From Paecilomyces variotii (lineage: Eukaryota): a stretch of DNA of 64,000 nucleotides. The notes under the pieces are model-generated. The model was given only the letters and a program-made list of their open reading frames with translations. It did not search any database and was not told where the DNA came from. Numbering within the stretch: position 1 is the stretch's first letter; every line of letters begins with the position of its first letter. This document shows positions 1 to 64,000 of this stretch, in pieces. The position numbers and the translations under genes were made by a program. Location: assembly GCA_004022145.1 (NCBI GenBank), contig RCNU01000007.1; one strand, written 5' to 3'.

Positions 1-748
1 AGGCTAGGCTATTTTTTTAATAGGCTAAATAGTCTTTTTAATAGACTAAATTATTTTCTTAATAAATTAAATAATTTTAATAGATTAGTTAGGCGGCAAG
101 GTAGACTAGACAGATTTTTTAAGCTAAATAGATTAATTTCTTAAAATAAGTTAGGTAAGTATTTTTATAAGTTTAATAAGATTTCTAGCTTTTTAAGCTA
201 TCAGATTAGTAAAGTAAATATACCTTACTATTTAATTCTTAATAATAGCTTCTAGTTTTAGAGATCTCTAAATCTATAGGTTAAGGTTCTCTTTCTTTAG
301 AACTATCTAGCTCTAATACTATAGCTATTTATCCCCCTTTTTAAGGAAATTCTCTAACCTCCTAGTTAGAATATTAGGCTTTATTCCTTATTTACTGGGT
401 TAGTATATAATTCAGAAGTTAAACTAGGATAAAAACTTAGATTAATAAGCCTATTACTAGTTTAGCAGCTTAATTAATATAAAATATTTTAAATTATAAT
501 AGTTTATAATAACTTTAATTAGTAATAGTATACCTTTAAGCTTAAAATACTATTCCTTAAAGCAGTAGATAATTGCTAGCAGTTCTTTATTATAAATCTT
601 ATAATTATACTCTATAGTAAAGAGCTTCTTTAAAAAAAATATAATAAAATATAGGATTCCTTTATTATTATATTAAGATATAACTTTAGCTAATATATAG
701 TTAGATAAGTTAGTTTTAATTATAACCTCGCGGGTCTAGTTAAATAGC

Positions 749-982
749 TGTTATAGTATTAGCATAGGGGATTATATAAGGAGTTATATAATCTCGCGAA
801 GATATCTTCAACGCACAGCTTAATCTAAATTTAAGCTCCTTAAGCTATATCTTATTTACTGAGCCTACTTATAATAGCCCGTTCTAGTCTAAATTAGCTA
901 AATAAAAATCCTATAATTAGTCCTAGTATTAACTACCTTATTTTATTTATTCTAACCTGCCTCCTAAGCCTATATTTTAATA
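749..982 (+). repeat. 5' LTR of inner Gypsy element
   Basis: Starts TGTTATAG and ends TTAATA (RIP form of ..AACA). Colinear with 6419-6652; the differences seen are transitions. Confidence 0.93.
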
Positions 983-3900
983 CTATATAGCTTCTATCTA
1001 GGAGTTAATACTATTAATAATATTTACCCTAATTCCTCTATTCCTGCTAATAATTCTAGGAGAGTTTATTAAGCATATTATTGCTAGCTATAAGCTAGAA
1101 TAATATAATTACTATTACCTAATATATAAATATATTAATAAAACTAAGACTACTATAAATAAAATAAATTATTAAACTAAGGTACGCTTCTAAGAGCTTT
1201 AGCAAGAATTTACCGCTATTTAATAAAAACTTAAATAAAAAATTACTAAACTTAAGGCCGTTTAATAATATTAAAAAACCTAGCTCTAAAAAAAAAAATA
1301 ACAATATATCTAGGCTATTTTTAAAAGAGATTAGGCTTATTATATAGTTATACTTACTATAAATACGCCTCTATTTATACCTAAACCTAAGTCTAATATT
1401 AAAAGGCCTGCAGCTGCTTTAATAGAAATATTTAAAATATCTATTATTATACCTTCCTCTGCCCCTAGACTTTTAAAAAAATTCCTTAACTTAAATAAGT
1501 TTAAAGGCGATTAAAAAGACCTTTAGCATTTTATAGCCTAGATTTAAGAGAAAATAATAATTAACTAAGACTAATTCTTAACTTCCCAAAGCTATATAGC
1601 CTATATAACTAATCGCTTAAAGGATATACCCTATACCTAAGTATTACTATATATTAGAGATAAGACTTATATTCTTAATAACTACTAAAAGATTCTAAAT
1701 ATCCTAGAATATATATTTAATAATCCTAATTATATAAATAATATATATAATAAACTATTTAACCTCTATTAAATTAATAAGGAATTTAAAATCTTCTTTG
1801 CTAAATTCTAGCGCCTAGCATTAAAAGGAGAAATACCTAAAAAAACATTATCTACCTTACTTAAGCAAGCTATTAATTAAGAACTTTAAGGAATATTATT
1901 ATATAATTAACCCCTAAATTATAAATATTACTAGTTTGCTAAATTCCTATAAAACCTTAAGAACTATTACTGCTAATATACTATAAACTAGCCCTCTATT
2001 ATAAAGACTTATATTACTATTTTAAAACCTATTTAATATACCTAGTCTCCCTTACTTATTCTAAATCTTACCCTAGCTGTAAGATATAATAACTAGCCCT
2101 AGAGAAACCTTATATAAAAAAGTAAATTAGCCCTAATATAGCTATATAATCTAATAAACCTAAGTACTTCTAGACGCCTAGGCGGGAGAGAATATAGCTT
2201 ATTATATTATAAAACTAGCGCCTGCTTTTATTATAGCTCCCTAAAATATTATATTAGAGATTACCTATATTTAGATAACCGCTAAAAGATTTAGACTATA
2301 GCTATATATAAACCCTATTCTTAAACTCCCTAGGCAATTTAGTTCCTAGACTTACACAATTTATCTCCTAGCCAGTCTTTAATAAAAAGAGTAAGCCTAA
2401 AATAAATTATAGCTAAGCTTAAGAACTGCATATTATCTAAATCTCTACTACTATTATTTATAGAATTAACCTTAAGAAATACCTATAATAATTAAAATTA
2501 ATAATACTGCCTATAATACTAGAAAAAAAGAAGAAAAAGATCTGCCTATTAACTTATACCCTGCTAAATACTAAAGCTAAAAGATAAAGATTTATAGACT
2601 AAAAATAGGCTAAAAATTAAAAGTTAAAGCCTATCCCCTTAAAGAGCCTAATTACTCTATATATATTTAATAGAAGAGAACTAGAGGATAAAAAGATTAT
2701 ATACTATATCTAGATAGATATAAGAATTAAAGATTACTTTAAAAAAGATGCTAAGTTCTATATTGTCTAATTAGCATATTACTTTATTATCTTAAGACTT
2801 CTCTAATTAAAATGCTATAATCTGTACTTATAATTTACTGCTTATAATATTGCTTTTAATAATAATTATTATTAAAAAAATTATAATATACCCCTAAAGC
2901 TAATTATAATATCTGCCCTATATAATATTCCCCTAAAGACTTTACTTTAATACCTGCTCCTAAGACCTAAAAGATTAAAAAAGAGAAATATAGCCTTTAT
3001 TTCTCTAGCCGCCTATTTTGCCTATATTTAAAGAAATGCCCAAATATTTATAATTACCTTAGAGGACCTAGATACTACTTTAAGGATTAAATAAGTCTAG
3101 GAAGAAGACCCTGCCCGCCTACTGCTTAAGAAGTTTAAGAATTATATTAATATCTTTTCTCCTAAGAAAGCTAAGCGCCTACTATTATATTATTCTTATA
3201 ACTATAATATTAAGCTGCTAAAAGAGAAGTTATTCCCCTTTAAACTCTTATATATTATATCCCGGGATAAATTAAAGATTTTAAAAGAATAAATTAAAAA
3301 AAACCTAAGGAAGGAATTTATTTACCTAAGCTTATTACCTGTTATATCCCTAATTTTATTTATTAAGAAGCTCAGTAAAGGGATATAGATTTGCATAAAT
3401 TATTAAGCCCTAAATATAATAACTATTAAAGACTAATATTCTCTACCCCTAACTAAGAAGACCCTAAATAACCTAAAAGAAATAAAGTACTTTATAAAGA
3501 TTAATATTATTTCCGCATTTAATAATCTTTATATTAAGAAGAGATAAGAATACTTAACTACTTTCTGCACCTAACTTAGCCTGTTTAAATTATTAATAAT
3601 ATTATTTAGCTTAATAGAAGTACTAGTAATATTTTAATAATTTATTAATAATACCCTATAAGATTACCTTAATATCTTTTATACCGCATACCTTAATAAT
3701 ATCTTAATATATAGTATAACTTATTCTAAATATATCTAATATATCTATATTATCTTATAAAAGCTATATAAAGCAGGCTTATATATAAAAATCTAGAAGT
3801 ATAAGTTTATTATCTTTAAGACTAAGTTCTTAAGCATTATTATTAGCTAAGACTGCATTAAGATAAACTTAGATAAGGTAAAAATAATCGCCGAATAGAG

Positions 3901-6418
3901 GACCCCGACCTATATAATTAATATATAAGCTTTTATTAGGTTTAGCAACTTTTACTATTAGTTTATTTATAACTTTTCTAAAATAATTATACTGCTTATA
4001 AATTTAACCCAAAAAAAAGTTCCCTTTAATTAAATACTTGCCTATTAGTTTAATTTTAAAGCCCTAAAAGAAGCATTTATTTAAGCCCTAATCCTAAAGC
4101 TATTTAACTAGACCCGCGAGGTTATAGTTAAAACTAACTTATTTAATTATATATTAACTGGAGTTATATCCTAGTATAATAATAAAGGAATCCTATATCT
4201 TATTATATTTTTCTTAAAGAAGCTTTCTGCTATAGAGTATAATTATAAGATTTATAATAAAAAACTATTAGCAATTATTTGCTATTTTAAGGAATAGCGC
4301 CCTAAGCTTAAAAGTATACTATTGCTAATTAAAGTTATTATAAATTACTATAATTTAGAATACTTTATATTAATTAAACTGCTAAACCAGTAATAGGCCT
4401 ATTAGTCTAAGTTCTTATTCTAGTTTAACTTCTGAATTATATATTAACTTAGAAAATAAGAAATAAAGCCTAATACTCTAATTAAGAGGTTAAAAAATCT
4501 TTTTAAAAAAGGAGATAAATAGCTATAGTATTAGAGCTAAATAGTTTTAAAAAAAGAGAACCTTAATCTATAGATTTAGAGATCCCTAAAACTAAAAGCT
4601 ATTATTAAAAGTTAAATAGTAAGGTATATTTACTTTATTAATTTAATAGCTTAAGAGATTAGAAATCCTGCTAAACTTATAGAAATACCTACTTAATCTA
4701 TTTTAAGAAATTAACCTATTTAGCTTAGAGAACCTGTCTAGTCTACCTTACTGCCTAATTAGTCTATTAAAATTATTTAATCTGCTAAAGAGATAATTTA
4801 GTCTATTAAAGAGATTATTTAGCCTATTAAAAAAGCAGCTTAGCCTATTAAATAAGACTAGTTAAGTTCCTCTGCTATGCCTAATAAACTAAAATATTTA
4901 CCTAGTATTAAAGACCTGCTAAATATAGCTTACTTATTTAATAACTTAATATAGTCTATTCTATAAGCCTTAGATTATAAAGCTAATTATTATCCTAAGA
5001 TTATACTAGCTAACTACTAATAAAAAGGAAGATACTTATATTATAGAGACTGCCTATATATTCTTAATTATAATAAGCTAAGAGCCTATCTATTATAAGA
5101 ATACTATAATAAGTATATACTTAAATACTCTAAAAAATATAAGCTTTATAACTTAATCTTATAAGAGTACTATTAGCTAAATATATATTAATATATAAAT
5201 TGCTAGACCTAGAACTGCTATATTTGCTGCTATATTATACTCTTAAATAAAGGCTGTTAAGGAGTTTTACGCTAGCTTTTTATCCTTAAATACTCTTAGC
5301 AAGATATCTTAATAAATTTTATTATTAGACTTATGCCTTACTAAGATTATAATATTATATTAGTTATTATAGACTAACTTATAAAAATAAGATATTTTAT
5401 TCCCTGCTAGGCTATTTATAATGCTAAAGGAGTAATATAATTATATATTTGTTATATATAAAAGCTTTATAGGCTACTAAAGACTATAATATTTAATTAA
5501 AGCCTTTAGTTTATTACTACTTTCTAGAAATACTTAACTTAATATCTAGATATTATAAACCTATTATTTATTACCTATTACTTTAAGACTAATAATTAGA
5601 TTAAAAAGATAAATACTATTTTAAAATAATATCTATATACCTATATTAGCTATTTATAAGATAATTAGGTTAATTAGCTACCTCTAGCTAAGTTTATATT
5701 AAACTCTTACTATTCTAAGACTATTAAAATATTGCTTTTTTTTACTAATTATAAATTCTATTTATATATAAGATTTAAGCCTATTTAGCCTATAAACTAG
5801 CCTATTATTAAAAATATTAAAGCCTTTACTAGAAAGATATAAGATATTATAAATTATATCTATACCTAAATTTATATTGCCTAAGCCTATTATAAAGAGT
5901 AGATTAATTATTATTAAACTCTAGCCTATTGCTATTATATAAAATAGTCTGTTTAATTAAATATTTAGAATATTTATATCTAATATCTTTAGAAGAAACT
6001 TAACTAGAAGAATTTTAGCCTATTCTATATTATTAAGGTTATTAGCCTATATATCTATTAGCTTAACCTGCCTGTCTTAATATATATCTATCTTATATTT
6101 AATATTAGCCTGCTCTGCTTTATTACTAAAAACCTTGTGCCTAAATAGAGATAATCTTTATTACTGCTTGTTAAAGTTAATAGCCTTAAAAAATAAGTTA
6201 TTAAAGATATTCTAGACTTTTAATAAAAATATTATAGGTATAAAAGCCCTTAACTATAATATATTATTAAGTGGTTAGGTTATAATAACCTAACTAAAGA
6301 GCCTGTGTATTATCTATAATATGCTTAAAAGATTATTATAAACTTCTATTATCGCTATTTAAATAAGTTAAAGCCCGGAGATAGTCTTAATAGAGCTTAA
6401 CCTTAAGAAGGGGAGTAT

Positions 6419-6652
6419 TATTATAGTGTCAGTATAGGGGATTATATAAGGAGTTATATAATCTCGTAAAGATATCTTTAATGCATAGCTTAATCTGAAT
6501 TTAAGCTTTTTAAGCTATATCTTGTTTACTGAGCCTGCCTGTAACAGCTTATTTTAGTCTAAATTAGCTAGATAGAGATCCTGTAGCTAATCCTAGTATT
6601 AACTACTTTATTCTATTTATTCTGACCCGCCTCCTGAGCCCGTACCTTAACA
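6419..6652 (+). repeat. 3' LTR of inner Gypsy element
   Basis: Follows the polypurine tract, ends CCTTAACA and is followed by TSD ATAGC. Confidence 0.93.
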
Positions 6653-9600
6653 ATAGCTTTAGAATTAAGGCTTAAATAAATGCTTCTTTTAGGGCTTTAA
6701 AACTAGACTAATAGGCGGGTATTTAATTAAAGGGAACTTCTTTCTAGGTTAAGCTTATAAGCAATATAATTATCCTAGAAAAGTTATAAATAAACTAATA
6801 ATAAAAATTGCCGAACCTAATAAAGGCTTATATATTAATTATATAGGTTGGGGTCTTTTATTTAGTAATTATTTTTACTTTATCTAAGTCTATCTTAATA
6901 TAGTCCCGGCTAATAATAATGCTTAAGAACTTAGTCTTAGAGATAATAAACTTATACTTCTAAATCTTTATATATAGGCCTGTTTTATATAGCTTTTATA
7001 AAATAGCATAGATATATTAAATATATTTAAAATAAGTTATATTATATATTAAGATATTATTAAGATATATAATATAAAAGATATTAAGATAATCTTACAG
7101 AGTATTATTAATAAACCTTTAAAATATTGCTAATACTTCTATTAAGCCAAATAGTATTACTAATAATTTAAATAAGCTAAGTTAAATATAGAAGGCAGTT
7201 AGATATTCTTATCCTTTTTTAATATAAAGGTTATTAAATACAGAAATAATATTAATCTTTATAAAATATTTTATTCCTTTTAAGTTATTTAAGGTCTTTT
7301 TAGTTAAAGATAGAGAATATTAATCTTTAATAGTTATTATATTTAGGGCTTAATAATTTATATAGATCTATATTCCTCTATTAGACTTCTTAATAAATAA
7401 GATTAAAGATATAGTAGGCAATAAGCTTAGGTAGATAAATTCTTTTTTTAGGTTTTTTTTAATTTATTCTTTTAAAATCTTTAATTTATTCTAAGATATA
7501 GTATATAGAGGTTTAAAGGGGAGTAACTTCCTTTTTAATAACTTAATATTATAATTATAAAAATAATATAATAGCAGGCGCTTAGCCTTTTTAGAAGAAA
7601 AGATATTAATATAATCCTTAAACTCTTTAGGCAATAGGCAGGCAAGGTCTTTTTCCTAAACTTATTTAATCCTTAAAGCAGTATTTAGGTCCTTTAGAAT
7701 AATTATAAATATTTAAATATTTTTTTAAGTATAGATAGAATAAGCGGCTAAAAAAATAAAGGCTATATTTCTCTCTTTTAGTCCTCTAGGTCTTAGGAGT
7801 AAATATTAAGGCAAAGCCTTTAAGGAAATATTATATAGGGCAGGTATTTTAATTAGTTTTAGGGGTATATTATAATTCTTTTAATAATAATTATTATTAA
7901 AAGTAATATTATAAGTAATAAATTATAAATACAGATTATAGTACTTTAATTAGGGGAGTCTTAAGATAATAGAGTAATACACTAGTTAAATAATATAGAA
8001 CTTAGTATTTTTCTTAAAATAATTCTCAATTCTTATATTTATTTAGACATAATATATAATCTTCTTATTCTCTAATTTTCTTTTATTAAATATATATAAG
8101 ATAATTAGGCTCTTTAAGGGGATAGGCTCTAACCTCTAGTCTTTAGCCTATTCTTAATTTATAAATCCTTATCTTTTAGCTCTAGTATTAAGCAGGGCAT
8201 AAATTAATAAATAAATTTTCTTCTTTTTCTTTTCTAATATTATAGGCAGTATTATTGATTTTAATTATTATAAGTATTTCTTAAGGTTAATTTTATAAAT
8301 AATAGCGGCGGAGATTTAGATAATATATAATTCTTAAGCCTAGCCGCAATTTATTCTAGGCTTATTCTTTTTATTAAAGATTAATTAAGAGATAAACTAT
8401 ATAAGTTTAGGAACTAGATTGCCTAAAGAGTTTAAGGATAAGATTTATATATAGCTATAGTCTAAATCTTTTAGTAATTATCTAAATATAGGCAATTTTT
8501 AATATAATATTCTAGGGAGCTATAATAAAAACAGGCGCTAATTTTATAATATAATAGGCTATACTCTCTCTTACCTGAGTATTTAGAAATACTTAGGTCT
8601 ATTAAGTTATATAGCTATACTAGGGCTGATTTACTTTTCTATATAGGGCTTTTTTAAGGCTAATTATTATATCTTATAGCTAGAGTAGGACTTAGAGTAA
8701 GTAAAGGGGATTAAATATACTAAATAGGTTTTAAAATAGCAGTATAAATCTTTATAATAAAGGGCTAATTTACAGTATATTAGCAGTAATAGTTCTTAAA
8801 ATCTTGCAGGAATTTAGTAAATTAATAATACTCGCAACTTAAAGGCTAACTATATAATAATATTCTTTAGAGTTCTTAATTAATAGCTTATTTAAACAGG
8901 GTAAATAATATTCCTTTAAGTATTTCTCTTTTTAGCGCTAGGCATTAGAACTTAATAAAGAAGATTTTAAATTTTTTATTAATTTAATAAAGATTAAATA
9001 GTTTACTATATATATTGTTTATATAATTAAGATTATTAAATATATACTCTAAGATATCTAAAATCTCTTAATAATTATTAAGAATATAAGTTCTATCTCT
9101 AATATATAATAATACTTAGGCATAGGATATATTTTTTAAGTAGTTAGTTATATAGGCTATATAGCTTTAAAAAATTAAGAATTAGTCTTAGTTAATTATT
9201 ATCTTCCTTTAGATTTAGGCTATAAAGCGCTAAAAATCCTTTTAGTCGCCTTTAAACTTATTTAGGTTAAAGAGTCTCTTTAAAAATCTAAAGGTAAAAA
9301 AAGATATAATAATAAGCGCCTTAGACGCTCTTATTAGAGCAGCTGCAGGTTTTTTAATACTAGGCTTAAGTTTAAATATAAATAAAGGTATATTTATAGT
9401 AAGTATAATTATATAATAGGCTTAATCCCTCTTAAAAATAGTCTAGATATATTATTATTCTTTTTTCTAAAGCTAAGTCTTCTAATATTATTAGACAGCC
9501 TTAAGTTTAATAATTTCTTATTTAAGTCTTTATTAAATAATAGTAAATTCTTGCTAAAACTCTTAAAAATATACTTTAATCTAATAATTTATTTTATTTA

Positions 9601-9773
9601 CAATAATCTTAGCTTTATTAATATATTTATATGCTAGGTAATAGTAATTATACTATTCTGGCCTATAGCTAGTAGTAATATACTTAATAAACTCTCTTAG
9701 AGTTATTAGCAGAAATAGAGGAATTAGGGCAGGTATTATTAATAATATTAACTCCTAGATAAGAGCTATATAA

Positions 9774-10007
9774 TATTAAAATATAAGCTTAGGAAGTAGG
9801 TTAGAATAAATAAAATAAGGTAGTTAATATTAAGACTAGCTATAAGATCTCTATCTAGCTAATTTAAACTAGAATGGGCTATTGCAGGCAGGCTTAGTAA
9901 ATAAGATATAGCTTAAAGAACTTAAATTCAGATTAAGCTATGCGCTAAAGATATCTTCGCGAGATTATATAACTCCTTATATAATCCCCTATGCTAGCAC
10001 CGTAATA
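9774..10007 (-). repeat. 5' LTR of outer Gypsy element
   Basis: Reverse complement of the same 234-bp LTR (cccctatgctagcaccgtaata at its right end). Confidence 0.92.
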
Positions 10008-13000
10008 CTACTATTTAATATTATTCTGCTAATAATTCTAATAGTTTTATATTAATAATAGATTATTTTATAATAATAGAGGTCTAGAAAATATTAAATA
10101 TAATTATAGGTTAAAAGAGCTATTAAATTTATTTAGAGGTCTATTAATTTTACCTATTTTATAATAAGGATTATAATATTAGAATAATAGTTTAGAGATA
10201 TTCTTAGAATTAATTTTACTTAGCCTAATAATAAATAGCTTAAAGTTAATATTTAAATGCAGTATAATAAAGACCTTATTAAAAATTATATTTTAATTAT
10301 TAAATATAGGATTAATTAAGAGGCTAATTATTTTTAAATTTTATACTTTACTTACTAGAAATATATTCTAATTAAATATAAAGAGATTTAAGTAAGTATT
10401 TTTAAGCTAGTTTAATAATAGTTTTATTACTATTATAGTTACTTTTAATCTAGTTATTTTACTTAGTTAATTTTTATAATAATACTCTTCTTTTCTATTT
10501 ACTATCTTAGTTAGGACTTATTATAATATATAAAACTATATTAAAGCTTTTATTTTAAAAAAATCTTTAATAATAGTTTAATTTTAGTAAAATTAATAAA
10601 TTTAAAGAAATCTTCTCCTAGATTTTTATTAAAACTCTATTATTTTACTAGAGAATATAAATATAAAATATATATTTTATATCTATTATTATTAAGCGCT
10701 AGTAAAATATTATTATATAAGCTAATATTCTTTCTTCTTAAATATTATTACTTACTTAAGCTATTATATAGTCTAGAGAATTTAATTTAAACTTATTCTC
10801 TTTAACTAATAGCTATATAAACTATTAATACTATTATAATATAATAGTTAAGGCTAGTAAATTATAGAGAGAATATATAAGAAATTCTCTTATAAGAGAG
10901 TATAAAATAATTATATATAAAGTTATAAAGAATAATTAGCCTAGTAGAAGAGTTTTTATACTAAAATAATTTAATTAACTTAATTAATTAACTAACTATA
11001 TTATAAGAATATATTAGTTCTATTTCTTATATTTTAATTCTTATTCTAAGTTATATCTTCTTTTAAAGCTAATATAAATTATCTTCTTTTTTATTCTTTT
11101 TAACTAATATACTCTATAAATAATATAAAAGATTCTCTTATAAGAGAATTAGCTTAATTATAGAGCCTTTATACTCTTAGAATAGCCCTTAGCTATTTTA
11201 TATATTTATATAGCTAATTTTATTTTAATAAAAAGTAAGATCCTTAATTTTTTCTTTTTTTTTTCTTGCTTATTTTAATAATAGCTTTTTATTTAAGTAA
11301 TAGAATCTTCTTATCTAGATAATAGAATCTTTTTACTTAAGTAAGAGAATTTTCTTAATAAGTAATAGAATTTTCTTATCTAAGTAATAGAAGTCTCTTA
11401 CCTAGGTAATAAGAGCTTATTTAAGGGCGACTTTTTAATCCCTAACTTAAATTACTCGTATAAGATCTCCCTAGTATTTATAGTATTACTTATAGACTAT
11501 TATATTATTTATATAAATATTAATATAACTCTATATTATTTATTTATAAGTTAAAAAGTAATTTTATTTATTAATTTAGAAATCTTTATATAATCTATAC
11601 TTTTATAAAAGACTATTTAAACTATTATTAACTTACTTACTATAAGAGCTTATTAAATAAAATAATATAATTAAGACCTTAAAGAAATAGCTATATATTT
11701 AAAGTATATATATAAGTAAAATAAGAAATATTTTAATAACTATTATAATATTTATATTAAAGAACTTAAAAATAAGTCTTTAGTATTACTTTATAATATA
11801 TAAAGAGAAAATAATATATCTTATTTAAATAAGCTAGCCTTTTATTAGCTTAGCTTATATTATATATATAAGGTTCTATAGGATTTAAAATCTTATTATC
11901 TTAAAAAACTAAATAGTATATTATTAAATAGAACTATTAGTAAGAATTAATTAAAGGGCTTTATCTCTAGGTCTAATAAGACTATTAGCTTTTTAAATAG
12001 AGGAAATAATACCTTTAAAATAAGTAGTACTATTAAGATAAACTATATATTTAAAGATAAATAAGAAGATAATAGGGCTAAATTAAGTAATATAAATACT
12101 AAAGCTATAGTAAAAGACTAGATTTTACCTAGATAAAATATAGCTATAATTATTAATCCGACTTATTCTAATTAATAAAATTACTTAATTAGCTAAATTT
12201 ATATAATAGTAATTATTCTTATTTAAGAATTTATCTTAAGTAATAAGTTTATATATAGTAAATTTAATATCTCTCTAGATCTTAAGTTCTTATTTTTTTT
12301 TTCTTTTTTTATTCTTCTTAAACCTTTAAGCTAATTATTTTATTATACTTACTATTATTATTATTTTAAAGAGTTATTATTTATTTATTTATTACTTAAT
12401 AAGATATTTATTAAATTTATTTTTTATTCTCTATTATTTTAAAAAGATTATAATTAATTTTAGCTTTAATTAAAGATAATAGAAAGAAGTTAAAATCTTA
12501 CTATTTTATTAATAAATATATTCTCTTTTTTCTCTTATTAAATAGTTTCTTTTATTATTTTACTTTCTCTATTTTATTTCTCTATAATTATATTATATTA
12601 TTAAATTACTTCTTACCTTACTATATCTGCGCTTATATTAACTAGCTAAAATAATATTTTAATAATTAATAATATTTAGTTCTCTTCTCTATAAGAAGCT
12701 ATTAGCTTTATTAATTAATAATTAATAACTCTTTAATATAGTTATTAGCTTTAGCTAATTACTATATTATACTAGAACTATAAAACTATAAATAATCTCC
12801 TTATATAACTATAGGAATATATTAAATCCTTTTAAGCCTAATTATATATTATTAATGCTAAATAATTTTAAAATAATTTTAAAGATATTAAGGCTATTTA
12901 TAAAAAAGTTAATAATAAGAAGAAATAGATTAAGAATATAAAAAGAAATATTATAAATAAGTAGGGCTTTAAGAATATAAAGCTTATATAATATTATATT

Positions 13001-15615
13001 AACTCTAAATAAATAGCTAAATATATAATTACTCTTATAAAAAATACTAATTCTTTTAAAGATATTATCTATATATTAAATAGGGCTATAATTAATAGGC
13101 TTCTATATCTTAATAAAGGGAAAAGTTTTAAAAAGATCTTATAACTAGCTAATATTAATAACTTTCTTTCCTTTTAAAATCTTTATCTAATCTTATAAAT
13201 AGAGCTTTAAAGCTTATAAATAAAATATAATTTTTTTAACCTACTTATCTCTACTAAACTATAATCTTTACTATAAAAAATCTCTTTATCTTTAGAATTA
13301 TCTATAATAATTTTATTTCTAGCGCGTTTACTATAGTTATTAATATCTTTAATATATAAACTCTAAGTTAAAAGCAGTAATAGCTTCTTATTATCTTATA
13401 TAAATATAATTATACTTTATAGTATTATTATACCTTAAAAAATACTATTAATTTTATTTATTTTATTTAGAATTAGTAAAACTTTTAATTTACTAAAATT
13501 TTATAAATTACCGCCTATAAAATTCCTTAGCTAATTAAAACTAAGCTCTTCTTCTTTAATATTATATAAATATTAAAGTACTGCTATTATTACTATTATA
13601 ATAAAATAATTTATTATTAAATCTATAGATATTTTTAATAATCTTAATAATATAAATAAGATCTTTTTAAAAGTATCTTAAATATTTAAAATAAGATATA
13701 AGTATTAAGGTTTATTTAAGAGTATTTATTAAAAGATTAGTAAAAAGGTTAAAATCTTAAATATTAAGCTTATAAAACTTATAGAATAAATAAAAGCTGC
13801 CCTTATTATACTAAGCAAGTATATTTATTTTATATATATAAAACTCTTAGCTTTAAAAGCTAAAATATAAACCTATAGCCTAAATTATAACTAGCTTATT
13901 TATATATATATTAAAGATCTTTATAATTACTATTATTAATTTAGAAATTTTTATATTTTTTATTATTATTAGTTCTATTAGAACTTCTATTTTATTTAAC
14001 TTAAAGATACTTTAAGTATTTATTAATATACTTTAATATAAATAATAATATTAATTGCTTAAAAATATTAGAATTTAGATTAAGAGTTTTTAATAAATAT
14101 AATTAGTATCTTATTATATTTATAATAAAGAGAGTTAAAAGCTAGTTTTATAAAGTAAAAATAGGCGGTTTTTAATTTACTTATTATTCTAGAACTAATA
14201 TCTTAATAAAAGGAGATTTTAATAAGCTTTATATATACTAATTAGCTATTTATCTCTTTAATTATTTATAAAGAGTTTAATATATATATATTATTAATAT
14301 AAGGTAAATAGTTAAAATAATTTAAAATAGCTATAAGCTATATATTACTCTATTATATAATAAATTATATATTAAGACCCTGTTTATTATCTATAATATA
14401 TTATATACCGGCTAGATAAGAACTAGCATTTAATTACTTATCTTTACTATATAAAATATATAAGATTTAAAGATTTTACCTTCTTTTAATATATTAATAT
14501 AAATATTCTAGACTTAATTTAATATAATTATAGTTTTATAATAATCTAGAATAATATATCTCTTAATTATAAAGATATAAGAAACTATATATAAATATTC
14601 CTAGATATATACTAGAAACTTAGAGAATAATAGCCTTATATCTAAGAGTATAAACTAATATTAATTAACTTTATTTATTATATAAATAATTAGATATTTA
14701 TATACTAAGATATTTAAGACTTTAGCATAGATTAAACTAATAAAGTATATTATATATTTAATACCTATATTATATACTCTATACTATTATATAGATTAAC
14801 AGGACTTATTATATATATTAAGCATACTCTTTTCTTATAGTATATTAAGATTTAAAAGGATTATTAGACCCTTAATACTATAAAGGCTAAAATATAAAAA
14901 TAGCTATTTATAATATATTAAGATCTTATTCTTAAAACTACTTCTCTATTTAAGCTTATAAATTAATATATTATTATCTTATATATATTTCTAATAGCTA
15001 TTTTAATTATAGACTTAAAAAATATCTCTAATATATTTATAAAGAGAATTTAATAGACTAATCCTATAGTTTAAATAAAGCTTTTTACTATAATTAAAAG
15101 CTATAAAAAAGGCAGGAAGTATATCTATAACTAAAGATAATATACTTTTACTAAAGCCTTTAAGGCTATAAAGCTTATATAAGAAGTTAAAAAATATATT
15201 TTTAAAAAGAATTTATACTTCTACTATTAAAAGTATAATATTAATACTTTTATCTTAATATTTACTTCTATTTCTATATATTTAGTTAATAATATAATCT
15301 CTATAAGTTTAAGCCTAGAAAATAATTATTATTAAGAGATTTATATATACTTTTATAATTATCTTTCTTTTATCTTTTCTTTCTTATTATTAATACTAAT
15401 TTATAATATTTATTATATTCTTCTTTTTTTTTCTAATATTAGTAGGAGATATTAATATTAAGCTCTAGTTATATATTATAGGAAATCTATAATTATATTA
15501 TATAATAATATTATATAATTAGAGCTATAATTAGCCTATTCTCTTAACTATATTATATATCTAGATTAATATCTCTTTACTTCTTAGTATAATATATACT
15601 ATAATCTTATTTATA
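10008..15615. mobile_element. Unidentified, extremely RIP-degraded repeat relic (probably continues at 24697-~25150)
   Basis: Extreme AT and TpA richness, almost no CpA/TpG, no ORFs, and no protein motif I could reconstruct. Confidence 0.5.
11293..11415. repeat. Degenerate tandem repeat, ~22-bp unit, ~5.5 copies
   Basis: ttaagtaatagaatcttcttat / ctagataatagaatctttttac / ttaagtaagagaattttctta / ataagtaatagaattttcttat / ctaagtaatagaagtctcttac / ctaggtaataagag. Confidence 0.8.
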
Positions 15616-15779
15616 CAAGCCCTTAGGCCGCGCTACGCGCGTCCCAGTCTTGCTTACAGAACTAATTTCTTAAACTATTACAATAATTTACCTAATAGAA
15701 AGCTATATATAGACTTATAAAGCATTAATCATTAATAGATAGCAATAACAGTTGATAAAACTAACTAACCGGTTATTGC

Positions 15780-17211
15780 TACCTATAGTTATATTATCTA
15801 GAGTATTAATAAAATAAATAGAAAGAGCTATCTATAATATCTTCTTCATATTATATCTCTAGGTAAAACAGCTTCTATTCTAGACTATATATAGCGATCC
15901 TAGCTATAAACAGCGGCCTTATCCTTCGCTATATACTTCTTTATTGCTATTATTATTGTACTATCGCTAGTATTCTTATCTACCTTAGAGTTAGGTTTAG
16001 GTTTATATTAATATTTATATTAAGATTAATTTATAGATTTAGATTCTTTCTTAGATTTTTTACTAAACTCCTCCTTAAATTCCTCTTTAGACTTAGATGC
16101 TTGCAGGGTATCTTTTATAATCTTATCCTTATCCTTAGAGTCCTTATCTTCAGAGTCGCCATCAGTATTGGGGGTATTCGCGGGGTTCTTTAGCTTAAGT
16201 TTAGGCTTAGGCTTAGGTAGTTATTTAGGCTTTCTGGGGGGTTTCTTATTTTTAGGTCTAGTATCAATTAATACAGGAGTTAATTGGCTAAGATCGGTTA
16301 CTTTAATTGCTTTCTAAGAGCTAGAGGGGGTATTAGATAGGCTATTAATAGTAGTATTAAATAGATTAATTGGGCCTTTAGTAGTGCCTAACTACTATAA
16401 GCCCGGGGGGGCTAAATTTTAGGAACCTATTAGTTTCCCAGGAAAAATAATAGTTTACTTTAGCTTTATATATATAAATATAGTATTATACTAGCGCTTT
16501 GGGCAAGCGGGCGTTATAATAGATATCTACTCAACTATTATAAACTCTTTAAAGATTTAAAGGAAGAATAATAAGGCGATAGAGATATAGAGAGCCGCCT
16601 TATTTAAATATAGATAAAACCTAATAAACTCCCTATTAACCTCTATAATTCGCCCGATAATTAAGAGCTTTATATATACCTAGTGCTTATTTTAGGGAAT
16701 ATCGCAGCCGATATAGAAGGTGTTAATAACTATTTTATTATTTACTTTACTATTATATATAGTAATTTTAATAAAAAAGATTAGGTATTTTATATTGTTA
16801 CTAGGGGTAGAATTAGTAACCTAGCTAATTACCTGCCTACTAAATAATAGCATTAATAAGATTAAACAGGGGATATATCTGGTATACTTATCTATGCTAG
16901 GGTTGCCCTAGCATAGAATATATAAATAGGCTTTAATTATAATCTTAGGGGCATTTAGTAGGTCCTATTTAATAAACAAGACTCCTATATACTATAATAG
17001 TATTAGGTAAGAATTCCAATAGGAGATTATTATAATACTTAATTATTATATTAATGGTATCTATCGCGATTAGGTCCCTAAGGTAAATATACTCCTTTAT
17101 AACTATATAGGAGTTAAGGATTAACTGCGAGGCCTTTAGTATAGCTTATACTAAGTTTAGGATTATAATATCTATAATAATATAATAATTAGTATTAATA
17201 GGGGCAGACAT
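15780..17211 (-). pseudogene. Second Helitron-borne ORF relic (beta-strand-like N-terminal part plus acidic tail); possible OB-fold ssDNA-binding protein
   Basis: ATGTCTGCCCCT at 17211. The frame reads as protein after reversing RIP, with an E/D/P-rich tail at ~16030-16260. The function is inference. Confidence 0.5.
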
Positions 17212-17559
17212 AATAATAAAGTAACAGAGGGGAATTAAATTAAATATTATTAAATATAAATAAATAACTATAATCTTAGGGGAAATAATATATAATAAGC
17301 AGATTAACTCGCGGGTAAAATATCTTTTATATATAGAAATCAATAGTATAATCTTAGGGAGGTAATCCTAATCCTCCGGGTATACCTCTAATCTTAACAG
17401 CATAATCTTAGGTCCTGAAAATTTCTATATTATCAGAATTAGTAAAGTTTAATTCTGTTAAATCTAATAATATAGTTCTTAACAGTTAAAATAAATCTAG
17501 GGCTAAGGCCAATATTAGTAAAGTAGGTAAAGCGGGCAGATTAGGGGGTATAACAGGGA

Positions 17560-20500
17560 ACTATTAAAGAACTTCCGGGTAAACCTTATTAATAGTTAAT
17601 TAGGCTTTATTATCTAGGGAAAAAAGAATTAATAGATTCTGGGCCTAGGTTATTTATAATATAATAATATAAAACTAACTATAGGTAAAGATAGGGGTTT
17701 ATAGGTCTATCTTAATATGCTCTAAAAACTATTCTTAAGACTTATTAATAATTATAGTAAAGGCTAGCCAGATAAGAAACTAAAGGTAACATAATATAAA
17801 GTAGAACTTATCAGGGGCTATTATTAGCTTAATACAAAAAATAAAGCAAGTCTCCCTATTAAAATTACTACTGTTAAGGCGAATTTTTAGGTAGTAGATA
17901 GTTGTATATAATAGGGTTAGCCAGGTATTATTATAAAGTCCTTTTAGGGGATCTATATTATATATTAAGATAAGAGGAACCCCTATCTTTACCTATAGCT
18001 TAGCTAAAGAAATCTTAGCTAAGGTAATACTGCGGAGAGTTTTAACGCTAATCTCCTTATATAATAAATTATTATTAAGATCGCAAGTATCTATTAAATA
18101 TAATATAATAATATCCCTAGGGAATTAGGCCAGCAGATAAGTATTAATAGATTTAACATCTATATTTCAGGGAGTTAAAATAATATAGCCACAGAAGAAT
18201 CCTAGATTCTAAGGGATAGTCTATAAGTTATAAGATAGATAGATATAATTAACAAACTCATCTATATCAATAATCCGGTAAATAAAGAATAACACTAAGA
18301 TATTACCTATTAACTTAGGCTTATAGCTAAATTACAATAGCCAGTAAATCAATTAATAATTCTCCCAATTTATTATCCTTAACTATATATTCTCTATAAG
18401 CAGTAACACCTACAACTAATTAAAAATATAGGTATACTAAAAACAGGCTCTTATAATCTATACCCAATTACTACAGGAGATAATAGGTAGAATTTATTAA
18501 AAATCTCCTCCCAGAACAGTTGGAATACTATTAAAAAACTTATTATATCTAGACAAATTATAGCAGAAGTCCTGCAGAGTATAATCTATAGCATTATATA
18601 TATAATAATATATTATTATTATCTTATCCCAGATAATTAAAGAGGTTACCCAGATAAGGTCTATTAAATATAAGCCACAGCTAATATAGCAGATTAACTC
18701 CTCCTCAATATTAATTAAAATATAAAATTATTTATAAGCAGTATAACCCCCGGGGAGAAATAAGGCAATAATCCCCGTTAAGGCAATATAAAGAACAATC
18801 TTACCCTAGGACCAGAGGTGGCTATACAGCACAATATAGAGAAAGGTCTTTCTCATACCCCCAGGCCTATAAAAGAAAAAATAAGCATCTATTGGGGTAT
18901 TTGTTATAGCTTCAATAATTATATTAAAAGCCTAATACTAGTTGTAATTTAACCGCGGGATAAGATCCTCCGCTTATTAAATAAGCTCAACACAATTATA
19001 GCTTATCTCTTATAAGATTTCTAGGTTTAAGGCAGCCCTATACTAATTATTTAAATAAGGAGGGAGCCAATAGTCTTCTAAAGTCTTCTCTTTTATTAAA
19101 AAATTAATAGCAATAAAAAAAAGGCTATAATTATAATAGGGAATATAATTAAGGGTAAGATTATATTATAATTAATTATGCCAAATATAATACTCTAGGT
19201 TATTATAGATATTGTCCTTATATTTCTCCTAGAGCCTGTTAGTATCTAAAAGGTCCCTAAAGATTATTACTATAAAGAGCAACTAGCAGAGCTAATAACT
19301 AGTCTCTATATAACAGGCTTTTTTAAAGCATAGCTCCTATTTATCTTTACCTTATAGAATCCTATAAGTATAGCAGGCCTCGTAAAATATTAGATAGATA
19401 TAACTATCTACAATCCGGATATTCTTAAAGCTTATAGGCTTACAGACTATTATAAGCAAATAGTAAAAGAAATAGACTTTCTTATAAAATAATAATACCT
19501 GCTTTACCCGACCGATTTAAAGGGCCTTTATCTAATAATATGCCTATTTCTTTTCTTTCTATTTCTAGGTAAAATAGTGAAAGAAATTATAAAATAATAA
19601 TAGCCCAGAGTCTTTTATATTGGCTTCGCGCAGTAATAATAATAAAAGCCTACCTACTCTCTTATCAGTATTATACTAAAAAAAGGCTAATAACTTTAAT
19701 AATGCCTACTCTAAATAATTGGCAAGCTCTTTAATAGACGCCTCTATATTATAGGTAATAGAGTAGTCCTCTAGCAGGTAAACATAGAGGGTATAGATAC
19801 TGGGACTAATCCTATAAATAGGGAATTTAAAGAGATATTAAATTACTTCTAATACCCTAATATAATAGCTATTAATATAATTACAAATCTTATTAATACC
19901 TATATTTAGCTCTATAATTGCACGGTCGGGTCCCTTATAGATATACTTATACAGGTATTTAATTATCTTAATACTGCTGCATACCTCTATATTAATATAG
20001 CCTTTATATCACTATATTAGGTAAGGGTTATAAGGGATAACTTATTCATTCCTAATCTTTAAAAAGCTATTTGCTTTAGTTAGGTCCTAGATCTAAATCT
20101 AGGTCTCCCTTTATTAGCAATACTTGGGGTAAGAGTTTTTAGTTAAAATAGTCTCCTCGCAAAAGGGCTTAAGGAAGTCCTTTAAGCATCTTAGCACCCT
20201 ATTAATCTCCTTTATATAAGGGGCCTTAAGATTATAATAACCGCACAGTTAGTAAATTAAGTTAGTAGTAATAATATTATAAAGCTTAAGATTCTGCTAT
20301 TTCTAGAGTTTTAGCTATTTAGGGGTTATCTAGCTATTAATAATAGGCCTGGGCTTATTAACAGTAGGGATCTCTATATAAACAATCTTATTAACATATT
20401 CAATAATAAGTATTTTAAAGCCGCCTTTAACCCAAAAAAAAAATAGGCATAAAGGAGACCGCGTTTCTAATATTTAACCACCCAGACATTAGCAATATAT

Positions 20501-22500
20501 TCTCTAAAGATTAAATCCTTATATAGCTTAGATATAAGTTCTAGCAGCTTAATATAGAACACACAAGCTACTAAATTAGGGCAATCCTCCTAAGACTAGA
20601 TAAAAACACTAGTCACATCCTTAATAAGTTCAGCCTAAATCTTATCCTAATATGGGTTTGCTATAAAAATAATAAAAAGGTAAAGCTTCCTAAATTTATA
20701 GATAATAGCTATAAAGTCCTAATAGCGTTATTATATAAAGCGATTACTACCTATAAAGCCTAATAAAAGAATATATAATTTATTTATATTAACAGGATCG
20801 GTGCTAATAGTAGTAGTAAGGGCCGTTCTAATAATATTATATCTCTTAGCCTAGAGCTTTTTTTAGTTCTATTTAAACTAATCCAATTTATACTGCTCTA
20901 TAGATAACTATAGATTTATAATAAATTATTAATAAAGATAGCCAACATATTATACTATATTAAAGTTATTTAGGTATTAAAATAGAAGCTAGCAATAATA
21001 AATAAGCAATATAATTCGCATTTATTAACGCTCTTAGCTGCTATAAATAAGACTTAACAGCTAAAGCTACTAATACTAACCTCTTCTATCTTAAAAAAAA
21101 AAAAGAATATATTAGAGGGGAATATATAGCGGGTATAAATAATAGATTAATATAAGATATTATCCTAAATTAACTTACTAAGTAATTAAGAAGCTTTAAA
21201 AAGCTAATATAACCTCCTCAGTTTTATCTTTATATTAATCTTAGTATTATAGCTATAGGTTATATTTAAAAATAACCTAAGGCATATTATTATTGTCTCT
21301 GGGGTAGGCATTATTATCTATTATATTATTACTATTAGGGATAGTATCTATATCTTCTTCAGACTAATTAGATATTAAACATTATATAAAAGGGGACTCA
21401 GTAAGATAAAGGCAGATATTATAAAAATTTACCCAACTATACTCCTCTGTAATATCTAAAATAAAGCCTGCCAGTTCTATTACTAAAATTGCTAAATTAT
21501 AAAAATGCCTACTACTTTTATTAAGAATCAAATATAATTACAGGATAAAATATAGGCACTATAATCTATAATTAGTATAATATTTAAAGATATTGCGAGC
21601 GTAATAAAAGACCCTCTAGAATAGATTAACTCTATACAGTAATATATTTAATTGCTATATAATCTCAGCATATATCTAAGATACTAAGCTATATTCTTGC
21701 TGTACCCGATCTGCCTCCTAGGGATTAAGAAAATAAAACTATATAAAAGAGGGTATTGCTCTATTCAAGGGGCTAATTCAGTAATAAAGTGCTCTCTATA
21801 ATTAAAAGACCTACTAATATTACTAGAGGGCCAGATATTAATTATTTATATAGGCTATAAAAGTAAATACTAATAATATATTAATTGACCAGATATTTTT
21901 GTAAAAGAAAATCGACTCTATATTATTATTATTAAAGTATTCTTTTAGCAATAATAGCAGCTCCTGCATTAGTTCTATATTAAGGCTAAGCTTAATATTA
22001 CTACTCTTATAATAGTAGTTAAAAGTATTATTACTAGCAATAATCTTACAGCTCTAGAATAAAGCATAGCAATATTTATATTAAATATCTATATAGCTAA
22101 AGAATAACTATCGCTACTCTACTACTAATAAATAAAAGGCCCTAGAGATAATTTTAATAACTTATAGTCTAACTCTAATTATCTCTGCAGGAGGTCTACT
22201 TTAGGATACTTAAAGATAATTATTATAGATATTACAGGCAGTATTCCCTATAAGACAGTTCTGATATTAGGGGTTTATATAATATAGAGAGCAATATATA
22301 GGCTGCATAGCCTCTAAAGTAAAAAGAAAAAACTATTTATAATTACTACTAGATTTACAACTAGAGGATTAAGATTAAGACCTCCCCAGCTAGGTTTGCT
22401 AATATATTTGCATACAAAGATAAAGTCGCGTATAGCATAAACTCTATAAGGGCATATAGGATAGGTCGGAGGTTATTAAAATAGCCTAAAAAAAGGACCT
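17560..22500 (-). pseudogene. Helitron Rep-PIF1 helicase (RepHel) pseudogene; boundaries approximate
   Basis: Motifs after reversing RIP: FQLQGALYHRIGPL ~21770-21810; Rep LFITFTANPHW ~20641-20680; VVEYQKRGLPHA ~20445-20482; KYLYKYIYKGPDRA ~19921-19965; Walker A GPGGTGKTF ~18842-18870; AFAMTINKSQGQSL..VGIDLRTPVFTHGQFYVAMSR ~17655-17765. Confidence 0.92.
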
Positions 22501-24371
22501 ACTAAAGGAGAATCTATTAAGAGACTTAGCTAATCTAGAGGAAGATATGCTTTATAATAATAACTTAATTATAGTATAATTTATAAAGAGATCTGCAAAT
22601 AATAATAAGAGTAATAGAGATAACTATCTTATTAATATTATAGAAAGTACTAATAATAGCATATAAGGTAATAATATAGATAAAATCTAGCAGTAAGACT
22701 AACTGCTAGAGGTAAGAAATATAGATTAAGCCCCTATTCTTATAAGAGTAGCTACTTATACTTAAGTTACTATTAAACTTAGTAATAAGCGCTACTATTA
22801 TATACACTTATAATACTAGAATTATTTAAGACTTACATATATATTATAACTGTATTATAAATAGTGCCTATAATTATTAATCTATATAAATGCCCCTTTT
22901 ACAAGCTATTATTAGCAGCTATTATATTTTATATTAGAAGATATATAACTGCTATATTAAACATAATATAAGGATATAATCTAGGCAGATATAATAAATA
23001 GTTAGTATATAGGCTTATATAAACACCCTATTATATATAACCGGGCCTTAAATATATATCTAATACAGCCCCTTTTAGCAGATAAATAATACAGATTATA
23101 TAGATTATATAAATTATACCAATATATAGTACCGCTAAAAACTATTAAGTATAGCTTAAATAATCTTAAAAGCGTAAGCCTTATATTAGTATTAAGACAG
23201 CTAGGATAATAACATATTAAAAAATTAAGATAAAATATAATAGAAAAGTAAGGCAAGGTATAGCAATCTGTCTTAGGGTTAACACCTGAAAATAAGATAA
23301 AACAAAGTAATCCTAAGGACTAGAACTAATCTTATAAGGGATATCCTATCTATTATCTAGAAAAAATTATATAAGCATTATAAAATCTTATCTTAATATC
23401 TTGCTAATATACCTTATTACTCTAAAGTTTATTATATAACTAGAACCGACCAACCCGCTATAAAAGACATAGTCTTAGTCCCTAACACCTTTAATGCTCC
23501 CAACCCAACTTTAAATATATCTTTTTCTAATAAAGTAACTAGGTAAAGATAATTATGCTAACGGCCTATATAATAATTAAAAGCATTATCTTATTAATCG
23601 GGTGCGTAACCCCAATTAGGTCCTATTAGGGGTTATATACAGAAATACAAAAACTAATATAGTAAATATCCCCTTCCCTAGATATAGTTAACCTCTTACT
23701 AACTAATATAGCTTATTAATAGCCTAGACATACCTTACCTCCTACTAAACTAAGTGAACTAAATAAATTAAGTAAGATTAAAGACTTAAAGTATAAAGAT
23801 AATAAAAGATCGCAGGTAGAAGAATCCTAAATATTATTAAATATATCTTATTTTAATAACTATAGTTATAATAAGTTATTTAATAATAATAATAGTAATA
23901 ATAATAGCACCTACTATATACTAATACTAAGTATTAATATTAAGCCTATTATTAAAGATATAATAATTTATACCTAAATTAATAATTATAGAATAATAGT
24001 ATTTTCAGACAGTAATAATCTTCCTAAAATATTAAATATATTACAGCGCAATAGCTATTAGAGCGCTACTAAGATATGCTAATAATAGCGCTATCAGCTC
24101 TAAGAGTATCCTATATCTCTAATTTCATTTCTTAGCCAATTAATACTTTATAATTAATTAGAACTTAGGAATTAATTAGTATAAGGGGTCTAATATAAGC
24201 GTTAATATTACACAATAATTTAGTATTACACTGCAATATATATATTTTAAAATAGTAAATATAGTAGCAATAATACTAACTATAAAAAGATTTTAATATT
24301 TGCATATATAATAGATATATATAACTATACTAGCTTAATATAGACCTTAAGCTAATAAAAGAAGCCAGAGG

Positions 24372-24668
24372 TTAGCAGGTTTAAAGCATTTTAATATTCA
24401 CATATATAGTTATTATGCGTAATTATACTAGCTTAGCATAACTAATTAAAAGACCTAAAAATTAGCGGGTCCAAAAAGTTTTAATATTCTTATAAATAGT
24501 TATTATGCATAATTATACTAACTTAGCATTTTCTCTCAGCTAATAAAAGGCCCTAAATCCTTACAGGCTTCTACACAGTTAATTATATTACATAAATATA
24601 GAGCTTATCTGAGCAGATCTAATTGGCCTGAGAGACCTAAGGGGATCTAATTAGCCTAAGGGACTTAA
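24372..24668. repeat. Helitron 5' subterminal direct repeats (68-bp unit at 24372 and 24462; 25-bp unit at 24616 and 24644)
   Basis: ttagc(a/g)ggt...ttaatattc...tagttattatgc(g/a)taattatacta(g/a)cttagcat occurs twice. gatctaatt(g/a)gcct(g/a)ag(a/g)gac(c/t)taa occurs twice. Confidence 0.8.
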
Positions 24669-25638
24669 CGCTAAAGTTTTGTATCATTTACTTAGATAAT
24701 ACTAGATTATTCTATAATACTTCTATTCTCTATACTTAGTTATACCTTATAGTTTAAGTTCTTATATAGCTTCTTATATTATTTTCCTTATTAATACCTT
24801 TTCTATATTAATATTTACTTAATTTTAATATAAATTTAATAGTTATTTATATAGTCTTATAAAGTAATATAATAATAATTTATAACTAAGCTATTTTATT
24901 AATAATTAAACTTTACTAATAAAATTAATAATATTTAATATAAAATATATTAATTATAATTTTATCGCCTTATAAGATAAAATTTACTTATATTTATTAC
25001 TTTACTAGATTTAAAAAGTTTAATTTTTAATTCTTATTAGTATATAACTATATAATTTTAATAGTTATAAAATAGTAAACTATTTATAACCTATTAGTAA
25101 TAAAAACCTCGCTATTTCGCGAGACGCTATCTCGCGATCTCGCGACTAAACCAGCGAATAGAGCGCTTAGCAGAAGCTAGCGAAGGGGGTATTTAACGGT
25201 ATTCTTATTACTCGGAAAAACTTCTCTACTTATACTAAGCTTTTTTTTTTACTTGCGCTAATCTATAACCTGTATAGAGCCGTCGTAGGATTTTACGGTA
25301 AAACTATTGTTAAAGGCATAACTACAGGTATAACAATTTATCCGCCTGGGAGAGGTTCTGCTTATTCTAGGTAAGCTAGTGTGCGTAAAACTACAGTCGA
25401 CTACAGCGACACGGTTCAATTATCCCGTATCTGCCGTTTAGCCAGTGTCTATAACTCTATTTCGCCGGCACTTAGTATCTTAACCTAGTTTATTGTCTTA
25501 AGGTGCAATATCCGGGAAGCTCATTAATTCTACCTCAAGCGAGAATAAGTTAACTATATAGCGCTGTATTACCTACAAGAAAATAGTATTTTGATTGCAT
25601 AGAGCGATTTCAATTTACCCTATATCTACTTGATTACA

Positions 25639-27113
25639 ATGACGCCCGCATTAAGGCCAATAGAGGCGCTTCAAACGACCAGTATTTCTCACAGAGATCT
25701 GGCGGCTAGTCGCAGCAGCAGCACAGATAAGAACGTTGGAACCGAGGAATATATCGAGGTTGCTGATAGAAGTGATCGGGAACATATTAGCAACGGCGTC
25801 ACGACTGCCATCACGGACGCTGAAAACATAGAACCTGCTATAAAAGACGGTGGTACTCGAGCCTGGCTGCAAGTTACTGGCTCTTTTCTTGTATTTTCAA
25901 ATATCTGGGGTTTCATATTCGCATTTGGTATTCCTAACATCCCTCCCTGCACGAGAAAGCTACTGATATGCTCCAAGGGGCCTTCGAGTCTTACTACCAA
26001 ATCACGTACCTACCCGCGGCGTCTTCATCATCATTAGCATGGATTGGTACAACTGCCAACTTCCTGCTTATATTTGGCGGCATCCTCACCGGTCCCCTTT
26101 TTGATAGGGGTTATTTCCGCACTATGCTGTTAACGGGTGCTTTCCTTGAGGTTCTAGCCGTGTTCTTGTTGAGCATATGCACCAAATACTGGCAGGTCTT
26201 ACTTACACAGGGGATTATGCTCGGTGTTGGAAACTCTTTTCTGTATATGCCTGGGCTCGCACTTGTCGGCCGCTCATTCTTGAAACATCGTGCCGCAGCA
26301 CTTGCGTGCGCCACCTGCGGTGCGCCTATCGGTGGGATCGTTTTCACTCTCGTTTTCCAGCAGCTCGTTTCACCCTTAGGCTTCGGCAGCACTGTTCGAG
26401 TCATAGGATACATCATCGTGGGGTGCTATCTCATATCATTCCCATTGCTTCTCTGGAATGTACAAAACCTCGGAGACCTATCGGCCACCAGGACACGGAA
26501 GCTATTTGATGCCAAGGCTTTTTTGGAGCTTCCTTTCGTGATATATACTCTGAGCAACTTCATGGTGTTCTTCGGCTACTTGGTCCCGTTCATCTTCATG
26601 TCCAGCTTTGCGCAAATCGCTCTGGGAATGAGTTCCACGGATGCAAATGCTACAATTATGATTACGCAGGCTACTTCCATTGTCGGTCGGTTACTATCGG
26701 GCTATTTTGCTGTCAAAATTGGTAATATTGTACAGTGGAGTATCTGTGCCTTAGCGAGCGGAATCATCTGCATTGCATGGGCTGGTATTCATCAGCAAGG
26801 AACATTCTTTTTACTTGTTGCACTCTTTGGCATGTTCAGCGGCCCTCTAATTTCATTACCGCCAAGTGCCTTCGTCATTGTATGTTCTGACCCAGAGCTG
26901 CTCGGCACAAGATTGGGCATGGCAAGTGCAATTGGAGCATTTGCTAGTTTAATCGGCAGTCCAACCGCAGGTGCTCTGGAGCAGGTGGGTGGGAAGACAA
27001 ACTTCCTTGCTATGCAGCTTTTCAGTGGGGTGTGTATGACGACTGGGGGCTTCTGTTTGGTTTTCCTATGGGCCATTCTTATTAAAAGAAGGGAAGGAAG
27101 CAAGCTTATATAA
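25639..27113 (+). CDS. MFS monocarboxylate-porter (MCT/MCH-like) transporter
   Basis: DGGTRAWLQVTGSF, GPLFDRG and multiple hydrophobic helices. One intron, 25928-25977 (GT..CTGAT..AG), joins the two ORFs in frame. Confidence 0.9.
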
Positions 27114-27719
27114 GAGTAGCGCATGATTGAATGTTATCTATATCATGGCAGATTCTCACTACATACACTGTTCCGTTCTGCATAGTAAGTGTTTGTTTAA
27201 TACTATTGCTGAGTTTATGCATCTGAATTCTGAGTGTAATAATATCGTGGATCGCCCATGCGGACCTTCCTTACAGTGTATAAATTGGCAGGACCACCAT
27301 CAGGTCCCCTCCAGATGGAGGTTGAACTGGCCTCATTGCTGCTCTTCGCCGCTGCTCACTGCAGCCATAGAGCAACTTGGTTACATGGTAGAAGTCCGTC
27401 TCAACTCACCGCATCTCAAGTACCCCAAACTCCATTGTTAGTGCTGCTAAAATGACAGACTCCTGTTTAAGAGTAACGCCTTTACCGTATTATTATGAAT
27501 AGATCCAGAGGACATACTAAAATACGAATGCAGCCGCATGGTGACATAAGCGATAGTCAGAATTTCTCTCCAGGCGATATCTCGTAAGAGTTTCATTCGG
27601 CGTGCGTTAAAGCAGAAACTTCGCTATTCTCATTGTACATCTTCGAAAGGTGGAAAGATTCTCAATAATGTCTACGTGCATCATTGAAGCGTAGCTACTG
27701 ATATACCAAGTCATATTTA

Positions 27720-29079
27720 TCACACAACTGACTGCTGCGAGTATCGGCTATACAGCTCCGGATACCACTTCTTACCCACATCAGGATGACTGAAAATGCG
27801 GTTTCGTAGTTGTGCTTCACCAAACTATTGGATATTAGCGGAGGCTTACTTAATGGAACAGTGTGGACAGGTTTCCAACTTACGCATGCGTATTGCGGAG
27901 ATATTAGCTCACTGGGAACGTCCACAGCTCTCTTCTTCTTATCATCAGAAGCTGGAATCCTATCAACGATGCTCGCAGTGGATCGCTTCAGATCATCTAA
28001 TCTGAGGTCTAACCTCACTGCTTGAAAATACGGGATGCTGTACCGAGTGCAAGATGTCGGTGACTTGCGTTCCTGTTAGCCGGACGACATGTTTTGAAGT
28101 TTGTCTTCCTCTCAGCTTACCATGACGCGATGTGTGGTTCCAGAACAGACACCCCCAGTTATCGCTTCAAACCCTTGCGCAATGTTTATGACCAGACTTC
28201 CCTCAATAGGGGGCGCGTCTATCCACTCTCCAGATTTATTAAGAACTTGCAAACCCCCAACGTTGTCTTGAGCAAGGTACGTGAAAAGACCGATAGAGTC
28301 TTTGTGAGGCCCAACGCCCTGAGATCCAGCAGGAGATTCTGGGTATTTAACGAATTTCAATCTCGACATTTTCCCAAGGAAGGGCTCAAATGTGTCAGCT
28401 GGGAGCGAGATGCTCTTGGCCGCAAACCTGACGAAAGTCCTGCCTAGGGCTTCCATGGCAGCCATATATCTCCGAACAAGGTCCTTTATGGACTCATTAG
28501 GGAACTAATCACCCACAGAATTCCGTTTTAGTAACATATCGGTGACAGAAGAAGGGAGAAACTGAAAAGTTAGCAAGAAAGAAGTCTTGTCGTACCTGGC
28601 TTGGACCTTCCAACCTCTGCCAGAAAGGGTCACCTTCCTTAAAGTCTTCGACTTCAGATCCAAAGTCAAATTGCTGCAAATATGTTAGCAGAAACTAGTA
28701 ATATCAGGAAGTTCAAAAACCTACCTCCCGGAGATCTGTGACACTGGCAGTTGTCTCTCTTCCCAGAGATGTGTAACCTAAAAATGCGGGAGAATTTATC
28801 ATGTCGACTGCATCTTTCTCGGGCACAGGGATAGAGAAGACTTCGGGCATTCGCGCGTGTGCTTCCTTGATCAATGACTGTTCGCATTTTAGGGTGAGTA
28901 ACTGCCTGTAATGTAATACTTGCATTGCGGATCCTTACCTCGAGGCCGGTATTTACTAGATATAAGAATCCAACATGGAAAATCGCATCTCGAAGGACTA
29001 CTAACTCGGAATCTGTGGTCTCGGGGTTCTGGAGGCGACTGAGGTCAACAATCGGAATGGTGGAGAATGAGGTAGACAT
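27720..29079 (-). CDS. Fe(II)/2-oxoglutarate dioxygenase (IPNS/DIOX_N-2OG-FeII_Oxy family)
   Basis: IPIVDLS..GFLYLVNTG N-terminus, GVGPHKD (HxD), GGLQV, THRV and RYSIPYF (RxS). Multi-exon; last exon FGEAQLRNRIFSHPDVGKKWYPEL..SVV*. Confidence 0.9.
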
Positions 29080-29803
29080 ATCGCTTAGTGTAGCCTTGCT
29101 CAGGAATGTTGTATACTGAAGTATGTTGCAGGAACTACGAAGTTGCGTTGTAACGTCCTATATATATTTTAAGGGAAGCCCTGAACGCTTCGTGGACATC
29201 CTCCGAGCCGGCGAAATATTGCATCCCCTTATCATCGTAGCGTTCTTCAGAGCCAGTGCAAATGAATGAGCCTCCCAATACAAACCTAACGACATGCACA
29301 TATTGTTAAATCTAATTGTCCTTCCGTGTAGCCCCGGTTTCGCCGATCTTGCGGCGGCCATACCTACCTCTACGCCAGTCCCATAGCTCAACGCGGTGAA
29401 TTTCTCAGGGATATTTCGCCGAGCCTCATATTTGCCGTCTTGCATGTCTTGTATACCGTGCAAACAAAGACGAGAATCAGATTTTCCGACATTGCGCGAG
29501 ATCTGCCCATCAATCCTCCGACATAGACTGCTTTATGCGTCGCCTTATTCCGCTATTCATCGTGTAGTAATCGGTGAAGTGGCCTTCGTTCAGCCAGGAC
29601 ACTTCCATCCACCGGGATCAATACTCGCCTCCACAGCGAGTAACATAATTTTGGAACGGAGGAATTATCTTAGACTCTGCATCCTAGAGGCCGGTATATC
29701 CGAAACGTACCTATTTAAAAGGTATCCTCATGTTATATTCTCTTTCTTGCTCTTGCACCTTCAATTGAATCTCGTGCTCTTATATTCGCAAAGCTTACGG
29801 ACT

Positions 29804-30868
29804 ATGATCATGACTTCCTCACCCTGCGGTGTACATCTCGTTGGTTCCATCTGCGGCGCAGAGACAGCCACAGACTCCTTCAAAAAATGCGTGACTGCGT
29901 TCCCATCTTGTATTTATCGCCTCCCTGATGGTGAACCGGCCTCGCGGAATAACTTCATCGGCTGGCAACGGACCGTCTTCTCTGGCATCCCAGTCGCGCT
30001 GGAGCAATACGACGCAAAAGGCGATGTCATTGAACAACCTAAAGCCTCTCCATGCGAAGTTGCAGATGTGATTAAAAACATGGCGCCGCTCAAGCTCTGC
30101 TATGACGACTTTGCCTTGGAGAGCTACGCCGAGTTCAAGCGGTTAAAAGACGAGGGAGTAATTCCCAAAAGCGTGAAATTCCTAGTTTGTGTACCAACAG
30201 TGTACTGCGTCATGTCCCTTCTGCGGGCTGAATTTGCCGCCACTGTCGAGCCGATCTACACGAATGCCTTGGTGGGATGTCTCAAGCGGCTGGAGGCTGA
30301 GATACCACACGAGGATCTCGCAGTGCAGGTTGATGTTGCGGCGGAGCCAATGTTGATTCACGCCAGACCCGGGAAGCGCATTTACCATTTTGATCAGTAC
30401 TGGGAAGGTGATGTGTTCACTGGGGCGATGGATAGAGTTGCCGCGTTAGTGAGGAGCGTATCTGGAGATGTTGAAGTTGGGATGCATATCTGCTATGGGG
30501 ACATGGGCCATAAGCATTTCATTGAACCCGCCGACACAGCAGATATTGTGAGAATTGCGAATTCTGTCCTTGAAAGGGCACAAAGACCGATTAACTGGAT
30601 ACATTTCCCAGTTCCAAAGGCCAGAGACGATGAGGCATACTTCGAGCCGCTACGGGGCTTGAAGGTGGGACATGAAACGGAACTCTATGTGGGCCTTGTG
30701 CATCCAAACGACGAAAGTGGAACAAGAAAAAGGCTGGAGACAGCCACAAAATTCCTCGAAGGGAGGAAATTTGGTGTTGCAACAGAGTGTGGACTGGGGA
30801 GGGCACCGACGGAGGAGTTTGACTCAGTTGCAAGAATATCAACAGCTATATGTAGTCCTGCATCCTAA
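29804..30868 (+). CDS. Cobalamin-independent methionine synthase-like (UROD/MetE-like) single-barrel Zn enzyme
   Basis: GVHLVGS, RLPDGEP..R..FIGWQ, HICYGD (HxC) and ATECGLGR (distal Cys). Intronless; ATG at 29804 or 29810. Confidence 0.85.
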   Translation: MIMTSSPCGVHLVGSICGAETATDSFKKCVTAFPSCIYRLPDGEPASRNNFIGWQRTVFSGIPVALEQYDAKGDVIEQPKASPCEVADVIKNMAPLKLCYDDFALESYAEFKRLKDEGVIPKSVKFLVCVPTVYCVMSLLRAEFAATVEPIYTNALVGCLKRLEAEIPHEDLAVQVDVAAEPMLIHARPGKRIYHFDQYWEGDVFTGAMDRVAALVRSVSGDVEVGMHICYGDMGHKHFIEPADTADIVRIANSVLERAQRPINWIHFPVPKARDDEAYFEPLRGLKVGHETELYVGLVHPNDESGTRKRLETATKFLEGRKFGVATECGLGRAPTEEFDSVARISTAICSPAS

Positions 30869-31199
30869 GCTCGAGCTAGAGATTTTCATACGAGATAACA
30901 AGGTTAATAAAATCACGAAATTGCTTTTCATAAAAAATCAATAGCTAGACTATATTTCTATGTGTATAACATGACCAGTGGGTCCTGCTTCACGTTCAGA
31001 CTGTGATTCCAAGCGACCATGGGGCTGGCCTTTCCCGGACATTCTCGGAAAGAGTATACTAACAATCATTTATCGAGCGCGAACCACAGGAAGCTAGTAA
31101 TAATTCGGTAAAGCTTTACGGCCAAAGAATATCACAGTCCTCGTCTGGCCAGCTCAGTTCTGCCCATCATAGTTTCTCGCGATAGATGGACCTTCAATC

Positions 31200-31672
31200 T
31201 CCCTAGCTCTGCAACTCGTGTCTCTCAAAGAACAGTCCCTGTCTGGTAGTACCTGCGGGTCATCTTATGAAATTCGGCTCATCGCGCCTAGAGTATAGCT
31301 GTCAGACTTTCAGACACTTGGAAATACAAGCATGTCCCATACTGACTATGGGGAACAGAGGTTGCTGAAGTTCGGTAGTTCACAGTTACCGCGCAGTCGG
31401 TTAAACCAGCTGCAAAACCCCGTGGGATGTTCCATTGCTTCTGTCCTAACATAACCGAGCGAAAAAGCTTAGCCGGAACGTTCTTCGGCCCTGTAATCGG
31501 GGATTGTAATGCCGGTGGCAATGATCGCGCCTTCCACATCATAATCACAGCAGGGGTTGGTGGGCGAAGGCTTCACCATAATGCACATTCTATTGACAGT
31601 CGACCGCATGAGAAAAGTTTGCTGGTATGTCTGTCTGTGTGGCGCAGTACGGGAGGATGATAGCAATGACAT
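31200..31672 (-). pseudogene. Possible decayed zinc-binding (MDR/enoyl-reductase-like) oxidoreductase remnant
   Basis: Fragments in different frames (DYDVEGAIIATG..DYRAEER, YRTSATSVPHSQY, LGAMSRIS*DDPQV) resemble MDR motifs in the expected order. Confidence 0.3.
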
Positions 31673-31739
31673 AATACCGTCGCTGATGATGAAGAGATAA
31701 AAGGGCCAGGCTGGTTCGGCTCAAGATCAATTGACAATG

Positions 31740-31787
31740 TAATAACTATCAAGTGTCAACTGCTAATAACTATCAAGTGTCAACTGC
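31740..31787. repeat. Perfect 24-bp tandem duplication upstream of the PhyH-like gene
   Basis: taataactatcaagtgtcaactgc x2. Confidence 0.95.
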
Positions 31788-31846
31788 CAACTTCAAGGTT
31801 AATACCAAATAAATTATCAACAACCAGCTTTTGAGGGCCTAACATC

Positions 31847-33197
31847 ATGCCTACTGCAACCGAGACTGTCGTGAGCACGCAGACAAAGGTTCGCCCGGCT
31901 CTCAGGCTTCCAAACGCTCATGAGAGTGACACTAAGGTCAGTCAAATCTCGTTTTTATGTCTGTATACAATTCGGTCTGTTGTCCTGACACATCTATAGT
32001 CTCCTGAATGGCTGGTTGAGTTACAGACCAAGGGATGGACAGTAGTCCGCGAGGCCATTCCTAAGGAAAAAGCCTTAGAGTATGCCGACAAAGGGTACGA
32101 ATGGCTTGAGAGTTGGAACCTTGGGTTCAACCGTAGTGATCCATCCACTCGGAAGACAGCTAACCTTCCATGGCACATCCGTGGCGGGCTGTATAACAGG
32201 TGCGGCTCCATATGTTTCGTATAAACCGGAAGAGATTGTTAAATTTTGTATTATAGGTACGGCGTGGGCCATGAACAATTCGTTTGGGATTTGAAATCTG
32301 AGCCTGGACTTGTGGAGAAATGGGAGCAGATTTGGGGAACCAGGGAGCTACTTGTGTCTTTCGGTAAGTTTGATCTTCGTTCAAAGAATTTTACACACGG
32401 TGTATATATGTTCTCGATTCGACTGACACTGGTCAGATGGTGTGAATCTTTCTATGCCGGAAAAGGAACGCCCCAAGACAGACCCGCTCTTCGCACCCTG
32501 GGCACATGTCGACCAGTCACCCTTTAATGATAAATTCGACACTGTCCAGGGCATTCTGAATCTCCTGCCAAACGGCCCCGACGATGGTGGACTCATGGTT
32601 CTTGAAGGGTCCAGCTCATTCTATACCGAGCTCTGGAAACGCTTCGACCATAAACAAGGTGAAAGGGGTTGGAGCACGTGGGCTTTCCAGAATGTAGATG
32701 AGGAGATGTGCCAATGGGTCGAGTCAAAGGGATGTCAATGGAGAAAGGTTTGCGCACAGCCTGGTGATCTGCTACTCTGGGACTCGGTAGGTTTCCACTT
32801 CGCTGCTTGCAAAGAATGAGCATACCGCTAATAGAACAAGCGTACTATTCATTACGGCGCCCCCCCTTCCTCTGTAAATGACCGCTTCGCGGCATGTAAG
32901 TCAACACCATTTCCAAGGGTTTTCTTTTCGCATTTCTTTCAAAGAGGAAACACGCTAACATGTCTCGAAGATGTCTGCTACAAGCCGGCCGCCTGGGTTT
33001 CTGAGGAAGCAAAGCAAGTCCGACTCAAAGCTTTTAAAGAAAAGCGTAATACCACCCATGACCCGGCTGATTTCCGAGTAAAGGATCGCCTTCCGCCTGA
33101 TGATCATCCATCGTACGAGGCCGCTGTTAAAAGGCCTCTCCAAAACCCCGTCCTTTCGAAGAGGGCCAGGGAGTTGATTGGACTGGATCCATACTGA
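31847..33197 (+). CDS. Phytanoyl-CoA dioxygenase (PhyH)-family Fe/2OG dioxygenase
   Basis: KGWTVVREAIP, YGVGHEQFVW, WAHVDQSP (HxD), VQGILNLLPNGPDDGGL and QPGDLLLWDS..IHYG. Several GT-AG introns; stop TGA at 33195-33197. Confidence 0.88.
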
Positions 33198-34457
33198 TTG
33201 GCAACGTGCCCGTTAGGAAGACCATAAGGAGAGCTCGTAAAGAAAACGAAAAAACAAAAAGGTCAAATGGGAAGATATTGAAAGACTGATAAGTTTGCCA
33301 TAAGTTGTATCGTTAATCATTCTATATGTTCATCTGCAGAAGTCGGTCATTTCTGAGTTTTGATATTAACAAGAAATAATACTTGATGTCATGCCGCATA
33401 TAACTAGCAATTGAACAAATGACCCCGCTTCCTCTCATTCGATGATTTACAGGACAGAATTCACCAATAAAATAGCTTCTAGGTTTGACAGCGCCTACAG
33501 TAGACAGGGAAAAGGGAATACTGGTGCGGAAACAAAGCAGAATAGTGCAGTTTCGCCAAATGGCACCTGTACGTTAGCACCTAGACAGCCCCTCCAAGGG
33601 TGTAGGAATATAATCTACTTATTACAACCATTGTAAGCCATCTCATTGTCGGGATTCTGCATTACAGAACCATTTCCAGCAACCTTAGAAGACGTTGAGA
33701 TAGAATATTTTCGCTAGCCTCGGCGTGGCTCAGAAAACAAAGTCTAAATACTCCAATTATTTTTTCACCTTTAGAGGCCCCGCTTAAACTACGGAGTATG
33801 CTAAGACTTAAAGCTAAACCTTTTTAAAACGCCCAGGTGCTTAGACCACATTAACCTACTTGGTTTGGTGCCTTTATACATACACAATTACGCATCTTAG
33901 AAGCATTTTGATAAAGGGGGTGGAAAGCCTAGATTACAAGTATATAGGATCTGTGCGGACTTGTCTAGCTATGCCAAGCCATACTTAAGCGAGGGCGACG
34001 AGACGGACCGAGGAGGGAGGTCTCCAACACATTTCAGACCAGGTTAGACCTGGTGAATTAGGCTAGAGAGATAACTAGCTAGTTCGATCTCACATCGGAT
34101 GAATTCTGAGAGTCGAAAGCAGCCCTCTTTACACAAATGTTTCTACGGCTCAACTTGGTCCAGCTACTCCCGCTGTTGCAACGCTGATTACGGGTTTATC
34201 TCCCCGGCTAAACCACCGGCTCTACTGCAGGGTGCACATCAAACCAGGAATTATCCCAGATGCTTACCCCGCCATTGTAATTATTGCTTTGAAGTCATTT
34301 CTACGAGAAGTATAACAAGGCAACTTTAGCTGCTGAACTATGGGGGCATTCAGTGCTTATCATGAGTCACGTATTTCTCAATTGTTCTATTGACCAGTTT
34401 ATAGTGTCTTGACTTACGGCGTTTCTATTGAAATATATCTATTGGTATTTATCCAAT

Positions 34458-36106
34458 ATGATGTTTATGAATTTTATGCACGCCAAAGAGGACCGGCCAA
34501 CACCACCAGAAGTTGTAAGCTTATGCCATCTGCTGTGTCAATGGGTTGCCTCTAATATGCATCCTGCTAGTATAACTGGAGGCTGTACTTCACTGTGCTG
34601 GGCCTTTCAACAGCCCTTATTGTTTTTGGCTATGATACCTCATTTATTGGCACAACGCAAACACAGCCCAGCTACAAGCGAGACTTTGGGTTAAACAACA
34701 TGTCAACTAAAGACGCTGACGCTTTCACGAGTAATGTAACAAGCCTATTCTCTGCTGGTGCCTTTTGGGGCGCATTGTTCATGTTCGTTCTGCTTGAGAT
34801 GTACGGGAGGAGAATCTCTGTGCTTATTGCTGATGTCACTTTCATTTTGGGTGCCGTCATTTCCACAGCGTCAGCCGGTAGGAAGTCTATGATGTATGCT
34901 GGACGCGTACTCTCGGGCATTGGGGTTGGGGGCTTCGTGGCCGTTATCCCAACCTATATCTCGGAACTTTCACCGCCAGCCATCCGCGGCCGCATGACGG
35001 GGTTTTTTGAGACCTTCTACCAAGTTGGCTCTCTGGTCGGCTTCTGGATCAACTACGGCATTGAGCGCAATGTTGACACGGAACGGTCCCTCGCATGGCG
35101 CATCCCCATGGGAGTCCAGCTTATTCCCGTAGGCATTGTTGCGCTGACAATCCCCTTCCTCACAGAATCCCCGACCTGGCTGCTGAAGAAGGGAAAGGAT
35201 GAAGACGCATTGAAAGCTCTTTCTTTTCTCCGCAGCCTGCCCGCCACGCATCAATACGTTCTGGAGGACGTCGACTTTATCAAGGAGCAGATTGCCATCG
35301 AGCGTGCCCTGACCATCCGGAGCGGAGCCAAGCCGACATTCTGGGGATCAACGAAAGCTGCAGTTAAAGAAGCCACTATGAAAGGAATGCGCAACCGCTT
35401 CGGGCTAGTGGCTATGTTATGTCTCTTCCAGGCGTGGAGCGGAGCGGTGGCAATTAACTATTACTCACCGACGATCTTCACCTCCATTGGCCTAGACAAC
35501 ACCACTCTCTGGACTGGTATCTATGGCGTGGTAAAATCAGGAGCAGCAATTATATATTTCTCTTTCTTGATTGATATAACCGGCCGTAAGTGGCCTTGGA
35601 TCACGTCCTGCATCGGATGCGCTATTTGCATGTACTACATCGGGGCATATATCCGCATTGCAACACCAAGTGACAGGGCTACAGAAACTAGCTCACAGAT
35701 TGCGGCCGGGAAAGGAGCTGCAGCGGCGATCATGATATTCGGATTCATGTGGTCATTCGGTGCGAACGGTCTGCCACTCATCATAGCATCTGAGATCTTC
35801 TCGCCTAGCGTGCGCAGCATCAGTGGGCCATGGGCAGGAGTCAATGTTTGGCTGTGGTCTTTCGTCGTGACGAAGTCATTGCCTAGCATGTTCAGGGCCA
35901 TGGGGTCTGGGATTTACCTTTGGAATGGTACCATTCTGGTCCTGTCTGCAATATTTGCATTTTTCTGCATTCATGAGACGAAAGGTCTGCGGATGGACCA
36001 GATGGATCAGTTGTTTGGGTCTGTGGCAAACAAGAGTGTTGAATTGAATGCTGATGCCATAGATGAGGAGAAAGTTATTGCTGTACAGATAGAACAACCT
36101 GTTTGA
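34458..36106 (+). CDS. MFS sugar-porter family transporter, quinate-permease-like
   Basis: EDRPTPPEV|YNWRLY (intron 34515-34570), FGYDT, YGRR, YISELSPPAIRG, ESPTWL, INYYSPTIF and HETKG motifs. Confidence 0.92.
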
Positions 36107-36629
36107 AATGGCAGCAATTTTATTCCTCTTTTTTTCTCGGCAGCGTAAAGTACCGAGTGGACCGCAAATTCGGCTGTTTTAGCCTATAGCTTCCTGCATC
36201 TCTAACAGTGAGGCTCCGTAAGTTTTAGAACCTTCGTAGAGAGTCAGCTGTTTAAAAATTTCTTCGGGTTGTATAAAGAGTGCATAAGCAACTCGAATAT
36301 CCTTTTCATTCTATCATTTTTGGATTAGCGCTAGTGCCTTTGTGGACTGCGCTGCACTGCTGCTAGCTATGGTCTTTATCATTCCACTACATACAAAGTC
36401 GATTCTTTTGCCATCCAATCGCCACGATACGTAAGGCTGATTGTCTTCTACATCATCAGATTGATCGTTATTACATGCAGCTTTGGTATTCCCGAGCTCC
36501 AGCCGCCCTCAAAGCCATCTCAGTTGTTTGTAGCATACATTTCGGAATATAAAGCAAGGCGTTATTAACTAATTGGCATCGAATAAACTTGGGCTTTTTA
36601 CGCCTGAGTTACTCGGACCCTGATCCTAC

Positions 36630-37789
36630 TCATTCGTACCGGTAACAAAAAGGACCAGCATGAATGTCCATCAGGTCCCTGGTCGTCCTGTTCTTGCCCA
36701 AAGGACCAAATGTTATCTGATCATCGAGTGTGAGTTCGGGCGAGGGTGGGACATTCTCCAGCGTCTGAGTTCCATTCAACGCATACCTCCTTGTTTTCAG
36801 GTCTATGGCCTGCCACATCCACCACATGCGATCCACCTGCGCGTGATGCTTGGATTCGCTGTCAATATATGTCATGCAGAAGGGGAAAATATTAATAAGA
36901 CATACCAGGAAGAACACAGGATCAGTGGGACTAGTGAATAGATCCGCTCCATTCCCTCCCATCGCGACGTGTCCGCCACCATGAGGACCATAATGGGCAT
37001 CACCCTCACGAGTAGACAAGTAGTTCTGGAAGTCACCGATAGTAGGCTGGGAAAGCAAATCGGCGATACAGCTGTAGTTATTGTTCAGCCGAAGTGCCTC
37101 ATCATTCAAGCCGCGCTGAAAGCAGTTCGGTCTATATTCGAAGGACCAACTGGGGATTGTCCCACTGCCATTGTTTTCGATGTTGTCCATGATGATGCTA
37201 TTGGGAAACTTCGGAAATGGCGAGGTGTAATTGCGGAAAGGCCCTTTGTAAACACACGAGTCGTTCTCTCTACCATTGCTGCCTAACGAGTAAGGACCCC
37301 CATCGAAGATAGTCGAATTCTCCAGCCCGCCTTGCACGTATGCAGGCCAATCCCAGTAGGGCTGGGCGCCTTTGTAGCCGCATTCGTTGCGGAGGGCAGA
37401 CTCGTAAAGCCAGACGTATCCGCGGTGCCATGGCAAGAAAATAGCATCCAGATGGATAATGAAGGTGTAGTTGATGTGCGTCGCTATGAAATCGGCATAA
37501 CGATTCTTTGCTCCTGGATACTGTGTATTGTTTAATCTGGACGGCAAATTCTGGAGGCATGTCACGGCATTGGAATACTCCATGCGCTCAGATGGAGTGA
37601 GATTTGACCTGGATTATGAGTCCGCCAGTCTTAGCATAACTGCTACAGATGTTATTGGGCCACCGACCATTCTTTTCGGACCAGCATTGTCTCGCGTGTA
37701 CAGGCCGACTGATTCGTTGGAGCCCCGGACGTTAGCAGGCTAGGTATGGAGACCCCTAGGAGGGCTGAGATTAAGACGCTTGGTCTCAT
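36630..37789 (-). CDS. Secreted tyrosinase / di-copper centre protein
   Basis: Signal-like MRPSVLISALLGVSIPSLLTSGA and VRKEW. CuA: H..IH...FLPWHR, then QPYWDW. CuB: PHGGGH..SPTDPVFFL|HHAQVDRMWWMWQ. Two introns. Confidence 0.92.
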
Positions 37790-39018
37790 TATGGAAGAAG
37801 GATCGATAGAATGTGAAGTAGCAGCAGGGGAGAAATACTTCTAATGTCGCGACTTGTTGTAGCTGGTGGTATAGGTTCGATGGCTATAACGTCCTTTTAA
37901 TAGTCCGCAAATTTTTTTAAGCCGGTCCCCAAAGCCGGCTGAATCCATCAAAGCCAATAAGCGCACGGTCTATCGGAACGAGAATTAATATCATCCTAAG
38001 GTCTGTACGATTTGGTGAGGGATCTCATGTTCTACTCATGCCTACTCGTACCATTTTCCCGCAAGACTATTATGTATATATATATGTACATGGCACCTGC
38101 TTCGACAGTAGCCAAATCTGTGGACCCATATTGGCTGCAGTATACACGCATCGCCACAGCTTAGTTTACAAGATGCCTAACCAGGTAGTTGCAAGGCGTG
38201 AGCATCTACGGAAGATCTGATATATACGATATCCTCCCAATTGGATCATGAGGCCAGGGGAGCTTTTTACGGGGTGAAATCGATGTTCTGTTGAAAAGGC
38301 TTCTGCAAAGCCGATTTTACTCATAGTCTATGGATCTATAGTGACTAGATACGTACAAAGGCCCTACTTCTCTGATACCCCGCATAGTGCCTGCGGCCTA
38401 GAAAAGGAGAAAGTCAGGCCGATGTCGAGTCGTTTGTTCTGGAATCCCAAGATAGCAGGTCCATTGGAAACAGGGACGAAATGATTACCCGACAGGCGCA
38501 GGATGGTCCTTCCTGTAAGTGCGACGATCTGCGCTACGGGGAAATGTCTATATGCATGCTCATTATATTATTCAAGATTTGTCTGATCAGTGCAGGGGTT
38601 TGGATCTCGGGATACCAACACGAGTGATCACGAACTGGACATGCAGAATTAGGATTAGATACTTAAGCCACTCCGTATGTTCACCAATAATTGACCCTGT
38701 GTCTTAAGGCGACTGGTCAATCTCTAGCAAAACTGCGCCTAGTTTCCCCGTGGGGTGCGGTGGGGCCATTCAGGAGACACCAAGTAAGTACTTACTTACT
38801 CCGCCCCAGAACACATTCTACATAGAGGAATCGGTTAAACTACTTCGGCCAAATATCAACAGATCACTGTGATTATGTTTTATTGCTCAACATCTGTTAA
38901 TCGTGCCAGGGTATTTAGTAGTAGAAGGTACCAGGAAGTATTGACAGGTGAATCGGCATTTTTCTCTTGTCGGCGACTTGGGCTTGTAAAGACAGTTTTC
39001 GTTGCGGATTCCTGAAAC

Positions 39019-40308
39019 ATGAATCTTACTATGGTGTCTATGTTGCAAGTTTTGCTCCTGTGCACCACTGCGTGTGCTACTTCCCTTTATGTTGCATCTT
39101 CTTCAGGGAATATTACACTTCTCTCTTTGACGTACGACTACTTCTCCTCGACCGGATCATCTGATTTTGTTGAAGACGGTTACTTTGCCGGTTTTGCGCC
39201 GAAAAAAAGATACAATCTCTCGGTCGTCCATACCTTCAAGACACCTGCGCAGAGTCCAGCATGGTTGACCTTGAATGAACACAACAACATTCTTTACCTC
39301 ATCGATGGCGTGACGACCGGCAACGGAACCCTTACTTCTTACCGCACGAGTTCTCATAACGGTACAGGTCCTCCTATTCAGTTAGATAGTGTAGAGTGCC
39401 TTCTTGACGGGGCCGCCGCCGACTTTTATGCCAATGGGAAGGCTCTTGCTGTGGCGCATTACACCAGCAGCGCTTTACAGACATACGATGTTACCGCTTC
39501 AAACGGCACACTCAAGCTTCTCCAGACGTTTACGTACAAAATGGCCGAACCAGGACCCGCCGGAGAGCGCCAGGCCGCACCACACATTCATGAAGCGCGT
39601 ACCGACCCACTAGGCGAATACTTGCTGGCGATTGATCTCGGAGCCGACCTTGTGCGTGTATATGCTATCGATCACGATTCTCTCCTCTTAGATGAGCGTG
39701 CAGCACTCAAAGCCACCCCGGGGTCCGGGCCACGACATGGCGTGTTCACACAAGATCCAATTCTCTTCCCCGATGGTATTGCAAGTTACGTGTTCTATCT
39801 TGCCGCTGAGATAGCGGGCACCATCACTGCCTACCGTGTGACTTATCTGCCTGACTTGGGAGGCCTTCAATTCGACTTACTTCCGAATGGCACATACTCT
39901 TCGTTGGAACCAGGAACCCCCAAACCTGACACCGGGGGGAAAGGAATTACAGGTGAGCTCAGGGTAAGCCCAGACGGCGACTTTCTAATTGTGAGTAATC
40001 GCCGTGATGCGCGCTTCAATGGCACCGCAGCTCAGTATCCACCGGATGGGAGGTCGGACTCGATGTCTATTTTCCGGATTCGACAGGATCTCGCCGGTAA
40101 GCTTGACTTTGTGCAAGCTTCTCCCGCCGGTGGCTTGATGGCCAGGACCTATGACCTAAATTCAGCTGGAAATCTGGCAGCTGTTGGGATCCAGGAGGGA
40201 TCACGAATCACCATCCTGCAGAGAGATCTTGGGTCTGGCTTGTTTAGTGAACAAGTGGCAGAGGTTGACGTTGAAGGCGAGATTTGGGCCGTTATCTGGG
40301 ATGACTAG
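39019..40308 (+). CDS. Secreted 7-bladed beta-propeller lactonase (6-phosphogluconolactonase / carboxy-muconate cyclase family)
   Basis: Signal peptide, RQAAPHIHE, DLGADLVRVY, PGSGPRHG and SPDGDFLIVSNR. Intronless. Confidence 0.9.
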   Translation: MNLTMVSMLQVLLLCTTACATSLYVASSSGNITLLSLTYDYFSSTGSSDFVEDGYFAGFAPKKRYNLSVVHTFKTPAQSPAWLTLNEHNNILYLIDGVTTGNGTLTSYRTSSHNGTGPPIQLDSVECLLDGAAADFYANGKALAVAHYTSSALQTYDVTASNGTLKLLQTFTYKMAEPGPAGERQAAPHIHEARTDPLGEYLLAIDLGADLVRVYAIDHDSLLLDERAALKATPGSGPRHGVFTQDPILFPDGIASYVFYLAAEIAGTITAYRVTYLPDLGGLQFDLLPNGTYSSLEPGTPKPDTGGKGITGELRVSPDGDFLIVSNRRDARFNGTAAQYPPDGRSDSMSIFRIRQDLAGKLDFVQASPAGGLMARTYDLNSAGNLAAVGIQEGSRITILQRDLGSGLFSEQVAEVDVEGEIWAVIWDD

Positions 40309-40976
40309 ATAAGCACGGGATGACCCTATACGATCTAGGTAATTGTAAGATCTGCAAGATTCCGTGAAGATTCCTTCTCAGAGCCCTGTCTATCAATACT
40401 TCATTAGAATACTTATGTTCAGAGCAAAAATATTTTAAAAGAACCCTTGAACTAGTACCCATGTTTTAGCATCATTGTAGTAAGTTCTTTACAGTCATAG
40501 CACATGCTGTCCGACAAACTTTCCATTAGAAACGTAAGGTGACCAAACGTTACCAGATGTGTGCAGTTTATAATGGAGAAGCTATCGATAGTCAAAAGCA
40601 TGCCTAGCCCTCAGCAAGCACCTTTTATTTATGCAAAGGGAGCAGATATAGATGTGGCCTATGCTATTATCAGATGTCCTCTTTGAGAATAATTCATCCA
40701 TGGTTGCTTACTCTCTCTGCATGACAGAAGGTGAAACGAGAAATAAGTAGTCTGAGCACTCTCATTCTGTTTGCGCAGTGATACAAGAAAGATCAGCATC
40801 CAGAGCTATCGGTTAAACTCTGTGAGTTTTGCCGCTGGTTCTGTGGGGAATTCATTTCCCAGAAGCTCTGAGAGAGTGACTTACCTTGAAGAACCTGCTT
40901 ATCAGTGAATGAGGAAAATAAAACAAAATGAAAATAAAAATAAGCAAAACCACGTCAGTGCTACTAACTTAACAGT

Positions 40977-41628
40977 ATGCCAGAAATGGCTACTGTTGTA
41001 CATCATCATCACCAGCTTAATGCATCATTCAGCCAGCTCCGCTCAGACTGAAATGTCCTCAGGTTGACATTGATGTACGACATTTATTACGCATACCCGA
41101 GGACTACGTTCTTTAAGATGAGGCCGAGAACGAGTCTGAATACTTGAATCTCGATGTGACTGTACCATCCGATACAGGACCTGGTCAGGATTTGCCAGTT
41201 TTCATATGGATACATGGTACAATGTATGAAACTCAGCTATATCACTCATTCATATGTTGAAATTGGATATAGGCGGCGACGCAAGCCATTACTTTCTGCT
41301 CCGCTGCCTCGGGAATATATGGTCAGAGCTATCTAGCTGTTATTGCGCAAGAACTGCTGACTAAAAACGTCAATCAGATACGACCAAACTAGTTGCAGAT
41401 TCAATATCCTCGGGGCATCCCTTTATCACAGTAGCTCCAAACTACCGACTCAATATTTTCGGTTTTGGGGATGGAAATGGATCAGGGAAGATCAATTTGT
41501 CCTTGAAAGATCAAGAACTGGCTATCTATTGGGTAAGGAGGCATATTTCTGGATTCGGTGGCGACCCTGTAAGCAAGGCACTGCCTGATAGAGACGTCCT
41601 AGTAGTCACCTCGGACTCTTATTGTAGG

Positions 41629-41660
<32 letters not shown>

Positions 41661-42606
41661 ACTGTGCGGAGAAAGTGCTGGAGCAACATATGTTCACGCG
41701 CACTGGAACTCCCGTGAAGAGAGCTATACTTATGTCAGGCTCGCTATACCTTTCGCCCCGATGCCTCGTTTTCGTGGCGAGGAAATGTCGAGGTTTTTGA
41801 GGCGCGAGCCCATGAATTGGAGGATAAATCTCTTCGCGAATATAGCCAAAAGGCCTTTCAACAAATCCTTACTGAGAATAATATCTCCCGCCGTTGAATC
41901 CAAGAAGAAGATATCCGCACCAATTGGGAAACCAAACAAGAACAGGTTGAGGAATTGTAGTGGCTGCGATTATTCAATTCAGGTGGTTGCTGCCATAATG
42001 AAATCTAACATTTCACAAATAGTCCGCAAGCGGGGTTTCCAGGACCTTGCTCCTGATGGAATCATATCCATTTTCACAGATACAAATATTGAATTGGACA
42101 CCAAACTACGCAAAGCGCACGGTATATCTCCAAACCGTCCGACGCCCAACATACTTGACGCGTTGGACTTTGTCCATGATGTCGAATATACTCTTCCGAT
42201 TGAGCATTTGTGTAAAAAGCTTGCTACCGCCAATAAAAGGGTATACCGATATCTCCTCGACGAGCCGAATCCATGGCAACAATCTGCTCGTGCTCACTAT
42301 GCAATTGACTTGATTTTCTTATGTGGGGGTATTGATATATCGCATAAATCTACAGCGGAAAGGGTGGATAGGGAGATGAGAAGGAGATGGGTTATTTTCA
42401 TTCATTGGGAGAGTCCGTGGGGAGAAGTGTCTCCAGGAACCACGTTTGCTTTTGGTCCATATGGCGAATGTGAGGAGCCCAATGAAATGAGATACATGAC
42501 ACGGAGAAGAATTTATACTCTCAGCTTATCGAGAAAAGCTGGAATTGAATCATGTGCAGCAATCGCTAATGCATTGGTGACTGGGAGCATGAATCTGCTT
42601 AACTAG
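40977..42606 (+). pseudogene. Type-B carboxylesterase pseudogene
   Basis: EYLNLDVTVP, LPVFIWIHG, NYRLNIFGF, GFGGDP and GESAG are present. There is an in-frame TAA at 41114-41116. The motif PVKRAILMSGSLYLSP lies in a different frame from GESAG. A 31-A tract sits at 41629-41659. Confidence 0.85.
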
Positions 42607-43136
42607 TCTAGAGTGTTCATTCAATGAGGAATGTAGATAACATATGGAAGTCACGAGCAACCTGGGTAAAAGAAAATATCGACACGATGTCTTCAACCAG
42701 AATATTTCATTATAGGTTAATATATAAGTTTTTGGGCCTGTAGGCCAGGCAGATATCGCCTGCCTCCTTCCGCATTGAGCCTAGTGCTTCGAGCTCGATC
42801 CTAGATAGGAATTCAAGCATCTTCATCTCCTAGCTCTGCGTGCCCGAGATAGGTTGAATATCCTGAATAGATGCGTTTAGTTACCATGGCCTGACTCGTC
42901 AGGGTTGCTCAAAATGAAATAACACAAGCATGATGCCTTGGGCTACTGTTATATCTCAAGGAGGACTGTAACTTAGGGTACGGGGCTTCTTATTCATATG
43001 ATGCATGGTAATTGCATAGTTGCCTCACGATATCTTACTAGACAGAGAGAATACAATTCTGTACCAGTTATACACTAATGTCACTAATCAACAAAGCATA
43101 TCCCATTTGCGGTCAGCCTGGGGATGTTGCATGTCC

Positions 43137-45642
43137 TTACGGGCCACAAGTCCCGCTACCGGCAGATAAAAGTGTAGCAACTGAGTTCAAGGCATCTGTC
43201 TCCCCAGGTAATACCGGCCAGTCCTTGAACAGATCGGTTGAGTGAGAAGTGCTTAATATGGGAGCAGATATGAAGTCAGATCCTGAATTCTGCATCGTCG
43301 ATTGCTGCGATATGGTAAAATTTGATTCTTGAGCGGAGTTCAAGGACTCAGCGGCGCTCGAGCAGTTTATGCTCCCTATGGCACTTGTATCTGGCAAGAT
43401 CTGGCTAGTTAGAAGACCAGATGACGGATCTTGCTTGGGGTTTTGTTGCATATATTGGTCAATCTGGTCAACCTGTCCCCAGAGCCTGATGGAAGCCTTT
43501 GGTATGGACAGCCGGGACAGCTCTACATTCTCCAAAAGTTCCACGAGAACGACCAGGATGTTGCGAACTAAGAGGTATGTCCGTGTGGAGAGAGGAGTTG
43601 GTATGGTGGAGCTGAGAATGTGGCCGATGTGAGACAGGTGGTGCAACTATTGGAATAGAATTAGAAATGGTTGAGTAAATGGGACTAGAATGTTTTCTCA
43701 CCGAGCCTATGCTTAATGCGCTGGATAATCCGCGGGGAAGAGCCTCGATCTCATCAAGTAGCTCGCTTGCAATGGCACACCTTAGGTGTACATTAGGCTT
43801 CTCAGTCCCAGCAAGGAGCATTTTGATCTTATTTGTTGTCAAGACGATGTTCATGGCTACAAAAGATGGTTAGTACCATCACTTCGCACTTGTTACGCAA
43901 GATAGAAGTGGACATACCGATGAGCCCATACCAATCCTTCTGTGGATCTCCTGTTATATCTTTCACTACCTTGAGCTCAGGCGGTAATTCCTCATACAAT
44001 CTGGAGATGAGATTCAAAATTTCGTAAGTGAGATTCTTTGAGGGGCGAACACCAGTAAGGAATGAGTTTAATAGACCTCTAGGCTCTTCAACCGAGGCCT
44101 GCTGCCACGCCCTCATCATGCCGTTCATGTTTTCAAACAGACGATATAGATCGGTGCAGTAGTTCCATCCACGCAAGAACGAGACTCGATCTGGCCTTAG
44201 TTGAATACTAGTTGCGAATATGTCCTCATCATCAAATACTTCAGCCGGATATAACACTGTTGTCTTGGCTTCACACTGACGAGATGGCAAGCCGAAGTTG
44301 GTTGAGATATACTGCTCTTGTTGATATACGCCCCAAAACTGGGAGAAGTTGAGTCAATATCACTCGGAACTGTGAAGGAAAAGAACCCGGATTATACGCT
44401 TACCAGTCTACGTCTCTCCTGTTTTTCAATCTCTGTAAGATCGTCAGGCCAGTTGGCTTCAGCATAGAAACCATGCATGACAGATAGAGATAAATAATCT
44501 CCTAGGTGTGCAACGGTCTTTTTCATGTCTTCATTTTGCAGACACACTGCAGCCAGTATAGCACTCGCCTTCATTGCCTGCAAGTAGTCAGAAGCGCTAG
44601 TGATGTCATTTGGCATGGCTTCAACTGCCGCACAGTAGCATTTGGAGGAGACAGTGGCGGCATTGACCCGGATATCGTAGAGGTCTTGGGGTATCCGGAT
44701 ACCGTTTTGTAGCTGCCCAGAAGTTAAGGCGCAAACAGACATTACCACGACAAAGACGTCTCTATCAGACCGATAGAGCTGCTGACGAACTTGGTAATGG
44801 AAGGTCGGCCAGTGAAAGTATGGCAGCCTGATATTGTCAGCACATAGTCTAAGCCAAAGACAATTGAATTCATCCGCGCTAATACAAAAACAATACATAC
44901 ATGGGGTAAATATTATGATAGAATACTTGCATAATACTTTCAATTGCCTCAGGGCTGACCAGGCTTTCGTGAGCCGAGTACAGATCTGAAGTGGAGGGTC
45001 CGTTGTACATGGCTTCGTCATTGATCCCTGGGCTTCTCGGAGGCTCAGAAGGCTCACTAGGCGGGGCTGCAGGCGCCTTATCGATACGGTCTATGGTCGA
45101 GTCTGATTGCGGAATATTATCTGAAGGCTCTAGGGACGTTGTAGCCTCCACATCACTCGCCGGTCGAGTTCGGCGCACCGGAGGCTAATCTGGTTGTAAG
45201 TAAAGGAGGAGACAGACGATAAGTTGTGAATGAAGAGACAACATATAAGTGGCGAAGGACTTAAACCTCGTCGTTTCACCGGCCTATTGTATGTGCACTC
45301 TACTGCCTGTTTCTCGCAACGTCCACAGGTCGTCCCCACAATACCGGGCGAGCACTAGGATATTTAATATCAGCACTTCAACCCTAGACAGAACCAAACA
45401 GATGAGCAAGCATTAACGGGTATACCTACCCTACAGGCATTGCGATGGCATCGGTCACAGGCTCGCTACGAGCTTCTAGTCAGTAAAACATTTCAATTAG
45501 GTCGACTGGGAGCTCCATCAAAATCAGCAGGAATACTCACAGATTTACGCTTGCGAGTTGAGCTGTCCGTACCCGCAGTGGTAGGAGATAAATCGTCGTC
45601 GCAGGGATTTGGAATTGTCCCGTCTGTAGTGGCCGAGAGCAT
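43137..45642 (-). CDS. Zn(II)2Cys6 transcription factor with fungal-specific TF domain (paralog 1)
   Basis: RKRKS|RACDRCHRNACR|CSPGIVGTTCGRCEKQAVECTYNRPVKRRG across introns; PYFHWPTF and EIEKQERRRL|FWGVY. Confidence 0.9.
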
Positions 45643-46128
45643 ATTGTCAAGATCCAGTAGACAAGAAACCAAAAAGGTCTTTTTAGCCCTGGTAAACAAA
45701 TGTAATAACATGAGCTTGTTTTCAGGCAAGACGTTGAACTTATGGACTGGACGGCCAGATGACCTTCTATACTTCCACTATGCAAAGACGGCATATGCCT
45801 GCAGATGCGGGGTAGCATGCCTCCACCCTGGTGATCCCGCGGAAAAACTTGTATTCTATCGAATGGGATTATCAGGAATGGCACGTAATCTGGTAATGAT
45901 TTATACAAAGTTGTACCGAGAGCAGGTCCGTTTGCGGGGGTTTACACGCTAGGACTTCTCACAGTCTAGTTATAGTGAAATACAAAGAGGATCAAATACA
46001 TCATCAGACTAGGATGGAACATCGACTCTCGGTTAGAAAATTAACGTGGCCTTGGCTCTATATCAGCCACGCCGTACCGACGTCAACTATGGTCAGAGCT
46101 ACCTTAGATTTCAAGGTGGTACTCTATT

Positions 46129-47880
46129 TCATAGATTGACAGAATACTTTAGCCGAAGCTTTTCGCCATAGTAATAGAAGAATAGGGGTATTGGTACACA
46201 TCCCAGTGAAATAAACCCTAAAAATGAATTTCCCCAGCCCAGCCCCAGGTGATTATACAAACTCTGACCACAGAGGGGGATGATAGCAGCACAGAGAGAT
46301 CGAAGTATGACATTTGCTGCGATTGCTGATGCTGCGTATATTGTGAAAACGTCGATAAGGTATGCCAGGGGTGCCACCTGAAAGATTGTTAGCACAAGCA
46401 ACTTTGCCATCTCAACTTCTATTTACCCACGAATACTATGGTTAGCCCTATGGCAGCAACTGCAGTGCCTATTATAGGAACAATCCAAAATACTTGAGCC
46501 TGTGCAGACCATCCATACCAAATGAGACCAATTGGCAAGAATAAACCGCCTGGTACCATTATAGGTAGCCTGTGTTCGGGCTTGAACTTGCCCTTCTCAA
46601 GTCGTCTCGCGACGAAGCGGTTCGACACGGTCGTGTACACAATTTGACCAATAACAGAGCCAATGCCCCAACCCAAGTATACAAGCCCAGAAACTGATGT
46701 CGATATGTTATACTGGCCCTCAAAAACGGTGGTGAAGGTAGTAAAAAGTCTTGCACAGCTCATTAGTATTGGACTTAGATGTAGTATGTCTATACGAACT
46801 CACATAAACATAATCGTGTATATAAGAGCCACATACACGCAAAGCATAAACACGATGACAGACGTGAATAGCATTTTCATGGGTCGAACAATGGACAAGC
46901 GAAGAATATTCTTCGTTGATTCGACTTTTTCCAGATTGGACCTCAGTCTCATATTCCCAGTCTCCTTTCGAAGCTTCTTGACTCTTCGTGCAAGTAGGAC
47001 AGGTGCAAAAGTTTCCCTCATCACAGTGACGTTGAGAGCACATATCACCCCGGCTATGATGGTAAGGATCCAAAAGGTCCACCGCCAGCCAAGATAGGCA
47101 CTGGTGAAGCCTCCGATGGTAGGACCGATAACGGGTCCTACGGTGAGTCCACACATCCATATACCCATTGCAGTCCCTCTTTGAGCTGGTTCGACCATGT
47201 CTGCGATTGTGCCACCTCCTAGCGTAAACGGCGCGACACCAAAGCCGCCAGCAAGAAAGCGAAAGATAACGAGCGAGGCCATGTTTGGAGCAAGAGCACT
47301 GGCGATGCACCAGAAGAGGAAACACGTATTGCACGCGAGATAAACCGGCCATCGGCCATACGTTTCTGATAGCGGTGCAATGACTGAGGAACATGAGTTA
47401 ACTATCCCGGCATTGGCAATGGAGGATGTGAAACTTACTCAGTGGACCAAATGCGAACCCCAGTACATAAATGGAAATCACAAATGATTCTAAGAGGTCA
47501 TTCTCGGAATGGAACTCTTCCATCAATTGTGGCACGCCCGGCGTAGGTATGGTTGACCCCAAGGCGGTCATCAAAGTATTGGCAGACACGACGAATATTA
47601 TAATCCATTTTCTTCTTAGAGGCCAATTTTTCGGGTTCTGTAGATCGTCTGGTGCCCAATCAACAATGTTTAGATCTGGTCGTGTTGCTGATGATTCCTC
47701 TGTGCTGCAAACATTTTCGATATTTTCCAGCTTGTCGAAGTTACTATTGTTTGTCTGGTCTGCCAATTCTCGATTGATGCTCTCGAAACCAGAAGTCTTC
47801 ATCTGCTCGAATGAGATGTCAAGGCCATCTTTCGGCGCAATCCTATCAAGTTGTGAGCCTCGATCCAATGTTGACGCCAT
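46129..47880 (-). CDS. MFS DHA1-family multidrug transporter
   Basis: VDWAPDDLQNPKNWPLRRKW, SIYVLGFAFGPL, SETYGR, GWRWTFW, RETFAPVLL, PEHRL and LGLGWGNS. Multi-exon. Confidence 0.92.
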
Positions 47881-49073
47881 TTTTTTTATATATATCACGA
47901 TCTATCTCGCTTTCTACGCTGCGAGTGATAAGACGACCTGTTTCTGTCTTTTCTCTTTTCTCTTTTTTCTTCTGGAAGGGAATGGTCAACGGGTTCGATA
48001 GAAGTTTCAAATAGTTGCGACCGGGCTTCCCCCCAATTCTGGCGGTGTTGCAAGGCGGGCGGCCCTCGGGTCTGTGTCGGTTAAACTCCTAGGGTTGGGC
48101 TGGGAATCTTCAAAGCAGGTCAACCATAAGATCTGCAGCTGGCTGGTAATTTCGTCTGCACGCTTTCATGAGGTAGACCGGTGGTTCTTGGGTCACTTGC
48201 TAGACAACGAGTTACCAATATCTAGCCACGAGAATCTCACACTGCATTCTAATTCTTGTTGCTGCGGCTGTCAACCCCAAGGCATCCTGTTTGAATTATA
48301 AGACGTCCCAAGACATTGTGCTAGCAGGTATGGACTGTATTACATACCTACGTACTGGGGAAACCATTCTGAATCGGCTGATTGGTATTTCAAGTTTTAC
48401 TAGGAGACGAAGATTTTGGAAATTACTGCTTTGTTTGGTGATCAGCAAGTTTCAAAATAATATACCGAAAGACCGACAGCGAATCAACTGTAGTATTCAA
48501 GTCGTAACTATTAATTATACCGGCGGCGTAATAATTAATGCGCTGGTTCCGCAGCGTGTACGAGATTCGACACGGCACCGGTGGAATTTAAGCCAGCATT
48601 GATAGTCTAAACGCCGACGATCAACATGGCAAAACAAGAGTGTCCTCGTAATTTTATATTGCCAAATCTAATTCTGTACTATATGGGAGGTCATAGAAGT
48701 ATTATTCCATCTATACATTATCGGCGAAATGAGTAGATGAGTCCCCGGACAATTTCCTGAGGATGTCTTATCAGCATTGTACATACGATTACACAGACCC
48801 AGGAGTGGGAAACTTTAGCATCTACAAGAGGATTTCGCCGTTCACATACTATGCGCCGCCCATAAGTACCTTCGCGGAGTTGAGCAAGCTATAAGGATAG
48901 CTGTTCTGGCAAGAGACCATCTACTGTTCGCAGTGTAACTGTGACACTAGACAAAGCAAGTGCAAAGGCTATCTCAAAACACCAATTATAGCCATATAAT
49001 CAATCTATGGTAATTCAATAATACGGACAGGTTCTGAAAAATCAATAATCAAACTAACACCCTTTACAGAATC

Positions 49074-49913
49074 ATGAGTCCTGCCGCTATCATCTTCCCA
49101 TACGCAAAGTATGCTGGCAGCAGCGCCTCCGTGACCAAAGGTCATGAGTGGCGCACCGCCGCTAACAGCTGTGCCTACTTGCTTCCACACCTTGAGCCGT
49201 CCATGCGTGTGCTTGATGTTGGATGCGGACCGGGGACAATATCGTGCGACTTAGCAGCCAACTATCTACCTCGGGGCCACGTCACTGGCGTTGATGCGTC
49301 GGTAGATTGTGTCGAAAAGGCCGCAGAAAACGCGCAGCAAAGGGGGATTGAGAATATCTCTTTCACTACCGGTGATATTTTCAATCTCCCATTTCCGGAC
49401 AACACATTTGACGTGGTGCATGAACACCAAGTGCTGCAACATATCTACGACCCGGCCGCGGCAATCGAGGAGATGCGGCGCGTTGCAAAACCAGGAGGCC
49501 TGGTTGCATGCCGTGAATCCATTATGGATGGATTCTTGTGGTATCCGCTAACACCAGACAAGAAGGAGTGGTGGGACCTCTATGTCCAAGTTGTCAAATC
49601 CCATGGTGCAAATCCGGGAACAGGGAGGATGTTGCATGTATTTGCGCGTCAAGCGGGATTTTCCAGGGATGCGATGACCTCCAGTTCAAGTGCTTGGTGC
49701 TACTGCGATGAGAAGGAGAGAAAGTACTGGGGGGACCACTGGGCTGATCGAATGTTAACTAGTGCATTTAGGAGAGATGCAGTCTCCCGTGGCTTCTGTA
49801 CCAACGAGGATATGGATAGATACGCGAGACTTTGGAGGGAGTGGGGTGCCCAAGATGAGGGGAGTTTTATTCTCGTTCACGCGGAGATTTTATGCCGAGT
49901 GGACAAATCTTAG
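49074..49913 (+). CDS. Class I SAM-dependent methyltransferase (UbiE/Methyltransf_31-like)
   Basis: HEWRTAANSCAYLL, VLDVGCGPG, LPFPDNTFDVVHEHQVLQH and KPGG. Confidence 0.92.
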   Translation: MSPAAIIFPYAKYAGSSASVTKGHEWRTAANSCAYLLPHLEPSMRVLDVGCGPGTISCDLAANYLPRGHVTGVDASVDCVEKAAENAQQRGIENISFTTGDIFNLPFPDNTFDVVHEHQVLQHIYDPAAAIEEMRRVAKPGGLVACRESIMDGFLWYPLTPDKKEWWDLYVQVVKSHGANPGTGRMLHVFARQAGFSRDAMTSSSSAWCYCDEKERKYWGDHWADRMLTSAFRRDAVSRGFCTNEDMDRYARLWREWGAQDEGSFILVHAEILCRVDKS

Positions 49914-50480
49914 CTTGTTGAAATGACAACGGGCTATATAGAAGTCTGATAGCTAGTTGCATGATGTGACCGTTATTTGATAGAATAAGCACCACGATGA
50001 TGCGTCGAATCCGAAAGGCACGGAAGCAATATGACTGCAAAGTCCATGGTTTTGCTGGACTATCTACGTATATACATTTTATGCTACTGCTATCCATATC
50101 TAATGGTCAATAGAGAAGTCGTACGTTGCTCCCGCTACTTGATATATCTAGAGGTGTAACATATCTGTGTCGTCCGTGCCGACACACGGTGATCATCATC
50201 TCGAACGCCCAGGTTAGCGAGTGCAGCCGGGCCTTGGCATGATGTATGGTCAAGGTCGCTGATGAAAGTTGTTTCTGAGCTAAGACACAGCAGTCAATGT
50301 GTCACTGATCGCGAGACGAAAGAGACCAGCGGCCGGTCAGCGGGATAACGGATACACTCGCGGGTAATACTTCCGAGTGGCTATATGTGAAGCGCATTGG
50401 AGCCATGGAATTCTTGACAAATATATTCTACAATACCTATATCCAGCTTGCTACCCTCGTGCTAACTTGAAAGAGCAATC

Positions 50481-53162
50481 TCACTTCAACAAACCAGGCC
50501 AACTCTCCGCGAACAAGTCGGGGAAAAGAGAGCCGTCCAACCCAGACCCAAAGTCAAACTCCGTCTGGGAATTCAGGTTCGCTGTCTGAAGCGCAAAGGT
50601 GAACGCATTGGTAGGACTCGGCTCAGACTCTTGCGTGGCAGCTAGGGACTCAGGTAGACGAGTGCTCGCATGCAGTTGGCCTTTCTGCTGCGATGAATGC
50701 GCTCCAAGTCGGTGTACTTGTGGTTGGTGATTGTTTTCTGATGTGCCTTGGCTGGCAGTCACCAGCCTAGGTACCTGATCCAACCGCGAGGAGACATTCG
50801 GCGAATCTCTGGGCTCTTGTAAATCCCTAGCACTATCCACAGACCGAGATGGGGAGGTCTATAATTTTTTCAAGAAAAAGACTTCAGTGTCATTCATTAC
50901 CAACCCCGCTTGGTGTTTTCGATAAGGACAACTGACCGTACTTGGTAACCTAATACCTTCTGCGGCACTGGCATCTGGGGCTCCAAGGAGCAACGTCTGC
51001 CCGATCGAGAGCAACCCTGGCCCTTGATTCTTCTGTGACACCTGCTGCATATAGCTATCCATGGCGCTGATCTGAGTGCGCAACTTGATGGCCAGCCCAG
51101 CGGAGGGTAAACGGGACGACTCGATCTTTTCGAGGAAGTCGGCGAGAAGGAGGAGAATGTTGTGGACTTGGATGTATCGCCAGGCTGATAACGGTTTACG
51201 AATTGTGCTGCTAAGCAGCTGGCCGACGTGGGAGAGGTGGTGAAGCTAATAGGAGACAAATAGTCAGCTTGAGTGGATGATAGCTAATGGAGAATGTTTG
51301 GAGACCCACCGAGCTTGTGCTGACAGTCTGGAAGAACTCGAGGGGCACGACGCTGAGTTCATCGAGTAAATCGCTGGCAATATCGCAACAGCGGTTGATG
51401 CTTGGCTGCTCGCTCTCGACGATAAGCATTTTCATGTTCTGCGTTGTGAAGAGAATGTTGGCGGCTGTGGGATTCGTCAACATGAGTGGTAATCGTGGCA
51501 GCCAGGTTAAGCGTACATACCAACAAAGCTATAGCGGTCAGTAGACAGGTCTCCTGTCAAAGTTTTGACCGATTTGAGCACCGGTGGTAGGTCCTTGTGC
51601 GCCTTCGATATAAAATGGAGACTATCCGAGGCGAAATCCCTTGGGGGTCGAACACCGGCAATCAATGTCTCAATCTCACTGCTGCTTTCATTCGTCGTCT
51701 TCGTCTTCCCTTGTTGTTCCATGTGTTTTGCGGCCCGGATGTGCTCTAGGAGGCGATATAGATCGCTGCAGAAATTCCAGCCTTGGAGAAAAGAAATCTG
51801 ATCTTGACGAAGGTTGATCTGGGTGGCGGTGATATCCTCATCGTCAAATACCTCAACAGGATAACGAACCGATCGATTTGCCTCGCTCTGCCTAGCAGGT
51901 AGACCGAAGTTGCTGGCGATGTATTGCTCTTGCTGGTATACAGCCCAGAACTGCAGAAAAAGACGTTAGCAAGGGAATCCCGCTGGTCGCTAGCCAGGGC
52001 CGTGTTCTGAAAGTAACCGAAGATTGTTCAACATGAGTAATCTCACCAATCGTCGCCGTTCTTGTTTCTCGATTTCTGATAAGTTATTAGGCCATCTGCT
52101 TTCGGTGTAGAACCCATTCAATATGGACAGCGAGCTGTAATCCCCAAGGTGGGTGATGGGCCCTCTGAGATCCCCGTTTTGGAGACATACCGATGCTAGC
52201 AGCGCATGTGCTTTCATCGCCTGGCAGTAGTCTGTGATGGCGGTAAGGTTTTTTGGCATTGCTCTTACTGCTGCAAAATAGCATGTAGAAGACAATGTCA
52301 CTGCATCGGAACGAAGGCCTTCCAGGTTGTGAGTACTCGGTATGCCATTGTACAGTCGCCCGGCTGTAAGGGCACAGACGGCCATTGTAACAACAAAAAC
52401 GCCCCAGTCCGACCGGTAGAGCTGGTTAGAAATCTGGGCGCGGAAAGTAGGCCAGTGGAAGTAGGGTCGACTGAACGGTAAGGATACCGAAGTAAGCATA
52501 TAGTGCCCTGCCAACGAATGAAGAGTGCGAGATATGCTTACATGGGGTATATGGTATGATAAAAGACATCCACGAGGGCTTCAATGGTGTCGGGTGGGAT
52601 CACACCTTCGTATGCGGAGTAAATTGACGAGAGCTGCGTAGAGAGGCCGGCCTCACTGCCGTCAACGGGACTCACTTGGATCGGTGAAGCCCCGGTCGGG
52701 GCAGGGGCTGGTATCCCCGCCGTATCCTCCATTGCGACGGTGGGCTGTCGTGGAGCAGGCTGGGTCGAAGGCACCGGAGAAGAAGCATCGCTCTCTCGTG
52801 CGACTCGCCGGGCCGGATTGGGCTATCTGGTGTATTAGTTGGCGAGAATAGAGAAGGAAGAAAAGTGCAAATTACCCCTCGTCGCTTAACCGGCCTGTCG
52901 TATGTACACTCCAATCCTTGATCTTTGCAACGAGCGCAAACCGTTCCTTCGACTCCGGGCGAACACTGCGAGGCACCGTGAGTAATTCAGTCAAGTCTAC
53001 AAAGTGGCCAGCTCGTACTCTGCAGGCGTTCCGATGACACCGATCGCATGCGCGCTGTACACGAAGTATACATTAGTAACACGTCGTGCCATCCCTGATT
53101 CAAGTCACGGTTCGTAGACTGACGCCGCTTCTCTTTCTTTTGCTGCCTCCACAAACGGTCAT
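50481..53162 (-). CDS. Zn(II)2Cys6 transcription factor with fungal-specific TF domain (paralog 2)
   Basis: KRKRSG|RACDRCHRNACR|CSPGVEGTVCARCKDQGLECTYDRPVKRRG; PYFHWPTF and EIEKQERRRL|FWAVY. Start codon inferred. Confidence 0.88.
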
Positions 53163-54344
53163 TATGCCAGGTGTAGACGAACGGGGTTTCAACACAGACG
53201 GTGGAAGATGGACATGCTGATGTGGTCGCAGCTTCGGCTGCCGGGGCGGAAGAACCTGGTCAGGTAAGAAGGAAAACGAGTTCAACCGACTCCCCGGCGC
53301 ATGGTTGATGCCTTTTAATCAACGAAATCAGGACCAGAGCTAACTACTCCGTACTCCGTGCCAACATATTGCGGGGAAATATGTGGAGAAGCGCGGGGGG
53401 CCGATCATGGTCCACTGATGAATGGAGCTGCCAAGTACGGAATAGGAGTTAAAAGGGACGAGATTGCATGAGAGTAGAGGAATTTGACGAGCGGTGATTC
53501 GCAGCGTCTCTCATATGGTATAACTAGAGTCTTGGCCCCAATATCCCAATACCCATCTGGGTACTTTCCACAACCCTGGACCTTGCAGAATACTGCAAAT
53601 GTAATATTTGGATATACATACTAAGTACCTATTCAAGATTCCGCGTCGGAAATTTGGCGCAGAATGTAACTGCACTGGGTATGGATAAAGATTAATAGTT
53701 CTCTCTCTTCTCGCTTAAGCACTGGAATCAAATATCCAGCAGCAAGGATCCTACTGTATCTATTCCTGTTATCTGAGATATCTAGGATTTATATCAATTA
53801 GGATTTGAAGGGCCTTTGCGCCCGCATAACTGTCCTTCAGCGGTTACGCGTTCCCTACAATAGCTGCTAAAGCCGCACAAGTCGTATAATATATCTGGCA
53901 TTGCTTGCCGCAGCGAGTTATGATATGCTCTCTCGGATTGTTATGTCTATCTCGATCTTTCATCTTTCATTTCGTCCCATATTGCTTGGATAAGGTTCGG
54001 GTCTCTGGCGAATAAGGTAACCGATGAACAATCTCAAACTTTTACTACTTATGGTATTCTTGGGCGATCGGATAAGATATATCTCTGAATTCTTGAGACT
54101 GCTTATGAGTGCTTGATTGAGGATCGAGTCTAGAGATGCTTTAGCTAGCTAATTAATTCCAGGTTGGCTAAACAGGCTGGTGGGCAGGAGACTAGTATTT
54201 TAAGTAAGGCCCCGAAAATATATAGCTTAGAGCGCAATCTTGTATCAGCATTCAGGAGTGGTTCAAATCGAGATATTTATCAATCACAGCAAATATCATC
54301 TAGCAATAATATAATCTCGTAACCCTAGAGTACTGTACCGAAGT

Positions 54345-55373
54345 TCACTGAATAATTCTGTTCTTGACTCTCCCAATCCCCTCGATTTCAATCTCCACCA
54401 CATCGCCGTGCTTGAGGAATTTGGGCCCCCCTTTCTGGAAACTCCCAACCCCAGACGGCGTGCCCGTCATCACAACGGCTCCCTTGCGCAATGTCCGACC
54501 TTGACTGAAAAATCGAACGATCGCCGGGACATCAAAAATCAAATCATCGATACCCGACTCTTGTCGCTTCTCGTTATTCACCCATGTGCGAAGTGTGAGC
54601 TTCGCAGGGTCTGGAATGAGCTTTGACGAGACGAGAACAGGTCCAAGAGGGGCAAACCCGTCGAAGGACTTCGCGTAATTCGATTGTCCGCCTTTAGCCG
54701 CTTCCTGCCACCATCTGCTCGAGATATCGTTGCCGATGGTATATCCTAGGACATGGAGGAGGGGGTCTGCATCCTCTGCGATGTCCTTGACATTTTCACC
54801 CATCACGAACACTAACTCTCCCTGGTGTGGATTGTTAGAACAGTCCAGTCCCATCGGATAGAATTATGTACCTCATAGTCCACATCAAGCGCCGCTGAGT
54901 GTAGATGGACGTCATCGTACGGACCCGTCATAGCATCTGTGACGATGTTAATCCTCGAGTCGACGCAGTCTTGTCGGCTCAAATCACTGACCGGGATACT
55001 TCACGAAGGTCTTGGGATGTTGTGGAATAGGAACCTATAGTATCGTCAACAAACATTCGGCAGTCTTTCGAGTGCAATGGCCGCACTTCTTGGTTGAGGG
55101 GCATACTCCTGCTTCTTCGGCGTGCCGTCTATAGTTCAGGCCGACGCCATAAATGAATGGGACATCTACCAACGGACTCAGAAGCTTTTTGACCTCAGAA
55201 TTCTCGCCACTAAGCTTGAAGTCCGGATCAAAAGGCGACGCGCCCTGGTATACAGGCGCCTCGATTCCTATCAGACTCTGGTTGTAGGGGTGGTCCTTAG
55301 GGACCTCGCCAAAGTAGATATCCCCGGATGAACTGACAAACCGTATCAAACGCTCAAACTTCGAAGAGGCCAT
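54345..55373 (-). CDS. Fumarylacetoacetate hydrolase (FAH)-family protein
   Basis: GVGLNYRRHAEE, DYE|GEL, GYTIGNDISSR, KSFDGFAPLGP, MTGTPSGVG and EIEGIG. Several introns. Confidence 0.92.
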
Positions 55374-55933
55374 TGTAGCAAGATGCGAAGATATTCTTCT
55401 AGACCTTCATCTATGTGGATAGAGCAGAACTTATATGCAATGAGACCAGCGCCTGGACAGGTTGCGTGTTGCCTAATTCTTCCGAGCTCACAGACTTCCA
55501 CCGCGACATTCGATAAGTTCTTTCCCCCGGTTGGAAAAATCGGCCAGACCTGGGGTATTCTAGCATGCGGTTTAGCCGACGTAATTATGGTATCGTCTCG
55601 TTGCACTTTCAGAAACGCCGGACAGGGACGTGGAGTGAATCTGATAAACTTAACCCATTCGGCCGGATTTCTTGTCTCCTGTCAGGATAACTAGAAGACA
55701 GCTATTGTGATTCCCTACGATCCGGGTACATGCTATATGATTACCTGGTCTAGGAAATTATGTTCTGGGCATTGATCCGACACACAGGAACAAACAGTTG
55801 CCTGTTAGCGGGCCTCTCAGCATCGCTTTATACAACTGGGAATGCACTTATGTGGATGCAAGGCACACTGGTACAGTAATAATTGCAACTGTGCGATTAA
55901 TACAAAGCTTCAGAAGACAATCATAGAACTTTC

Positions 55934-56905
55934 TCATCTCAGAAAGCTACCATTTGTCTTCGCGAGAATTTCATCGTAGTACGGCTGAAACCCAAGCCAC
56001 CCCTTTTCAGGCCCTCCAACCTGTGCAGCCGTGTACTCTGCTTCGGCTTCTTTAATGATAACCTTTTCATGGCCACTTCCATGTTGCGCTGAATCAACAA
56101 GAAGCTGAGCATGGCAGGTCTTCTCCAGGCTGATGAACCAGAATGCGGCCTCGTCAATACTCCTACCTACCTGGGGAAGGTCAGTAAAGATACACGGCGT
56201 AAAGCGGACGGCTCTTTCCTCACCGTGAGTAGTCCATGATTCTGCAGTATTGCAGCCTTTCCCTTACCAAGTGCTTTGGCAATACGCTTGCCCTCCTCTC
56301 GGTCTAGGACCACGCCTCCGAAGTCGGTGTACACGGCGTGGCTTTTGTAGAACCGCAGAGCATCCTGAGTAATCATATCCAGTTCTCGGCCAAAAACACT
56401 GAAAGCCTTTCCATGAACGGAATGGGCATGACACGCAGCGTGGATATCTGGCCGTGCCTTGTGTATTTCGGAATGGATAGCAAAAGCCGCAGCATTAATC
56501 GGCTCTTCTCCCTCTACCACCAGACCGTTCTCATCGACAAGGATCAAGTCTGACACTTTTATCTGGGAAAAATGCATTGAAAGTGGATTCAGCCCTGTGA
56601 CATTGGATCAGAATTATTGACGCTCCTAGGGAATTCCACGACGTAGACGGCGTACAGAAGTGGTCAGTCAGAATTGGATCGCGGACCGAAATATGACCTG
56701 CAATCCCCTCATCGAACCCGCGCTCAGCAAATATACGGAACGCAGCAGCTAGATGTTGCTTGCGGTAGAGCCTTTCTTCATCTAAGGTCCCAAAAACAGG
56801 ATACGAGCGGATTCTGAGTTTGTGACCGTTCTTGGACAAGCCGAGTGCACCAGACACAGCATTGGTGTTATCCTCGTTCTGGAGAACCGTAGCAGAGGGG
56901 GCCAT
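55934..56905 (-). CDS. Class II aldolase/adducin-family protein (Mug14/NovR-like)
   Basis: GFDEGIAGHISVRDP, IHSEIHKARPD, ACHAHS and ILQNHGLLT (metal-binding His residues). Two introns; ends ..KTNGSFLR*. Confidence 0.92.
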
Positions 56906-57556
56906 CTTGGACAGAAATTATTGACGGATTGGATAAGAGACACAGTCAGTGTGATAGCGGAAATGGTGTTGAAGCCATAGGCTATGAAAACTTGACCATC
57001 CCGGCTCTTTATCCCTTCGCGATGAGGCGGACAAGACAAACTAACCGGACGCTGCTGGGGAATTTTAACGACCGGCTTTACTATTGAATATACATGGCGC
57101 CCACACGTGGAGCCCGTTACATAGCATAGGGGCCGCATTGGTACTGCTCCTGCTCTGTGAACAACGCTTTTGGTGCCCCAAGCCAACCTCGCCCCTGGAT
57201 CTACGTTCTCATCCAGATCGAGTTACGCCGTAGGATCAACCGGTCTCTTAAGATTTGCCGGACTTTGTGCGCCCAGGACAAATCCATCAGAAACGGAGAC
57301 AGAGATTTCCCAGCTCATACGGGGCTTCTCTGATTCTGACGTTTCCGATCATATTGTACATACCATACCTCGATAGGCCCACCTCAGGCCGTTCTAGTTG
57401 TTCACTCAATCCTCGACCTCGCCAGTGATATTAGGCTACAGGAATCTTCCAGCAATTTGATTGCACTATGGTATAATGGGATAAACATTCAGCAGAGTCA
57501 GGAACTGATACTCAAGCATATGGCTAACGGCCGCTCAAGGGAGATACACCTTTCGC

Positions 57557-58589
57557 CTATTTCTTCTCTGCTAATCCCTCCCTAACAGCAGCAGCGAGAT
57601 CGTCCGCCGTGGTTCCTCTTACTCGGTGCTCCTGTCTCTCCTTTCCCAACACTGTTTGCTCTGCTACTGCTCTGTAGACCTCGGCCACCCGCTGGTAAAC
57701 ATCCGCGCCTTGAGTCCCCCCAGCATTATCCCACCCACCTTCCTCCCCAAAGCACCGTCCAATTTCCACCATTTCATCCACCCACCGACCTGCCTTGGGT
57801 GGAGTCTCAACAATCATCTTTGTAATACTGTTCCGCAACCTCGGTTGAAAGGCTTCAAGAAGCTGATGCAATTCCGAATACACGCCCATGGAATATGCCG
57901 TGCTAAAAGATTGGATAGACAGTGCAAGAAGACCCTTGATCAGCGATCCATAGCAGCATTTGAGCCCACTTGCAGCCCCAATATCCGCACCCAGGGATAT
58001 CGTGTTCAGCACCTTCGCTAGACGTTCGTTGGCCAGTCCGTCTGGACCAGAGATCGGAATCGCAGGCCGCGCCCAGGTAGCAGCGATGTCCCCTTCGGGT
58101 TCAGAAGCCTGTTTCTCATTGGAGCTTGACTGCTTCAAGCGCGGAGGCCCGCCGATAATACCACCATCAACGAATTTGATACCCGGTACGTTCTGCTTGA
58201 ACTCCGCAGCAATGTGACGTGCAAGTCTAGGGCTGATAGCGTTCAGGTCGACGTAATACAACGGACTCTTGCGAGCTTGCTTGACTGACATGAACCGTTG
58301 TGCTGTAGCGAGGGCATCGCGTGGGGGGACGATCGAGAAGAGATAGTCTACCTGTTTGACAAGCTCTTCGTCGCTGTCGAGTAATCGGATATTTGCTGTG
58401 CGGGCGCGATTGTAAGTGTAGTCGCTGTGACTGTTAGAGCGGGTTTCTGCGTGGTATAGTTGAACACTTCACTCACCTTCTACCCGTAATATTGGTCATA
58501 ACGGTGTATCCATGGGCGCTGAGCAAATTTGCGATGCCAAAGCCCATCTCCCCAATGGAGACAATACCGACTTTCACAGGGGCGGCCAT
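57557..58589 (-). CDS. NAD(P)-dependent 6-phosphogluconate/3-hydroxyisobutyrate dehydrogenase-like protein (DUF1932 type)
   Basis: VGIVSIGEMGFG Rossmann motif, SIVPP, YVDLNAISP, DGGIIGGPP, GAASGLKCCY..KG and KAGRWVDEMVEI. One intron. Confidence 0.88.
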
Positions 58590-59098
58590 AGTGTTCGCTT
58601 TGTGAAGAAAACAGCAACGAGCTTGTAGGGGGCTGATGAAAGTTGGGGATTTTGTTTATTTCCTTGGATCTATCCGGGGTTTTATGACACCTTAATGTAC
58701 ATTAGTGACCGCTTACAACACCCAGGATTGGCGGTTTCGCGAAGAGCAACGAATTGGCACTTGCGCCCTTGATAGGGCCGACCTGTTAAACTACCGGCTA
58801 TCTATGAGCTAGGGAGAACAACAGTTCCTCCGTAGTGTAGTTGCTAAACGGAGTGGAGGTCGGCGAACATGAGCCACACTAGTGACATTCAGGCTTTGTA
58901 ATTGACCGCCAGCGACTATCGAGTACTCTATGTAGGACCATCTTCACAGGAAGAGCTTCATGGTCATTTGTTGCTAAATGCCATTGCGCCTGAGCCCCAT
59001 ATCCAGGTATAAATTTTGTGGGGTTTCGCATTCTGAATTGTACCAAGGCTTCCTGTACACCATTAAGTTCATACGTGCGCAGACAGCTTTCCTTGGTG

Positions 59099-61333
59099 AT
59101 GTTGTCATTCAGTTTTTTCCTGCTAGGTCTTCTGGTGGCCACTTTTGGTAGGATCTCTGCCTTTCAACAGGTCAGACATGATGCCTTATTTCAACCACAC
59201 TATATACTGCGCGTCACCGAGGAAGAAACCAGCATTGCATGTCGCACAAGGCTATCTGCGCTTGTCAATGGTATGTTTTGCCTGTGTGCTGCAGGAGCGC
59301 GGCATGCACTCTATCCTGTATTATTTGGAGGATGTTGGATTCTTATAGCCTATATCACAGGAACGACACCGGGTCCAACCCTCTATATGAAGGAAAACCA
59401 AACTACATGGATTAGGGTTTACAATGCCATGAACTCCTCTAATCTAACCATGGTACGGTGAAGAGCCTCTCCGTGGAGTGACCAGTCCAGCTGATTAGAT
59501 TGTTAACTCCAAAGCATTGGCACGGCATATCGCAGTCAGCTGCTCCATGGTCTGACGGAACACCTCAGGCCAGTCAATGGCCTATCAGTGTAAGATTGAC
59601 TTCTCAATCACTGCTCTGGAACCTTGGAAATGAAGTCTGAGACTGAGGAAGCCCGTCAAAGCCCCATCACTTTTTCGACTACGAAGTGCGGCCGAAAATA
59701 GGCGAAGCCGGTTCATACTATTACCATTCCCATGTCGGTTTTCAGTCTGACACCGTTGCGGGCGTGTTGATCGTCGAGGAGGCTGATGGGTTGCCGCCAT
59801 ACGAATATTATGAAGACCGTGTCCTGTTTCTCTCCGAGCTCTTCAATGTGACTGACCAAGCAGCAATGGACTTCCTGCAAGGTCCATTTGTGAGCTACAA
59901 ATGGTACGTTTGTCTATACAGACGCATAGATGCACTCGTCCGTTTGATTGACCAGTAGCACTATTTAATACACAGGCCTGGAGAAGCGGAATCAATACTC
60001 GTGAATGGTAACGGATATCGTGCTCGAGACGGTGAAGACTCATTGGTCTCGAAGCCTTATGGTAAATTCGACCCTGGAGTGCTGCGACCCTGCCGCCCGG
60101 AGGTTATCGAGGTAGAGCAGAGCAAGGTTTATCGATTCCGCGCCATTGGGGGTGTCGCAATGAGTCCTTTAGCTTTCGCCTTTGAAGATCACGACAATCT
60201 TACTATCATTAATGTTGACGGGGCATACACCGAGCCTGCAAACACTAGCCTCATTCAGCTCGGCGGCGGACAACGCTACGACTTTCTCCTCGAAACAAAA
60301 TCAGAGCAAGAATTGAAGGCACTAGGCAGGACAAAGTTTTGGATACAGATCGAGACGCGCTACAGGAACTTAAATAACACATTCTACGCTATCCTATCTT
60401 ACAAGACAGACCTGGGTCCGAATGTGAACAGCACGATCCCGGCTGAGCCCCCAGCTGAGAAGCCTGTGTTCATTCCTTATGCTCTGGAGGACTGGTTGGA
60501 GTATAAGCTGCAACCGCTGAAACCAAATGGCTTCCCAACAGCCGACCAGGTTACTCGTCAGGTCTATCTCACATCTACACAGCTTGTTGTCAAGAGTGGT
60601 GCATTTTGGACAGTTAACAATCACACCTGGACAGAGAATGACCAGCACGAGCATGGGGATCCATACAATGATACGGCTCCGTCTGCTGATGTACCTTACC
60701 TAGTTGATATTTATCGACGTGGTCAGAGCGCTATTCCGAACTATGATTTAGCAGTTCAAAAATATGGAGGATGGGATCCTGGGCTAAATGTGTACCCAGC
60801 ACGCAGAGGCGAAGTTATTGATATTATCCTTATCAATAACAACAACAACCGGAGTGGTGGGTTTGACACCCATCCCTGGCATATCCATGGCGATCACATC
60901 TATGACCTTGGTAGTGGCCCAGGAGAATACAACGCCACTGCTAATGAAGAGAAACTCACCGGGTACACTCCTATCAAGCGAGACACCAGTCTACTGTACA
61001 AATATATTACCGGCGACGGAGTGGGAACGAATACTGAATATACACCTCAAGGATGGCGTGCCTGGCGGTTAAAGGTTGACAATCCGGGGTAAGTAAACTT
61101 GCAGACAGTTCATGACATGCATGTACTAATCTCCCTTCAGAGTGTGGATGATACACTGCCATGTTCTTCAGCACATGATTATGGGAATGCAGGCATTGTG
61201 GGTTATGGGTAATGCAACCGAAGTCACACACAACACTGGACCGAGTCTTGTTGAGGGCTATTTGAACTACGGTGGCAATGCGTATGGAAACAGCTCCTAC
61301 GATCCCTTGGTCAACCATTACTTTAGTGATTAA
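59099..61333 (+). CDS. Secreted multicopper oxidase, fungal ascorbate-oxidase-like
   Basis: Signal peptide. All four Cu motifs are present: HWHG, YYHSH, HPWHIHG and HCHVLQHMIMGM (Met axial T1 ligand). Several introns. Confidence 0.93.
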
Positions 61334-61688
61334 TTTTGCGTAAATAATGAGATACACATGCAGACTCTCATAAAATGCTAGATTTATTGGAACGCCCATT
61401 TATATTTCAAAGTGCTTCTGCAACAGACTCAAAAGGATTGCACAGTTAGCGTATGTAATTGCTGTTTTATGTCATAACATTGTAATCCTGGTTTAAGTGA
61501 CCACTGGCTTTCATCTTTAAGGCAATAGCTCCTGCGGACTTTATAATTTTAATATAGTTTCTATGCCAGGGCATTTTGAACTTGTAGCTACTCGAACTAT
61601 AACGTCAGATACCGTGGCAGCGAACCTAATTCTCTACCAAATCCGAGGGAAAAAGTATTGGGCTCTTGAAACCAAATACGGTTTTCCC

Positions 61689-62561
61689 CTATATGCTTTC
61701 TTTGATTGCGTCCTCGACTTTCATTCCCCTCATAACCCGCTGCATCTTAGTCTCATCATCCACTGCAAACTTAGGGGCCATCTCCAGCACTAAACCGAGC
61801 TTGTCCTTTGGAATGCAAACAGCACAGCCGTCTTCCGGGTCAAGCATGACAATGTCTCTCTAGGAAAGACATTAGCACACCAAAGATACCAATAAGAATC
61901 CATTATAGCAGAACAGCAAGTGTGTTTCTCTCACCTGCTCAACTCTTGTGCCTCCAATATGAATCGGCACGTTAACTGCATGCGCTCTACACTCCCCCCT
62001 CGTTGCCACGATGCTCGTTGCCCGCGCCCAGACCGGGATGTCCACCAGTTCCCTAAGTTGCTTCACATCTCTTACCCGTCCGTCGACCAGTATACCCTTC
62101 ACTCCGATTTTCCTCATGCGCGCCGCCATGAGCCCGCCCATTGTGGCAGTCCTCGTGCCCCTAGGCTGGCTCATTACGACAATTGTATCGGGGAGGGCCA
62201 TGTCGGCGTAGATCGATCCATCGGGGATATTGGAGTCCGGGGTAGTACTAAAGTCCGATGGGATGAGAGTGGGGAAGGAGGGCGACGCTCTTGGGACGAA
62301 GAGAACTGTCACTGCTGGAGCGACCACTTTGTTCCCGGTGTTTATGGGCCCTTCGACGGTTAGAAAAGTAGACAACCAACTTAAGTACGGTGTCTCTCAG
62401 GACCCATACCAATGTCAGGGAGGAAGCCGGCGCCCGGAACGCCCAAGGTCAGCAGCGCGTCAGAGATCTACGTCGATTATGAGAAAGGTTCCAGGGACTA
62501 GGGTCTGTATTCATACCTCGCATGCCGAGTAGTTCAGTAGTCTTTCCAGTTCCTCGTTCAT
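61689..62561 (-). CDS. RraA-like / HMG(CHA)-aldolase family protein
   Basis: NYSACE|ISDALL, VVAPAVTV, ATMGGLMAAR, GILVDGRVRD, PVWAR and DIVMLD. An in-frame upstream ATG at 62615 is also possible. Confidence 0.88.
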
Positions 62562-62940
62562 TTTTACTCGGCCAGCCAAAGGTCGAAATGGCCAAGGTGT
62601 GTCTTTTTCTGGCATCGTGTAAAACGGATTGGCAGAAAATGACTACGTCGTAGACACTTATGCTGGCTCTCCCGCCGGTCAGCTCAGAGGGGTAGGAGGC
62701 GAGTTTAGCCGATTAGACTTGAGTCCCTGCTGCTAAATCCAAAGGGGCTTGTCATTCTGAATACCGGCTATTGCAATGGCCCGGTCGACCACCGGAGTGC
62801 TTCATATTCGGTTTTGATGATTACGTAGAGTCAATATTGGATACAAATCTGCGAGACGGCAAGCCTTTGTGCCGCGATCTTTCTGGAATTGACACTACTG
62901 TACACCATTTTCCCGCCACATCAAGCAGTCATCAGTCGTA

Positions 62941-64000
62941 CTAAGCATGGTCAAGAGGCGACGGTCCAACATCAACCTCGACCGTAAAGATCCTTATCGG
63001 CTTCTCAATCTGACTCGTTCCATTATGCCACTGCATGGCACGATTGAACTGGGCAGCTGGAAGCCACAGTCGGTTCCGCCCATCAAGCCACATTCCGTCC
63101 ACCCAGAGAAGACGAGAATCATGTACAAAAATCTCCGATTTCCCGTCGGGGGATATTCTCAAGATGTTCTGGCGGTCCGTGTCACTCAGGTAGATGTTGC
63201 CTCTGGCGTCGATGGCCGTGCTGCCGGTTGAAGGCGTATGCGAGAACGGCTGGATCCATTTTTCCAGTTCAATGTCGGGAAACGAGGTGTTGCGCAGTGC
63301 CTGGTTCAAGTACTTGGTAGGGATGCGTGACATGCCTCCTGCTGTGGGCTGAAAGTAGAGATATTGCCCATCCGGGGAAACTTCAAGTTGGTCGACATAG
63401 ATGAAGTTAAATCCGCCCGTAGAGTTACGCATCAGACTGCCCTCCCCTGACGTGGGCATGTATTGTTTGAGCGCCAGCTGGTTTTCTAGGAGTCGTCGCC
63501 CGGTACCTGTGACTAGGTCTATCACTATGATGCTGGCGGCTCCTGCATCGGTAAGGTATGCTATGCGCCTATTAAACCGGAAGTCATCGAGAAGGCTGGA
63601 AGGAGCAATCAAGTCCGCAAATGGATAGATACGGGTCACTTTGTTCGTTGAGATATCTATCGTGACCAGCTTCGCACCGGCAGGATGAAGGGTTCCGTTG
63701 CTGGCGAGACCATTGTCAAGCACCCATAACTGGCCATCAGGACCGATTCGTTGGGCAGCGACATTGACAAATGTATTGGCCGCGTCTCGAGTGCTCTCGA
63801 AAGAATTCCAGGCATTACTTGGATATGGGACGAAGGAGTTGTTCTCGTAGCGCTCAACGAGCAGCGGTCCAGTCGAGCCATCGAAGCGGTTATACAGGAG
63901 GAAAATGCGGCTACTGTCGGGCACAATGCTAAACCCAGTTGTTGGCGAATCGATCTCCAAACTGTCTATGACGCTGGGATTCTGAGCGACTGCTGTTCGG
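62941..64000 (-). CDS. Major royal jelly / Yellow-family beta-propeller protein (5' end beyond window)
   Basis: LWVLDNG, KLVTIDISTNKV, AYLTDAG..IIVIDL, DQLEVSPDG, GNIYLSD and RLLWVDGMW. The frame stays open to the window edge. Confidence 0.88.
   Translation of the reverse strand, partial: RTAVAQNPSVIDSLEIDSPTTGFSIVPDSSRIFLLYNRFDGSTGPLLVERYENNSFVPYPSNAWNSFESTRDAANTFVNVAAQRIGPDGQLWVLDNGLASNGTLHPAGAKLVTIDISTNKVTRIYPFADLIAPSSLLDDFRFNRRIAYLTDAGAASIIVIDLVTGTGRRLLENQLALKQYMPTSGEGSLMRNSTGGFNFIYVDQLEVSPDGQYLYFQPTAGGMSRIPTKYLNQALRNTSFPDIELEKWIQPFSHTPSTGSTAIDARGNIYLSDTDRQNILRISPDGKSEIFVHDSRLLWVDGMWLDGRNRLWLPAAQFNRAMQWHNGTSQIEKPIRIFTVEVDVGPSPLDHA

Follow-up and report, generated by a model that had tools for sequence, protein, structure and literature searches.

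We found that the 64,000-nucleotide stretch of Paecilomyces variotii DNA analysed here (the window) carries five contiguous enzyme genes between positions 54345, the stop codon of an FAH-family gene, and 62561, the ATG of an RraA-like gene, with intact frames and introns. Pfam matches and gene models, the latter constructed manually and by script, place all five families where a preliminary description made from the sequence alone had put them. Three genes lie on the minus strand in one common orientation, with approximately 560-650 bp between neighbouring coding regions: the FAH-family enzyme (54345-55373, 283 aa; introns 54822-54871, predicted, 54937-54991, seen in the public run X1, and 55035-55106, from homologues), a class II aldolase-fold enzyme of the PRK06208/TqaM/NovR type (55934-56905, 285 aa; introns 56171-56223 and 56595-56655, both in X1) and a DUF1932 NAD(P)-dependent dehydrogenase with a beta-hydroxyacid-dehydrogenase fold (57557-58589, 326 aa; intron 58425-58476). 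A multicopper oxidase of the fungal 'L-ascorbate oxidase' family follows on the plus strand (59099-61333, 628 aa; introns 59271-59360, 59453-59514, 59590-59661, 59904-59975 and 61089-61140), and the RraA-like (DlpA-type) protein is encoded on the minus strand (61689-62561, 229 aa; introns 61860-61934, 62351-62409 and 62468-62516), converging on the oxidase with the two stop codons 355 bp apart; these orientations agree with those first described. The dehydrogenase and the oxidase had also been said to share about 510 bp, which stands as a divergent intergenic region of 509 bp by start-codon positions (58590-59098, presumably a bidirectional promoter) and fails as a coding overlap, since the two ATGs, at 58589 and 59099, are divergent and leave the genes with a common intergenic region and no common coding sequence. 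The exon structure of the FAH gene is backed by tblastn with P0263 and P0278, and the RraA-like model matches P0001 in length and termini, with 92% identity over the large exon.

Transcription and promoter regions

Spliced contigs of the single sample X1 span all five genes, a co-occurrence that differs from co-regulation. These contigs contain 11 GT..AG joints, 10 of which match introns of the five gene models; the eleventh is an FAH intron on a single contig of depth 3, whose donor (55086) lies 20 nt downstream of the homologue-supported one and disrupts the reading frame. The dehydrogenase is covered by a contig at 57481-58635, the oxidase introns appear as three joints and two loose ends, and the highest contig depth among the genes, 83, was observed for the RraA-like gene. 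Three runs from three other studies, taken to be RNA by guess (X8, X11 and X14), gave no contigs at 54000-63000, which is no proof of silence.

Examination of the promoters revealed no 7-10-mer common to all four regions. Among k-mers present in at least three of them, we counted 11 7-mers against a shuffled mean of 7.2 and one 8-mer against 0.44, and the region between the dehydrogenase and the oxidase has no k-mer in common with the other three promoters above shuffled controls.

Family membership of the five enzymes

The FAH protein matches Pfam PF01557 (E 1e-47), and among solved structures it is most similar to HpcE (1gtt, E 3e-34), an enzyme of the homoprotocatechuate pathway. Its family assignment holds at the level of PF01557 only; as a candidate HpcE/HpaG or diketo-deoxy-rhamnonate hydrolase it was rejected, the 169-aa exon scoring 99-110 bits against cut-offs of 276-811.

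The class II aldolase-fold enzyme (PF00596, E 8e-28) had been likened to OtnC of bacterial L-threonate catabolism, an analogy that did not survive comparison: its 136-aa exon, about half of the protein, reaches 26.7 bits against the NF043034 cut-off of 250, and the likeness to OtnC and the threonate pathway is that of the class II aldolase superfamily fold only. The same exon scores 201.6 bits with the PRK06208 model, for which the subfamily cut-off is 255, and the nearest structures in the PDB are the decarboxylase NovR (9ryg, 6e-35) and TqaM (9m09, 2e-34). Identity to TqaM and the NovR/CloR decarboxylases is approximately 50% over a 119-aa core, their lengths (275-313 aa) are similar to the 285 aa of the fungal enzyme, and the HxH and NHG histidines are kept in alignments with 9ryg, 9m09 and 4xxf. 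The enzyme is probably dependent on metal. It is nearer to bacterial PRK06208 proteins (62-71% identity) than to TqaM, and no TqaL or TqaF partner was detected among the ORFs scanned near the cluster. TqaM is a three-His non-heme iron oxidative decarboxylase acting on alpha-hydroxy acids (PMC13351049). The label 'class II aldolase' is an annotation trap here, the nearest relatives being metal-dependent oxidative decarboxylases and not sugar-phosphate aldolases.

For the dehydrogenase, the C-terminal domain matches PF09130 (7e-17), and its 244-aa exon is identical to P0012, which also has PF03446. The AlphaFold model (pLDDT 91.7) finds its best folds by Foldseek in 4ezb, 1i36 and 3qsg, structures with function unassigned, followed by HIBADH, tartronate semialdehyde reductase and serine dehydrogenase; likeness to HIBADH-type structures, at 15-18% identity, is at the level of the fold only. 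With this identity, a C-terminal PF09130 domain in place of NAD_binding_11 and no match to any NCBIfam model, the earlier assignment to the LtnD/HIBADH type was rejected, and what the protein has in common with the LtnD/OtnK/OtnC/OtnI threonate pathway is the beta-hydroxyacid dehydrogenase superfamily fold alone. NADP(H) may be its cofactor, as hinted at by a conserved N-R-S stretch past the second strand. The protein atlas returned unnamed DUF1932 clusters only, and our literature search on DUF1932 biology found nothing.

The RraA-like protein matches PF03737 (1e-19), and its best solved relatives are the 'putative transferase' 5x15 (3e-10), presumably a Streptomyces RraA homologue, and the HMG/CHA aldolase of P. 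putida (3noj, 3e-7). Its 'dgrvrdv' stretch aligns with 'dagvrdt' of 3noj, and R128 and D129 are invariant in nine relatives; this Arg-Asp pair of the G-x-x-R-D stretch is the presumed catalytic/metal pair. The protein is a putative 2-oxo-acid aldolase/decarboxylase. The LigK/GalC/PcmE aldolases have the RraA fold and catalyse the reaction that closes the protocatechuate 4,5-cleavage and gallate pathways. PF03737 and the Arg-Asp stretch are common to them and the fungal protein, but the proposed analogy to LigK and GalC breaks down at the family level, P0001 scoring 60.1 and 60.7 bits against cut-offs of 304.5 (TIGR02798) and 179 (NF006731). Furthermore, no ring-cleavage dioxygenase or hydratase gene, the company expected of a LigK/GalC-type gene, was found among 43 ORF pieces scanned at 26-64 kb. 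Literature searches gave nothing relevant to DlpA among the 10 of 1,363 matches listed, and no paper was found on RraA-like proteins in fungal gene clusters or on an HMG aldolase with 6PGDH in Aspergillus.

The oxidase carries three Cu-oxidase Pfam domains and all four copper motifs, HWHG, HSH, HPWHIHG and HCHxxxHxxxGM (residues 89, 135, 493 and 570 of the 628-aa model), and looks secreted, its N-terminus resembling a signal peptide. P0132, identical to it over 540 aa, scores 564 bits against the curated TIGR03390 cut-off of 445.35, which bears out its description as ascorbate-oxidase-like and groups it with the fungal L-ascorbate oxidases, among them Acremonium ASOM. Within the family, Af_AO1 of Aspergillus flavus prefers ascorbate (Km 0.16 mM) over ABTS, and the physiological role of the family is described as unknown (PMC7460845). 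McoA, another P. variotii multicopper oxidase, located in the HEPHAESTUS element, confers copper resistance (bioRxiv 10.1101/2020.03.06.981548), so a metal-oxidase role is possible for the cluster oxidase.

Gene linkage in fungi and bacteria

Close relatives of the dehydrogenase comprise 14 entries at 56% identity or above (its own included), the next standing at 51%, and come largely from the same species as the RraA-like clade, which is itself rare (11 matches at E<=0.001 among 134 candidates). We observe that the dehydrogenase and RraA-like genes are adjacent or 2-8 genes apart in seven named species. Their locus tags are two apart in P. variotii (DTO195F2_5703/5705) and in Pestalotiopsis fici, a different class of fungus (PFICI_02461/02463), where the oxidase, PFICI_02462, lies in the middle; the recurrence of the dehydrogenase-oxidase-RraA order as consecutive tags indicates that the arrangement is more than chance. 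Accessions of the pair are five apart in A. violaceofuscus and in A. japonicus, six apart in Penicillium malachiteum and eight apart in Penicillium herquei, with 4-7 further genes separating the pair in these four species, and in Pen. herquei the oxidase adjoins the dehydrogenase. The oxidase is linked to both genes in three named species, P. variotii, Pestalotiopsis fici and Pen. herquei, and probably on one further contig, as suggested by three proteins whose longest contig is in each case 17,025 bp. In two strains of A. tubingensis the tags of the pair are adjacent with no oxidase in between, which weakens the proposal of the preliminary description that the route is started by the extracellular oxidase. 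The 120 matches listed for the oxidase include no close one of A. tubingensis, A. japonicus or A. violaceofuscus, and closer oxidase relatives occur in Talaromyces spp. in which no core genes turned up. Literature searches on the four-family combination or the PFICI_0245x/0246x genes of Pestalotiopsis fici found none.

The nearest FAH representatives come from A. hiratsukae, Penicillium pulvis, Penicillium tannophilum, Penicillium glabrum and Fusarium oxysporum; none from a core-holding species was named among the 10 looked up of at least 150 matches, a result that clustering at 50% identity makes uninformative. When examining bacteria, we found no FAH, DUF1932, RraA or oxidase relatives in any of 79 loci of aldolase-fold homologues (10 kb, E 1e-5). 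Their neighbours vary (SDR, aldehyde dehydrogenase, 2-hydroxyacid dehydrogenase, arginase family, SSF transporter), and a D-2-hydroxyacid dehydrogenase adjoins the homologue in 10 of the 79. Dehydrogenase homologues are present in 8 of 401 sampled Pseudomonadota genomes, with none of the eight loci holding other cluster families within approximately 9 kb. The same was true of 49 metagenome loci of distant RraA-like genes (26-52% identity), including 20 loci of less than 4.5 kb; their recurrent neighbours, a Yme1-type protease and an MFS transporter, mark these genes as a different paralogue. A conserved gene neighbourhood, which the preliminary description had proposed to look for, is borne out for the dehydrogenase and RraA-like genes in the seven fungi, with the oxidase in three, and is not found around the bacterial relatives.

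Conserved linkage has so far been seen for the dehydrogenase, oxidase and RraA-like genes only, and a possible, though rather unlikely, reading is that these three alone work as a unit, next to FAH and aldolase-fold genes that are unrelated and only happen to be co-oriented. It is consistent with the occurrence of the nearest FAH representatives in species other than the core holders, with an aldolase-fold family that is widespread, 62-71% identical to bacterial proteins and unaccompanied by the other families at all 79 loci, and with promoters that have no common motif. However, the coding regions are tightly packed, the FAH, aldolase-fold and dehydrogenase genes point in one direction, spliced contigs of all five occur in one run, and the FAH and aldolase-fold families could be among the genes that separate the core pair of A. 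japonicus, A. violaceofuscus and the two Penicillium species.

Candidate chemistry and biological meaning

Beside the cluster lies a probable Zn2Cys6-type transcription factor (50484-53259, minus strand), a candidate regulator that shows, at about 52938, CxxCx6C followed by a basic stretch, the second half of a zinc-cluster motif; its ORF pieces had no Pfam match at E 0.001. A methyltransferase, MFS transporters, a tyrosinase and a 2OG-Fe oxygenase are also nearby, and an MRJP/yellow-like gene is located at the window end. With such neighbours, a patchy species distribution and TqaM/NovR relatives known from natural-product pathways (PMC13351049), the five proteins could be tailoring enzymes in a larger cluster for a secondary metabolite or pigment, perhaps tyrosine- or DOPA-derived, with the rest on both sides or past the window end. 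We consider this unlikely, as no PKS, NRPS or terpene synthase was found in the 43 ORF pieces at 26-64 kb, and the FAH and RraA-like families typically belong to the lower pathways of catabolism.

The reading of the preliminary description takes its start from the oxidase: a secreted ascorbate oxidase would open the catabolism of ascorbate or a related sugar acid, and the cytosolic enzymes would take dehydroascorbate, diketogulonate, threonate-type or ring-fission acids to pyruvate. Membership of the oxidase in TIGR03390, the ascorbate preference reported for Af_AO1 (PMC7460845), the divergent promoter region here and the neighbouring oxidase and dehydrogenase in Pestalotiopsis fici and Pen. 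herquei all point this way, as does HpcE as the best solved relative of the FAH protein. A precedent comes from an actinobacterial FAH-RraA fusion (NF009399/PRK12764, 744 bits in one Streptomyces genome), which adjoins HpaB, a DHDPS-family protein, an aldehyde dehydrogenase and a glyoxalase-fold protein in a 4-hydroxyphenylacetate/homoprotocatechuate-type operon and supports, by analogy at the family level, the idea of FAH and RraA cooperating on ring-fission products. However, the fusion resembles the fungal proteins at only 35% identity (FAH part) and 28% (RraA part), and joins in one polypeptide what the fungal cluster encodes in separate, non-adjacent genes. Membership in OtnC, LtnD and LigK failed, the A. 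tubingensis pair does without an intervening oxidase, and no tetronate kinase, ring-cleavage dioxygenase or hydratase was found in the same 43 ORF pieces, the first two of these absences having been noticed correctly from the start. An ascorbate route for the cluster is speculative, and we regard it as quite doubtful.

With moderate confidence, we read the locus as an expressed, undescribed accessory metabolic cluster of a filamentous ascomycete acting on a 2-oxo or hydroxy acid. In this accessory cluster, the DUF1932 dehydrogenase and the narrow RraA-like clade would form the conserved core, joined by the secreted oxidase in several species, with the FAH and TqaM/NovR-like enzymes directly alongside it in this genome. 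A 2-oxo/hydroxy carboxylic acid would be the compound that the cytosolic enzymes interconvert and cleave. Of these enzymes, the FAH protein may decarboxylate, isomerise or hydrolyse a 2-oxo-dicarboxylate, the RraA-like enzyme may perform metal-dependent retro-aldol cleavage or beta-decarboxylation to yield pyruvate, and the dehydrogenase may reduce or oxidise a carbonyl or hydroxy partner. On this reading, the aldolase-fold enzyme would be no aldolase and would decarboxylate an alpha-hydroxy acid in a metal-dependent, possibly also O2-dependent reaction, and the oxidase would act extracellularly on an enediol or phenolic precursor. It is improbable that these steps add up to a new fungal pathway in which an enediol or phenol outside the cell, most obviously ascorbate, is oxidised by the secreted copper oxidase and the resulting acids are imported and dismantled. 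The dismantling would fall to the DUF1932 reductase, the RraA-type aldolase, the FAH enzyme and an iron oxygenase like TqaM, which would remove one carbon from an alpha-hydroxy acid. Such a pathway, if true, would give fungal ascorbate oxidases and the DUF1932 family their first physiological role.

Fungal ascorbate-oxidase-type oxidases, DUF1932 dehydrogenases and fungal RraA-like (DlpA-type) proteins are all without an established physiological role, and a compact, transcribed cluster whose linkage is partly conserved across distant ascomycete classes ties the three families together. The locus would be one more uncharacterised accessory cluster unless its substrate is ascorbate-derived or a plant phenolic acid, in which case it would represent a new catabolic route in fungal metabolism.

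Gene models, transcription and genomic setting

We found that the cluster, window positions 54345-62561, comprises five enzyme genes, whose families were borne out at their positions by Pfam. Intron-exon models, for which three frames were read by hand and then checked by script, give an FAH enzyme (54345-55373, minus strand, 283 aa), a class II aldolase-fold protein (55934-56905, minus strand, 285 aa), a DUF1932 dehydrogenase (57557-58589, minus strand, 326 aa), a multicopper oxidase (59099-61333, plus strand, 628 aa) and an RraA-like protein (61689-62561, minus strand, 229 aa). The models confirm that the RraA-like and oxidase genes converge; the roughly 510 bp that the preliminary description had the dehydrogenase and oxidase share correspond to 509 bp between their divergent start codons, with no coding overlap.

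Contigs of a public sequencing run, X1, match the window at 99% or above and contain 11 joints with GT..AG ends, 10 of which coincide with model introns, while two more oxidase introns are seen as loose ends. The type of this run is only guessed, and we took it as RNA because spliced contigs are what RNA gives. At one FAH intron (55035-55106), the sole X1 contig (depth 3) uses donor 55086, 20 nt downstream of the homologue-supported donor, which yields a 52-nt rather than a 72-nt intron and breaks the frame; this joint may reflect a minor, unproductive isoform.

The window is fungal, with Paecilomyces variotii entries as the best database matches for its proteins, identical over the dehydrogenase and oxidase exons compared. 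GC rises sharply from 0.16-0.31 in an AT-rich block at positions 1-26000 to about 0.47 in the gene-dense remainder, and the block looks like RIP-degraded repeats. The region upstream of the cluster encodes a probable Zn2Cys6 factor, for which a partial motif was found (50.5-53.3 kb), MFS transporters and a methyltransferase, as well as a series of phenol- and lactone-type genes (28115-42603), namely a 2OG-Fe(II) oxygenase (28115-29157, minus strand), a sugar transporter (34571-36103), a tyrosinase (36633-37613, minus strand), a seven-bladed beta-propeller lactonase (39016-40305), of a family that includes fungal carboxy-muconate cyclase, and a carboxylesterase-family gene (41365-42603). This series and the cluster might form one aromatic or phenolic island. 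Directly adjoining the RraA-like gene, an MRJP/yellow-like (major-royal-jelly) gene (62941-63999, minus strand; PF03022, E 2e-14) extends past the window end. Neither a backbone synthase nor, in agreement with the preliminary description, a ring-cleavage dioxygenase was present among the 43 ORF pieces scanned, and no promoter motif common to the cluster genes was found.

Conserved linkage in fungi

We observed that the RraA-like clade is rare, with 11 matches at E<=0.001 among 134 candidates, and that 14 entries, its own included, are close to the dehydrogenase at 56-100% identity, after which identity falls to 51%; the two match lists have species in common. Co-location was read from locus tags and accession numbers, with gene order inferred where accessions are consecutive. 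In P. variotii the dehydrogenase (DTO195F2_5703) and RraA-like gene (DTO195F2_5705) flank the oxidase in the window, and in Pestalotiopsis fici the same run is formed by PFICI_02461 (dehydrogenase, 64%), PFICI_02462 (oxidase, 57%) and PFICI_02463 (RraA-like, 56%). Because P. fici is a member of the Sordariomycetes and Paecilomyces of the Eurotiomycetes, chance is an unlikely explanation for three genes following one another in a shared order in two classes. Dehydrogenase and RraA-like genes also lie together in two strains of A. tubingensis (010681 and 010680; 007527 and 007528), with the oxidase not between them, in A. violaceofuscus (PYI21805 and PYI21800) and A. japonicus (XP_025529056 and XP_025529051), with no oxidase among the matches listed for either, in Pen. 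malachiteum (XP_056943564 and XP_056943558), with no oxidase placed nearby, and in Pen. herquei (KAJ5627473 and KAJ5627465), with oxidase KAJ5627474. For a further trio of dehydrogenase, oxidase (71%) and RraA-like proteins, the longest contig measures 17,025 bp in each case and is probably common to all three.

The conserved core is therefore the dehydrogenase and RraA-like genes, the oxidase being a frequent but not universal companion. Of the five-gene linkage sought in fungi, locus tags and accessions thus bear out this pair and, in part of the species, the oxidase. Against 50%-identity representatives, the nearest named relatives of the FAH exon belong to species other than the core holders, a result that speaks neither for nor against an association of FAH with the core elsewhere. 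The 90%-identity cluster of one FAH homologue, P0263, covers Aspergillus hiratsukae and Penicillium pulvis, tannophilum and frequentans/glabrum, and such high identity across genera may reflect recent gene transfer between fungi. The finding is real and its core robustly conserved; gene structure, family membership, transcription and core linkage are established.

Enzyme families and bacterial counterparts

All four copper motifs are present in the oxidase, whose N-terminus is hydrophobic and resembles a signal peptide. The enzyme exceeds the curated cut-off of the fungal L-ascorbate oxidase model TIGR03390 (564 vs 445 bits), and the oxidases of the P. fici and Pen. herquei clusters exceed it as well. 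According to PMC7460845, an Aspergillus flavus family member prefers ascorbate and also oxidises ABTS, and the authors call the function of such oxidases unclear. The ascorbate reading of the cluster is attractive but unsupported.

The bacterial analogies drawn in the preliminary description did not hold: the aldolase-fold enzyme scores 26.7 bits against an OtnC cut-off of 250, and the RraA-like protein 60 bits against a LigK/PcmE cut-off of 304.5. The RraA-like protein retains an Arg-Asp stretch aligning with P. putida HMG/CHA aldolase. The aldolase-fold enzyme is not close to sugar-phosphate aldolases and matches the PRK06208 subfamily, being 62-71% identical to bacterial proteins of many phyla. 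Those in this range come from Bacillota, Burkholderiales, Actinomycetota, Acidobacteriota and cyanobacteria, an unusually strong conservation for a family without assigned function. Its best solved relatives, a 'Decarboxylase NovR' chain and TqaM, share about 50% identity, with metal histidines aligned; a 2026 review (PMC13351049) describes TqaM as a three-His non-heme iron enzyme that oxidatively decarboxylates alpha-hydroxy acids with one O2. A D-2-hydroxyacid dehydrogenase gene adjoins the aldolase-fold gene in 10 of 79 bacterial loci, which is compatible with a dehydrogenase/decarboxylase couple. In Peribacillus, the aldolase-fold gene neighbours an arginase-family gene, an SSF transporter, a D-2-hydroxyacid dehydrogenase and a sigma-54 activator.

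The dehydrogenase fold, confidently predicted (pLDDT 91.7), is closest to three structural-genomics DUF1932 proteins, followed by beta-hydroxyacid dehydrogenases and imine reductases at 15-19% identity; no NCBIfam model matched. The FAH enzyme is nearest to HpcE and diketo-acid hydrolases, at family level only.

The FAH and RraA exons both match NF009399, a bacterial model of 501 residues, and among five genomes searched, one Streptomyces genome has an uninterrupted FAH-RraA fusion (744 bits), which lies in an operon with HpaB, a DHDPS-family protein, an aldehyde dehydrogenase and a glyoxalase-fold protein. On the same contig, an unfused FAH and RraA pair adjoins DHDPS, SDR and amidohydrolase genes; the two arrangements are at L137 9072-10180 and L138 9289-11364. 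The FAH and RraA families can thus work together in degrading aromatic ring-fission acids, but the fungal proteins are only 35% (FAH) and 28% (RraA) identical to the fusion. Cluster-like linkage appeared in none of the 79 loci around aldolase-fold homologues, none of eight around bacterial dehydrogenase homologues (present in 8/401 genomes) and none of the 49 metagenome loci that carry more distant RraA-like genes; these genes belong to a different paralogue and have a Yme1-type protease as neighbour. Apart from the FAH-RraA arrangement, nothing in these bacterial loci mirrors the cluster.

Proposed chemistry and nature of the cluster

The inferred substrate of the cytosolic enzymes is a 2-oxo/hydroxy carboxylic acid. 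Pyruvate would arise when the RraA-like enzyme cleaves or decarboxylates a 2-oxo acid, and the dehydrogenase would reduce or oxidise a carbonyl or hydroxy partner. Semialdehydes and beta-hydroxy acids are the substrates of the dehydrogenase's fold relatives, and NADP(H) use may be indicated by an N-R-S stretch conserved behind its second strand. For the FAH enzyme we propose decarboxylation, isomerisation or hydrolysis of a 2-oxo-dicarboxylate, and for the TqaM-like aldolase-fold enzyme removal of C1 from an alpha-hydroxy acid; the oxidase would work extracellularly. Our literature search found no description of the cluster. Overall, it is an undescribed object of an ordinary kind, an accessory fungal metabolic gene cluster.
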